A stretch of DNA of 64,000 nt from Alphaproteobacteria bacterium (GCA_965248835.1 CBDFLJ010000001.1:2221381-2285380), one strand, 5' to 3'; positions 1-64,000 are shown, counted from the stretch's first letter. Program-made: numbers and translations. The notes: a model not told the origin generated them from the sequence alone.

Positions 1-8976: not shown

Positions 8977-10250
8977 TGGAAGTCACGATCGAGCACTGGC
9001 CGCTCGACCGGCTGCTGCCTTACGCCGCCAATGCGCGCACCCATTCCGACGATCAGGTGGCGCAGATCGCGGGCTCGATCGCCGCCTTCGGCTTCAACGT
9101 ACCCTGCCTGGTGGACGAGCGCGGCGTGCTGATCGCCGGCCACGGCCGGCTGCTGGCCGCCCGGCAGCTCGAGCTGGAGACCGTGCCGGTGATCCGCCTC
9201 GAGCATCTGAGCGAGGCGCAGGCGCGGGCGTTCCGCCTCGCCGACAACCGGATTGCCGAAAACGCCGGTTGGGACGACGAGCTCCTGGGGGCCGAGTTCC
9301 ACTGGCTCCACGAGGAAGCGGAGTTCGATCTCGACCTCACCGGGTTCACGCTCGACGAGATTGCGGCTCGCCTGACAGCATTCGACGACGGCCTCGCCGG
9401 CAACATCGACGACGACGAAGTCTCCGAGCCGCCGGAGAAACCGGTCACCCGGCCCGGCGATCTCTGGCTGCTGGGCGGCCACCGGCTGCTGTGCGGCGAC
9501 GCCACCGTCGCGGCCGATGTCGAGCGGGTGCTCGACGGCGGGCTCGCGGACCTGTGTTTCACCGATCCGCCCTACAACGTCGATTACGGCAACAGCGCCA
9601 AGGACCGGATGCGCGGCAAGAAACGCCGGATCCGCAACGACAATCTGGGTAAGGACTTCGAGCGCTTTCTGTACGACGCCTGCGTCAACATCCTGACCGT
9701 CACCAAGGGCGCGGCCTATGTCTGCATGTCGTCCTCCGAGCTTCCGACGCTGCAGCGCGCCTTCCGCGAGGCGGGCGGGCACTGGTCGACCTTCGTGATC
9801 TGGGCCAAGAACACCTTCACGCTGGGCCGCGCCGACTACCAGCGCCAGTACGAGCCGATCCTCTACGGCTGGAAGGAGGGAACGGATCATTACTGGTGCG
9901 GCGCCCGTGACCAGGGCGACGTCTGGTTCGTCGACAAGCCGGCGCGCAACGATCTGCACCCGACCATGAAGCCGGTGGCATTGGTCGAGCGCGCGCTCCG
10001 CAACTCGTCGAAAAGCCGCGACGTGGTGGTCGATCCCTTCGCCGGCTCGGGCTCGACGCTGATCGCGGCCGAGAAGACCGGGCGCACGGCACGGCTGGTG
10101 GAACTCGATCCCGGCTATTGCGACGTCGTCGTTCGGCGCTGGCAGGAGTGGACGGGCCAAGCCGCGCGCCTCGAGGGCGACGGGAGACCGTTCGACGAGA
10201 TCGCCGGCGCGGAACGGCCCGGTGCCGTCAACGAGGCGAATGCACCATGA
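8976..10250 (+). CDS. ParB N-terminal domain plus DNA methyltransferase (phage packaging region)
   Basis: LLPYAANARTHS..Q, IAGHGRL, LADNR (ParB); FTDPPYNV, HPTMKP, DPFAGSGST (MTase). Confidence 0.95.
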   Translation: MEVTIEHWPLDRLLPYAANARTHSDDQVAQIAGSIAAFGFNVPCLVDERGVLIAGHGRLLAARQLELETVPVIRLEHLSEAQARAFRLADNRIAENAGWDDELLGAEFHWLHEEAEFDLDLTGFTLDEIAARLTAFDDGLAGNIDDDEVSEPPEKPVTRPGDLWLLGGHRLLCGDATVAADVERVLDGGLADLCFTDPPYNVDYGNSAKDRMRGKKRRIRNDNLGKDFERFLYDACVNILTVTKGAAYVCMSSSELPTLQRAFREAGGHWSTFVIWAKNTFTLGRADYQRQYEPILYGWKEGTDHYWCGARDQGDVWFVDKPARNDLHPTMKPVALVERALRNSSKSRDVVVDPFAGSGSTLIAAEKTGRTARLVELDPGYCDVVVRRWQEWTGQAARLEGDGRPFDEIAGAERPGAVNEANAP

Positions 10251-10696
10251 GCACTTGGAAAATTCATGAGGTGGCCGCCGCGTGCGGATTGACGGAATAC
10301 GAAATCGGCGGATGGATTTCGAGGGGCATATTTCAGCCCGGCGCCACCACGCGAAGAGGCCATTACCGCAACTACGATTGGCGCGACCCTGCCTGCTTGG
10401 CGGTGTTCGCAGAACTCCGGGTGTATGGCCTGTTGCTCGATACCATCAAGTTCATCGTCATTGAGCTTCACGAAGACCTCTCCCAAATTGAAGAATTCAA
10501 GCAAAAATCCGGTGTCTTTTTCTTCGAAGCGCGCTGGAGTGACGACCACAAATACCACTCGACTGTCGGGCTGGTCGATCATGCCGGCTTGGCCGATGTG
10601 CTGCGGCATGCGCCGAAATCGGTCATCGTCGTCGACGTCGCCAAGGTCTATCAGGAGGCGCTGACGAGAATCTCCGGTTTGGAGAGGGCGGCATGA
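10247..10696 (+). CDS. MerR-like HTH protein
   Basis: MSTWKIHEVAAACGL...WISRG...RGHYRNY; ATGA overlaps at both ends; lower GC. Confidence 0.65.
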   Translation: MSTWKIHEVAAACGLTEYEIGGWISRGIFQPGATTRRGHYRNYDWRDPACLAVFAELRVYGLLLDTIKFIVIELHEDLSQIEEFKQKSGVFFFEARWSDDHKYHSTVGLVDHAGLADVLRHAPKSVIVVDVAKVYQEALTRISGLERAA

Positions 10697-11007
10697 GGCG
10701 GCAGTCGCGACGCATGTCGCTCATTGAGGCGGTAACCAATGTGGCGGTTGGCTACGGTCTTGCCGTAACGATGCAGATGCTGGTGTTCCCGCTCTTCGGG
10801 CTCACTGTGGTGTTCGTAGACCACCTTCTGATCGGCGCTGCGTTCACGGTGATCTCGATCGCACGCGCGTTCGCGCTCAGGCGGCTGACCGAGGTCGAGG
10901 TCGACGTGTTCCGCGCCACCGGCCGCGCCCGCATGCTCGATATCGGCAACCGGGCGTTTCCGGCCGAGACCTATACCGCGAAGCGCTTTCCTGGGCTCAC
11001 CCGCTAG
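10693..11007 (+). pseudogene. Chimera of a small phage membrane protein (RQSRRMSLIEA) and the C-terminus of a DUF1833-like tail protein; deletion junction ~10890
   Basis: The N-part matches the small gene that usually follows ParB-MTases. The C-part ...DIGNRAFPAETYTAKRFPGL matches the tail gene that usually precedes NlpC/P60. Confidence 0.7.
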
Positions 11008-11412
11008 ATGCACTGGGCCGAAGACCTGATCGGCCGCCCGTGGGTCGCGGGCGGGCGCGGACCGTACGCATTCGACTGCTGGGGCCTTGTGCGCTTCTGC
11101 TGGCGCACACGCTTCGGCATCGAGGTGCCGGAGATCCCGGTCGACGCCGCAAACCTCCGCGCCGTGCTCTCAGGCTTCCGCGATCACCCCGAAAGGGAAC
11201 GTTGGAAGCTCGTTGAACGGCCGCGCGAGGGCGATGCCGTGCTGATGCGCCAGTCCCGCCATCCGGTTCATGTCGGGATCTGGCTGGCCGTCGACGGCGG
11301 CGGCGTGCTTCACGCCGCGCGCGATATCGGCGTCGTGTTCCAGGGCCCGGCCGATCTCACGGCCCACGGTTGGCGGATCGAGGGTTTCTACCGCTTCACC
11401 GGAGATGCCTGA
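11008..11412 (+). CDS. NlpC/P60 phage tail assembly protein
   Basis: GRPW..GGRGP..FDCWGL, HVGIW, VLHA. Confidence 0.9.
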   Translation: MHWAEDLIGRPWVAGGRGPYAFDCWGLVRFCWRTRFGIEVPEIPVDAANLRAVLSGFRDHPERERWKLVERPREGDAVLMRQSRHPVHVGIWLAVDGGGVLHAARDIGVVFQGPADLTAHGWRIEGFYRFTGDA

Positions 11413-13784
11413 TGCCCGGCACCGTGGTCATGCTGCACAACCCGTTCCGCCCGGACCGGGATCGAGAAGTAATCGCCGTCGCCGCGCCGCTCTCGATCCG
11501 CGAATGGCTCGACGCCCGCGGCATCCGAGAGGCGGGGACGGGCGAAGCCCGAACAGGGAGACGACAAGACTGGTTCGAGCGCCCGACGATCTGCCTCCAC
11601 AACGGCGCGCCGGTGTTGCGCGACCGATGGGGCGAGACAGAGATTGGCGAGAACGATCTGGTCGTGTTCGTGCCGTTGCCCCAGGGCGGCGGCGGAGGCG
11701 GCAAGAACCCGCTCCGCACCATCCTCATGCTCGCCGTCATGGTCGCGGCGCCCTATCTCGGCGGGCTCATCGCCGGCGCCATCGGCGTCACCTCCACCAT
11801 CGGCATCTCGCTGATCACCGCCGGCGTCGCGCTGGTCGGCACGACGCTGGTCAATGTCCTGCTGCCGCCGCCCAAACCCGCCGCGCCGAGCTTCGGCAAG
11901 GGCGTGCCTTCGCCGAGCCCGACCTATTCGCTGACCGCCCAGGGCAACCAGGCCCGCCTCACCCAGCCGATCCCCGTGGTCTACGGCCGCCACCGGGTCT
12001 TTCCCGACCTCGCCGCCACCCCCTGGGCCGAGTACGACGGCAACGGGCAATACCTGCATCAGCTGCACTGCATCGGCCAGGGCGAGCACGAGGTCGAGCA
12101 GATCCGCATCGAGGACACGCCGATCGCTTCCTTCGAGGAGATCGAGACCGAGATCGTGCCACCCGGCGGCGCCGTCACCCTGTTCGCGACCGACGTGGTC
12201 ACGGCCCCCGAGATCGCCGGCCAGGAGTTGATCGGCGTGAACGACCGCGAGGCAGGCGAGGACGGCTGGGTCGGCCCGTTCACCGCCAACCCGGCCGGCA
12301 CGAGGGCGACCGGGATCGGCATCGATGTGGTGATGCCGCGCGGGCTCTATTACGCGGCCGACGACGGCAGCCTCAAGGCCCGCACCGTCGAATGGGAGGT
12401 CGAGGCCCGCGCCATCGACGATGAGGGTGAGGCCGCCGGCGAGTGGATCGCGGTCGCCTCGGAGAGCGTGACCGCGGCCGAGAACACACCGCAGCGCAAG
12501 AGCTATCGCTACGCCCTCGATGTCGGGCGCTACGAGGTGAGGGTCAGGCGCACCAACGACAAGAGCGGCGATGCCCGCGCCGGCCATGTCATCCACTGGG
12601 GCGGGCTCAAGGCGTATCTGGACGATCCGCCCGCGTTCGGCGACGTGACCCTGCTCGCCGTCAGGATGCGCGCCACCGACAATCTCTCCCAGCGCTCGGC
12701 GCGGCTCGTCAACGTCATTGTCACCCGCAAGCTGCCGGTCTGGGATCCCGAGGCCGGCTGGTCCGAGCCTCGGGCCACGCGCTCGCTCGCTTCGGCCTTC
12801 GCCGATGCCGCCAGGTCACGCTATGGCGCCGGGCTCGACGACGCCCGCATCGATCTCGACGCGCTCCATGCCCTCGATGCCGTGTGGCAATCGCGCGGCG
12901 ACCGCTTCGATGCCGTGTTCGACCAAAGCCTCACGGTCTGGGAGGCGCTCACTCGGATCGCCCGTTGCGGCCGGGCGCTGCCCTTCCTGCAGGGCGGGAT
13001 CGTGCGGATCGCCCGCGATGCACCGCGCGCCTTGCCGGTGGCGCTGTTCGGGCCGCGCAACATCGTCCGGGGCAGCTTCCGCGTTCAGTACGTCATGCCG
13101 GGCGAAGACACGGCGGATGCCGTAACCGTGACCTATTTCTCGGAGCGCACCTGGACCCCGGACGAGGTTGTCGCCGCCCTGCCGGACAGCGCCACCGAAG
13201 CCGCCGACAAGCCCGCCACGGTCGATCTGTTCGGCTGCACCGGCCCGGAACAGGCCATGCGCGAGGGCCTATACATGGCCGCCGCCAACCGCTACCGCCG
13301 TCGCATCGTCACCTTCCGCACCGAGCTCGAAGGACTGATCCCGACCTACGGCGATCTCATCGCGATCACCCACGACCTGCCGCGCTGGGGCCAGGGCGGC
13401 GAGGTTACGGCCGTCGACGGCCGGACGCTCACCCTGAGCGAGCCGCTGGAATGGGACGCAGGAGAAGAAACGGCCGCGGGAACCGGCGCGGCCACGGCTG
13501 GGCCGCCCGTCCACTACATCGCGCTTCGCCGGCGTGACGGTGGCTTGAGCGGTCCCTGGCCGGTCGAACCAGGTGCCGATGACAAGACCGTCGTGCTGAG
13601 CGAGGACCTCGACCTCGAGCCCTACACCGGCGCCGACGAGGAACGCACCCACTTCGCCTTCGGCGCCGGCGAGGCATGGGGCCTGCGCGCGCGGGTGATG
13701 GCCGTCCGCCCTCGCGGCGAACAGGTCGAGATCACCGCCGTCGGCGAGGACGCCCGCGTGCATGAGGCCGACGAGGCCGCCTGA
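11412..13784 (+). CDS. Phage tail tip / host-specificity protein (TipJ-like)
   Basis: GGGGKNPLRTIL, NQARL.QPIPVVYGRH, LAVRMRATDNLS; follows NlpC/P60 with a TGATG overlap. Confidence 0.9.
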   Translation: MPGTVVMLHNPFRPDRDREVIAVAAPLSIREWLDARGIREAGTGEARTGRRQDWFERPTICLHNGAPVLRDRWGETEIGENDLVVFVPLPQGGGGGGKNPLRTILMLAVMVAAPYLGGLIAGAIGVTSTIGISLITAGVALVGTTLVNVLLPPPKPAAPSFGKGVPSPSPTYSLTAQGNQARLTQPIPVVYGRHRVFPDLAATPWAEYDGNGQYLHQLHCIGQGEHEVEQIRIEDTPIASFEEIETEIVPPGGAVTLFATDVVTAPEIAGQELIGVNDREAGEDGWVGPFTANPAGTRATGIGIDVVMPRGLYYAADDGSLKARTVEWEVEARAIDDEGEAAGEWIAVASESVTAAENTPQRKSYRYALDVGRYEVRVRRTNDKSGDARAGHVIHWGGLKAYLDDPPAFGDVTLLAVRMRATDNLSQRSARLVNVIVTRKLPVWDPEAGWSEPRATRSLASAFADAARSRYGAGLDDARIDLDALHALDAVWQSRGDRFDAVFDQSLTVWEALTRIARCGRALPFLQGGIVRIARDAPRALPVALFGPRNIVRGSFRVQYVMPGEDTADAVTVTYFSERTWTPDEVVAALPDSATEAADKPATVDLFGCTGPEQAMREGLYMAAANRYRRRIVTFRTELEGLIPTYGDLIAITHDLPRWGQGGEVTAVDGRTLTLSEPLEWDAGEETAAGTGAATAGPPVHYIALRRRDGGLSGPWPVEPGADDKTVVLSEDLDLEPYTGADEERTHFAFGAGEAWGLRARVMAVRPRGEQVEITAVGEDARVHEADEAA

Positions 13785-13875
13785 CCACCACCCAACCGTA
13801 GAGAACACACGCCGTGACGGTCCGTTCTCCGGGACAGACCAGTCGTCGCGGCGGTGCATTATCGGAGACATACCC

Positions 13876-14097
13876 GTGACCGAAACCCATCTCATCGAGA
13901 TCGAGCGGGTCCGCTCGGAGGCGGCGCGGCACCTCGCGGAGCATGAGATCGCCTGTGAGCGGCGCTACGGCGAGCTCCAGGCGCAGCTCACCAAGATCGA
14001 GGTGCTGCACAACCGCAATACGCGGCTGCTCTATGTCGTGCTCGGCGGCATGCTCACCGTCGCCGCCCGCGCGTTCTGGCCGGCGCTCTTCGGCTGA
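13876..14097 (+). CDS. Small phage membrane protein (coiled coil plus one TM; holin-like)
   Basis: GGAGA RBS, GTG start, HEIACERRY, C-terminal TM; located in the lysis block. Confidence 0.6.
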   Translation: MTETHLIEIERVRSEAARHLAEHEIACERRYGELQAQLTKIEVLHNRNTRLLYVVLGGMLTVAARAFWPALFG

Positions 14098-14242
14098 GGC
14101 CGTTCGGCGGCTGACGCCGATCGCGGCCGTCTTCCGCCGCACCCTCCCCACGCACCGATCCCACCGCCGGCGGTCCGGCCGTCGCCGTGCGCGCGCCGTT
14201 GGCCGGGGGCGCTTTCACGTTCAACCCAATTGGAGGCTCACA

Positions 14243-14707
14243 ATGCTGACCCTGCTCGGCAGTCTGCTGGGATTCGCCACCAGCGCCATTCCCGACATCA
14301 TATCCCTGTTCCGCGAGCGCGCCGACCGCCAACACGAGCTCGCGGTGCTCGACCGCCAGATGGAGCAGATGCGGCTCGGCCACACCCAGCGCCTCGAGGA
14401 GATCGAGGTCCAGGCCGACATCGCCGAATCCAAGGCCCTCTACCAGCACGACGCAGCGTTGGGCGGCAGCAGCCGATGGGTGGACTCCCTTCGCGCCTCG
14501 GTCCGCCCGTTGATCACCTACGCTTTCTTCATTCTGTTCGCCTCGGTCAAGGGCTCCGGTCTTTATCTCCTGATCGTGGTCGAGGGCCTGCTGATTGCCG
14601 AGGCCTTGCCGCGCATCTGGGATGCCGAGACCCAGGCGCTGTTCGCCGCTGTGATGAGCTTCTGGTTCGGCAACCGGACTCTATCCAAGCTCCGGGAGCG
14701 GCGCTGA
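14243..14707 (+). CDS. Putative holin-like phage membrane protein
   Basis: GGAGG RBS; MLTLLGSLLGF..., SVRPLITY, SFWFGNR; directly upstream of the lysozyme. Confidence 0.75.
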   Translation: MLTLLGSLLGFATSAIPDIISLFRERADRQHELAVLDRQMEQMRLGHTQRLEEIEVQADIAESKALYQHDAALGGSSRWVDSLRASVRPLITYAFFILFASVKGSGLYLLIVVEGLLIAEALPRIWDAETQALFAAVMSFWFGNRTLSKLRERR

Positions 14708-14711
14708 GGCC

Positions 14712-15152
14712 ATGCGCCATCTCACCGACGACGGCGTTGCCCTGATCAAGCGCTTCGAGGGCTTCGCGCCCGAAATCTATGTCTGCCCGGGCGGCTGGCC
14801 CACCATCGGATACGGTCATGTGGTGCGGGACCATGAGCACGAGCGGTTCGCGGAAAGCATCGACGAGGCGACGGCCGACGAGCTGCTGCGCCGCGATGTC
14901 GAGACCGCGGAGCGCGCCGTGCTGCGGCTCGTCCGCGTGCCGCTCGAGGACTGGCAATTCGACGCGCTCTGCTCGTTCGCCTTCAACCTCGGCGCCGGCG
15001 CGCTGCAGCGCTCAACGCTCCGGCGCAAGGTCAACCGCGCAGAGCACGATGCCGTGCCGGCCGAGTTCCGGCGCTGGGTCTGGGCCGGCGGACGCAGGCT
15101 CAAGGGGCTGATCCGGCGGCGGGAGGCGGAGGCGGCGCTCTATGCCGGATAG
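14712..15152 (+). CDS. Phage lysozyme (GH24 endolysin)
   Basis: LIKRFEG, TIGYGH, QFDAL.SF.FNLG, GLIRRREAE. Confidence 0.95.
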   Translation: MRHLTDDGVALIKRFEGFAPEIYVCPGGWPTIGYGHVVRDHEHERFAESIDEATADELLRRDVETAERAVLRLVRVPLEDWQFDALCSFAFNLGAGALQRSTLRRKVNRAEHDAVPAEFRRWVWAGGRRLKGLIRRREAEAALYAG

Positions 15153-15545
15153 GATGGGAGCGTGCCGCGGCTGCGTATGCTCGATCGATCGGCCGCCACA
15201 CGACACGCACCGGTGGTGCATTGAGCGAGGCCAGACCGGTTCGCCTTCACCATAAGTGTTTCGTTTAGCAACAGTCTCTTAGGCCGAAATCGGCCTATGG
15301 CCTCGATCCCCTGCGCGGGCCGCGTTGTCTGTCCAAAACCGCCGTCCTGTTACCTGCGAACGGACGGCGCCTTCGCCCGAGCTATGGGATACAGGGCCGA
15401 GCCACCTTCGGTGCCAAACGAGGCGGAGGACGGTGCTACTTTGGCTGTCATACCTGAGTTCTCAAGACCCAGAAGGTCAGCCGTGCCGGGCGGGGTGCGG
15501 AAGATTTGGCTACACATTTGTGTGCCCAATGGTTACACTGCTGCC

Positions 15546-15740
15546 ATGGCAACGAAAAATGCAGGGCTTCGAATCAGAGTCGAGCGCCCGCTTCGCGACA
15601 TGTTCCTAGACGCGTGCCGCTCCGAAGACAAGCCTGCGGCGCAGGTGATACGCGAGTTTATGCGCGAGTATATTGCGAAGCGCCGGGCGGAAGCGCAAGG
15701 CTCGTTATTCGCCGGGGAGCCACTGAAAAAGAAACGATAA
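15546..15740 (+). CDS. Ribbon-helix-helix regulator leading the R-M cluster
   Basis: MATKNAGLRIRVERPLRDMFLDAC...AAQVIREFMREY; ends 4 bp before mod. Confidence 0.75.
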   Translation: MATKNAGLRIRVERPLRDMFLDACRSEDKPAAQVIREFMREYIAKRRAEAQGSLFAGEPLKKKR

Positions 15741-15744
15741 CCCT

Positions 15745-17619
15745 ATGGTAGAGCAACAACATTCGAAACAAAGGGAGCGCGTCGCGGGCGAATCGCCTTC
15801 TCTCCGCGACGAGCTTGTCGCCCAGCTCTGCCTTCTGACGCCGCAGGCGTTTACTGAAGACCGCGTCGATTTCGCGAAACTCCGCGAGATCCTCGGGGAT
15901 CAAATCGATGACAGGCCGGAACGGTTTTCGTTTACATGGGCCGGGCGGCGGGACGCCGCCGCGATACTGCAGGCCCCCACGAGCGCAACGCTGGTCCCCG
16001 ATACGGATGAAAGCATCAACTTTACGAAAGCGCAGCACGCCTTCATCGAAGGAGAAAACCTTGAGACACTCAAGGTTATCTACCGGGCATATTTCGGCCG
16101 AGTGAAGATGATCTATCTCGACCCACCCTACAACACCGGCAATGATTTCATATACCCAGACAACTTCGCCGATCCGCTCGATCATTACCTGCGCATCACC
16201 GGACAGAAGAACGGCGACGGCGAGTACATGTCATCGGCCCCCGAGACGGGCGGGCGTTATCACTCCGCGTGGCTGTCGATGATATATCCGCGCCTTGTCA
16301 TGGCGCGGCAACTCCTGGACGAGGACGGCGTGGTCTGCGTCAGCATATCCGACCACGAGGTTGCGGCGCTCAAGTTCCTTCTCAACGAGATCTTCGGCGA
16401 GGAAAACTTCATCGCCCAGTTCGTATGGAAAAGTCGCAAGTTTCCGGACTCGCGCTCGACTATGCAGGTCTCGATCGATCATGAATACCTGCTCGCATAC
16501 CGCCGCAGCCGCGAAGGTCTGTTCCGCGGCAGCGAACGCGACGAGACGAAGTTCCAGAACCCGGACGACGATCCGCGCGGCCCATGGATGAGCCGCAGCA
16601 TGCTGGGGCTCGCCACGGCCGAGCAACGGCCAAATCTGCATTTCCCAATCACCGATTCCGCAACGGGCATCACGTATCAGCCGGCCGCGAACCGCGGCTG
16701 GCGGTACTCCAAAAACCGAATGCAAAAGCTGGTCGATGAAGGATGTGTCCTGTTCCCGTCGAAACCCGATGGACGGCCGCGCGAAAAGAAATTCAAGAAG
16801 GACCTCCAGCATCAGTTCATGGCGTTCCCGACGATTATCGACGACGTTCATACTTCGCACGGGACGGAGGAAGTCCGAGAAATTTTCGGCTTCCATGCGT
16901 TTGACTTTCCCAAGCCCGTCGAACTGTTACGCCGTTTCGTCGAACAGCTTTCCTTGGACGACGATATTGTCATGGATTTCTTCGCCGGTTCCTGTTCGAC
17001 GGCCCATGCCGTCATGAAACAGAACCGCATGGACGGCGGGCACCGCCGGTATATCTGCGTGCAGCTTCCCGAGCCAATGGACGCGGACAGCGAGACCGCG
17101 CGCCGCGGCTACAAGACCATAAGCCAGCTCGGGCTTCACAGGATTCGCATGGCGGCGAAGATGCTCGCCGATGAGGAGAGCACGATGTTGGCCGACGGCA
17201 ACGGCGATGTGGCCAATCTTGCCGTGCGCGTGTTCCGACTCGACGAATCGAATATCCGCCGCTGGATCGGCGTCGAGACCAAGGACGCCGAGGCATACGC
17301 GGAACAACTCGACGCTTTCACCGACACCCTTGTGCCTGGCTGGAAGCCGGAGAACGTCATCTGGGAGATTGCGCTGCGCGAGGGCTACGCGCTCACCTCC
17401 GAGATCGAAAAACTCGAGCTGAATGGGCAGACCGTCTGGCGCGTGACCGATCCCGAACGCGAGCAAAACTTCCATATCTGCCTTGACGACACGCTCGGCA
17501 CGGAGGTTGTTCGCACAATGGGGCTGACGCGCGACGACCTGTTCGTCTGCCGCGACGTCGCGCTCGACGACACGCTCGCCGCCAACTTGGCGCTCCAGTG
17601 CCGCCTGAAGGTCCTGTGA
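15745..17619 (+). CDS. mod: Type III restriction-modification methyltransferase (Mod)
   Basis: FIEGENLETLK, IYLDPPYNTGNDF, HSAWLSMIYPRL, FDFPKP, MDFFAGS. Confidence 0.95.
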   Translation: MVEQQHSKQRERVAGESPSLRDELVAQLCLLTPQAFTEDRVDFAKLREILGDQIDDRPERFSFTWAGRRDAAAILQAPTSATLVPDTDESINFTKAQHAFIEGENLETLKVIYRAYFGRVKMIYLDPPYNTGNDFIYPDNFADPLDHYLRITGQKNGDGEYMSSAPETGGRYHSAWLSMIYPRLVMARQLLDEDGVVCVSISDHEVAALKFLLNEIFGEENFIAQFVWKSRKFPDSRSTMQVSIDHEYLLAYRRSREGLFRGSERDETKFQNPDDDPRGPWMSRSMLGLATAEQRPNLHFPITDSATGITYQPAANRGWRYSKNRMQKLVDEGCVLFPSKPDGRPREKKFKKDLQHQFMAFPTIIDDVHTSHGTEEVREIFGFHAFDFPKPVELLRRFVEQLSLDDDIVMDFFAGSCSTAHAVMKQNRMDGGHRRYICVQLPEPMDADSETARRGYKTISQLGLHRIRMAAKMLADEESTMLADGNGDVANLAVRVFRLDESNIRRWIGVETKDAEAYAEQLDAFTDTLVPGWKPENVIWEIALREGYALTSEIEKLELNGQTVWRVTDPEREQNFHICLDDTLGTEVVRTMGLTRDDLFVCRDVALDDTLAANLALQCRLKVL

Positions 17620-17625
17620 GGCGCC

Positions 17626-20363
17626 ATGGAATTCCGCTTCGACGCAACGCAGGAATACCAGCTCGCAGCCATCGAAGCCGTCTGCGGTCTGCTTGAAGGG
17701 CAGGCCTATGTCCGCAGCGAGCTGATCATACCGGACAACGGCGCGTTCTCCGCGATCGCCAACCGGCTCGACTTGTCGGAGGATACGCTGCTCAAGAACC
17801 TCCATACGGTTCAGGAGGACGCCGGGATAGAAGCCGACGACGGATTGAAGCTTATCACTGGTATGTTGCTCGACGAAGGTCCGGACGACAGGGACTCCGA
17901 GGTTCAGTTTCCAAACTTTTCCGTCGAGATGGAGACCGGGACGGGGAAGACCTATGTTTACTTGCGCACCTCGATGGAGATGTTCCGACGTTTCGGCCTG
18001 CGCAAGTTCATCATCGTCGTACCGTCCGTGGCCGTGCGCGAGGGCGTTTACAAGGCGCTCCAGGTCACCGAAGCTCATCTCAACGCGCTCTACGACAATC
18101 CGCCGTACCGCTACTACGTCTACGATTCGGCCAATCTGAGTCAGGTGCGCCAGTTTGCGCTCTCCGACGGGCTCGAGATCATGGTCATGACCATCGACGC
18201 CTTTGCGCGCGCCGAGAACGTCATCCGCCAATCGACGGACCGGCTGCAGGGCGAGCGGCCGCTAAGCCTGATCCAGGCCAGTCGGCCCGTACTGATCCTC
18301 GATGAGCCACAGAACATGGAAAGCGAGAACCGCATTTCGGCGCTCGCCAGCCTGCACCCGTTGTTCGCGTTGCGCTACAGCGCGACGCACCGGAATCCCT
18401 ACAACCTCATCTACGGTCTTACGCCTTACGACGCCTACCGGCAGGGACTTGTTAAGCGGATCGAGGTCGCCTCAGTAATCGAAGACGTCGTTGCGCTTGA
18501 GACAACCAGAACCAGCCCTTCCTGCGCCTCGACGAGATCAAAATCCAGTCGAAGAAGCCCGCAGCGCGGCTCGGAATTCACAAGCTGATGAAAAGCGGTG
18601 CGATCAAGGAAACCGTGCTGACCATTAAGGGCGACGACGACCTAGAGAAGAAGACCGGGCGTGTTGATTACCAAGGCTATGTCGTCGAAGAAATCAGCTA
18701 CGGCGGCAAGTTTGTTCGCTTCGCTAACAACGTCGAGCTTCGCATCGGTGAGGCGGTTGGCGTCGAGAAGGTGGCGATTTTCGAGGCGCAGCTTCGCTAT
18801 ACGATCGAGGAACATTTTCGCAAACAGGCGCGCTTCCGGGACCAAGGGATCAAGGTCCTTTCCCTGTTCTTCATCGACAGGGTTAACAACTATGTCGCGG
18901 AGGACGGGGTCATACGGGAACTGTTCGACGGCGCCTTCAACGAATTGAAGGCGTCGTATCCAGAGTGGCGCGACGGGAATCCCAAAGACGTGCGGGCCGC
19001 ATATTTCGCCACGAAGGCAAAGAGAGGCGGTGCGGTCGAGTACCTAGATACGACCGGCAAGAGCAAGGCGGACGAGGAAGCGTTCAGCCTAATCATGCAG
19101 CGCAAAGAGGACCTGCTGTCGTTCGAGGAGCCCGTGTCCTTCATCTTCTCGCACTCGGCCCTGCGAGAAGGCTGGGACAATCCGAATGTTTTCCAGATTT
19201 GCACCATGCGGGAGGTCGGCTCCGATACAGAACGTCGCCAGCAGGTCGGCCGCGGTGTTCGCCTACCAGTCAACCAGGAGGGCGAACGCATACAAGACGA
19301 GCGGATCAATGTGCTGACCGTCGTCGCAAGCGAGACCTACGAGCGGTTCGTCGCCGGACTGCAAAGCGAAATCGAGGCCGAATACGGCAAGGACGGCACG
19401 CCGCCGCCACCGCCGGATGCGCGCAAGAAGACGACGCTGCGGTTGCGCAAGGCGCATACGCTGAAGCCCGAGTTCAAGGAACTGTGGGACCGTATCAGGT
19501 ACAAGACGCGCTACGCAGTCACCATCGACAGCCACCGGCTTGTCGAGGATGTCCTGCCCGGCCTTGATGGCGCAGCGATCCGCAAACCGCGCGTGTCGAT
19601 CTCGAAGGCGGAAGTGATCGCCAACGACAAGGATACGTTTGAGGCGCTGACGCAGAGCGGCGCGCGGACCGCCATCGATCTTGCGGGCCGATACCCGCTT
19701 CCGAACCTCGTCGAGATCATGGAAAACCTGATGGAGAACACCTCACCGCCGATGCGCGTGAGTCGCCGGACGTTGTTGGAGATATTTCGGCGCACGGGCA
19801 ACCGCGAGGCAGCGCTGGACAATCCCCATGAATTCGCGACGGTGGCCATCGGCATCGTCAAGAGCAAACTCGCCGACCAGCTCGTCGAGGGGATTCGCTA
19901 CGAAAAGCTCGACAAATGGTACGAAATGACACTTTTCGACTCCGAGATCGAGACTTGGGCCGATTACATCGTGCCGAGTACGGAACGGAACGGCGCCGGT
20001 GGCACGCATATCTACGACGGCGTCCCGTTCGACTCCGAGACCATCGAGAAGCCGTTTATCGAAGCGCTGGAGAGGCGGAAGGACGTGAAGCTTTATGTCA
20101 AGCTTCCATCCTGGTTCACCGTCGCGACGCCGATCGGCGCCTACAACCCGGACTGGGCGATCGTCATGGAGAACCCGGACGGCAGCGACCTGCTCTATCT
20201 CATCCGTGAAACCAAGGGCACGCTCGACCTCGACGCGCTGCGCCCGGACGAGAAGCGTAAGATTTTGTGCGGACGGAAACATTTCCGGGACACGCTGGAG
20301 ATGGGGCAACGCGGCTACCGCGTCGTCACGGAAACCTCTCAGTTACCGGATGGAGGTGTCTAA
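17626..20363 (+). pseudogene. res: Type III restriction endonuclease (Res), frameshifted at ~18487-18500
   Basis: VEMETGTGKT, ILDEPQ and RYSATH in ORF1; SALREGWDNPNVFQIC, QQVGRGVRL and YNPDWAI...ETKG in ORF2. Removing 14 nt joins the frames. Confidence 0.9.
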
Positions 20364-20411
20364 TGCGGAATGGATGCTCCATGCCGACAAATTGCTTATC
20401 GAGCCTTCGCC

Positions 20412-22244
20412 ATGCGAATTGATCGCGTCCAGATAGAGGAAGGCTTCCTTGACGGTCTCGACGTATCGTTTGCATCGGGGCTTAACGTCATTATCGGCGA
20501 GCGCGGGACAGGTAAGACATCGCTTATCGAACTCGTCCGGTTTTGCCTCGGTGTGCAGGGGTCCACGCCAGACTCGGATAAACGGAGCCTGGATCACGCG
20601 CGCTCCATACTGGGGAGCGGTCGGGTGACGGTCTCGCTGTCCGATGGCGAGCAGAAAATACTGGTGACACGCACCGCTTCCGATGAGTCGCCCCGCGCAT
20701 CGGCTCCGTACGTTCGCCCGATCATTTTTTCGCAGACTGAAATTGAAACCGTCGGACTTCAGGCTCAAGGTCGAATCGGGCTGCTCGACGGTTTCGCTGG
20801 CGACCAAAAGGAAACGGAGGCCCGCGAGTCCGAGGCGGCTTCAGAAGTACGCTCCCTCACTGCCGAAGCGGAAGCGCTGTGTCGCGAGATCGACGAACTC
20901 GCGAGCCAGGTAGAGGAAATCCCCGCCCTTAACAAGCAAATTGCCGAACTCGTCCCGCAGGAACACAAACTGGCCAAGGTTTCCGCGGACGTCAACGAAA
21001 AGAAGAACCAGCTCGACGCGATCTCCGCCAATATCGCCGCATCCGCCGTCGGCGTCGGCGCGATCGAGCGATTTCACCATTCCGTTTCCAGGTGGCAATC
21101 AACGCTTTCGTCCGCTCCACCCCCTCTTGAACCTTGGCCGGAAGACGCCGGGCCCGATCCGCTCGAGAAATGTCGCGCAAGCGTCAAGCGCGCCAAAAAT
21201 CACCTGAACAAGGCTCTCCGGGAACTACAGAGCGCCCTGTCCGAAGCGGAGTCGCATCTTCGATCATCGCACGGCAACAAGCTCAACATCGAAGATCGTG
21301 CCAGGCAATTGCGCAAGGAGGTCGAGACTTTTCAGGAAGGGGCGGGTGCGATTGTCCGTCAGGGGCAGCAGCTCCGAGAGCGCAAGGCACAACTAGAATC
21401 GCTCAAGAACGTACTAGCCGAGCGGCAGAAAGCGCTCAAGTCCCTTCTTGCGCAGCGCAACGCCGCTCTGGACCGACTGGATTCGATCAGGGAACAGCGC
21501 TTCAGCGTGCGCAACGCTGTGGCCACGCAACTGACCGAAACCCTCGGACCGCGCATCCGCGTCAAGATCTCCCGCGCTGGACAGTTCGAAGCCTTTGCAG
21601 CTGCCATAGCCGCCGCGCTGCGCGGCAGCGGCCTGCGCTACAACGAACTTTCCTCGACTCTCGCCGGAAACGTCAGTCCGCGCGAGCTGCTCGAAGCGGT
21701 GGACACAAATGATTTTGATCTTATCGCCGAAGCCACAGGAATCACGAAGGACCGGGCCGCGCGCGCGTTAGGTCAGTTGCGCGAATGCGATCTCGGTGCA
21801 CTGGCCACTGTTGCCGTAGAGGATACCGTCGCGTTGCAGCTTCTCGACGGCGCGGATTACAAGGGCATCGTCGAGGTGTCCACCGGGCAGCGCTGTACAG
21901 TGGTTCTTCCGCTCGTCCTCCGGCATACCGAACGAGTCCTCATCGTCGATCAACCCGAGGACCATATCGACAACGCGTTCATCACGGATACGCTGATCGT
22001 CTCTGTACTCGCGCGGGGACCGGACAGCCAGATCATCTTCTCGACGCATAACGCGAACATCCCTGTGCTGGGGAACGCGGATCGGGTGGTACAGCTCGGC
22101 TCCGACGGGAGGCGCGGGTTCCCCGTCCTGGCATCGAATCTCGACGATCCGCCCGTCGTTAACGCGATAACGACTGTCATGGAAGGTGGCGCCGACGCCT
22201 TCAAACAGCGCGCGACATTCTACAGCCGCTACGAAACGCCATGA
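20412..22244 (+). CDS. ABC/SMC-like ATPase with long coiled coil
   Basis: Walker A GERGTGKT, Q-loop FSQTEIE, signature VSTGQR, Walker B/D-loop LIVDQPEDHIDN, H-loop STHNANIPV. Confidence 0.93.
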   Translation: MRIDRVQIEEGFLDGLDVSFASGLNVIIGERGTGKTSLIELVRFCLGVQGSTPDSDKRSLDHARSILGSGRVTVSLSDGEQKILVTRTASDESPRASAPYVRPIIFSQTEIETVGLQAQGRIGLLDGFAGDQKETEARESEAASEVRSLTAEAEALCREIDELASQVEEIPALNKQIAELVPQEHKLAKVSADVNEKKNQLDAISANIAASAVGVGAIERFHHSVSRWQSTLSSAPPPLEPWPEDAGPDPLEKCRASVKRAKNHLNKALRELQSALSEAESHLRSSHGNKLNIEDRARQLRKEVETFQEGAGAIVRQGQQLRERKAQLESLKNVLAERQKALKSLLAQRNAALDRLDSIREQRFSVRNAVATQLTETLGPRIRVKISRAGQFEAFAAAIAAALRGSGLRYNELSSTLAGNVSPRELLEAVDTNDFDLIAEATGITKDRAARALGQLRECDLGALATVAVEDTVALQLLDGADYKGIVEVSTGQRCTVVLPLVLRHTERVLIVDQPEDHIDNAFITDTLIVSVLARGPDSQIIFSTHNANIPVLGNADRVVQLGSDGRRGFPVLASNLDDPPVVNAITTVMEGGADAFKQRATFYSRYETP

Positions 22245-24070
22245 CGCGGCAAGAGGCGCTAGACACGCTCTTGTCCAGCTCTGCACATGACCGGCTGAAG
22301 GCCGTGCGCTTCCTTGTACACAACAGCAACCCGTCCGATCTTCAGGCCCTGCGTGACACTCTTAGAGCCGATCCGGAAAGTTTGAATCTATGGTGAGTGT
22401 GTTGCGGCGAGTCTGCGCAGCATGATGCGGATCATGGCGAGTCGGATGAAGGCGACGACGGATCGAACGTGACGTTCGAAGTCGCGAGCGAGGCGCCTGT
22501 TGCGGCTGATCCAGGCGAAGGTGCGTTCGACAATCCAACGCTTTGGCAGCACCTCGAAGCGGGGCACGTCGTTGCGCTTGACGATCTCGAGCCGCCACCC
22601 CCCGGTCTTGGCGACAGTCGCGGCCATCTTCGGTCCCTGATAGCCGCCGTCGGCGTAGATCACCTCGATGAATGGGAACCGTCGCCGGGTGCGGCGCAAG
22701 AGCTCGTGGGCACCGTCGCGATCCTGAACGTCGCCGGAATGCACCACGATGCCCAGCATCAGGCCGAGCGTGTCGACCATGATGTGCCGCTTGCGACCGG
22801 TGACCTTCTTGCCCGCATCGAAGCCTTGATCGTCGATCGACGCCCCCCTTTTTGCGCCGCCTTGGCGCTCTGGCTGTCGATGACCGCGGCCGACGGGCTG
22901 GCTTCGCGTCCTTCCTCATCGCGCACCGCGACGTAGAGTTCATGATGGATCCGCTCCAGCGTGCCATCCCACTCCCATAGATCGAAATAGTCGTACACCG
23001 TCGACTTCGGCGGCAGATCCTTGGGCAGTGCATTCCACTGGCAGCCCGTGGACAGCACGGTGAAGATGCCGTTCAGAACCTCGCGCACGTCGACTGAGCG
23101 CTTGCGCCCGCCGCGCTTGGCAGGCGGGATCATTGGCGCGATCAGCGCCCACTCGGCGTCGGTCAGATCACTCGGATAGCGAAGTCCGCGACGCTCCGCC
23201 GCGCGGCGGTGTTCCGCAGTCCACATCGGGCTTCCTCCTGTAAACCGGATGCCCAGCACAGAATCACAAACGATTCTTCCGATTCAAGAACTTTCCGGAA
23301 GGGCTCTTAGAAGCGAAACCGTTTCCTATGTACGCACCGGTCTGGAGCTTGCTATCAAGCGGGCGTCGAATATTGCATCTCCTGAAGTTGAATCTACCTC
23401 GGAGGAATTTGAGATTCCTCCAGATGTACGGGGCCAAATTCGGAACGAGGTCACGGAGGAAGTCACCGGGCAAATCCTGCACGAGATTGCGTCCCCCGTC
23501 GGTCTGATCGCTTCAGCCGCCGCGCGTGAAATCCCTGACTATGAGCATTCTAGGACCAGAAAACATGTAGAAAACCTGAAGCGGGTTTTCGAGGCGATCG
23601 AACAACTGAAAAGCGCTGCGGCGGTTCCAAGGCCCGAAGAATTCGATCTGGCCGAACTGCTTGCCGAGATTGTATCGGAGGCAGTCGGAAGCGACCCAGT
23701 ACAAGTCTCGTTGCATGGCACAAAGCCGATGTTGGTCACATCCGACCGCGCCCTGCTACGACTGGCGGTCTCCAACGGCATACGAAATGCAGTTGAAGCC
23801 GTTACTGGCGCTCCCGGCGACGAACCACATCCGATCATTGTGGCCTGGGGCGCAACCGACGTCGATTACTGGGTCACGGTGTTGGATCGTGGCCCTGGGG
23901 TGGTCGGTCCGGCGGAATCCGCCTTCGGTATCGGCAAGACCACAAAGAAGGGACATAGCGGGTTCGGACTGACCATCGCCAGGCAGGCGATCGAGACGTT
24001 GGGAGGCATGTGCACGTTGCAGCCTGTGACGGAAGGCGGCGCCCGGTTCGAGTTACGGTGGGAACGATGA
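22241..24070 (+). pseudogene. Soluble histidine kinase with HEAT-like N-terminus (294 aa once the IS is removed), interrupted by IS5
   Basis: ATG overlaps the ATPase stop. MTRQEALDTL...LRDTL joins in frame to RSETVSYVR. H-box LHEIASP, N-box NGIRNAVEA, DRGPG and GHSGFGL are present; no TM. Confidence 0.88.
22365..23306 (-). mobile_element. IS5 family element (IS1031/IS427-like), complete, 942 bp
   Basis: IRs GAGCCGATCCGGAAAGT / GAGCCCTTCCGGAAAGT; TTA target duplication (22362-64, 23307-09). Transposase in two frames (YPSDLTDAEW; KRWIVERTFAW) joined at AAAAAGGGGGG ~22843-22853. Confidence 0.95.
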
Positions 24071-25494
24071 CGCTGCATTTGCTCATCGTTGAGGACGACG
24101 AAGACTTCGTCGAAGAGCTGCGCGAGACTATAGCGCTCCTGCCCGGTGACAGCGATATCCGAGTCGCCCGCAGCCGAGACCAAGCGTACGAGATGTTGGA
24201 GGACGGTTTTCTTGACCTGGTGACACTCGATCTCAAAATACCGACGGTCAGCGGCGCTCTCGATGCTCACCCGGAACACGGGCATGCCGTCTTCAACCGG
24301 ATTCGTAAGGTTGCGCCCGGCACGCCGATCTTCGTGCTGACCGGCTCGCCTGCCGAGGACTTTCTTCCTGAGCTGTTGATGAACCAGCAACGGATCGACG
24401 TCTGGAGCGAAGGGGAGGCGACCGGGACCATCCTATTCCTCAAGAAATACGACATTGACAGGTGTCCGGAAGTTCTGAAGCCGATCGCACAGGCGATCGA
24501 TCGCCTGTCAGATGTAGAACTGGAGGGAGGGGGTCTCAACTTGAGTCTCGCCGAAGACCGGCTGATTCGGATATTCGCGAGGAAGTTTCAGGGGGTGCGT
24601 TGCACCGTATCTGAACTCGGGGGCGGCCTGTCGGGCGCCCGCGTCATCCGCCTCCGCGTTACCGACCACCAGGGCGTACTGGTGCATGATGCCGTGGCGA
24701 AACTCTCGACGCCCGCTGATATTCAGAGGGAGGGCGGCTGCTACGACGCACACCTGACCCGGCTCGCCCCTGCCGCTACGCCGAGAATGCTTGCTACCCT
24801 GAAATACGGAGCACACAAACTGGCAGGGATTTTCTTCGGTCTTGCTGAGGGATCGGACGCATCCGCGTTCGATATCGCCGGCAGTTCGCCTGAGAGGGCC
24901 GAAGCCATAATTCGAAGCGTGGAAACCGCGATGGCACCATGGGTAAACGGGGTTCCGGAGACACGCACGACGATCCGGCGGATTCGACAGCGGCTTCTCA
25001 ATGACCAGTACCTCGACCAAGTTCGGGATTCATTTGATCTCGACTGGATTCAGAATTTCGAACACCGAGAAATACAAACGCGGTGGGCGTGCAGTCACGG
25101 GGACCTTCACGGTAAGAATATTATTGTGTCACCCGCCGGCACGGAGTTGATCGACTACGGCGATGTGGGCGATGGCCCGGCGAGCTTGGACCCTATCACA
25201 CTCGAACTGAGTTTGCTCTTTCATCCCGACGCACCCGACAAGGACGGCCCATGGCCCTCCGCTTTACAGGCTAACGCGTGGGGGGATCTGGAGGTCTACC
25301 TCGACCGCTGTCCGTTCCCCGATTTCGTGCGGGAATGTCGAGCCTGGGCCTTGCGCGTGACCGCCGGGAACAGGGAAGTTGCGGCGTCGGCATACAGCTA
25401 CCTGGTAAGGCAGCTCAAATACGAAGATACGGACAAGGATCTCGCTCTCGCTTTACTTGACGGTGTCCGATCCTTTTACGACAGAAGCTCATGA
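24067..25494 (+). CDS. Response-regulator receiver domain fused to a protein-kinase-like (APH-type) domain
   Basis: REC: LLIVEDD, LVTLDLKIP, FVLTG, FLKK. Kinase: GGGLSGARV, VAKL, HGDLHGKNI, LIDYG. ATGA overlap with the HK. Confidence 0.9.
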   Translation: MTLHLLIVEDDEDFVEELRETIALLPGDSDIRVARSRDQAYEMLEDGFLDLVTLDLKIPTVSGALDAHPEHGHAVFNRIRKVAPGTPIFVLTGSPAEDFLPELLMNQQRIDVWSEGEATGTILFLKKYDIDRCPEVLKPIAQAIDRLSDVELEGGGLNLSLAEDRLIRIFARKFQGVRCTVSELGGGLSGARVIRLRVTDHQGVLVHDAVAKLSTPADIQREGGCYDAHLTRLAPAATPRMLATLKYGAHKLAGIFFGLAEGSDASAFDIAGSSPERAEAIIRSVETAMAPWVNGVPETRTTIRRIRQRLLNDQYLDQVRDSFDLDWIQNFEHREIQTRWACSHGDLHGKNIIVSPAGTELIDYGDVGDGPASLDPITLELSLLFHPDAPDKDGPWPSALQANAWGDLEVYLDRCPFPDFVRECRAWALRVTAGNREVAASAYSYLVRQLKYEDTDKDLALALLDGVRSFYDRSS

Positions 25495-25766
25495 TCGTCA
25501 TGTCGCAATAACAAACGCCGTTCTTCCACGCGCTCTGGCGCGCCACCGCTGCCGGTCCGACGCAATGCTCGAAGCAGAAGCTGGTCGACTGAATATAGAA
25601 GCACACGTCCAACGGCGTGAGGTGCTGGAGGCCCTCTCTGGCACGCCGATCGCGGCCTACATTACTCTCCGGGATTTCGAGCGAGCGGGCCCGCGGTCTT
25701 GCATGTCGGTGCACTCCGGGGGCTTCCCGGCCTTAACCGGCTCCGGCGACTTCGATCCATGGACCG

Positions 25767-26050
25767 TCAATTCACCACGGCATCGGCGTCTGGCTCCTGT
25801 GCCGGACCGCCGTTGAGGACCGACGCGGTATTGGATGTCACCCGCTCGGCCGCGGCCTTGACCGGGTCCGCGGCGAGGTGGGCGTAGCGCGCCGTGGTCT
25901 GGACCTGGGTGTGGCCGAGCAACTTGCCGATCATCGGCAGGCTTTCGCCAAGGGCCACGCCGCCCGACGCGAAGCTGTGGCGGAGGTCGGTGAGGCCGAC
26001 CGGCAAATCGAGATGCCGCCTTTGGGCCGCGACGAACAGAAACGTCATCC
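25767..26050 (-). pseudogene. Diverged duplicate of the integrase 3' end
   Basis: DLRHSFAS..VALGESLPMIGKLLGHTQVQTTARYAHLAADPVK is near-identical to the C-terminus of 26446-27783; downstream flank also similar. Confidence 0.85.
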
Positions 26051-26166
26051 GCCAGTTTCCCGCGGCCTGCCGCGCGCACGACCTCCCGAACACGCGCACG
26101 ATTTCGCTCCCTCATGATTCCATAGTGATTCCATGGGCCGAAACTTCGATGCTGGCCAGACAAGCA

Positions 26167-26199
26167 AAAGCCCGTTAAGTCTTTGACTTAACGGGCTTT
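26167..26199. terminator. Perfect 15-bp hairpin downstream of the tRNA fragment
   Basis: AAAGCCCGTTAAGTC-TTT-GACTTAACGGGCTTT. Confidence 0.85.
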
Positions 26200-26202
26200 A
26201 TT

Positions 26203-26247
26203 TGGTTGCGGGGGTTGGATTTGAACCAACGACCTTCAGGTTATGAG
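26203..26247 (-). other. tRNA-Met(CAT) 3' half (att site)
   Basis: CTCATAACCTGAAGGTCGTTGGTTCAAATCCAACCCCCGCAACCA; no 5' half. Confidence 0.9.
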
Positions 26248-26445
26248 GTGACATCTCCGCCGCAGCGCGCGCGGGCCGTGCCTCCATCCCAAAGCCGCCT
26301 CGAGACTGGCGGACACGTCGTCTGCTACCTGCTTGACCGGATCCGCCGCGAGGTGGGCGTAGCGCGCCGAGGTCTCGACCTGGGAGCGCCCCGGGGGGCT
26401 TCCCGGCCTTGAACGAGCCCGGACGACGCTGACACGATAGACCCG

Positions 26446-27783
26446 TCAAATCACGGCAGCATCGGTGTCTTGATCTTGCCCGCCGCCGAGGATGGACGCG
26501 ATATTGGACGTCACCCGCTCGGCCGCGGCCTTGACCGGGTCCGCGGCGAGGTGGGCGTAGCGCGCCGTCGTCTGGACCTGGGTGTGGCCGAGCAGCTTGC
26601 CGATCATCGGCAGGCTTTCGCCAAGAGCCACGGCGCCCGACGCGAAGCTGTGGCGGAGGTCGTGGATACGGACATCCACAAGACCGGCCCGCAATTCGAG
26701 ATGCCGTTCTCGGGCCTCGGCGAGGCACTCATCGTAAGTCGGCTCCCGGCCGAGGTCGCGCTCGAGCCGCTCCACCAGGGCGGCCGCCTCGCTGCCCACG
26801 GCGCGGGCCCAGAGGCGGACCGTCGCGCGCTTGCGCATTCGCTGCCAGGGCGGTTGCAGGTCGGTCCGGCGCGAGCGCGGAATGCGGCCGCAGATGACCC
26901 AGGGATTGCCGAGCTGGCGCGTGATGCCCGCGAGCACATCGAGGGCGGGTTGGCCGAGATGAACTACGCGCGCTCCGGTCTTGGTGTCGGACAGCCGCAG
27001 GCAGTGGCCGGCCTCATCGACATCATCCCACCTCAGCGTCATGATCTCGTTGAGCCGGCAGCCGGTGAAGATCAGCAACCGGATGGCGGCGACGGCGTAT
27101 TCGTCCGCGAGACCTTCCCGCTCGGCCCGCGCCAACGCTTCGCCCAGGGCGGCGAGTTCGGCCGGGCTCAGGTAGCGCTCGCGCTTCTCCTCGGGGTACT
27201 TCTTGATATGCCGGCGCGGGTTCGATCCGTCCGGCCGCAGACCCCACATCTCCGCAAGGTTGAACATCTTGGAGATGATCTCGAGGTTTCGGTTGGCCTG
27301 GTAGGGGAGGTGGCGGAGCCCGTGGTGGAAGCGGGCGATGTCGGCCCGGACCACGTCGGCCACCGTGAGCCGGCCCAGGGCCGGGAGGATGAAGCGGCGG
27401 AGGTTGCGGCGGTATTCCCGCGCCGTGCTTGGCTTGAGACGAACGGCGATGTGCTCCTCGTCGAACCGCTTGGCGAGGTCGGCGACGCTCAACGCACCGC
27501 GATCGACTCGCCTGTCGTGGGCCGGATCCTCACCACGCTCGACGGCCGCCAGGGCCTGGCGGGCCAACCGCCGTGCTTGCTCGGGCGTCAGGACGCCATG
27601 CCGGCCGAGCGTGAACTTACGGGACTGCCGGCGCCCATTCCGGTACTGGATGACATAGGCCCTTACTCCGCTGGGCTTGACTCGAACGCCGAAGCCCGGA
27701 AGGTCCTTGTCCCACACCCACAGGTCCGTTCCGGCCTCCGGGGTGAGGTCTTCGACGAGCCGCTTGGTGATCTTCGCCTTCAT
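26446..27783 (-). CDS. Tyrosine integrase with N-terminal arm-binding domain
   Basis: VWDKDLPGFGVRV..SG, TGCRLNEI, KTG, HDLRHSFAS, LLGH...TARYAH. Confidence 0.95.
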   Translation of the reverse strand: MKAKITKRLVEDLTPEAGTDLWVWDKDLPGFGVRVKPSGVRAYVIQYRNGRRQSRKFTLGRHGVLTPEQARRLARQALAAVERGEDPAHDRRVDRGALSVADLAKRFDEEHIAVRLKPSTAREYRRNLRRFILPALGRLTVADVVRADIARFHHGLRHLPYQANRNLEIISKMFNLAEMWGLRPDGSNPRRHIKKYPEEKRERYLSPAELAALGEALARAEREGLADEYAVAAIRLLIFTGCRLNEIMTLRWDDVDEAGHCLRLSDTKTGARVVHLGQPALDVLAGITRQLGNPWVICGRIPRSRRTDLQPPWQRMRKRATVRLWARAVGSEAAALVERLERDLGREPTYDECLAEARERHLELRAGLVDVRIHDLRHSFASGAVALGESLPMIGKLLGHTQVQTTARYAHLAADPVKAAAERVTSNIASILGGGQDQDTDAAVI

Positions 27784-27960
27784 CGGTCTCCTCCGTTTGG
27801 CCTGCTCCCCGGGGGAGCACTGGGGGAGCAGGAGGGCGCGTTTCGGCGCGCAAAAGGGTGAAGATCAGAGTAAGGCGTTCAAAGAAAAAATCAAGTAAGT
27901 CTTTGTTATTTCATACTATTTCGTATTTGTTCGTAGTAACGAGAAAGTACTGAGCCACGA

Positions 27961-28005
27961 CTCATAACCTGAAGGTCGTAGGTTCAAATCCTACCCCCGC
28001 AACCA
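27961..28005 (+). other. tRNA-Met(CAT) 3' half (att site), inverted relative to 26203-26247
   Basis: CTCATAACCTGAAGGTCGTAGGTTCAAATCCTACCCCCGCAACCA; flanked by short direct repeats GGGGAGCA (~27812-27830) and TGGGAATC (~28076-28094). Confidence 0.9.
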
Positions 28006-28205
28006 AAACAAATACCTGAAAATGCTGATGTTTTCAGGGGTTTTCTTATCCTAGAACATGTTGGAAATATTCAACTGGGAATCTATTGGGAATCACGCGG
28101 AATCTGGAGGGTTCTGTGAGGTCGCGCAGCTCGAACGGCGGAGGATGGCGCGGGACGCGAGCTCATTGAAGCCGGATTGAACGAAGCCGCGGGATGGCGG
28201 GCGGG

Positions 28206-29110
28206 CTATGGGGATTGTGGCTGCGGCGCCTGGTCCGAGAGGCCGGAATGGACCGGTGGCATGTCTGACGGATCGGCCTCATCGAGTGGGTGGCGGCCGG
28301 GTCTGGGATGCCGGTCCGGACGACGGGCTGCGGCTTCACTTCGGCGGCTACGATTGTGGCGTCGTGCGAGGCGGGCAGCGTCGCGGGATAGACCGGCTCG
28401 GTATCCGACGTGCAGGGTGCTGGGCATTTGTGGTCCGGTGCTGTCCGACGGGCGGAGTGTCATGAGCTGTCCTGCCAGAAGGATGGCCGGCATGGCTCCG
28501 GCCGGGGCAGGATGGTGAGGATGATCATGGTTCCGTTGCAGCACGGGCAGCGGTCGGGCGGGTGAGCCGGGACGGTGTCCCTGGCCTGCTCGGCGGCCGG
28601 TTGCGGTGGCGGGGCGTCGAGCAGTTTGCGGCAAAGCGCGAGCTTCGCCGCGCGGTGTCCGTTGGCGAGGAAGCCGTAGTGGCGGATGCGATGGAAGCCG
28701 TCCGGCAGGGTGTGCAGTAGAAAGCGGCGGATGAACTCGTCTGCGTCCAGGGTCATGACCTTCGTCTTGCCATGGTGGCGATAGTCCTTCCAGCGGAAGG
28801 CGACCTCGTCATCGGTTACGCCGACCAACCGGGAGTTGGCGATCGCGACCCGATGGGTGTAGCGGCCGAGATAGGCGAAGACCTGCTCGGGGCCGCCGAA
28901 GGGCGGCTTGGCGTATACGACCCATTCGAGGCGACGCAACTCGCGGAGGCGGCTAATGAAGGCCTCAGGATCCGCGAGCCCGGCGAGCGCGCCAAAGAAG
29001 CCCAGACCGCCGGCCTCGAAGGCGGCGTGCAGTGCGTCGAGGAACAGGCGGCGGAAGAGGCGCGAGAGCACGCGGACCGGCAGGAAGAACCCCGGCCGGC
29101 ACGGCACCCA
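28206..29110 (-). mobile_element. IS91 family transposase, 3' fragment with element end
   Basis: FFLPVRVLSRLFR, YLGRYTHRVAI, FHRIRHYGFLAN, CPCC; CAATCCCCATAG end-like motif at ~28206-28217. Confidence 0.85.
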
Positions 29111-29415
29111 GCATCCGGCGACGCACTCCGGCTCTCCGGTCTCTGACAAGCGGCTTGGATCATCTTTTGCTGCGCCAAAGCTGGCCGGGTCGTAGTGCAT
29201 GATCTCGAGTGCGCGTCTAGCGACCTGCATCAAGCCATCATTCCAACCCACAAGTTGCGCCAAGGCGCCCGCGCCCCCCTCCGCGGATTCATAGAACAGA
29301 AGCGCGTTGCGTTCGTCGAAGCTGGGTGCCGGCTCGACGAGGATCTCGCCTTCTTCCAGTTGGAAAACGGCTTCCATGCCGCGTGCCAGCGCATGCTGAA
29401 TTGTGGTGAGCGTTC
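29110..29415 (-). pseudogene. Fragment of the DUF1998-type C-terminal domain of a large DEAD/DEAH helicase
   Basis: HALARGMEAVFQLEE.E...LFYESAEGGAGAL...ALEIMHYD...CVAGC. Confidence 0.7.
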
Positions 29416-29419
29416 CCCT

Positions 29420-30095
29420 GCTGTCCGAGCCGAGCTCCACGAGCCAAAGTCGAGGGAAACGAAGACCGCCCGCACCGCGGCGGCGACCGACGCGACGTCG
29501 ATGGTCGAGCGGTTCTCGCGCGATCTCAGCACCGGAACGGCCCATATGCGGGGCGTGACCGAAAGCGAGAGCAACCAGGCGCAGGCGTTGGTGTCTCATT
29601 ACGACAAGCTCTCGGAGATGAGTGACCTCAGCAAGGAGCAGGTGGCGGCCCTGACGGCCGACGCAGGCGTCTCGGGAGGGCTCGGGAAAGTTGTCGGAAT
29701 CAACGCGGGCGGCGGTGTGCAATGGCGCGGCCAGACCATCGAGCGCGATACGTGGCAGAAGATGCAGGACTATGCCGAGCAGCATCAGGTGCTCGATCTG
29801 TGGTCGAGCGTCTCCGAGGCGTCAAGGCGCTACAGCACCGCGACCGGCGAGAGCGACATGGCGAGCCTCGAGGAGAGCTACGGCGCCAATCTGAGCCGTA
29901 TGCGCCAGCACCGCGAGCAGGCGTCGATGAGCTACCAGTCGGCGGAGACCTGGAGCGAGCAGGCGGCGCGTGTGCGCACCGACGCCCAGGCCATCGACCG
30001 CGAGCTCGGCCAGCCCTTCTTCGCCTGGCTGTCGCAGCGGGAGGGAACGGACGGCAGGCCGATCGGCGTCGGCGGCGCCATGCGGCTCGCCTCAC
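29420..30095 (+). pseudogene. F-type conjugation TraG-like fragment
   Basis: Ser/Gln-rich segment ending QAIDRELGQPFFAWL, adjacent to traD/traI pieces. Confidence 0.55.
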
Positions 30096-30096
30096 C

Positions 30097-30657
30097 ATGT
30101 GGCTCTCGGTGATGCTGGTGGTGGCGGTGCCGGCCTGGAACCTGTGGCGGACGACGGATGGCGCGCAGTGGTACGCCGTCGGGGTTCTCACCATGGCCGA
30201 GGCCAAGCTCGCCATCGGCTACAAGGCCGATGCGCGCCAGGACGTGCGCCTCGGAGACGGGCGAACTTCGGCGCTCACCCTCTACGAGATCGTGAGCTCG
30301 CGGCGGGCGATCGAGGCCCGCGAGGCGATCCTCGATGAAATCCTCTCGAGCGCCTTCCTCGGCGCCAAGATCGGCGCCGGCCTCATCGTCGCGTTCTTCG
30401 TCTGGTTCTGGCTCCGCGGCAAACGTCTCAAGGCGCGGCGCCGGATCCGCGGCGCCGAGCTGGTCTCGGCCAAGGATCTGAGAAAACGCATCCTGCCGCT
30501 CAGATCCCGGGCGCTGCAGGCGTTCGTGGTCTCTATCGAGCGGCCCTACTGCATCGCCGGTATCCCCTATCCCGAACGGACCGAAACCCAGCACACCATC
30601 GTCTCGGGCACGACGGGATCCGGCAAGACCGTGCTGATCGCCGATCTCGTCTCGCAG
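30097..30657 (+). pseudogene. traD: Coupling protein TraD, N-terminal fragment
   Basis: TM segments, RIRGAEL, IAGIPYP..ETQHTIVSGTTGSGKT, then an abrupt switch. Confidence 0.75.
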
Positions 30658-31089
30658 ACGCGCATGGAGGACGGGCGGGTGCTCGACATGCGCCAGGGCG
30701 ATCCCCAGCTACGTCACATCGACCATGCCTGGGCCGCGACCGTGCATGCGTTCCAGGGCCGGACCGTCGACACGGTGATCGCCGCGATGGAAGCGAACCA
30801 TCCCCACTTGACGACGCAGAAGAGTTTCTATGTCGAGATCAGCCGGGCGCGGAACAGCGCGGAGCTGGTGACCGACAGCCGGGAGGGCCTGCGCGAGCAT
30901 CTGGAGACGGCGACGGGCGAGCGGGTTGCGGCGCTCGAGGCGGTCGAAGCTCGAAGTGTTTCGATAGAACGCTCGGGGAAGGAAACGGAACGGGAGTTGG
31001 ATCGAGAAGCACCAGGCACTTCGCGAGACCAAGCGACGCCGGAACCGGAGAAGGCGAAGATCCGCGACGCTCCGGAGCTGGGATTGTAG
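30658..31089 (+). pseudogene. MobF/TrwC-type relaxase-helicase, C-terminal fragment
   Basis: DPQLRHIDHAWAATVHAFQGRT...FYVEISRAR. Confidence 0.8.
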
Positions 31090-31171
31090 GGTAGAACCTC
31101 ATGGACTCGCAGCGAATCGCTGGTCCGTACGCAGGATGGCGAGGAATTCGAGTGCGCCGACCGGGCAATGC

Positions 31172-31270
31172 TTGCAGCCGCGGTCATGCTGCTCTAAATT
31201 AACGCCAGATACCCGCCGGCAGCGTGCTGTCGGCTCAGGGGCTGCTCTTCGGAGCGGCCCTTGCTTTTTC
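31172..31270 (+). promoter_or_regulatory. Putative promoter, two hairpins and U-tract ahead of the NYN gene
   Basis: TTGCAG (31172) and TCTAAAT (~31193); GCCGGCAGC-GT-GCTGTCGGC; GGGCTGCTC-TTCG-GAGCGGCCC followed by TTGCTTTTT. Confidence 0.5.
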
Positions 31271-31281
31271 TGGGAGCGCGA

Positions 31282-32046
31282 ATGCGAACCAGAGTCTATG
31301 TCGATGGCTTCAATCTCTACTATGGAGCCGTCAAAGGCACACCGTTCAAGTGGCTCGATCCGGTCAAGCTGGCTTACCGTGTCCTGCCGCCGGGACACAG
31401 GATCGACCGGCTGCACTACTTCACGGCCCGGGTCTCCGGCGTCGTAGACCCGGGCTCGCCTGCGCGTCAGCAAGCCTATCTGAGCGCGCTGGGCACCTTG
31501 CCCGAAGTCGAGGTGCATTTCGGGAGCTTTTTGGCGAAAACGATCTGGCGACCGCTGACGAACCTGCCGGTCGCGGACAGGGAAATCGGCGCTCCCACAC
31601 CGGTGACCTTGCCGGCCGGCGTGCACCGGGTGGCCGGTTCGCAGAGACTGCCAGTTGGAAGCTATCCGCAGCAGGGCAGCGGCAGGAAGAAGCGGCGGCG
31701 GCGGGAAGGACCGTTACGCGATGCGGTGGTCGCGGAGGTGCATGGCATGGAGGAGAAGGGTTCGGATGTGAACCTCGCCGCCAATCTCCTGAACGATGCC
31801 TGGAAGGGACTGTTCGACGTCGCCGCGGTGATTTCGAACGATACGGACCTGGTCACGGCGATCCGCATGGTGACCGTTGAGCGCGGGAAGCCGGTGATAG
31901 TCGTCTGCCCGGGGCGATGGCAGGTCGCGCCGAAGCTGAAGAATGTCGCCACGCGTGTCCGGCATATCCGCTTGCCCATGTTGAAGGCCGCGCAGTTTCC
32001 GGACCAGATTCCAGGAACGACGATCTCGAAGCCTGCTTCGTGGTGA
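31282..32046 (+). CDS. NYN domain (LabA/DUF88, PIN-fold) ribonuclease
   Basis: VYVDGFNLYYG, YFTA, EEKGSDVNLA, VISNDTDL, QFPD. Confidence 0.92.
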   Translation: MRTRVYVDGFNLYYGAVKGTPFKWLDPVKLAYRVLPPGHRIDRLHYFTARVSGVVDPGSPARQQAYLSALGTLPEVEVHFGSFLAKTIWRPLTNLPVADREIGAPTPVTLPAGVHRVAGSQRLPVGSYPQQGSGRKKRRRREGPLRDAVVAEVHGMEEKGSDVNLAANLLNDAWKGLFDVAAVISNDTDLVTAIRMVTVERGKPVIVVCPGRWQVAPKLKNVATRVRHIRLPMLKAAQFPDQIPGTTISKPASW

Positions 32047-32222
32047 GTCGGCAATACAGAGACACCCGAACGGAGTTTCAGGAGCGTTCCCGAGCCTGAA
32101 GCGCACGTTTGTAAAGGCGTGGAATTACGGCGGCAGAAGTTCATTCCAGAACGGAGACCGAGAATTGTCGTCTCCCGACCGCTGACTGTGAGTCGAGTCG
32201 TGAGCAGCACAGTAGATTTCGC

Positions 32223-33599
32223 ATGGGGCGTGAAAAGATGGACGAAGACCTCAAGGACTTGATTGAAAATCCCCGGGAGACTCTGGCGATCGAATTGAAG
32301 TCATGGATCGATCTTGATGACCAAATCCAGCGAGCCAAAGTCGCACGTCACTTGGGGGCGTTGGCCAACCACGGTGGCGGGTATCTGATCTTCGGATTCA
32401 AAGATGATCTCAGTCGCGACGAGAATCTCCCTGACTCACTCGAAAAATACAATCGGGACAAATTCACGGCGATCGTAAAGCGATACTTGACTCCTACTTT
32501 CCAGTGCGAGGTCGTGGTCGTTCCAGACAGTGGCGGCAATAGGTTTCCGGTGGTCAGGGTGCCTGGTCACGGGGCCGCGCCCATTGCCGTGAGGCGCGAC
32601 GGACCTCAGGACGCGAAAGGAAAACCACAGGCTATCGCGAAGGGAACCTACTACATTCGCAAACCTGGCCCGGAGAGCGCACCGATCATCGGTGCCGCCG
32701 AATGGAGTCCGTTGATCAGTCGATGTGTCCGCAATGATCGCGACCAGTTGCTCAGCGACATAGCCGGTCTTGTGCAGACACCGGGCACGCCAGCGCCGGG
32801 TGCGAGGCAGCGATTGGAGCAGTGGCACAAAGCGAACGAGACACGTTTTCTCGAGTTGTTGTCCGAGGCCGAACAACTTCACTGGCCCGTGTCGATCACG
32901 GAGAACCGTTGTCAGTTGAGCTACCTGATCTCCGTTGAGGGAAGTGAGCAGTTACCGATGGACTCGCTCGTCAAGATCCTGGAGGAGGTGAACAACGAGG
33001 TTCGGGATACGGTGTGGACGGGTTGGAGCATGTTCTACCCGTTTAGTGGGCCAAACATCGAGCCGGTGGTGTTTCCCGAACGGGCCGATGGAACGGGCGG
33101 GAATCTTCTGGAGACCAATCTCATGGGCGATGGAGACTTCGACAGCTCCCTGCCGGACTATTGGCGCGTCGCGCCCGATGGTCGCGCCAGCTTGGTTCGC
33201 GCCTACAGAGAGGATCGAGAGCGAAGCGTTCGTGACTTGGAGCGGAAGGCCGGCACTTGGCTCGATCCCGAAACGGTAGTGCGGGAGACAACGGAGCTCG
33301 TCGCCCATGCGAATGGGTTGGCAAGACGAATGGAAGGGGCAACGCGGGTCGGGTTCCGTTGCACGTGGATGGGCCTTAAAGGCCGGGAACTGGCCGGATT
33401 CAACTCCCCTTGGCGCCGGGGCCGCATTGCGCGCGCCACCCGACGTACAACCGAAGGAGAATGGGGCGTGACGCAGTTGCGAGCGGCTCGCTCAACTATC
33501 GTCGCGGAATTGAGTTGCCCGATATTGGAGCTCTTCGGCTTCAGCGATTGCGACTCTGCGTTTGTCGAGAGAATGGCAGATAGGTTCGTCAAGCTGTAA
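32223..33599 (+). CDS. AlbA_2/Schlafen-like N-terminal domain protein
   Basis: RETLAIELKSW, ALANHGGGYLIFG, YYIR; uncharacterised C-terminus. Confidence 0.85.
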   Translation: MGREKMDEDLKDLIENPRETLAIELKSWIDLDDQIQRAKVARHLGALANHGGGYLIFGFKDDLSRDENLPDSLEKYNRDKFTAIVKRYLTPTFQCEVVVVPDSGGNRFPVVRVPGHGAAPIAVRRDGPQDAKGKPQAIAKGTYYIRKPGPESAPIIGAAEWSPLISRCVRNDRDQLLSDIAGLVQTPGTPAPGARQRLEQWHKANETRFLELLSEAEQLHWPVSITENRCQLSYLISVEGSEQLPMDSLVKILEEVNNEVRDTVWTGWSMFYPFSGPNIEPVVFPERADGTGGNLLETNLMGDGDFDSSLPDYWRVAPDGRASLVRAYREDRERSVRDLERKAGTWLDPETVVRETTELVAHANGLARRMEGATRVGFRCTWMGLKGRELAGFNSPWRRGRIARATRRTTEGEWGVTQLRAARSTIVAELSCPILELFGFSDCDSAFVERMADRFVKL

Positions 33600-33927
33600 G
33601 CAACGGCTATCGAGTATGTGGCGGGCTGTCTGCTTCGAACAGGTTGGGAGTTCAAAGCCGATGGTCTTGGTTGACTCTGTTGATTTGTCGATAGTTTGCA
33701 CTTTGGTCGAGTAGGTCAGGACGGAGAGACATCGCGCCATCTCCAATAGAGTCCTACGATTCTTCTGGCAATTCCGGCGCGATTTTCGACACATCCATAC
33801 GAATTTCCTCGATCTCCTTTTCGCGGCCGGCGGCGATCATGTCCCGAGCGATGGCCTGTGCGGTGAAGATACAGGACCGCAGCATGTGAATTTCGAGATC
33901 GGTCCGTGGCCAGTCCTGGCGGCTGGC

Positions 33928-34121
33928 CATGCGTGAAGACGACAGGACCGGTGTGTCCGAGACACGGCCCGACCGGCAATATCGAATGCCACCATGTCCC
34001 ATTCACTCTCAATTTCTTGTTGTCGGGCATGATCTTGGTGGCAGAACCCATCGGACTTGCCCTTTGAGCGATTTCGAGCCACGCTCAACTTGGCTGAAGG
34101 GTGCCACATGGGAAATCCCGG
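33928..34121 (+). repeat. Isolated IS1380 right end, 194 bp, matching 39403-39596
   Basis: Direct repeat from CATGCGTGAAG to CATGGGAAATCCCGG. Confidence 0.85.
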
Positions 34122-34267
34122 GTTAGTCAAGGATTGGGGCCGCCGCATTTTGCCGCCAATAAAGCTATCGTTGGTCGAATAACATGCACACAGTGAGTGA
34201 ATCATCACAAATCCTAAACATCGACGACAAGGATATCGGTATTTCTGAGGAAAAATATGCATATCTA

Positions 34268-34838
34268 GTGCACTGATTCATTGAGAAGGTTCAGGGAGGC
34301 GCCTGGTTTTTGCGAGGATGTTGTCGGCGGATTTGGTCCAGACGAAGGGGTTGGGGTCATTGTTGTGCTCCTTGAGGTAGCGGTTTATGGCGGCCTGCAG
34401 GTCGGCGACGGAGCGGAACACGTCGCGCCGCAGGCGGCGGCGTGTCAGCGCCGAGAACAAGGTCTCCACGGCGTTGAGCCAGGAGCCGGAGGTCGGCGTG
34501 AAGTGGAACACCCAGCGGGGATGCCGGGTGAGCCAGCGCATGACCTCGGGCGTCTTGTGAGTTGCGACGTTGTCGAGCACGACGTGGATGCGCTTGCCGG
34601 CCGGAACCTCGCGCTCGATGGCGCCCAGGAAGCGGAGGAACTCTTGGTGCCGGTGGCGCTGCATGCAGCGGCCGAACACCGTGCCGTCGAGCACGTTGTG
34701 CGGGCGGCTTCGATCGCCGGAGATCGCGGCAAGCCGCACGCGGTCCTCGGCACTCACCAGAACGCAAACATCTTGAGCCATCCACCGAGATTCGCACAGC
34801 CCACCCCTCCTCTGAATCCCTTCAATGGCTCATTGCAC
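34268..34838 (-). mobile_element. Internally deleted IS630 derivative (non-autonomous)
   Basis: GTGCA...TGCAC ends flanked by TA; transposase N-terminus fused directly to NVLDGTV...FTPTSGSWLNAVE. Confidence 0.85.
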
Positions 34839-34840
34839 TA

Positions 34841-35977
34841 GTGGATGGAATCTAACGCTTGATGCCCGCGTTTGACGGCGGAGATGATTTTGTCCGGGTC
34901 CGCGGTCCAGCGAAATGGCTTGGCCTCGCTGGCGTTATGCTCGGCGACGAAACGGTTGATGGCGGCTTGAAGGTCAACGACGGAGTGGAAGACGCCGCGT
35001 TTGAGCCGGCGCTTGGCGAGTTTTGCGAAGAAGCCTTCCACGGCGTTGAGCCAGGAACAGGAAGTCGGTGTGAAGTGAAAGGTCCAGCGCGGATGACGGT
35101 CGAGCCAGCGTCGGACCTTGGGGTGCTTGTGGACGGCGTAGTTGTCGAGAATGGCATGGATGACCGTGCCGGCGGGCGTTCCGGCCTCGACCGTGTTGAG
35201 GAAGCGGATGAATTCTTGATGGCGATGACGCTGCATGTTGCGGCCGATGACCGTGCCGTCGAGGACGTTCAGGGCGGCGAACAGCGTGGTCGTGCCATGC
35301 CGCTTGTAATCGTGGGTCATCGTTCCGGCGCGGCCCTTCTTTAGCGGCAGGCCGGGCTGCGTGCGATCGAGGGCCTGGATCTGGCTCTTTTCGTCGACAC
35401 TGAGCACGATGGCATGGGCGGGCGGGTCGACATAGAGCCCGACAACGTCGCGCAGCTTGTCGGCGAAGTTGGCGTCTTTGGAGAGCTTGAACTGGCGCAC
35501 CCGATGAGGCTGGAGCCCGTGGGCGCGCCAAATGCGTTGCACGGAAGAGACGGAAACGCCGAGCTTCCCGGCCATCATGGCGGCCGTCCAGTGGGTCGCC
35601 TCGGCGGGCGGATCGGTCAGGGTCAGATCGACGATGCGCAAGGCGACACCGGGTTCGAGCGGCGGAATACGCGAAGGCCGGGTCTTGTCCCGCAGCAGGC
35701 CATCGACGCCCTCGGCCATGAACCGTTCCTGCCACCGCCAGACGCAAGGCTTCGACTTCCCGGTCCGGCGCATGATCTCGACCGTCCCCGCGCCGGCAGC
35801 CGTGGCCAAAATGATCCCGGCCCGCCAGACATGCTTCTGCGGGCTGTTCCTGTCCGCCACGACCGCTTCCAGACGAGCACGGTCGGCGACGCAAACCTCG
35901 AAGGTAATCCCTGTGCGCATGCCCGCAGACTCGCACATACGCTCGGACAAGGGAATCGTCTGTTAGATTTTATCCAC
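34841..35977 (-). mobile_element. IS630 family element with intact transposase (34838-35920)
   Basis: IRs GTGGATGGAATCTAAC / GTGGATAAAATCTAAC; TA flanks; SVDEKSQIQAL, LDNYAVH, SWLNAVE. Confidence 0.95.
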
Positions 35978-36595
35978 TAGGCCTAATTAAGAAATGGCAT
36001 CCGGATCGTTATCAATTGCCAGAGGACATCCTCAAAGCAAACAAACGGTCTCAAGAGATAAACGAGGCCTATGAAATCCTGACTGAGCATATTGAAAAAT
36101 ATGGGTCTGTTCAAATTTACGCAAGACAGACCAGATATACTTCTCCGGAAAGAACAGCGTCGCCTAGTCATTCATATGCGAATCGCAAATTTACGCTTGG
36201 CTTTCCAGACGAAACAGTCTTTGAGGTATTTGTGAAATCATCATACATTGTGTCTGCAGGATTCAATCCCCATAGCAGGAAGATATTTATCAAGTTTCAT
36301 GGGGGAGTCTATGAATACTCCGAAGTACCGGAACATGTTTGGGATGGGTTCATGATGGCGGAATCTCATGGAAAATATGCCCACAGGTTCATTTATCGGA
36401 TTTTCTCATATCGCAGATGCACAGAACCCAACAAACCCTACAATCCCAACGCTACTGTTGTTAGAAACAGTAAGACTAGGCTCCTTAGCTGACCTGCTTC
36501 CGAGCTATAGCTGAATCTTGGTGACGGAGTAATGTGAGGGCGGCGTATCCTGGCGATTGTCAAAGTCGCCGATATCCAAGAAGGAAGGATACGCC

Positions 36596-37119
36596 ATGTA
36601 CGAAGATACGGTTGTTTTGTTTTCGCGTCCAGACCGGGTTTTGATCGAAGATCCCCTGACGCAGGTACTGCGGTCGGGCGCGCGCCAGCTGCTGGCCGAA
36701 ACGGTCGAGGCCGAGGTCGAAGCCTTCGTTGCCGCGCACGCCGATCTTTCAGACGAGAATGGGCGTCGTCGCGTGGTACGTCACGGTTACCAGCCCGAAC
36801 GCGAGGTTCAGACCGGGATCGGCGCGGTGGCGGTGCGCCGGCCACGGGTTCGTGACCGTCACCCGGAAGCCGGCGGGCGCATCCGCTTCACACCTGCGAT
36901 CCTGCCACCCTATTTGCGGCGCGCCAAGTTGGTCGAGAAACTGCTGCCGTGGCTGTATCTGAAGGGCATTTCGACCGGCGACTTCGGTGAGGCCCTGGCA
37001 GCCTTGCTGGGACCGGATGCACTGGGCTTGTCGGCAACCACCATCGCACGGCTGAAGGCGGCTTGGGCTGAGGAGTATGAGCGTTGGCTGCGGCGCGATC
37101 TCTCGACCAAGCGCTCTGT
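36596..37119 (+). pseudogene. IS256 family transposase, N-terminal fragment
   Basis: DPLTQVLRSGAR..VRHGY.PER.VQTGIG..RPRVRDR..LYLKGISTGDF. Confidence 0.88.
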
Positions 37120-37470
37120 TGTCAACGGCGGAGTAAAAAGGGGCCATTGGGAGTTTGAGGCTTGTCCCCGCAGTCCATGGGAGGGACCCGCGCGCGACGC
37201 GGCGTGCCTATCGCCGGGCTGACGCGGCGGCACCGAGAACCCCAGTATCTTGCCCACCGTCTTGCGGTCGATCCCGAAAACCCGCGCCGCCTCACGATTG
37301 CTCATCCCGTCGACATGGCACGCCCGTCGAACCCGCGCATATAAATCCACTGAATACATCCCCCCTGCCTTCATCAGTTCAATCCTGACGAAGGCTAATA
37401 CGCGGCTCCTTTTTGGACCGCCGCAGACCGAAACAGGCCGCCTCACTGGGGGATAATTGCGCCGCCCTTC
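37120..37470. mobile_element. IS21 family remnants (end at 37120 on +; istA 5' fragment 37359-37225 on -)
   Basis: TGTCAACGGCGGAGTAAAA end; MYSVDLYARVRRAC..GMSNREAARVFGIDRKTV. Confidence 0.75.
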
Positions 37471-37524
37471 TCAGAAGCAGGCAAAGTGGAGAACTGTGTT
37501 TTCGATGTACGGCGGGACCTTGAT

Positions 37525-37749
37525 CGCCACCCCCTCGACCGCCTGGCGCTTCCATGCGCCGACCTGGTTCGGATGGACCTGGTACTGCGCAGCAATCTCC
37601 TGAAGCGTCCGCTCGCCCCGAAGCGCTTCCAGTGCCACCTTCGCCTTCAGCTCCCCCGAAAACCGGCGTCGCTTGCTGCTCATCTGCATTCCTCCGTCAG
37701 ACGGGGGAATACACCTTATCGAACTGTCCGATTTTCCGGAGCCACCTCA
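37525..37749 (-). mobile_element. IS3 family left end plus orfA fragment
   Basis: TG...CGGAAAATCGGACA end; MSSKRRRFSGELKAKVALEALRGE..VHPNQV..WK. Confidence 0.8.
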
Positions 37750-37998
37750 GGGTGATGCTGACCGGCACCCTGAATTCGCCCGCGAACTGCCCCGGTTTGT
37801 GTCCCGGGTGCGGCAGATATTCACGGCGCAAGAGCTACTGGCACACCTCGCGCGCATCGAACGCGAACGCCATGACAATGAGCTGGCCGCCATTGAGGAC
37901 GACGACCTGGATTTCGAAACCCCGGCCGCCACCGCGGAGCGGGCACGGCAATTCGATACGATCAAGGAATTGTTGACCGCCACCGCGCTCGGCACGTC

Positions 37999-38302
37999 GT
38001 GACCGGCGTAGTCAAGCCGCAACCGGAATCGTCAACCCAGGAGGTTCTGGCAGGCCTCGTCGAGCGAGTGACGTTCCACAATGCCGATAACGGGTTCTGC
38101 GTTCTGAGAACCAAGGCCCGAGGCCATCGCGATCTCGTGACGGTCGTCGGCCACGCCGCCATGGTGTCGGCCGGAGAGTGGATTACGGCATCGGGGGAAT
38201 GGATCAACGACCGCACCCATGGTCAGCAATTCAAGGCACGCTTCCTGCGCACTTCGGAGCCGTCGTCGATCGAGGGCATCGAGAAATACCTCGGCTCCGG
38301 CA
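37999..38302 (+). pseudogene. RecD2-like helicase, N-terminal fragment
   Basis: LAGLVERVTFHN..NGFCVLR...HGQQFKA...GIEKYLGSG. Confidence 0.85.
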
Positions 38303-38519
38303 GGGGAACGCTCGATCGTCGGTGCGGCGACGTGAGGTTTGAAGTTATCCGATCCTGCCTGTTCGGCTATCATCGGGGGATGAATTCGAGCGTCAATTGG
38401 GAGTGCGGGCTGCAAGAAGTCGGACGACGGGAGGAAGGCGTGATGGGATTGGGCGAGCGGCTTGGGCTCGGGGAAACCGCGGCGATCACGGAAGGTGAGA
38501 GGTTTGCTTTGGCAAATGT

Positions 38520-39243
38520 CCGGTAGCCGAACACCGGGATCGCGATGTCGGGCATGCGCCGTTGCGCCCCGGCGGGGTTCTTGCGCCGCCCGGTCTTCAC
38601 CGTCCACCGCGCATCCGTGTCCTTCTGCGCCGCCTTGGCCGGCTGATCGGGCCAGATCTCGGATGCCCTCTTGCCTGCCTTGATCGCCGCCTTCTCGTCG
38701 TCGCTGTTGCGCTGCTTGGGCGCCGATACCAACGTCGCATCGACGATCTGCCCGCCCATCGCCAGATAGCCGCACCGGCGCAGTTCGCCATCGAAGGCGG
38801 CAAACAGCTTATCCATCGCCCCGGCCCGGACCAGACGCTCGCGAAAGATCCATATGGTGTTGCGGTCCGGCGTCGGCGCTCCGAGATCGAAGCCCAGGAA
38901 GCGAAGCCAGCTCAAGCGGTCGCGGATCAGAAACTCCATCCGCTCGTCGCTCACCGTGTGCCGCGCGGCCAGGATCAGTACCTTGAACATCGCCACCGCA
39001 TCGTAGGCCGGGCGGCCGCCTTTCGATCCGTCCGAATAGCCCAGCGCCGCCTCAAGCGGCGCGCGGAAAATCTCGAAGTCGACCACCTTCGCCAGCACCT
39101 CCAACGGATCACCCGTCGCCGATAGCTTCCGAAGATGATCCGGTAAGCCGAACAGACCAGCCTGCCTCATCAATACCTCCTCGAACCGAACCGCCGTAGA
39201 GAATCACAACCAGGCAAAATTCGCGAGGTAAATGGAGGCGTCC
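38520..39243 (-). mobile_element. IS5 family (IS5 group) left end and truncated transposase
   Basis: GGACGCCTCC end; GDPL..L..VVDFE.FR, GGRPAYD, DRLSWLRFLG, GQIVDAT, KDTDARWT, PVFGY, then truncated. Confidence 0.88.
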
Positions 39244-39244
39244 A

Positions 39245-39596
39245 GCTCGTCAAGATCGGCGCGAAGATCGTCCGCCACGGTCGCTACATCGTCTTCCAGA
39301 TGGCCGAGGTCGCTATCCCTCGTGACCTGTTCGCCGACATCCTCCGCCGAATCGATCGGCTCAGAACGACGCCCCTCCCAACATGACGACAGGATCGTCC
39401 CTCATGCGTGAAGACGACAGGACCGGTGTGTCCGAGACACGGCCCGACCGGCAATATCGAATGCCACCATGTCCCATTCACTCTCAATTTCTTGTTGTCG
39501 GGCATGATCTTGGTGGCAGAACCCATCGGACTTGCCCTTTGAGCGATTTCGAGCCACGCTCAACTTGGCTGAAGGGTGCCACATGGGAAATCCCGG
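39245..39596 (+). mobile_element. IS1380 family 3' remnant
   Basis: LVKIGAKIVRHGRYIVFQMAEVA; terminal CATGGGAAATCCCGG. Confidence 0.85.
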
Positions 39597-39696
39597 TTAA
39601 TTGCCCTTCTTTGCCGAGGTTATTGAGGAACCAAATTACTTCGGTTGTGACACGACGTCCAAGAAACACAGACCAGCAAGTTGATTCACATATTCT

Positions 39697-40380
39697 CTAC
39701 CGCTGAGGCCAAGCATTCACCGACCCTACATTCGGCTGGTAGCGATACCTATGATCGAGCACATAGCCACGGCTCTTCGACTCGTACCACCATTTGAACT
39801 CCAGAGCGAAGAGTTCTCGGTTCTTGTCGAATTCGATCTTGTCGATTTCAATGGCGGTGCGCGTGCAATTTCGTCTTTTTGCGAATTCCCAACCATGTCC
39901 TCCCGGAAACTTGCACCGATCGGTTTCCCGATAGTAGCGTTTCTTTCCTTTTCGAATTTCATAGACACGGCCGATGCCGCGGTCATGGCACTCGAAGTAC
40001 TGCGTCTTTGATCCGTTGCTCTTTGCCCGCACCCAGATCTTCCGACCTCCCCACTCTCTTGGACCGGTGATTGTGGTCTTGCTGTTGATGTTCACGAAGA
40101 ATGTCGTAGAAGCCTCGTGCATGCATGGCGCGTTCTTGTTGCCATCCCACTTGGCACCAGTCCAAAGGTGGTATGGGACATAGATGGTCTTGCTCTCACA
40201 ATCGTACAGATTGCTGATGTGCCATGGAGTGACGCGTTTCCCAACATCCGAGCAAGCAAATTGGTGCAGCATTTCGGGGTCCTTGATGATACTTCTGTTA
40301 TACTGCGCGAATGCACTTCCACCGACGTCCATGGCAAGCAGAAACACGATTGATAAACTAATCAGACGTCCGAGCTTCAT
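39697..40380 (-). CDS. Secreted Cys-containing hypothetical protein
   Basis: Signal peptide MKLGRLISLSIVFLLAMDVGGSAFA|Q; 227 aa; lower GC. Confidence 0.7.
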   Translation of the reverse strand: MKLGRLISLSIVFLLAMDVGGSAFAQYNRSIIKDPEMLHQFACSDVGKRVTPWHISNLYDCESKTIYVPYHLWTGAKWDGNKNAPCMHEASTTFFVNINSKTTITGPREWGGRKIWVRAKSNGSKTQYFECHDRGIGRVYEIRKGKKRYYRETDRCKFPGGHGWEFAKRRNCTRTAIEIDKIEFDKNRELFALEFKWWYESKSRGYVLDHRYRYQPNVGSVNAWPQR

Positions 40381-40466
40381 GGCCAGTTTTCTCCAGTCAG
40401 TGATCATGGATGTGCGTTGTCGCCAAGATAAGACGATCAGTATCGCACCTTTGGATATTGGGTTGC

Positions 40467-40645
40467 TCACTCGTCCACTCCCGTATCGATGACGACGTGC
40501 CCCCGAGGGTTCACCTTGGCCGTCATTCCAGGCGGCACCACAACGGTGGACTTCGGATCCTCCAGAACGGCAGGTCCCGCGATACCGGTTCCGGCTCCGA
40601 GACGGCGCCGGTCGTGAACCGCGGCGGCAAACCCTTCTGTCTCAG
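40467..40645 (-). pseudogene. Hydantoinase/oxoprolinase A, C-terminal fragment
   Basis: HDRRRLGAGTGIAGPAVLEDPKSTVVVPPG...GHVVID, stop overlapping a GTG-SNPI start. Confidence 0.65.
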
Positions 40646-40928
40646 GATACCACGCCAGGCGCTCGGTGGGCGCGGATGAAACGGGCGTTCGCGGCGAGTT
40701 CCAGCATCGCGTATGACCAGAACCCGGAATTCACCAGGAGTTGGCCCTCGGAGATGCGGACGAGGGTGTCGTCGCGGCTCCAGGTCTGGAAGTGCTCGAT
40801 TCCGGTCCCGCGCAGCGCGGTAGGCACCACATACTGCTGGATCCGGTTTGGCAATTAATGTGAAACATTGAACTTGGGCCACCCGAGGGGGACTGGTCAG
40901 TCTACTGCCTTCTCTCGGTTCATCTAAT

Positions 40929-41700
40929 CCGGGATTCCCCATATGGAACCCTCCCAGCCCGTTGAGTGTGACTCGAAACCGCTCGACGGGCAGTTCGCCT
41001 TCGAATGACGGCCATCTTCGCGCCGATCCGGATGATTGAGTACCAATTGGCGGCGTTGGTGGCGCGGAATGGCATTTTTGCCGGCGATCCGGGCGCACCG
41101 ATCCTGTCGGCGGCGACGCGAAGGAACGGGGTGCCGTCGCTCATGCCGGGGCTGGCGGCGGTCTGAGCCGGTCGATACGGCGCAGGATGTCGGCGAACAG
41201 GTCACGAGGAATGACAACCTCGGCCATCTGGAACGTGACGTAGCGCCCGTGGCGCACGATCTTCGCTCCGATCTTGATGAGCTTCTCTCGCAGGCTGGTC
41301 AGTGACCACTGTCCCACGGCATCGGGCAGCGCGAGGGTGCGCATGAAGTTGCCGAGGTTGTAGGCGAGCGCGTGAAGCTGGAGGCGAACGGCATTGTGGT
41401 CGAACCTGCGGCACGACAGGCGTGTCCACCGGATCGCGTTCTTGCCCTCCTTGATCCATTGCTCAGCCGTGCCGCGCTGATTGTAGAACGCGACCACCCG
41501 CTCGGCGGGGCGGCCCAGGTTGGTGACAACGAACCCGACCCGCGGGTACAACTCACCCGGATGCCACTCGACCTTGGCGACGACGCGGCGGGGCTTGTCC
41601 CAGGTTCCGGCCTGATAACTGAAGCTGGCATGATACCGGCGCACGTCCTTGGGCGGCCTACCGACGGGGCGCTTCAGGAGATGAGCGATGCTCTCTTGCA
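40929..41700 (-). mobile_element. IS1380 family 3' fragment with right end
   Basis: RRVVAKVEWHPGELYPRVGFVVTN, YNQRGTAEQWIKEGK; IR CCGGGATTCCCCATATG at 40929. Confidence 0.9.
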
Positions 41701-43119
41701 GCACCGCACCGCGATCTCGCGGATCCGTTCCCACTCCGAATCGAGGCACGAGATCGTGAGCCGCACGCGAGGGGCCTTGCGCCGCGCCGGCATCACTCGC
41801 CCGATCGCCGCGACTGGAGCGCGCGCTGCAGGAAGGCGATCGCCCCGAACAGGGAGAGCCCCGTTCCCGGAAGCGCCTCGTGCAGCGCCCGGCGGACCCG
41901 TTCCATCTCCGCTACCCGGTCGTACAGGGTGCGCTGCTGTTCCTCCGACAGCGCCAGCCGGGGCTCGTCGCGACGGGGTCCGCCCGCCTCCTCGTGCAAC
42001 GCGCAGGCGTGCGACCGATGCGAGAAGCGTTCCAACCGAGCAAAACAGGCCACCGATCCAGTGAGCCTACAGAAGATGAGAGAATGCCAGGAACATGACC
42101 CACATCGCACCTTGACTTCGATTGCCTCATAAAAGTCCATCGGAGGGGCCCGCGCGCGGGGCAAAAGCCGGTAGTATGACCCGGCGGCGTGCATCGACGC
42201 CGGGTGGTCCGCGCCTACATCGACAATCCCCGGTCTTGGCGCACTCGTTCGGCGGCGGCGCGCCTTTCCTCGTCGCGGGCGATCCTGTTCCGGATCTTCT
42301 CTTCCCTCTCACTGACCGCGTCCTGCCCGACGCCGGCGGCGCCCAGATGGGCGGCGAGCTCGTGTTTCGGAATGTCCTTTCTGAGCGCCGCCGCTTCGTC
42401 GAGAACCTGCCCTGCCTTCCGCCGCCAGTCGGGCCAGGCCCGCAGTTGCTCCGCCGGCGTCGACACGATGCCGTCCGTCTCGGTCCGAACGTTCCGCGCA
42501 CGCCCGCCCGGCCGATCCGTTCCCACTCTGCATCGGTCGCCATCACCGCGCGCTGGCGGCGCCCGCTGGCATCCTCCTTCATCGTCGCCATCCGCCCGAA
42601 ACGGATTGCAGCGGTTGCGACACACCGGATCCCGATCTCGGAGGTATGGCCATCCATATTCCTATGATAATCCTCACAGAGACGAACCTATTGTGCCGGT
42701 TCTGTGTTGCTCACAGGGCCCACCTGTTCCCCCTTCAGGATCATACGGATGTTCCAAGGCGAATTCCATTCCCCACTTCCCTGAATGCAACTATGCAGCG
42801 ACACAGGATCCACATCTGTGTTATTCGAATCGGCCCCATCCTCTCTTGACAGGGACCCTAAGCCATTGTAGTACAACAGTGATACAGGGAGACACTACGA
42901 TCCTACGATACCGACAGAGTACTTAAAATCATGAATTCAGGGCTCACACCACGCGACGGCGCACAAAATAGTCCCGGCTTCCGGCAGGTCAACAGCGAAT
43001 TCCGCCGCCCCGGCATGCCGGCCATTTTGTCGCAGCCTACTGCCCACCGGCAGCCGTTTCGGCACGGAGATCGAAGCCGATTCCGCCGCGCCCGGTTGCA
43101 ACACGAAGGAGCTCTCCGG

Positions 43120-44292
43120 ATGTCGAGTCTGGTGCCGCCGCACGGTTCGGATACCCTCAAGCCCCTGCTGCTGTCGGAAAGCGAAAGGGCGCAGGAGGCC
43201 CGACGGGCGCGGCATCTGAAAACCGTGCCGCTGTCCAGCCGCGAGGTCTCGGACCTGTTCATGCTCGGCATGGGCGCCTACACGCCGCTCGACGGGTTCA
43301 TGGGCGCGGCGAACTGGCGCGGCTGCTGCGAGCATATGACGCTGGCCGATGGCGTCTTCTGGCCGATTCCGATCACCCTGTCCTGTGCCCAGGACCTCGT
43401 CGATGCGATCGAGATCGGCGAGGACGTGGCGCTCGCCGACGGCGAGACCGGCGCGCTTCTCGGCATCCTGACGGTCGAGGAGAAATACGTCATCGACCGT
43501 GATCTCGAGTGCACGCGCGTCTTCCGCACCACCGATCCCGGCCATCCCGGCGTCGAAAAGGTGCTGGGCCAGGGCCCGGTCAATCTGGGCGGCCCGGTGC
43601 GCACGGTCTCCGAAGGCCATTTCCCCGAAACCTATGCCGGGCTCTACCATCGCCCGGCCGAAACCCGCGCGATGTTTATGGAAAAGGGCTGGTCCAGCGT
43701 CGCGGCCTTCCAGACCCGTAACCCGATGCACCGCAGCCACGAGTACTTGGCCAAGATCGCCGTCGAAATCTGCGACGGGGTGCTGATTCACCAGGTGCTC
43801 GGTGCGCTCAAGCCGGGCGACATTCCGGCCGATGTCCGGGTCAGGGCGATCAACGCGCTGGTCGGCGAATATTTCGTGCCCGGCACCGTCCTCCAGGCCG
43901 GCTATCCGATCGAGATGCGCTACGCGGGACCGCGCGAAGCCCTGCTGCACGCCCTGTTCCGCCAGAATTTCGGCTGCTCGCACCTGGTGGTCGGGCGGGA
44001 TCACGCCGGCGTCGGCGACTATTACGGGCCGTTCGACGCCCACCACATCTTCGACACGCTGCCGCCGAACAGCCTGAAGACAGAGCCGCTGAAGATCGAC
44101 ATCACCTTCTTCTGCTATCGATGCAACGGCATGGCGACCGGCAGGACCTGCCCGCACGAGGCCGGGGACCGGTTGGCGATCTCCGGCACTAGGCTGCGGG
44201 AGATGTTCGCCAACCACGAGGCGATACCGACCGAGTTCAGCCGCCCCGAGGTGGTTGCGGTGCTGCAGGACTATTATGACGGGTTGGATTGA
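43120..44292 (+). CDS. sat: Sulfate adenylyltransferase
   Basis: GAAGGAG RBS; [34 protein letters not shown]. Confidence 0.97.
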
Positions 44293-44624
44293 GGCGGCCG
44301 GCGATGCGCGCATCGCGAAAATATGGTACCATCCGACAGCACGTCTCCGATTCATCGGGCGCGACCGCAGGCCGGTGAGGGGAGACAGTTCGGGTGTCCA
44401 CCTTTGTTCATTCTGCAATGTGCGACGACAGCCGGGACGACGAGGGCACCGCCTGCACGCATGGTCATCATGTCCGCACGACCTCTTGATCATCGGCGGC
44501 GGAACGTCCGGCTGCGCGACCGGCACCCGGCGGCCGCATGCGGTGTGTGAGGGCGGGGTTTTTCGCCGCTGGCACGCCATCGGTCGTTGCGTAGATGATA
44601 ACCGGCTACCATTGGGGTAATTCG

Positions 44625-45410
44625 ATGTTCTCCGGCAATCCCTTCGCCGCGCTTTCGGCGTCCATACCACCCCACGTCATGCAGACCTACGTCGTCATCA
44701 TGATCGTCCTGGTTGTGGTTGGCACGCTGTTCGACGTCATTCACAAGAAAAGCGCCAAGTACTTCTTCAACAATTGGCGCAATACAAGGAATAAAGGCAC
44801 GCAGCAAGTCGGCGGCGGGGAAATGCTGTCGCTGGCGGTTCAAACCGCTGTTGTCGACGGCCTGGCGTCCGGTGAATTCTGCAGCGCACGGCGCAGAATT
44901 GCCCATCTCCTGACCATGTACGGTTTCCTGGCTTATGCGATCACGACCGTCATCATGGTGTTCTGGTACCCGACGCTCGCCGCGCCGGCGCCCGCCGTCC
45001 TGCCCCAACTGTGGTATATCGGGGCCCTGCTGGTATGCCTGGGCGGCTACTGGTTCTGGTTCTTCATCCGGGTCGACGTCGCCGCCGAGGGCAATTCGCC
45101 GCTCCGCATCGTGCGTGCCGATCTGTTCATCCTGTCGCTTCTTGCGAGCGTGACACTGGGCGTGCTCTGGGCCTTGCTGCAGGCGGCGGGCAGTTCGTGG
45201 ACAAACGTGTTTCTCGGTCTGTACCTCATCGCCACGACGGTGCTCTTCGGGTCCGTTCCGTGGTCCAAGTTCTCACACATGTTCTTCAAGCCGGCAGCGG
45301 CCTTCCAGAAACGGGTGGAGAACGCGAACGGTTCGAGGAGCAACCTGCCGGCGCCCGCCGACAAGCCCGAAATCTTTGGCAGCGCCCGCCAAGAGCCTCG
45401 AAATTACTAA
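44625..45410 (+). CDS. aprM: APS reductase membrane anchor
   Basis: Multiple TMs; DVIHKKSAKYFF, SGEFC..RRIAHLLTMYG, WSKFSHMFFKP; lies between sat and aprB. Confidence 0.88.
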   Translation: MFSGNPFAALSASIPPHVMQTYVVIMIVLVVVGTLFDVIHKKSAKYFFNNWRNTRNKGTQQVGGGEMLSLAVQTAVVDGLASGEFCSARRRIAHLLTMYGFLAYAITTVIMVFWYPTLAAPAPAVLPQLWYIGALLVCLGGYWFWFFIRVDVAAEGNSPLRIVRADLFILSLLASVTLGVLWALLQAAGSSWTNVFLGLYLIATTVLFGSVPWSKFSHMFFKPAAAFQKRVENANGSRSNLPAPADKPEIFGSARQEPRNY

Positions 45411-45453
45411 CCGGCCCATCATTGGTCTTCGATACAGGAGATAGCGGAATATC

Positions 45454-45915
45454 ATGCCGACATTCGTCTACATGACCCGTTGCGACGGCTGCGGACATTG
45501 CGTCGATATCTGCCCGTCCGACATCATGCACATCGATACTACCTATCGCCGTGCCTATAACATCGAGCCCAACATGTGCTGGGAGTGCTACTCCTGCGTG
45601 AAGGCGTGTCCGCAGAACGCGATCGACGTACGCGGCTATGCCGACTTCGCGCCGTTGGGGCACAGCGTCCGGGTGCTCCGCGAAGAGAAGAAGGGCACCA
45701 TTTCATGGAAGGTCAAATTCCGGGACGGCCGTGAAAAGAATTTCGTTTCCCCGATCCGCACCACGCCGTGGGGATCGATCAAATCACCGGCCGATTATGA
45801 GCCGCCCAGCCCGGACGCCATGAAATCCCAGGAACTTGCGCACGAGCCGGATGCGCTGAACATCGATAAACTGCCGGCGTTGACCCCGGATCAACTCAAG
45901 CAGGGAGTGGTCTAG
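45454..45915 (+). CDS. aprB: Adenylylsulfate reductase beta subunit
   Basis: MPTFVYMTRCDGCGHCVDICPSDIM, CWECYSCVKACP. Confidence 0.97.
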   Translation: MPTFVYMTRCDGCGHCVDICPSDIMHIDTTYRRAYNIEPNMCWECYSCVKACPQNAIDVRGYADFAPLGHSVRVLREEKKGTISWKVKFRDGREKNFVSPIRTTPWGSIKSPADYEPPSPDAMKSQELAHEPDALNIDKLPALTPDQLKQGVV

Positions 45916-47759
45916 TGGGTCTTTTCGGACGCAGGAAAACGGTTTTCGTGGATTCGGATATCCTCGTCATCGGCGGCGGCATGGCCGGATGCGGAGCCAC
46001 GTACGAGTCCAGGTACTGGGGGCGCGACCTCAAGGTCGTCTGCGTCGAGAAGGCGAACATCGAGCGCAGCGGCGCCGTCGCGCAAGGCCTGTATGCGATC
46101 AACTGCTACATGGGCATGCAGTGGGACGAGAACCAGCCCGAGGACCATGTCCGTTACGCCCGGAACGACCTGATGGGCCTGGTGCGCGAGGATCTGGGCT
46201 ACGACATCGCCCGGCATGTCGATTCCTCGGTGCACAAGTTCGAAGAATGGGGCCTGCCGATCATGAAGGACCCGGAAACCGGGCGGTATCTGCGCGAGGG
46301 CAAATGGCAGATCATGATCCACGGCGAAAGCTACAAGCCGATCGTCGCCGAGGCCGCACGCAAGGCCGCCACCGAGGTCTACAACCGGATCATGGTGACC
46401 CACCTGCTGATGGACCGGACCAAGCCCGACCGGGTCGCCGGGGCGGTCGGTTTCAACGTCCGGACCGGGGATTTCTACGTCTTCCGCTCCAAGGCCGTCA
46501 TCGTATCCGCCGGTGGCGCCTCGCACATCTTCAAGCCCCGTGCGGTCGGCGAAGGGATGGGGCGGACCTGGTACGCCCCATGGAGCAGCGCCTCCGCCTA
46601 TGCGCTGCCGATCCTCGTCGGCGCCAAGATGACGCAGATGGAGAACCGGATCGTCCTGACCCGTTTCAAGGACGGCTACGGCCCGGTCGGCGCCTATTTT
46701 CTGCACCTGAAGACCTACACCCAGAACGCGTATGGCGAAGATTACGAAGCCAAATGGTACGATCACACCAAGCAACTGGTCGGGGATTACGTTGACCGGC
46801 ATCCGGTGCCGACCTGCCTGCGGAACCACGCTATGCTCGAGGAGCTCAAGGCCGGCCGCGGCCCGATCCACATGGTGACCACGGAGGCCTTCCAGGATCC
46901 GCACAAGGAGACCGTCGGCTGGGAGAACTTTCTCGGCATGACGATCGGCCAAGCGGTCGTCTGGGCGTCGCAGAACATCGATCCCAAGCACACCAACCCC
47001 GAACTGACCACGTCCGAGCCCTATGTCATGGGCTCGCACGCCACCTGCTCCGGCGCGTGGGCGAGCGGACCGGAGGACTGCGCCCCCGCGGAATACCAGT
47101 GGGGATACAACCGGATGATGACCGTGGACGGGCTGTTCGGTGCCGGCGACACCATCGGCGGCAGCGCTCACAAGTTCTCCTCGGGGTCTTTCACCGAAGG
47201 CCGGATTGCCGGCAAGGCGGCGGTCAATTACGTCAACGACCTGGGCAGCGAGCAGCCTCAGATCAGCGAGGCGGAATACCAGGACCTCAAGAAGGTGATC
47301 TTCCAACCCTTGGAGAACTACAAAGTCGGCCGCAACGAGATCGTCGCGGGAACCGTTTCACCGAGCTATATTCTGCCGATTCATGGTCTCCAGCGTCTCG
47401 AGAAGATCATGGACGAATATGTCGGCGGCATCAGCTCCTATTACACGACCAACGAACCGATGCTCACCCGCGGGCTGGAATTGCTGGACATGCTGAAGGA
47501 AGACCTCGACCATCTCGGCGCCGAGGACCTTCACCAGCTACAGCGGTCTTGGGAGCTGCAACACCGGGTCCTGGCGTCGGAGGCCGTCACACAGCACACG
47601 ATGTTCCGGACGGAAACGCGGTGGCCGGGCTACTACTATCGGGCCGATCATCCGAAGCTGGACGATGCCGACTGGCATTGCTTCACCTTGTCCCGCTATG
47701 ACCGGCACTCCGGGACGTGGGAGTTGGAGAAGGCCCCGGTGTATCACATCGTCGACTGA
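45915..47759 (+). CDS. aprA: Adenylylsulfate reductase alpha subunit
   Basis: IGGGMAGCG, RSGAVAQGLYAINCY, WQIMIHGESYK, GSAHKFSSGS, ETRWPGYYYR. Confidence 0.97.
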   Translation: MGLFGRRKTVFVDSDILVIGGGMAGCGATYESRYWGRDLKVVCVEKANIERSGAVAQGLYAINCYMGMQWDENQPEDHVRYARNDLMGLVREDLGYDIARHVDSSVHKFEEWGLPIMKDPETGRYLREGKWQIMIHGESYKPIVAEAARKAATEVYNRIMVTHLLMDRTKPDRVAGAVGFNVRTGDFYVFRSKAVIVSAGGASHIFKPRAVGEGMGRTWYAPWSSASAYALPILVGAKMTQMENRIVLTRFKDGYGPVGAYFLHLKTYTQNAYGEDYEAKWYDHTKQLVGDYVDRHPVPTCLRNHAMLEELKAGRGPIHMVTTEAFQDPHKETVGWENFLGMTIGQAVVWASQNIDPKHTNPELTTSEPYVMGSHATCSGAWASGPEDCAPAEYQWGYNRMMTVDGLFGAGDTIGGSAHKFSSGSFTEGRIAGKAAVNYVNDLGSEQPQISEAEYQDLKKVIFQPLENYKVGRNEIVAGTVSPSYILPIHGLQRLEKIMDEYVGGISSYYTTNEPMLTRGLELLDMLKEDLDHLGAEDLHQLQRSWELQHRVLASEAVTQHTMFRTETRWPGYYYRADHPKLDDADWHCFTLSRYDRHSGTWELEKAPVYHIVD

Positions 47760-47898
47760 ACGCAGACCACCGAAGGACCCTTCGCCGTTACCACAAGCCC
47801 GGATCGCGTTCGAGGCCGGTCCGGCGCGTCCGGAACAGGCGCCAGGTCGTCCCACCGGACCGCTTCGAACGAAATCCCAAAGGGATGCTTTCGATCAA

Positions 47899-48669
47899 AT
47901 GCTCATCGCCCAGATCAGCGATACCCACATCCTGGACCGCGCATCGGATCATCCGGCGGCGCAACGCAGGATCGACTGCCTGCGGTGCTGCATCGCGGAC
48001 ATCAACCGGCAACGGCCCGATGCGGTGATCTTCACCGGCGATACGGTGCAGTACGGCGAACCGGAAGAGTATGCGCACCTGCGCGCGCTGCTGGCGCCGC
48101 TGCAGGCGCCGCTCTACCTGATCCCCGGCAACCGCGATGACAACGGCGCGCTGTGCGCGGCCTTCCGCGACCAGCCCTACCTGCCCAGGAACGGCGACTT
48201 CCTCCATTACACGGTCGAGGACCATGTGCTGCGCCTGGTTGCCATCGATTCCACGCTGCCCGGCGAGCGCAAGGGGGTCTTTTGCCCGGCGCGCGCCGCC
48301 TGGCTGGATGCGGTGCTGAGCGACCGTCCGGACCGGCCGACGCTGCTGTTCATCCACCATCCGCCCTTCGACATCGACGACCACTACATCGCCGGCTACC
48401 GGCGGACCGAAGAGGCTGCCGCACTCGCCGACGTGGTCGGCCGCCACCCGCAGGTCGTGCGGCTGCTCTGCGGCCACGTCCATTGCCCGGTCGAACTCCC
48501 GTGGGCCGGCACCGTGGCAAGCGTCATGCCTAGCATCGCCGTCGATGTCCGCAAGGGCGTCGACGAGGCCGAGGCCCGGGGCCGGCCGATCTACCTGCTG
48601 CACCGTCTGTCGGGCGAGACCGACCTGGTCAGTCTGGCAAGGCGCGTCGACGCCGACCGACAACCTTAG
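47899..48669 (+). CDS. Metallophosphoesterase (Icc/GpdQ-like phosphodiesterase)
   Basis: QISDTH, TGD, PGNRD, HHPP, CGHVH. Confidence 0.9.
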   Translation: MLIAQISDTHILDRASDHPAAQRRIDCLRCCIADINRQRPDAVIFTGDTVQYGEPEEYAHLRALLAPLQAPLYLIPGNRDDNGALCAAFRDQPYLPRNGDFLHYTVEDHVLRLVAIDSTLPGERKGVFCPARAAWLDAVLSDRPDRPTLLFIHHPPFDIDDHYIAGYRRTEEAAALADVVGRHPQVVRLLCGHVHCPVELPWAGTVASVMPSIAVDVRKGVDEAEARGRPIYLLHRLSGETDLVSLARRVDADRQP

Positions 48670-49012
48670 CACCGCGGCGACGCTTGCGCCGATCGCCCGC
48701 TTCGTGCCGAGCCCAGGGACGTCCTCGACCGCAGGAAGGACACGATCCGGACCGCCGCCGGACTTGTCCGCCGCGCGGCGCGGCCCGGGGCCTTGAAACC
48801 CGGGCCGGGCCGGCTTACCGTGCGTGCGTGCGTGTGTATGGGATGGACCTTCGCGGTGCAGGCAACGCCTTGACCAAGCTGGCTTTTACCACGAAACGAC
48901 GATTCCGTGCCGCGCCCTTGGCGCGCGTTCCGGGCTGGAGCCTGTGCCGAACATGCCGCGCCGGGCCGATCCGATCCGGTGGGAACAGGCTCTAGTGGCC
49001 GACCGGGCGCGG

Positions 49013-50158
49013 ATGAGCGATGTCGAGGCGGTCGACTGGCTTGTCGGATTCGACACCACCTCGTCCAAGCCCAACCTGCCGCTGATCGATGCGGTCGCCG
49101 ACTACCTTTCGGGCCACGGCGCGGCGGTCCGCAAGGTCCCCGACGGGACCGGCACCAAGGCTAATCTGTTCGCCACTTTCGGGCCGTCCGAGCCCGGCGG
49201 CATCGTCCTGTCGGGCCATTCCGACGTGGTCCCGGTCGAGGGCCAGCCCTGGACGTCGGATCCGTTCCGCATGGTCGAGCGCGACGGACGCCTGTACGGA
49301 CGCGGCACCACCGACATGAAGGGCTTCATCGGCTGCGCCGTCGCGCTTGCGCCGGAGATCGCCGCCGCACCGCTGAGCCGGCCGATCCATATCGCGCTGT
49401 CCTATGACGAGGAGGTCGGCTGCGTCGGGGTCCGCCCGCTGATCGCGCTGATCGGCCGGGAGCTGCCGCGGCCCGGGCTTGCCCTCGTCGGCGAACCGAC
49501 GGGGATGAAGGTGGTCAACGCCCACAAGGGCATCTCGCAGCAGGAGACCGTGGTCACCGGCCGCGACGGCCACTCCAGCCGGCCGGCGGCGGGAGTCAGC
49601 GCAATCCTTTATGCCGGCGAATTCATCAGCCACATCGAGTCGGTGATCGGCGGGCTGCCGAAGGACGGCGCGGCGGCTTCGTTCGACCCGCCGGGGACGA
49701 CCTTCAACATCGGCACCATCACCGGGGGAACCGCGGTCAACATCATCGCCCGGCGCTGTGCGTTCAGATGGGAGTTCCGTCAGACCCCCAACGTCGATCC
49801 GGCCGACGTGCTCGCCCGGCTCGACGGCTTCGCCGTCCGTGCGCTGGTACCGCGGATGCGCGCCGTCGATCCCGACGCCGGAATCGAGACCATCGTCAAC
49901 GTCGCCGCCCCCACCTTGGGGCCGCTGCCGGGCTCCCCGGCGGAGGCGCTGGCGCTGCGGCTGACCGGCCAGAACGGCGCCGACACGGCTGCCTATGTCT
50001 GCGAGGCGGGCCTGTTCGCCGAGGCCGGCATCCCGTCGATCGTCTGCGGGCCCGGCAGCGTCGCCCAGGCCCATCAGCCCGACGAGTTCGTCAGCCGAAG
50101 CCAGATCGCCGACTGCACCGCGTTTCTGCGCCGTGTGATCGACTCCGCGGCGGCGTGA
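49013..50158 (+). CDS. argE: Acetylornithine deacetylase (M20)
   Basis: LSGHSDVVP, GRGTTDMKG, SYDEEVGC, GEPT, AHQPDE; start could be 48953. Confidence 0.9.
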   Translation: MSDVEAVDWLVGFDTTSSKPNLPLIDAVADYLSGHGAAVRKVPDGTGTKANLFATFGPSEPGGIVLSGHSDVVPVEGQPWTSDPFRMVERDGRLYGRGTTDMKGFIGCAVALAPEIAAAPLSRPIHIALSYDEEVGCVGVRPLIALIGRELPRPGLALVGEPTGMKVVNAHKGISQQETVVTGRDGHSSRPAAGVSAILYAGEFISHIESVIGGLPKDGAAASFDPPGTTFNIGTITGGTAVNIIARRCAFRWEFRQTPNVDPADVLARLDGFAVRALVPRMRAVDPDAGIETIVNVAAPTLGPLPGSPAEALALRLTGQNGADTAAYVCEAGLFAEAGIPSIVCGPGSVAQAHQPDEFVSRSQIADCTAFLRRVIDSAAA

Positions 50159-50182
50159 GCGCGCGGCGCCTCCGGCGGCCCG

Positions 50183-51046
50183 CTACGACCTGAAGAACTC
50201 CAGGCACACGCGGTCGAACTCCGCGCGGTGCTCGACCTGCGCCCAGTGGCCGCACTTGGCGAAGATGTACATGCGGGCGTTCTGAAACCGCTTCAGCATC
50301 ATCAGCCCGGCCTCCATGGCGCCGCCCTTGTCCTCCTGACCCCACACCAGAAGCGTCGGCACCGCGTTCTTCTCGAGCTCGAAATAATAGTCGCGGCGCG
50401 GCTGCTTGATGCGCCGCTTCACCTGATCAAGCGCTTCGGGCGTGGTCGCGGCCTCGAGGCGCTCCTGCACCAGCGCGTCGGTGACCATCGACGCGTCATG
50501 GACGAGGCTCGTGGCGAGCGTCTTCATCTTCTCGAAGGTCGGCCCCTCGTCCCGGTAGAACCTGACGATGTTGTGAAGCGCCTCCTGCGGCGTCGGCTGA
50601 AAAAACACCGTGTTGGTCGGCTGGCTGCCGATCAGCACCATATGCTTGACCCGATCGGGATGGTTGAGCGCGAGCCCCAGCGCCGCCTGCCCGCCCATCG
50701 AGTTGCCGATCACATCGGCGCTCTCGATGTCGAGAGCGTCCATGAAATCGTTGAGCACGCCGCCCATCCAGGCGATGAACTCGTGCTCGACGGCGTCTTC
50801 CGGGTATTCGGAGCGGCCCCAGCCCGGCATGTCGAACATCAGCAGCCGGTTGTCGCGTGCCAGGTCCTGGACGTTGCCCTGGAAGTTGCTCCAGCCGGTG
50901 GCGCCCGGCCCGCCGCCGTGGATGGCGATGATCGGATCGCCGCTGCCGACCTCGTTGTAGTGGATGCGGAGGCCTCCGGCGATCACCTCCCTGCTCGTGG
51001 ACTCCTCGGTTGCGGCCTCGATCTCCTGCTTACGCGCCATGTTCAC
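50183..51046 (-). CDS. Meta-cleavage-product C-C hydrolase (BphD/MhpC-like)
   Basis: HGGGPGA.GWSNF, GNSMGG, CGHWAQVE. Confidence 0.88.
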   Translation of the reverse strand: MNMARKQEIEAATEESTSREVIAGGLRIHYNEVGSGDPIIAIHGGGPGATGWSNFQGNVQDLARDNRLLMFDMPGWGRSEYPEDAVEHEFIAWMGGVLNDFMDALDIESADVIGNSMGGQAALGLALNHPDRVKHMVLIGSQPTNTVFFQPTPQEALHNIVRFYRDEGPTFEKMKTLATSLVHDASMVTDALVQERLEAATTPEALDQVKRRIKQPRRDYYFELEKNAVPTLLVWGQEDKGGAMEAGLMMLKRFQNARMYIFAKCGHWAQVEHRAEFDRVCLEFFRS

Positions 51047-51406
51047 GATCCCCCTTCACGATTTCCATTGGCGGCATCCACGGGTCCGGATCGCCTCGCT
51101 CGCCTTGCGCATGGCGGATCCGATCCGGCCTCCATCGAGCCGTTGTCGATCGCCGCGCCGCGCACGCCGACCAACCGGCGGTCCTTTCTTGCGGCCGTAC
51201 GGCTGGGATGTCAGCCCCGCGTCCTCGCATAATCCGCCAACGTCACCACCGCATCGCCGTGTTCGGTCGGCGCCCCGCCGGGTCTTGCGCCACAGCGCGT
51301 TGGCGATCTCGGAGGCCATCAGGCACGGCGCTTTGCTCCGCCGTCCGGTCAGGATGCACGATAGCGCCGATGTCGGTCTCCGCCACCGCGCGCCGCCGCG
51401 CGGGCC

Positions 51407-52609
51407 TCAACCCGCCGGCCGCACGCCGACGAAGGAGTCGAGCTTGACCAGCCCTTCGGCGTTCTCTTCCAGGTGCAGCGCCTTGGGTGCCTTGCCCGCC
51501 GCCACGGCTTCGATGGCCTCGCGGACCATCTTGCGCAGCATGATCACTCCGCGGTCCGATGTCCCGAGCTGCTCGCTGCGTTCGCCGAGCAGCCCCTGGG
51601 TTCCCTGTGTCACAATGTCCTCCCTGCGCACGCTGCCCCGGAACGGCATCAGGGGACGCCTGTCATAGGGCTTCACCTCTTCCTCGGGCTCCTCGCGCTT
51701 GCGCATCTCGGCCAACCGGTCGAAGAAATCGGCGTCCGGGCCGGTGTAGTAGTCGACGGTGAACATCATGAAATGGTTGTCGTCGTTGGGCGTCAGGAAC
51801 ATGAAGTGTTCGTGGTTCGCTCCCGCGTTGGCCAGCTTTTGCGGGTCGACCTTGGCATGGACGAACGCGGTGTCGCCGATCTGGAGGATGCTCGGGAACC
51901 CGAGACTCATCTCGTCGACGAACACGGTCCCCGCCTCCGGCCCCGGCTTGGACATCACGATCTTCATGCCGTACTGGGTCTCTACCGGCACGTAGTCGGG
52001 CGGGTCCGCCAGGCTGAAGAACCGGTTGCCCCACGACTGTTCGCCATAGGCGCTGTTGCCGTGGAGGATCCAGACATGGCAGGGATCGGCGCTGTTCTCG
52101 TAGAAGTTGAACCAGTTGTAGTCGAAGTGCCGCGTCGGCTCGATCATCCGCTGCCCGCCGTGATCGATCAGCGGCGAATAGTTGGGCAGCGGCGGCGGGT
52201 TCGCCGGGTCCGGGCCGAGATAGGCGAAGATCAGCCCGCCCAGTGTGCGCACCGGATAGGCGGTGTGACGAACCCTGGCGCAGAATTCCTTGCCGCCCGC
52301 CTCGGACGGCTGGTCCAGGCATCTGCCCAAGACATCGTAGAGCCAGCCGTGATAGGGGCAGCGGATGCCGCGCTCTTCGATCTCGCCGTATTCGAGCGAG
52401 GCGCCGCGGTGGGCGCAGGCCTGCCCGATGAGTCCGAGCCGGCCGGCGCGGTCGCGAAACAGAACCAGGTCTTCGCCGAGAACCCGCACCGCCTGCGGGA
52501 TGTCGTAAAGCTCCGCCTGCGTACCCACCGGCAGCCAGTAGCGCCTGAGCCATGCGCCGCCCGGTGTGCCCGGTCCGACGCGCGGGATATCCTTGTTGGT
52601 GATCTCCAT
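51407..52609 (-). CDS. Rieske non-heme iron oxygenase alpha subunit (phthalate-dioxygenase-like)
   Basis: VGPGTP.G..LRRYW, CAHR...CPYHGW, ENSADPCH...LH. Confidence 0.92.
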   Translation of the reverse strand: MEITNKDIPRVGPGTPGGAWLRRYWLPVGTQAELYDIPQAVRVLGEDLVLFRDRAGRLGLIGQACAHRGASLEYGEIEERGIRCPYHGWLYDVLGRCLDQPSEAGGKEFCARVRHTAYPVRTLGGLIFAYLGPDPANPPPLPNYSPLIDHGGQRMIEPTRHFDYNWFNFYENSADPCHVWILHGNSAYGEQSWGNRFFSLADPPDYVPVETQYGMKIVMSKPGPEAGTVFVDEMSLGFPSILQIGDTAFVHAKVDPQKLANAGANHEHFMFLTPNDDNHFMMFTVDYYTGPDADFFDRLAEMRKREEPEEEVKPYDRRPLMPFRGSVRREDIVTQGTQGLLGERSEQLGTSDRGVIMLRKMVREAIEAVAAGKAPKALHLEENAEGLVKLDSFVGVRPAG

Positions 52610-52612
52610 CGT

Positions 52613-53503
52613 TCAATCCACGAACCCGCCGGCCGCCAGGTCGCGGCGGATGGCGGCGCGCGCTTCCGGCGGCAACGGCCTGGTATCCCATCTCGGGAAG
52701 CGCTTGACCGGGATGCCGCGCAACCGGAAGGTTTCGGCCACAGTACCCCGGCCGTGGCGTTTGATGTTGGCGATGACGGTCTGGGCGAGTGAATTCACCC
52801 GGGCTTGCAGCCCGACGGCCGCGGCATAGTCCTTGCCATCGAGCGCCTGCCACAGCGCGACGCAGAGCTCCGGCATGAAGCTCGTCGGCGGGTTGATCAT
52901 GCCGGCGACGCCGAAGGGCACGAGTCCGAAGATGTCGGCGTTTCCGGTGAAGACCGAGACGTCGTCCGGGAACAGCTTGACGAAGTCGAGCATCGGGCCG
53001 GCGCCGTAGGCGACCTTCATGCCGCCGATCGTCGGCACCGCCTCCTTCATCTCGGCCCCGAACTGGGGCGAGACGGAGATCCCCGAGTATTTCGGGTTCT
53101 CGTAGATCAGGATGGGCAACGGCACCGCTTGGCCGACCGCACGGAAATGTTCGAGGACGGCGGATTGGGGCTGGTCGCAGTAGTAGTAGGGCGGGATGAC
53201 GCCGATGCCCTGCGCGCCGTGCTGGGCCGCATGCTCGGCGAGCTCGACCGTCGTCGGCGTGTCCGCCGTCCCGACATGGACGATCACCGGGCAGCGCCCG
53301 GCGGCCTGGTCGATGATGATCTCCGCCGCCTGTTTGCGCTCGGCGGTCGACATCGCCGGCCCCTGTCCCGAGGAGCCGAGCGCGAACAGGCCCTGCACCG
53401 AGGACCCGAGATAGAAGTCGACCAGCCGGCGGAGCGTCGCCTCGTCGACCGAGCCGTCGTCCTCGAACGGCGTGATGACCGGTATCACGACACCTCTGAG
53501 CAC
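52613..53503 (-). CDS. DapA/NanA family aldolase/dehydratase
   Basis: ITPF..DG.VD, GSSGQ, PPYY, IYENP, GMK. Confidence 0.9.
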   Translation of the reverse strand: MLRGVVIPVITPFEDDGSVDEATLRRLVDFYLGSSVQGLFALGSSGQGPAMSTAERKQAAEIIIDQAAGRCPVIVHVGTADTPTTVELAEHAAQHGAQGIGVIPPYYYCDQPQSAVLEHFRAVGQAVPLPILIYENPKYSGISVSPQFGAEMKEAVPTIGGMKVAYGAGPMLDFVKLFPDDVSVFTGNADIFGLVPFGVAGMINPPTSFMPELCVALWQALDGKDYAAAVGLQARVNSLAQTVIANIKRHGRGTVAETFRLRGIPVKRFPRWDTRPLPPEARAAIRRDLAAGGFVD

Positions 53504-53779
53504 CTGTCAGCCTCCCGTCTGTGGATCGCCGGCGTCGCCGGACCGGAACCCGACCGGCAGAGCGTTCGAGCCGGCGCTGCCCGGCGTTGCCGCGATCCGT
53601 TGATCGCCGTCTTCGGCATGGTACCTTCCCGTCTGGTCGCTGTCCGGCCGGTGCCGACCGGCGGTTCGCCGAATTCCTGTCGACCGCGGGGATGATAGTC
53701 CAAGCCGGCCGCTCGGAAAACGAACCGTGAGCCGGGCGCGGCCGCGGGCCTCGCCGGGCGCGCAACCGATGGGGAGCGA

Positions 53780-56170
53780 GTGATGGAAGACTTGGCGGCA
53801 CACCGCGGCACGGTGACTGCGCTGGGTGCTCCGGTGCGGCGCATCGAGGACAGGCGCTTCCTCACCGGGACGGGGCGCTATGTCGACGATCTGGCGCCGC
53901 CCGGCATGGCGTTCGCCCACGTCGTGCGCTCGCCGCACGCGCATGCGCTGATACGCGGCATCGACAAGGACGCGGCGCTCGCTGCACCCGGCGTGCTGGC
54001 GGTGCTGACAGGGGAGGATGCCGCGCGCGACGGGATCGGCGCACTCGCCTGCGCGTGGCTTCCCGATCCTGCCCCCGGCATGCGGTTCCACCACCCGAAA
54101 CAGCCGATCCTCGCCGCCGACAAGGCGCGCCATGTCGGCGACCGGGTCGCGCTCGTCGTCGCGCAGACGCTGGATCAGGCAAGGGATGCGGGCGCGCTAT
54201 TGTCCGTCGACTACGAGACGCTGCCCGCGGTGACGCTGGTCGATGCGCTGGCGTCGGGCGCGCCAAGGGTGTGGGACGAAGCGGCCGACAATCTCGGCTT
54301 TCAGGTCGAATCGGGCGACCGCCGGGCGGTCGGCGAGCGGTTCGATGCGGCGGCCCATGTCTCGAAGATCGCCTTTTACTATCCGCGCGCTGCGGCCAAC
54401 GCCATCGAGCCGCGGTCGGCGCTCGCCTATACGGATCCGATCGATGGCCGCTGCACGCTCTGCACCAGCGCGCAAAGCCCGCACGAAGTGAAGGACACGA
54501 TCTCCGACCTGCTCGGCATTCCCGCCGCGCGCCTCAGGGTGATCGCCCCCGATGTCGGCGGCGGGTTCGGCATGAAGGGCCAGATCTATCCGGAAGAGGC
54601 CCTGGTCGTCTGGGCCGCCGGCAAGCTCGCACGGCCGGTGAAATGGACCGCGGACCGGAGCGAGAGTCTCGCCTCGGACATGCACGGGCGGCATCAGATC
54701 GCCGAGGCCGAGCTCGCGCTGGACGGCGACGGGCGAATCCTTGCGTTCCGGACCTCGGTCACCATCGATCTCGGCGCCTATCTCAGCATCTCGGCCGGCG
54801 TTCCGCCGCGCAATGCAGCCATCAGCTATCCCGGCACCTACGACGTGCCGCTGATCCATGCGGTCGTTCGTGCCGCCTTCACCAACACCGTGCAGCTCGG
54901 CCCCTACCGCGGCTCGGCCAAGCCCGAGGCGAGCTTCGTGCTCGAGCGTCTGGTCGACAACGCGGCACGCGAGATGGGCATCGATCCGGTCGTGCTGCGC
55001 CGGCGCAATCTCATCCCTGCCCGGGCCATGCCGTACCGGACGCCGGGCGGCTATGTCTACGATTCGGGAGATTTCGAACGCGTCTTGGACCAGGCGCTCG
55101 CACTCGCCGACTGGCAGGGGTTCGAACGCCGCCGGGCCGCGTGCGCACGCGCCGGCCGGCGGCGGGGCATCGGGCTCGCCATGCATTGCCAACGCGCCGG
55201 CACGTTCTCGGAACGGATGGAGATCCGGGTCGACCGCACGGGCTCGGTCGCGCTCCACGTCGGCACGCTGTCGACCGGGCAGGGCCACGAGACCATGTTC
55301 GCCCAGATGGTCTCCGGCTGGCTCGGTGTGGCGATGGAACAGGTGCACCTCTTCCAGGGCGACACCGACAAGATCCTGTTCGGCCGGGGGACCTTCGCCC
55401 AGCGCAGCATGAGCACCGGCGGGTCGGCGCTCAAGCTGGCCGCCGAGGACGTCATTGCCAAGGGTCGGCGGTTGAGCGCCTGGATGCTCGAGGTCTCCGA
55501 AGCCGACATCGAATTCGAGGGCGGCGTCTTCCATGTCGCCGGCACCGACCGGAGCGTCACCTTCGGTGAGGTCGCGCGGATGTCCTATGCCGGCGCCGGA
55601 ATTCCGCCGGAGTTCGGGGTCGGGCTCGACGGCGTCGGCGCCCACGAGGGGTCTTACACCTTTCCCAACGGTTGCATGGTCTGCGAGGTCGTGGTCGACA
55701 CCGAGACCGGCACGATCACCGTGGAACGCCTGTGCGCGGTCGACGATGTCGGTGTGGTGGTCAACCCGCTCACCCTCCACGGGCAGGTGCACGGCTCGGT
55801 CGCGCAGGGCCTCGGCGAGGCGCTGGTCGAGCAGATGGTCTACGACCGCGACAGCGGCCAGCTCCTGACCGGCTCGTTCATGGACTACGGCATGCCGCGT
55901 GCCGACATCATGCCCGACATCATCGCCGAGGTCGCGCTGGTTGCGACCGCCACCAACGAACTCGGCACCAAAGGCGGCAGCGAGGCGGGGAACGTCGGCG
56001 CACCGGCGGCCATCGTCAACGCGGTCGTCGATGCGCTATCGCCCTGGGGCATCACCCATATCCCGATGCCGGCGACGCCGGAACGCATCTGGCGCGCGAT
56101 CCGCGAGGCCGGCGCCGCCCGCCCGGATGCCGGCCCGAATGCCTACCCTGCGGGCTCGAAGGCGAAGTAG
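53780..56170 (+). CDS. Xanthine dehydrogenase family molybdopterin-binding subunit
   Basis: [41 protein letters not shown]. Confidence 0.93.
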
Positions 56171-56556
56171 TTCAGGTCCTCGGAGATCGGCTCCCAGGCA
56201 AGCGTGAGCCGCATGCCGATCGCGACCTGGTCCGAGGCGACGTTGATCAGGTTGGCGACGATGCGCACACCCTCGTCGAGCTCGACCAGCCCGATCAGAT
56301 AGGGCGCCTTGCCCTCGAAGCCGGCGGTCGGCACATGGGTCTGGGTGAACGAATACAGCGTGCCGCTTCCCTTGGCCTCCCGCCAGCGCAGGTTCCGCCT
56401 GCCGGTGCGCACGCTGCATGCGCGCGGCCAGAACTGGTAGCGCCGCGAGACCGGGTCGTATTGCAGCATCAGCTTCTTCTGCCTGGCGCCGTCCCAGAAC
56501 GGCTGGGTGGCCGGCGTCGGCTGCGGGACCGGGCGCGGCCGCGTCTGGTTGTTCAT
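56143..56556 (-). CDS. DUF35 OB-fold (ChsH2-like) thiolase partner
   Basis: TQPFWDG...L.LQ, G.GTLYSFT, VELDEGVR; Zn-ribbon Cys largely lost. Confidence 0.88.
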   Translation of the reverse strand: MNNQTRPRPVPQPTPATQPFWDGARQKKLMLQYDPVSRRYQFWPRACSVRTGRRNLRWREAKGSGTLYSFTQTHVPTAGFEGKAPYLIGLVELDEGVRIVANLINVASDQVAIGMRLTLAWEPISEDLNYFAFEPAG

Positions 56557-56577
56557 TGAAGAATCCCCCCTGACCCT

Positions 56578-57759
56578 TCAGTTCTCCAGAACCATCGCCG
56601 AACTCGTTCCCCAGTTGCGGCCGTAGGGGATGACGCCGATCCCGGTGACCAAGGCGTTGCGCGCGCTCGGCACCTGGCGCCTTCCGGCCTGGCCCATGAG
56701 CTGGCGGACCGCCTCGACCAGGTTGACGCCGCCGCCGGCAAGCCCCGGCTGGCCGCAGCCGATCTGCCCGCCGCCGGTATTGATCGGCAGCGCGCCCTTG
56801 GGTCCGATGTCGGTATCGCGCAGGAACTGCGAGCCGCGCCCCTCCTTGCAGAAGCCCATCTGCTCGAGCTTGAGCATGACCGCGATCAGGAAATCGTCAT
56901 AGGGGTGGAGCATGTCGATGTCCTTGGGCTTCAGCCCGGCCATCTTCAGCGCCTCGGGCCCGACGACGGAATGGCCGGTCCTGGTTATGTCCGGCGTCTG
57001 CTCGGCGCCGTTGAAGTTCGAGATCTCCGAATAGCTCACCGGGTAGACCCGGTCGGTGAAGCCGAGCCGGCGCGCCCGGCTGGTCTTCATCATCATCAGC
57101 CCGTTGGCACCGTCGCAAAACATCACCGAGTCGAGCAGCCGAAGCGGGCTCGACACCATGCGGGAGTTCAAATAGTCGTCCACGGTGATCTTCTTGCGGA
57201 AGCTCTCATAGGCGTTCCTATTGGCGACCGCGCCGTTGCGCTGGGCAACCGCGAGCGCGCCCAGCCCGGTGAAATCCAGCTCGTGCTGGGCCATGTAGCG
57301 GTTCATCAAGAGGCCGAAAGCGCCCGGCGGACCCTGGATCCCGACCGGGTCCCAGAACTCGTTGCGGTAGCAGCCGTAGCTCGCGCGCCAATTGGTCGAC
57401 GGCGCGTCCGAGCCGAGGATCATGACCGTTTCGCACCAGCCGTTCTGGATCGCCATCGCCGCGCGCGCGACGTTGCCGGTCGCCGAGGCGCCGCCGATAT
57501 CGGAGGTCTGAAGCCAGCGCGCGCTGATCCCCAGATAGTCGGTCGCGTAGTTCGACCAGAACGGGTTGCCCGCTTCGCTCAGCGGCACGGTGAAGGTCAC
57601 CCCATCGATGTCCGACGGACCCATCTTGGTCTGGCGGTAAAGTGCCTCGGCGACTTCGGCGGCCAGCTCATAGGCCGACTTCCCGGTGCGCCGGTCGATC
57701 TTGGTCTCGGCGAATGCGACGATGCAGACGTCGCGCTTCGCCAGATAGTTGCCTTTCAT
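56578..57759 (-). CDS. SCP-x/Ltp2-type thiolase-family protein
   Basis: DIGGAS (no nucleophile Cys), PLRLLD...CDGA, YDDF, INTGGG, EAVRQL.G.AG.RQV. Confidence 0.9.
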   Translation of the reverse strand: MKGNYLAKRDVCIVAFAETKIDRRTGKSAYELAAEVAEALYRQTKMGPSDIDGVTFTVPLSEAGNPFWSNYATDYLGISARWLQTSDIGGASATGNVARAAMAIQNGWCETVMILGSDAPSTNWRASYGCYRNEFWDPVGIQGPPGAFGLLMNRYMAQHELDFTGLGALAVAQRNGAVANRNAYESFRKKITVDDYLNSRMVSSPLRLLDSVMFCDGANGLMMMKTSRARRLGFTDRVYPVSYSEISNFNGAEQTPDITRTGHSVVGPEALKMAGLKPKDIDMLHPYDDFLIAVMLKLEQMGFCKEGRGSQFLRDTDIGPKGALPINTGGGQIGCGQPGLAGGGVNLVEAVRQLMGQAGRRQVPSARNALVTGIGVIPYGRNWGTSSAMVLEN

Positions 57760-57760
57760 C

Positions 57761-58597
57761 CTACTCCCCTTTGAAGTTCGCCGGGCGGCGCTCGCCGAAT
57801 GCTTTCAACCCCTCGGCGCGGTCGTTCGACCAGGTCAGCATGTAGGCGAGATCGGCTTCCTGCTGGAAGCCCAGTGACAGCGGTATGTCCATGCCGCGGT
57901 TTATCGACTGCTTGACCATCATGATGGCGAGCGGGCCGTTCTTCGACATCGCCTCGACGATCTCGCGCGCCTTGGCGAGCGCACCGCCCTTGGGGGTGAC
58001 GTGGTTGACGATGCGGAACTCCTTGGCCTCCTCCGCCGTCAGCCGCCGCGCGGTCCAGATCATTTCCTTGGCCAGCGCCGGGCCGATCAGCCGCGTCAGG
58101 GTCTGGGTGCCGCCGGCGCCGGGGATGAGCCCCAGCCGGGTCTCGGGCAGTCCGATCCGGGCCGCCTCGCCGGCGACGATGATATCGCCCAGCATCGCAA
58201 GCTCGAACCCGCCGCCCAGGCAATAGCCCTCGACCGCCGAGATGACCGGCTTGGTGTAGCCCTGCATGTACTTGTAGAGTAGCCGGTTGCGCCTGGTGTT
58301 GTAGCGCGCCCGGTAGTTGTCATAGCGGTCCTGCGGCCGGTCGCGGAAGCCGCTGACATCGGCCCCGGCGCAGAACGCGCGCTCGTCGCCCTGGAAGATG
58401 ACTGCGAGCACCTTGCGGTCCATCTCGGCCTCGGCCATCGAGTCCATGATATCGTCGGCCATCGGCTCGTTTATGGCGTTCATCACGCTCGGCCGGTTGA
58501 AGGTGATCTCGAGCGCGCCCTTGCGCCGGGCGACGATGATGTTCTCGTAGACCTTCTTGGCCCGCGCCCTGGATTTCGCAGTCGTGCTGCGTGCCAT
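57761..58597 (-). CDS. Enoyl-CoA hydratase/isomerase
   Basis: NRPSVMNA, AFCAGAD, GGGFELA, PETRLGLIPGAGGTQ. Confidence 0.92.
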   Translation of the reverse strand: MARSTTAKSRARAKKVYENIIVARRKGALEITFNRPSVMNAINEPMADDIMDSMAEAEMDRKVLAVIFQGDERAFCAGADVSGFRDRPQDRYDNYRARYNTRRNRLLYKYMQGYTKPVISAVEGYCLGGGFELAMLGDIIVAGEAARIGLPETRLGLIPGAGGTQTLTRLIGPALAKEMIWTARRLTAEEAKEFRIVNHVTPKGGALAKAREIVEAMSKNGPLAIMMVKQSINRGMDIPLSLGFQQEADLAYMLTWSNDRAEGLKAFGERRPANFKGE

Positions 58598-58729
58598 GCC
58601 GACTCCTCGCATTCTTCCCGATCCGCGCGAACCTAGCAGCGCCGACCCGCGCGCGCTATGGACCGGCCGTACGGCACTGGGTATATCTCCGCCACCGCGC
58701 AAACCGAGATCCAGGGAGAACGGGCAGAC

Positions 58730-60250
58730 ATGGAGACCTATCGGCTCTATATCGGTGGCGAGTTCGTCGATGCGGAGGGCGGCGCCACCCAGCCCACCTG
58801 CAACCCCGCCAACGGCGAGGCGATCGCAAACATCCCCGTGGCGAGCGCGAACGATGCCAGGAAGGCGATCGCCGCCGCGCGCAAGGCCTTCGACGAGGGT
58901 CCGTGGCCGTCCATGAGCGGCGAGGCGCGCTCGGAACTGATCGGCAAGGTCGCGGCGATCATGAAGGAGCGCCAGAAGGAGCTTGCCGCCAACGAATCCC
59001 GCGACTCCGGCGGCACGATCACCAAGTGCGGCGCCGATGCCTATCTCGCCCAGCGCCAGATGGCCTATTTCGCCGAGATGGCCAAGATCTACAACGCCGA
59101 GGCACGCGAGATCGAGGGAATGTCGCGCGCCGGGCGATCCTACAATTACACCATCCGCGAGCCGATCGGGGTGTGCGCCTCGATCATCCCGTGGAACTTC
59201 CCGCTGTTGATGGCGGTCTGGAAGCTGGGACCGGCGCTGGCGACCGGCAACACGATCGTGCTCAAGCCGGCGACCGACACACCGCTGAACGCAATGGAGC
59301 TGGCCCGGATTATCGACGAAGTCGGCTTCCCGCCCGGCGTGGTCAACATCATCACCGGCCCCGGCGGCAAGATCGGCGAGGTGCTGACCACCAGCCCGGA
59401 CGTCGACAAGGTCGCCTTCACCGGCTCGACCGAGGTCGGCCGCGACATCATGGCGAAGGCATCGGGCACGCTGAAGAAGGTCACGCTCGAATGCGGCGGC
59501 AAGTCGGCCAACATCGTTCTCAACGACGCCAACTGGGACATCGCCGTCGACGGCTCGATCTTCGCCTCGTTCTATCACCAGGGGCAGGTCTGCGAGTCCG
59601 GCACCCGACTGCTGCTGCCCGAACAGCAGCATGACGACTTCGTCGCCCGGATGGTCGCCAAGCTCGAGGCGCTGCCGATGGGCGACCCGCTGGATCCGGC
59701 GACCAAGGTCGGCCCGGTCGTCTCCGAGCGCCACATGCAGACGGTGCTCGACTATATCGAGATCGGCAGGAAGGAAGGCGCAACGCTCGTCTGCGGTGGC
59801 GTGCGGGCGACCGAAGGCGCACTGGGCAAGGGCTGTTTCATCAAGCCTACCGTGTTCACCAACGTCACCAACGACATGCGGATCGCCCAGGAGGAGATCT
59901 TCGGCCCGGTCTTGTGCGTGCTCAAATACGACACCGAAGACCAGGCGGTGGCGATCGCCAACGATTCGATCTTCGGGCTCGGCGGCGGCGTCTGGAGCGA
60001 GGATATCGACCGGGCCCGCGCGGTCGCCGGGCGTATGCGGACAGGCACGGTCTGGGTCAACGACTGGCACCTGCTGAGCGAGCGCATGCCGTTCGGCGGC
60101 TACAAGCAGTCCGGCATCGGCCGGGAGTTCGGCGAGGAGGGGCTGAACGAATATACCGAGGTCAAGGCGCTTCACGTCGATGACGCCAAGACGCGCGAGA
60201 ACAAGCCGTGGTACGACATGCTCGTGCCGCGCGAGACCACCGGCGCCTGA
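58730..60250 (+). CDS. Aldehyde dehydrogenase
   Basis: PWNFP, FTGSTEVG, LECGGK, GQVCESG, EEIFGP, PFGGYKQSG. Confidence 0.95.
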   Translation: METYRLYIGGEFVDAEGGATQPTCNPANGEAIANIPVASANDARKAIAAARKAFDEGPWPSMSGEARSELIGKVAAIMKERQKELAANESRDSGGTITKCGADAYLAQRQMAYFAEMAKIYNAEAREIEGMSRAGRSYNYTIREPIGVCASIIPWNFPLLMAVWKLGPALATGNTIVLKPATDTPLNAMELARIIDEVGFPPGVVNIITGPGGKIGEVLTTSPDVDKVAFTGSTEVGRDIMAKASGTLKKVTLECGGKSANIVLNDANWDIAVDGSIFASFYHQGQVCESGTRLLLPEQQHDDFVARMVAKLEALPMGDPLDPATKVGPVVSERHMQTVLDYIEIGRKEGATLVCGGVRATEGALGKGCFIKPTVFTNVTNDMRIAQEEIFGPVLCVLKYDTEDQAVAIANDSIFGLGGGVWSEDIDRARAVAGRMRTGTVWVNDWHLLSERMPFGGYKQSGIGREFGEEGLNEYTEVKALHVDDAKTRENKPWYDMLVPRETTGA

Positions 60251-60262
60251 GCCTCGGACCCG

Positions 60263-61243
60263 ATGATCAACGCAGCCATCGTCGGACTCGGCCGCTGGGG
60301 CCAGACCCTGGTCGATTCCGTTCACGGCACCAGCGATGCCATCCGGTTCACCCGGGGGGTGACCCGCACGGTTGCCAATGCGGCGGACTACGCCGCGGCC
60401 AAGGGGATCGCGCTGGGTGAGGACTATGCGGCGATGCTGGCCGATCCCGCGATCGACGCGGTGGTGCTGGCAACGCCCCACACGCTGCACTGCGATCAGA
60501 TCTGCGCGGCTGCCGCGGCCGGCAAGCACGTCTTCTGCGAGAAGCCCCTGGCCTTGACCGCGGCACAGGCGCGCCGGGCGATTGCGGCGACCGAGGCGGC
60601 GGGCGTGAGGCTGGCGATCGGCCACAACCGGCGCTTCTCCCCCAACACGGTCGCGTTGCGCGAGACGGTCAAGGCCGGCCGGCTGGGCACGCCGCTCCAC
60701 ATCGAGGGCAATTTCACCGCCAACCTGACGGGCGCCGGCGGGACCTGGCGCAGCGATGCCAGGGAGAGCCCGGCCGGCGGCATGACCTCGCTCGGCATCC
60801 ACGTTGTCGATGCGTTCATCGACCTGATCGGCCGCATGAGCGCGGTGAGCGCGAAAAGCAAGCGTCTGGCGCTGCCGTTCGCGGTCGATGACTCGACCTC
60901 TGTCCTGCTTGACTTCGAAAACGGCTGCACCGGCTATCTCGGCACCGTGGCGGCCAGCGCGCAGCTCTACCAGCTCCGGGTGATCGGCACCTACGGGTGG
61001 GCCGAGATCGGCTTCCTCGACCGGTTCGAAGCCGTGTTCACCGACGGGACCCGTGACCACCGGACCTGGGACGGCTACGACTATCCCGGCTACCAGACGG
61101 TGCGGGACTGCCTGGAGGCGTTCGCCCACGCCGCCGAGGGCGGGCCGGCCTTCCCGATCCCGCCGGCCGACATCGTGCACGCGGTTGCCGTGCTGGAAGC
61201 CATCGTCACCTCGGCGCAGACCCGGGCGCCTCAGCCCGTCTGA
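60263..61243 (+). CDS. Gfo/Idh/MocA oxidoreductase
   Basis: VGLGRWG, GKHVFCEKP, GHNRRF. Confidence 0.92.
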   Translation: MINAAIVGLGRWGQTLVDSVHGTSDAIRFTRGVTRTVANAADYAAAKGIALGEDYAAMLADPAIDAVVLATPHTLHCDQICAAAAAGKHVFCEKPLALTAAQARRAIAATEAAGVRLAIGHNRRFSPNTVALRETVKAGRLGTPLHIEGNFTANLTGAGGTWRSDARESPAGGMTSLGIHVVDAFIDLIGRMSAVSAKSKRLALPFAVDDSTSVLLDFENGCTGYLGTVAASAQLYQLRVIGTYGWAEIGFLDRFEAVFTDGTRDHRTWDGYDYPGYQTVRDCLEAFAHAAEGGPAFPIPPADIVHAVAVLEAIVTSAQTRAPQPV

Positions 61244-62178
61244 TCCGTGCGCGAAGCCCGCGCGGTCGCGGCGTAGACGCCGACGAAGACCAGCGCGATG
61301 CCGGCGATGTGATACCAGCGCAGCGCCTCGCCGAGGAACCCGATCGCCATCAGCGCACCGAACACCGGCACGGTGTAGAAGAAATAGCCCGCCGTCGTCG
61401 CACCGATCCGGTTGATGCCGGCGACCCACAGCGTCTGGGCCAGCGCCGAGGGGAACAGGCCGAGGAACAGGACCGCGAGCGTCGAATCGACGGTCCATAT
61501 CATCGGCCGGGCGAACACCGCCCATTCGACAGCGACCAGCGGCAGGCAGGTGAGCGCGCCGACCAGGCACAGCGCCGTCATCAGCTCGCTCGGCGTCAAC
61601 GCCCTGGGCGCGCGGGCAACGCCAGTCGAATAGAAAGCGTAGGCGAGCGTGCCCGCCCATATCAGCGGATCGCCGATGTTGATCCGAAGGGTCAAGAGTG
61701 CGCCGAGATCGCCGCGCACGACCATCAGGACGATGCCGATGAAGCCGAACGCCACGCCGATCACCTGGAGGCCCGAAACGCGGATGCCGAGGAACAGCCA
61801 CGAGACCAGGACGATGTTGATCGTCATCGTCGCCAGCAGGATCGAGCCGTTGATTGCCTGGGTGTTCTCGATGCCGAGGAACAAGAGCGCGCCGAAAGCC
61901 GTCATGTTGAGCACGCCCAGCCGCGTGAGGATCCGCCAATGAGCGATCAGCACCCGGCGCTTGGCAATCAGCGCCGGGCCGGTAAACGGCACGATCGCCA
62001 GGAACGCGATCACCCAGCGCCAGAAATTGAGCGCCATCGGCGGTGCCTCCGGCGTCGCCGCGCGGCCGACGACGATCGTCCCGGCCCAGCACAGCGCCGT
62101 CACCGTGCACAGCATATAGGCGAGCGGGCGCGGCGGGACGGCGGCCTCGATGCGCCGCAGAAGGCTGGTCGGTGACAC
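61231..62178 (-). CDS. DMT/EamA family transporter
   Basis: ~10 TMs; FWRW, GDPL, PVFGA...LGE. Confidence 0.9.
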   Translation of the reverse strand: MSPTSLLRRIEAAVPPRPLAYMLCTVTALCWAGTIVVGRAATPEAPPMALNFWRWVIAFLAIVPFTGPALIAKRRVLIAHWRILTRLGVLNMTAFGALLFLGIENTQAINGSILLATMTINIVLVSWLFLGIRVSGLQVIGVAFGFIGIVLMVVRGDLGALLTLRINIGDPLIWAGTLAYAFYSTGVARAPRALTPSELMTALCLVGALTCLPLVAVEWAVFARPMIWTVDSTLAVLFLGLFPSALAQTLWVAGINRIGATTAGYFFYTVPVFGALMAIGFLGEALRWYHIAGIALVFVGVYAATARASRTDQTG

Positions 62179-62285
62179 GGCAGGGATTGTAGGGAACCGA
62201 TCACCCGAAAGTGAGCAAAACTTCCTTGCAGCCGCCGGTACGGCGGTCCGTTATCCTCAAGCCACCCGACCGGGAGGATCATCCC

Positions 62286-63290
62286 ATGGCAGCCCACGGA
62301 CGTTTGCGCCCCGCCGAGGCCCTCGGCCGGACGATGGCCGCATCGTTCGCGCTCGCCCTGTGGATGGGCACCGCGGCCGCCAACCCGGACGTTTGGAGAC
62401 ACGCCTGGCCGAACACCGACTTCTCCAGGCACTCGGTGGCATTCTCCGATATCATGTCCGGCGGACCGCCCAAGGACGGTATCCCCGCGATCGACGACCC
62501 CAAATTCGCCGCAATCGCGGATGTGGACAATCTGGCCGCGACCGAGCCGGTGGTCAGCCTGAGCCTCCATGGCGATGCCCGCGCCTACCCGCTGCGTATC
62601 CTGATCTGGCACGAGATCGTCAACGACACCGTCGGCGGCGTGCCGGTGTCGGTGACCTATTGCCCGCTGTGCAACTCGGCCATCGTCTTCGACCGGCGAG
62701 TGGACGGCCGCGTGCTCGACTTCGGCACCACCGGTAAGCTGCGCAACAGCGATCTGGTGATGTACGACCGTCAGACCGAGAGCTGGTGGCAACAGTTCAC
62801 CGGGACCGGCATCGTCGGCGAGATGAACGGCAAGGTGCTCGAGATGCTGCCCGCCCGGGTCGAGTCCTTTGCGCTGTTCGGGAAGCGCCACCGCGGCGGC
62901 CGCATCCTGGTCCCCGACAACGCGCGCTTCCGCCCTTACGGGACCAACCCCTATCAGCGCTACGACACCGCCGCGCGGCCGTTCCTCTACCGCGGCGGCT
63001 ATCCCGAAGGCATCGCGCCGATGGCCTACGTGGTCAAGGTGGGCGCCGAGGCCTGGCCGCTGGACCTGATCAGGCAGCGCGGCGGCCTGAACGCGGGCGA
63101 TCTGCGCCTGAGCTGGACGACCGGCCGGAACTCCGCGCTCGATCACGGCACCATCGCCGAGGGCCGCGACATCGGCAATCTGGTCGTCCAGCGGCGCAAG
63201 GACGGCAAATGGGTCGACGCGGTCCACGATCTGACCTTCGCCTTCGTCTTCCACGCCTTCGTCCCGCACGGCAAGATCCACAAGAATTGA
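62286..63290 (+). CDS. DUF3179 domain exported protein (start uncertain)
   Basis: SGGPPKDGIPAID.P, AYP..IL.WHEIVND, TYCPLCN, MYDRQTESWWQQ. Confidence 0.88.
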   Translation: MAAHGRLRPAEALGRTMAASFALALWMGTAAANPDVWRHAWPNTDFSRHSVAFSDIMSGGPPKDGIPAIDDPKFAAIADVDNLAATEPVVSLSLHGDARAYPLRILIWHEIVNDTVGGVPVSVTYCPLCNSAIVFDRRVDGRVLDFGTTGKLRNSDLVMYDRQTESWWQQFTGTGIVGEMNGKVLEMLPARVESFALFGKRHRGGRILVPDNARFRPYGTNPYQRYDTAARPFLYRGGYPEGIAPMAYVVKVGAEAWPLDLIRQRGGLNAGDLRLSWTTGRNSALDHGTIAEGRDIGNLVVQRRKDGKWVDAVHDLTFAFVFHAFVPHGKIHKN

Positions 63291-63406
63291 ACGGCCCGCA
63301 CCGGCGCTCCTGATGACAGGGAGAAGAGATTGTCCGGCGCCGCCGTCCGCTCTATACTCGCCGGCAGGTGAAATGGCCCGTTTTTCAAAAGGATGAGCCT
63401 GCAGTC

Positions 63407-64000
63407 GTGCCCCTGGACGTCGCCTATTCGGTTTGCCCGCATGATTGCCCGAGCGCGTGCGCGCTGGACATCGAGCGGCTGGCGCCCGATCGGATCGGCG
63501 CGGTGCGCGGCGCGGAAGGCAACCGCTATACCGCGGGCGTGGTCTGCGCCAAGGTCGCGCGCTACGCCGAACGGGTTCATCACCCCGATCGCCTGACCCG
63601 ACCGCTGCGCCGGACGGGGTCCAAAGGCTCCGGCCAGTTTGTCGAGATCGGCTGGGACGAGGCGCTCGATCGCGTGGCCGAGGCCTTGCTTGCCGCCGAG
63701 GCCAAGCACGGCAGCGAGGCGGTCTGGCCCTACTACTACGCCGGTACGATGGGGCTGGTCCAACGCGACGGGATCAACCGGCTGCGCCACGCCAAGCGCT
63801 ATTCGCGCCAGCTCAAGACCATCTGCTCCTCGCTGACCGACGCGGGCTGGCGCGCCGGCGTCGGCGCCAAGTACGGACCCGATGCGTGCGAGATCGCCGA
63901 AAGCGACCTGATCGTGATCTGGGGATCGAACCCCGTGCACACCCAGGTCAACCTGATGCATCACATAACGGTGGCCCGCAAGGCGCGCGGGGCGGGTGGT
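63407..64000 (+). CDS. Molybdopterin oxidoreductase family protein (runs off the window)
   Basis: CPHDCPSAC, CAKV.RY.ERVHHPDRL..PLRR.G.KG.G.F..I.WDEALD; start may be 63368. Confidence 0.9.
   Translation, partial: MPLDVAYSVCPHDCPSACALDIERLAPDRIGAVRGAEGNRYTAGVVCAKVARYAERVHHPDRLTRPLRRTGSKGSGQFVEIGWDEALDRVAEALLAAEAKHGSEAVWPYYYAGTMGLVQRDGINRLRHAKRYSRQLKTICSSLTDAGWRAGVGAKYGPDACEIAESDLIVIWGSNPVHTQVNLMHHITVARKARGAGG

What the first reader, a model, noticed from the sequence alone, without database searches (positions are those of the whole stretch)
15546..25494. Candidate undescribed defence system: type III R-M extended by an ABC ATPase, a soluble histidine kinase and a receiver-kinase effector
Seen: six co-oriented genes with gaps of 4, 6 and 48 bp, then ATGA overlaps at ATPase/HK and HK/REC-kinase. 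The HK has no membrane segment and has a short HEAT-like N-terminus. The response regulator outputs through an APH/protein-kinase-like domain (GLSGARV, HGDLH..N, IDYG), not a DNA-binding domain. Known: coiled-coil ABC ATPases with DQPED..DN/THNAN motifs act as sensors in conflict systems, and R-M operons often carry back-up effectors such as PrrC. Inference: the ATPase senses infection or R-M inhibition, and a His-Asp relay switches on a toxic kinase. I do not recognise this triad as a named system.
Basis: partly seen in the sequence, partly recalled or inferred. Interest (0 to 1): 0.85.

Follow-up and report, generated by a model that had tools for sequence, protein, structure and literature searches.

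The report
SMC-like ATPase, histidine kinase, receiver-kinase cassette

Summary
The six co-oriented genes, their spacings and their motifs are as described. The last three form a strictly conserved cassette: an SMC/Rad50-like ABC ATPase, a cytosolic histidine kinase (HK) with a short helical N-terminus, and a REC-TCAD9 (APH-like) kinase. All three lie in the same order in 14 of 15 genome loci. They do so in 43 of 46 metagenome loci with enough upstream DNA, and also on plasmids and two viral contigs.

The cassette is sporadic: 0 of 60 relatives carry it. It sits among mobile-element and defence genes. A type III R-M lies directly upstream in only 5 of 41 other loci, though these represent at least two independent lineages. 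The R-M is therefore a recurrent neighbour, not part of the system.

A complex model docks the HK N-terminus onto the ATPase neck and head (ipSAE 0.62, best control 0.00). No PADLOC or NCBIfam model and no paper I could search describes the triad.

In the assembly an IS splits the HK and a 14-nt insertion frameshifts Res. Contigs from the likely source sample lack the 14 nt and include an IS-free HK allele.

Verdict: probably a new Detocs/Lamassu-like defence variant. Its function is inferred, not shown.

The parts
15546..15740 (+). Small ribbon-helix-helix protein (64 aa), probably the regulator of the R-M genes
   Evidence: Pfam RHH_9 at 22.4 bits, just under the cut-off of 23.4. It is 77% identical and in the same position in L001.
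15745..17619 (+). Type III R-M methyltransferase (Mod), 624 aa, intact
   Evidence: PADLOC MTase_III at 551.5 bits over 12-616. Pfam N6_N4_Mtase at 109.8 bits.
17626..20363 (+). Type III R-M restriction subunit (Res). In the assembly a 14-nt insertion at 18486-18499 splits it into two ORFs.
   Evidence: PADLOC REase_III at 305.5 and 445.2 bits for the two ORFs. Pfam ResIII plus RE_endonuc. The insertion is defined against L001. Every contig covering that place in runs X1, X2 and X3 lacks the 14 nt.
20412..22244 (+). SMC/Rad50-like ABC ATPase, 610 aa: split head with a long antiparallel coiled coil (about residues 133-378). Proposed sensor.
   Evidence: Walker A, Q-loop, signature, Walker B and H-loop motifs are invariant. 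AF2 model pLDDT 87.1. Best folds are JetC, Smc, MukB, Rad50, RecN and LmuB. NCBIfam TrlF-family ATPase at 235 bits, under the cut-off of 350, matching the ATPase part only.
22241..22358 (+). Histidine kinase, 5' part (first ~40 codons: first half of the helical, HEAT-like N-terminal module)
   Evidence: tblastn finds the matching N-terminus joined to the rest of the HK in L001-L004, L006, L007 and L012. The complex model places HK residues 13-26 at the ATPase interface.
22359..23303 (-). IS5-family insertion sequence (945 nt including the target duplication) inserted in the HK gene
   Evidence: Pfam DUF4096 transposase at 100.2 bits. 23-nt inverted repeats at 22360-22382 and 23289-23311. Twelve full-length copies at 99-100% identity in the genome, this one included. 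Contigs that skip exactly 945 nt occur in runs X1-X4.
23304..24070 (+). Histidine kinase, 3' part: rest of the N-terminal module, the DHp helix with the H-box, and the HATPase_c domain
   Evidence: Pfam HATPase_c at 44.4 bits. H-box His-Glu, N-box Asn, G1 and G2 boxes are invariant in 13 orthologues. The frame matches the 5' part, since 945 is a multiple of 3.
24067..25494 (+). Response regulator with a TCAD9/APH-like kinase output, 475 aa. Proposed effector.
   Evidence: Pfam TCAD9 at 59 bits (cut-off 40), Response_reg at 36.7 and APH at 26.9. AF2 pLDDT 79.3, pTM 0.76. REC domain Z 13.9. Kinase domain best matches are LxmK (Z 12.4), APH(4)-Ia (11.3) and choline kinases (10.8).
25767..27783 (-). 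Context: tyrosine integrase (26446-27783) and a duplicated integrase 3' fragment (25767-26099), at the downstream edge of the island
   Evidence: Pfam Phage_integrase and Arm-DNA-bind_3. A 215-nt direct repeat, 25786-26000 against 26459-26673, is 88% identical.

Best explanation
The last three genes form a self-contained, horizontally mobile immune cassette. The type III R-M beside it is a frequent but optional neighbour.

Proposed mechanism:
1. The SMC/Rad50-like ABC ATPase is the sensor. Most likely it detects foreign DNA or a replication or packaging intermediate, as Lamassu and Wadjet ATPases do.
2. It holds the sensor-less cytosolic histidine kinase through the kinase's short helical N-terminal module, which docks on the coiled-coil neck and the C-terminal head lobe.
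3. On sensing, ATP-driven rearrangement lets the kinase autophosphorylate His99.
4. The phosphoryl group passes to Asp55 of the response regulator.
5. This switches on the fused TCAD9/APH-like kinase. The kinase then phosphorylates a conserved cellular or invader target, either a small molecule or a protein. That stops invader replication or the cell.

Shown here: the gene order, co-inheritance, intact catalytic motifs, sporadic distribution, the mobile-element and defence context, and a controlled in-silico ATPase-HK interface.

Inferred: the immune role, the trigger, the direction of signalling, the kinase target and any toxicity.

In the assembled genome this copy is interrupted by an IS in the HK. 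An IS-free allele exists in the likely source sample.
For: Synteny:
- ATPase, HK and REC-kinase lie in the same order and strand in 14 of 15 genome-contig loci. REC-kinase identity there ranges from 38 to 79%.
- The same holds in 43 of 46 metagenome loci with at least 2900 nt upstream. HK is present in 17 of 19 loci with room for HK only.
- The triad is complete on Klebsiella and Phaeobacter plasmids and on 2 of 3 IMG/VR contigs. The third contig ends at the ATPase.
- Identities of the three proteins fall together across loci, for example 83/80/79, 65/67/67 and 39/37/38%.
- 4-nt start/stop overlaps are conserved.

Distribution:
- One copy in the own genome and 0 of 60 relatives.
- 422 clusters at 50% identity reach E<=1e-30, and nearly all are about 475 aa.
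- 47 plasmid records hold a match.

Context:
- Named defence genes lie within about 4 genes in 7 of 15 genome loci. These include type I, II and III R-M, BREX, dCTP deaminase, AbiJ and CapH/CapP-like regulators.
- 15 of 32 distinct metagenome loci have at least one PADLOC hit at E<=1e-10 among the 3 nearest genes on each side. Nine of these are named systems: Thoeris ThsB twice, Uzume, Shedu, Zorya, Dpd, type IIG R-M and type III R-M twice.
- The rest are mostly integrases, relaxases, transposases, TniQ, ParA, primase and terminase genes.

Families:
- The ATPase is nearest to the ATPase parts of TrlF, Spaf_1101 and the anti-phage protein Ppl. Structurally it is nearest JetC, Smc, MukB, Rad50, RecN and LmuB.
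- The same kinase domain is also found fused to WD40 propellers in 4 of the 150 best representatives. Kaur et al. list an APH-like kinase among effectors of conflict systems (passages seen).

Interface:
- Complex prediction gave ipSAE 0.62, with the best of 3 controls at 0.00. That mark was reached by 116 of 157 solved complexes and 2 of 215 mismatched pairs.
- The runs agree in at least 87% of contacts, and the partner pLDDT is at least 76.
- The contacts are HK residues 13-26 and 45-51 with ATPase residues 353-368, 380-390, 419-425, 437, 440 and 472. They include conserved residues on both sides.
Against: - No experiment exists, and no RNA holder was listed.
- I ran no background control for how often random genes have PADLOC neighbours. 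'Enriched near defence genes' is therefore a count, not a test.
- About half of the loci show no known defence gene among the genes scanned.
- One orphan REC-kinase (L102) sits among metabolic genes.
- The ESM Atlas lists TCAD9 kinases fused to ordinary signalling modules: REC plus Trans_reg_C, and STAS (leads only). The kinase family is therefore not confined to conflict systems.
- The kinase fold is closest to small-molecule kinases. A toxic protein-kinase action is therefore unproven.
- No match in 50,697 GenBank phage records.
- The complex score is the model's own confidence, obtained with my own small alignments. The tool says its calibration counts then hold only roughly.
- The local copy is IS-disrupted in the assembly, so it may be non-functional there.
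Confidence: 0.6

Rival explanations
1. The six genes are one obligate system. The triad is a dedicated back-up arm of the type III R-M. It fires when restriction is inhibited or overwhelmed.
For: - A type III R-M lies directly upstream and co-oriented in the window and in L001 (all of RHH, Mod and Res), L004 (Res at the contig end) and L003 (Res remnant).
- The same is seen in distant triads. L086 has a Res 30% identical to L001's, with a REC-kinase 34% identical to the window's.
- L073 has a Mod of another PADLOC family plus a ResIII protein with no real similarity to L001's Res. Its REC-kinase is 36% identical to the window's.
- The Res-ATPase gap is only 48 nt in the window.
Against: - Only 5 of 41 other loci with readable upstream DNA have a type III R-M: 3 of 15 genome loci and 2 of 26 metagenome loci.
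- The triad stands alone on plasmids and beside quite different systems.
- In L003 the R-M has decayed while the triad stays intact.
Confidence: 0.1
2. The triad is a signalling module that serves the mobile element itself and is not immunity. The SMC-like ATPase monitors the element's own DNA state (replication, partition or transfer). The relay adjusts host or element physiology through phosphorylation.
For: - The triad is found on conjugative plasmids, beside relaxases, ParA, integrases and TniQ, and on viral contigs.
- SMC-like ATPases also act in chromosome and plasmid handling (fold matches).
- TCAD9 kinases occur with ordinary signalling inputs.
Against: - The host element type varies freely: prophage-like, plasmid, Tn7-like and plain chromosomal islands. 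No conserved partner gene from any one element goes with it.
- Its nearest ATPase relatives are defence-type proteins (Ppl, TrlF).
- Co-location with Zorya, Thoeris, Shedu, BREX and R-M is typical of defence islands.
Confidence: 0.15
3. The triad is an addiction or toxin-antitoxin-like module. The kinase is a toxin held in check by the HK acting as a phosphatase and by the ATPase. The module stabilises the island rather than sensing invaders.
For: - The genes are tightly overlapping and co-inherited on mobile DNA.
- Toxin-antitoxin genes lie nearby on Piscirickettsia plasmids.
- Decay by IS insertion and fragmentation is frequent: the window, L011, and fragmented copies in L027. This fits a costly module.
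Against: - Three large enzymes with fully conserved ATPase, HK and kinase active sites are far more machinery than known addiction modules use.
- The IS here hit the HK rather than the putative toxin, and yet the cell line survived. This argues against HK acting as an essential antitoxin.
Confidence: 0.08
4. The kinase is a regulated small-molecule (antibiotic-like) phosphotransferase, making this a two-component-controlled resistance or metabolic gene.
For: - Pfam APH at 26.9 bits, over the cut-off of 23.2.
- The best folds include APH(3')-Ia, APH(4)-Ia, maltokinase, glucosamine kinase, the amicoumacin kinase AmiN and choline kinases.
- Kaur et al. call the related effector a small-molecule kinase (passages).
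Against: - The HK has no ligand-sensing or membrane domain. It is predicted to dock on an SMC-like ATPase.
- No transporter or biosynthetic partner is conserved.
- The best single kinase match is a peptide kinase, LxmK, and all matches are roughly tied at Z 10-12.
Confidence: 0.04

Closest known systems
Detocs (DtcA sensor kinase, DtcB receiver buffer, DtcC receiver-PNP effector; Rousset et al., bioRxiv 10.1101/2023.01.24.525353, passages read)
   Same: A His-Asp phosphotransfer pathway used as a defence system. The response regulator carries an enzymatic effector instead of a DNA-binding domain, and effector domains are swappable.
   Different: - No standalone buffer receiver.
- The HK here is about 294 aa, with no TPR sensor. 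It is paired with a separate SMC-like ATPase.
- The effector is a TCAD9/APH-like kinase, not a PNP ATP nucleosidase, hydrolase or nuclease.
- No PADLOC model matched the HK. I recall, but did not verify, that PADLOC v2 contains Detocs models.
Lamassu (LmuB SMC-like ATPase with LmuA effector and LmuC) and Wadjet (JetABCD)
   Same: A coiled-coil SMC/Rad50-type ABC ATPase as the likely DNA-sensing core. JetC and LmuB are among the best structural matches. There are weak PADLOC LmuB hits (58.2 bits).
   Different: - The LmuB hits cover only the N-terminal Walker A lobe (residues 1-100).
- No LmuA/LmuC or JetA/B/D homologues are present.
- Output goes through a phosphorelay rather than a directly bound nuclease.
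Ppl / TrlF / Spaf_1101 family (PHP-domain plus ABC ATPase single proteins; NCBIfam NF042955, NF045780, NF045781)
   Same: These are the closest sequence relatives of the ATPase. TrlF matches at E 2e-69 over profile positions 290-943 of 944.
   Different: - The score of 235 bits is under the family cut-off of 350.
- The N-terminal PHP part is absent.
- TrlF works with TrlG (AlbA_2 plus HATPase_c_4) and TrlR in Photorhabdus (passages read), not with an HK and a response regulator.
TCAD9 (PF19974), the APH-like kinase effector of vWA-MoxR/iSTAND ternary conflict systems (Kaur et al., eLife 2020 and 2021; passages)
   Same: The kinase domain passes the Pfam TCAD9 cut-off (59 against 40 bits) and keeps all catalytic residues.
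   Different: - No vWA, MoxR or iSTAND genes in the window.
- Kaur et al. state that they found no histidine kinases with those effectors.
- Here the kinase is driven by REC and a cognate HK.
Ambrosia (XRE, MTase, HATPase, REC-wHTH, HNH; bioRxiv 10.1101/2025.09.30.679545, passages)
   Same: It combines R-M-type genes and a two-component pair in one defence locus.
   Different: - In Ambrosia the REC protein is a wHTH transcription factor proposed to control expression of the R-M-like genes.
- It has no SMC-like ATPase and no kinase effector.
- Its R-M parts are of type II/IV kind, not type III.

Membership tests
Type III restriction-modification | Mod subunit: N6-adenine methyltransferase of the type III family | tested here: met
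   PADLOC MTase_III at 551.5 bits over 12-616 of 624 aa. Pfam N6_N4_Mtase.
Type III restriction-modification | Res subunit: intact SF2 helicase plus C-terminal endonuclease | tested here: inconclusive
   Both domains are present. The assembly carries a frameshifting 14-nt insertion. Contigs of runs X1-X3 lack it.
Two-component system (HK plus response regulator) | HK with H-box His and with N, G1 and G2 boxes | tested here: met
   H99-E100, N197, DxGxG and GxGFGL are invariant in 13 orthologues. HATPase_c in 8 of 8. Pfam HisKA itself was not detected.
Two-component system (HK plus response regulator) | Receiver domain with an acidic pocket, a phospho-acceptor Asp and a conserved Lys | tested here: met
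   E9, D10, D55 and K127 are invariant in A1 and at least 90% conserved in A5. REC fold Z 13.9.
Two-component system (HK plus response regulator) | Phosphotransfer from HK to REC | not testable with these tools
   Needs biochemistry.
Detocs | Three genes: TPR sensor kinase DtcA, standalone receiver DtcB, receiver-effector DtcC | tested here: not met
   There is no standalone receiver gene and no TPR. An ATPase gene takes that place. No PADLOC hit for the HK.
Lamassu | LmuB together with an LmuA effector (and LmuC) | tested here: not met
   Only partial LmuB similarity was found. None of the seven window proteins scanned matched LmuA or LmuC.
Ppl / TrlF | Single protein with an N-terminal PHP domain fused to the ATPase, scoring above the NCBIfam cut-off | tested here: not met
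   235 bits against a cut-off of 350. The match starts at profile position 290, and there is no PHP domain.
TCAD9 domain (PF19974) | Domain score above the Pfam gathering threshold | tested here: met
   59 bits against 40. The precomputed Pfam for the hits agrees.
vWA-MoxR / iSTAND ternary conflict system | vWA, MoxR AAA+ or iSTAND partner genes next to the effector | tested here: not met
   None among the window genes scanned with Pfam, nor in the flanks of the 15 genome loci.
Aminoglycoside/antibiotic phosphotransferases (APH) | APH-type kinase fold and catalytic loop | tested here: met
   Pfam APH at 26.9 bits against 23.2. APH(4)-Ia at Z 11.3 with 245 residues aligned. The substrate was not tested.

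The most novel reading that the evidence does not exclude
An SMC-like ATPase directly gates a histidine kinase by clamping its small helical N-terminal module. This would be a DNA-sensing two-component immune pathway, with a phosphorelay wired to an SMC-type sensor. Its output is a receiver-activated APH-family kinase that disables the cell or the invader by phosphorylation. It is repeatedly recruited behind type III R-M as a second line of defence.
Probability: 0.3. Interest if true: 0.8.

Novelty: new variant of a known kind. Interest (0 to 1): 0.62.

Why it matters
If it is a defence system, three things would be new:
- It would be the second two-component-type immune pathway after Detocs.
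- It would be the first in which the histidine kinase takes its input from an SMC/Rad50-like ATPase rather than from its own sensor domain.
- It would be the first with an APH-family kinase as the receiver-controlled effector.

That would link three well-studied kinds of machinery: SMC-type DNA sensing, His-Asp phosphorelay and eukaryotic-like kinases.

The system is compact and soluble, and obvious point mutants are available for every step. It is widespread (422 clusters at 50% identity), and it is carried on plasmids of clinically and agriculturally relevant bacteria.

Its repeated placement behind type III R-M offers a concrete case for testing layered defence.

Tried and rejected
Tools and sources that gave nothing:
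- Nine paper searches found no description of this triad. Searches were badly posed and returned mostly irrelevant papers.
- The ABC-ATPase classification paper from the Aravind group (NAR 2020) could not be read. It may cover this ATPase clade.
- The reference list of the Detocs preprint is not held. Supplements were not consulted.

Searches with blank or uninformative results:
- GenBank phage records: no match.
- A viral-contig scan with the HK alignment found nothing, although the HK is present in L108 and L109. That blank reflects the pattern step.
- The promoter and terminator scan was no better than shuffles.
- No tRNA in the window, so no tRNA attachment site.
- No RNA holder was listed.

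Readings I gave up:
- I first read the Res frameshift as gene decay. One search shows that contigs of the same strain lack the 14 nt.
- I first read the system as dead in this organism. Contigs joining across the IS site exist in all four runs.

Limits:
Intact orthologues from L001 and other loci were used instead.
- No background control for defence-gene neighbourhood frequency was run.


Full report
**What is in the sequence.**

Six co-oriented + strand genes occupy 15546-25494:
- A 64-aa ribbon-helix-helix protein, 15546-15740.
- A type III Mod, 15745-17619.
- A type III Res, 17626-20363.
- A 610-aa ABC ATPase, 20412-22244.
- A histidine kinase (HK) starting at 22241.
- A 475-aa response regulator, 24067-25494.

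The gaps are 4, 6 and 48 nt.

Pfam and PADLOC confirm the R-M genes: MTase_III at 551.5 bits, and REase_III at 305.5 and 445.2 bits.

The response regulator has three Pfam matches, all above cut-off: Response_reg (36.7 bits), TCAD9 (59 bits, cut-off 40) and APH (26.9 bits). The HK fragment carries HATPase_c.

No 19-residue window in any of the three protein families reaches a membrane-like hydropathy (maximum 1.62).

**Two lesions in the assembly.**

The first lesion is an IS in the HK.
- The HK is split after about codon 40 by an IS5-family element. Its transposase matches DUF4096 at 100.2 bits, and it has 23-nt inverted repeats at 22360-22382 and 23289-23311.
- Twelve full-length copies at 99-100% identity lie in the 4.89-Mb, two-contig genome, this one included.

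The second lesion is in Res.
- Res reads as two ORFs because of a 14-nt insertion at 18486-18499, relative to the intact 917-aa orthologue in L001.
- Oddly, the 16-nt string that contains this insertion is identical to an internal stretch of the IS at 22566-22581. Shuffles expect 0.02 such matches in the window.

I laid Logan contigs of four runs on the region. These runs come from one sample, which is probably the source sample.
- Every contig covering 18486 in X1, X2 and X3 lacks the 14 nt. One such contig has no other difference over 1277 nt.
- One contig in each of X1-X4 joins 22357/8 to 23303/4, skipping 945 nt.
- The joined contigs of X3 and X4 carry SNPs, so they come from a close relative. 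No SNP is listed for the X1 contig, whose shorter side is only 31 nt.

The Res frameshift is therefore probably an assembly artefact or a minority variant. An intact HK allele exists in that sample. Contigs cannot give allele fractions.

**The triad is a conserved unit.**

A protein search with the REC-kinase returned 591 hits at E<=0.001 among 8000 scored candidates. The best 120 were 62-100% identical and mostly 473-478 aa long.

A scan of every 50%-identity representative gave 819 hits at E<=0.001, 637 at E<=1e-10 and 422 at E<=1e-30. Nearly all of the best 150 are about 475 aa and align end to end.

| Collection | Loci judged | Result |
|---|---|---|
| genome contigs | 15 | ATPase, HK and REC-kinase in the same order and strand in 14; L011 is degraded |
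| Metagenome, at least 2900 nt upstream | 46 of 80 | 43 have both HK and ATPase directly upstream |
| Metagenome, room for HK only | 19 of 80 | 17 have the HK |
| Metagenome, too short to judge | 15 of 80 | not counted |

The three exceptions among the 46 are L066 (a kinase fragment), L090 (HK only) and L102 (an orphan REC-kinase among metabolic genes).

Further copies:
- The triad is annotated as 'AAA family ATPase / sensor histidine kinase or ATP-binding protein / response regulator' on a conjugative IncF Klebsiella plasmid and on a Phaeobacter plasmid. REC-kinase identity there is about 34%.
- 47 plasmid records hold a match, 36 of them from Piscirickettsia salmonis. In the one I inspected the ATPase and HK are fragmented.
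- Two of three IMG/VR contigs with the ATPase carry the whole triad. The third ends at the ATPase.
- GenBank phage records gave no match.

The identities of the three proteins fall in step from locus to locus, and the 4-nt overlaps are conserved.

The own genome has one copy, and none of 60 relatives has one.

**Catalytic competence.**
- ATPase: Walker A (G-R-G-T-G-K), the Q-loop, the signature S-T-G-Q-R, Walker B with the D-loop (DQPEDHIDN) and the H-loop (THNAN) are invariant in 20 sequences down to 31% identity.
- HK: the H-box His-Glu, the N-box Asn, and the G1 and G2 boxes are invariant in 13 orthologues.
- REC-kinase: the REC acidic pocket, Asp55 and Lys127 are at least 90% conserved. 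G187, K212, H344, D346, N351 and D363 of the kinase are invariant in 24 sequences down to 30% identity.

**Structures.**

The ATPase model (pLDDT 87.1) is a split ABC head with one long antiparallel coiled coil. Its best matches are JetC of Wadjet, Smc, MukB, Rad50, RecN and Lamassu LmuB.

By sequence the ATPase is nearest to the ATPase portions of three families:
- TrlF, at 235 bits against a cut-off of 350, matching profile positions 290-943 of 944.
- Spaf_1101.
- The anti-phage protein Ppl.

It has no PHP domain. TrlF is the PHP-ATPase of the Photorhabdus TRL operon (passages read).

The REC-kinase model (pLDDT 79.3, pTM 0.76) has a canonical receiver (Z 13.9). Its APH/choline-kinase-type kinase domain matches several structures at roughly tied scores: LxmK (Z 12.4), APH(4)-Ia (11.3), Rv3168 (11.0), LicA and choline kinase (10.8) and maltokinase (10.5). 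The fold does not say whether the substrate is a small molecule or a protein.

**How the parts may connect.**

The HK has no sensor domain. It has only a conserved helical N-terminus of about 60 residues, with sub-threshold HEAT_2 hits in 5 of 8 orthologues.

I folded the cognate ATPase and HK of L001 together, using my own alignments. The result:
- ipSAE 0.62 (three runs: 0.61, 0.62, 0.64), with the best of three controls at 0.00.
- That mark was reached by 116 of 157 solved complexes and 2 of 215 mismatched pairs.
- The runs agree in at least 87% of contacts, and the partner pLDDT is at least 76.
- The tool warns that its calibration counts hold only roughly with user alignments.

The interface joins HK residues 13-26 and 45-51 to ATPase residues 353-368 (the end of the returning coiled-coil helix), 380-390, 419-425, 437, 440 and 472. 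Conserved residues lie on both sides: HK S14, H16, R23 and S47, and ATPase L353, P380 and R424.

This supports, but does not show, a physical ATPase-HK coupling. The IS in the window cuts this docking module in two.

**Context.**

In the window the six genes lie downstream of a phage-like tail and lysis region. That region holds NlpC/P60, a GpJ-like tail protein and a lysozyme, at 10693-15152. Downstream lie an integrase and an integrase fragment. Beyond those are a Y2 transposase, a TrwB-like fragment, NYN and Schlafen/AlbA_2 proteins and several transposases. G+C drops from about 0.65-0.70 to about 0.59-0.61 over 16-26 kb.

Genome loci:
- I scanned up to 4 genes on each side with Pfam (109 proteins) and 78 of those with PADLOC at E<=1e-8.
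- 7 of 15 loci have named defence genes.

| Locus | Named defence genes nearby |
|---|---|
| L001 | type III R-M |
| L004 | type III R-M |
| L003 | type II R-M and AbiJ |
| L005 | BREX BrxA/B/C and an RmrA-like regulator |
| L006 | dCTP deaminase and mad3 |
| L007 | CapH/CapP-like regulators and an SbcB-like exonuclease |
| L010 | type I HsdR, HEC-05 and a pAgo-like protein |

- The others show recombinases, transposases, relaxases, TniQ or housekeeping genes.

Metagenome loci:
- I scanned 32 distinct loci with at least 2.5 kb of flank, taking the 3 nearest genes on each side (143 proteins).
- 15 of the 32 have at least one PADLOC hit at E<=1e-10.
- 9 of these are named systems: ThsB in L048 and L049 (near-duplicate neighbourhoods), Uzume, Shedu, type IIG R-M, Zorya ZorABC, DpdF, and type III Mod or Res in L073 and L086.
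- Pfam on 40 unexplained neighbours added STAND NTPases, DUF4062, Schlafen, integrases, relaxases, ParA, a D5 primase and a terminase, along with ordinary genes.

I ran no background control, so these are counts and not an enrichment test.

**The R-M link.**

A type III R-M lies directly upstream and co-oriented in 3 of 15 genome loci (L001, L004, and a remnant in L003). It also does so in 2 of the 26 metagenome loci that had at least one upstream gene call (L073, L086). That makes 5 of 41, plus the window.
- L086's Res is 30% identical to L001's, much like its triad at 34%.
- L073's Mod belongs to another PADLOC family. Its ResIII protein shares only a helicase motif with L001's Res. At least two associations are therefore independent.

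The R-M is thus a recurrent neighbour but not a component.

**Comparison with what is known.**
- No PADLOC v2 model matches the HK, whether as the window fragment or as full-length orthologues. The kinase domain also has no match beyond noise. The REC-kinase hits are receiver-only matches: PDC-M60B/C and SduA.
- NCBIfam has no specific model for the HK or the REC-kinase.
- Source names are only 'response regulator' or 'CheY-like'.
- Detocs shares the logic but not the parts.
- Ambrosia couples R-M-like genes to a transcriptional two-component pair.
- Kaur et al. describe an APH-like kinase as a rare effector of vWA/iSTAND ternary systems. They state that no histidine kinases accompany those effectors.
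- The same kinase domain also occurs behind WD40 propellers, in 4 of the 150 best representatives. According to ESM Atlas cluster labels it also occurs behind STAS or REC plus Trans_reg_C (leads only). This points to a modular output domain.

**Verdict.**

The triad is a real, widespread and mobile three-gene unit. In the libraries and papers I could search it is undescribed.

The best reading is a new variant of two-component-type defence, with an SMC-like sensor and a receiver-gated kinase effector (confidence 0.6). The type III R-M would be an optional front line.

Nothing here shows function. The trigger, the kinase substrate and any toxicity are all inferred.

Noticed in passing
window 18485-18500 and 22566-22581: The 14-nt insertion that frameshifts Res lies inside a 16-nt string identical to an internal stretch of the IS that interrupts the HK. 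Shuffles expect 0.02 matches. Contigs of three runs lack the insertion. This may be an assembly or polishing artefact seeded by the multi-copy IS, or a templated insertion in a subpopulation.
   Followed up: partly
window 22359-23303; own genome G000: The IS5-family element has 12 full-length copies at 99-100% identity, plus fragments, across the two contigs. Its contig depth is about 460-530 against 10-26 for the flanks. This is a recently expanded, active IS. CheckM-type contamination of the genome is given as 9.51%.
   Followed up: partly
window 25786-26000 vs 26459-26673: A 215-nt direct repeat (88% identity) covers the integrase 3' end. An integrase fragment (25767-26099) lies next to the full integrase (26446-27783). 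This suggests successive integrations at one site. No tRNA gene was found anywhere in the window.
   Followed up: partly
window 7750-15152: A phage-like block lies directly upstream of the R-M genes. It holds two adjacent N6/N4 DNA methylases, DUF7220, an NlpC/P60 peptidase, a GpJ-like tail protein and a lysozyme. The island sits in the cargo position between the lysis genes and the integrase.
   Followed up: no
window 28460-42625: More mobile and conflict-type genes lie downstream: a Y2 (IS91-like) transposase, a TrwB/UvrD-like fragment, an NYN-domain protein, a Schlafen/AlbA_2 protein (32223-33599) and at least five transposase genes or fragments. After these come the sat-aprBA sulfur genes.
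   Followed up: no
P0189, P0209, P0241, P0218: Close relatives of the kinase domain (42-47% identity) carry WD40 beta-propellers instead of the receiver domain. This is a different input module on the same output.
   Followed up: partly
L102:7977-9440: An orphan REC-TCAD9 kinase without HK or ATPase lies among malate-synthase-like, luciferase-like monooxygenase and inositol monophosphatase genes.
   Followed up: partly
L027 and 35 other Piscirickettsia salmonis plasmid records: These plasmids carry a 29%-identical REC-kinase. In the one copy inspected, the ATPase and HK upstream are broken into pieces, next to terminase, VapC and RelE genes.
   Followed up: partly
REC domain, residues 58-71 of the REC-kinase (window about 24238-24279): A conserved insertion directly follows the phospho-acceptor Asp55 (P59, T60, L65, D66, H71 and G72 are invariant in A1). 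The model gives it low confidence (pLDDT below 50). This is unusual for receivers and may be a specificity or regulatory loop.
   Followed up: no
L025:4423-5538 (Klebsiella plasmid): A gene annotated 'SMEK domain-containing protein' lies just upstream of the triad on the IncF plasmid, on the opposite strand.
   Followed up: no
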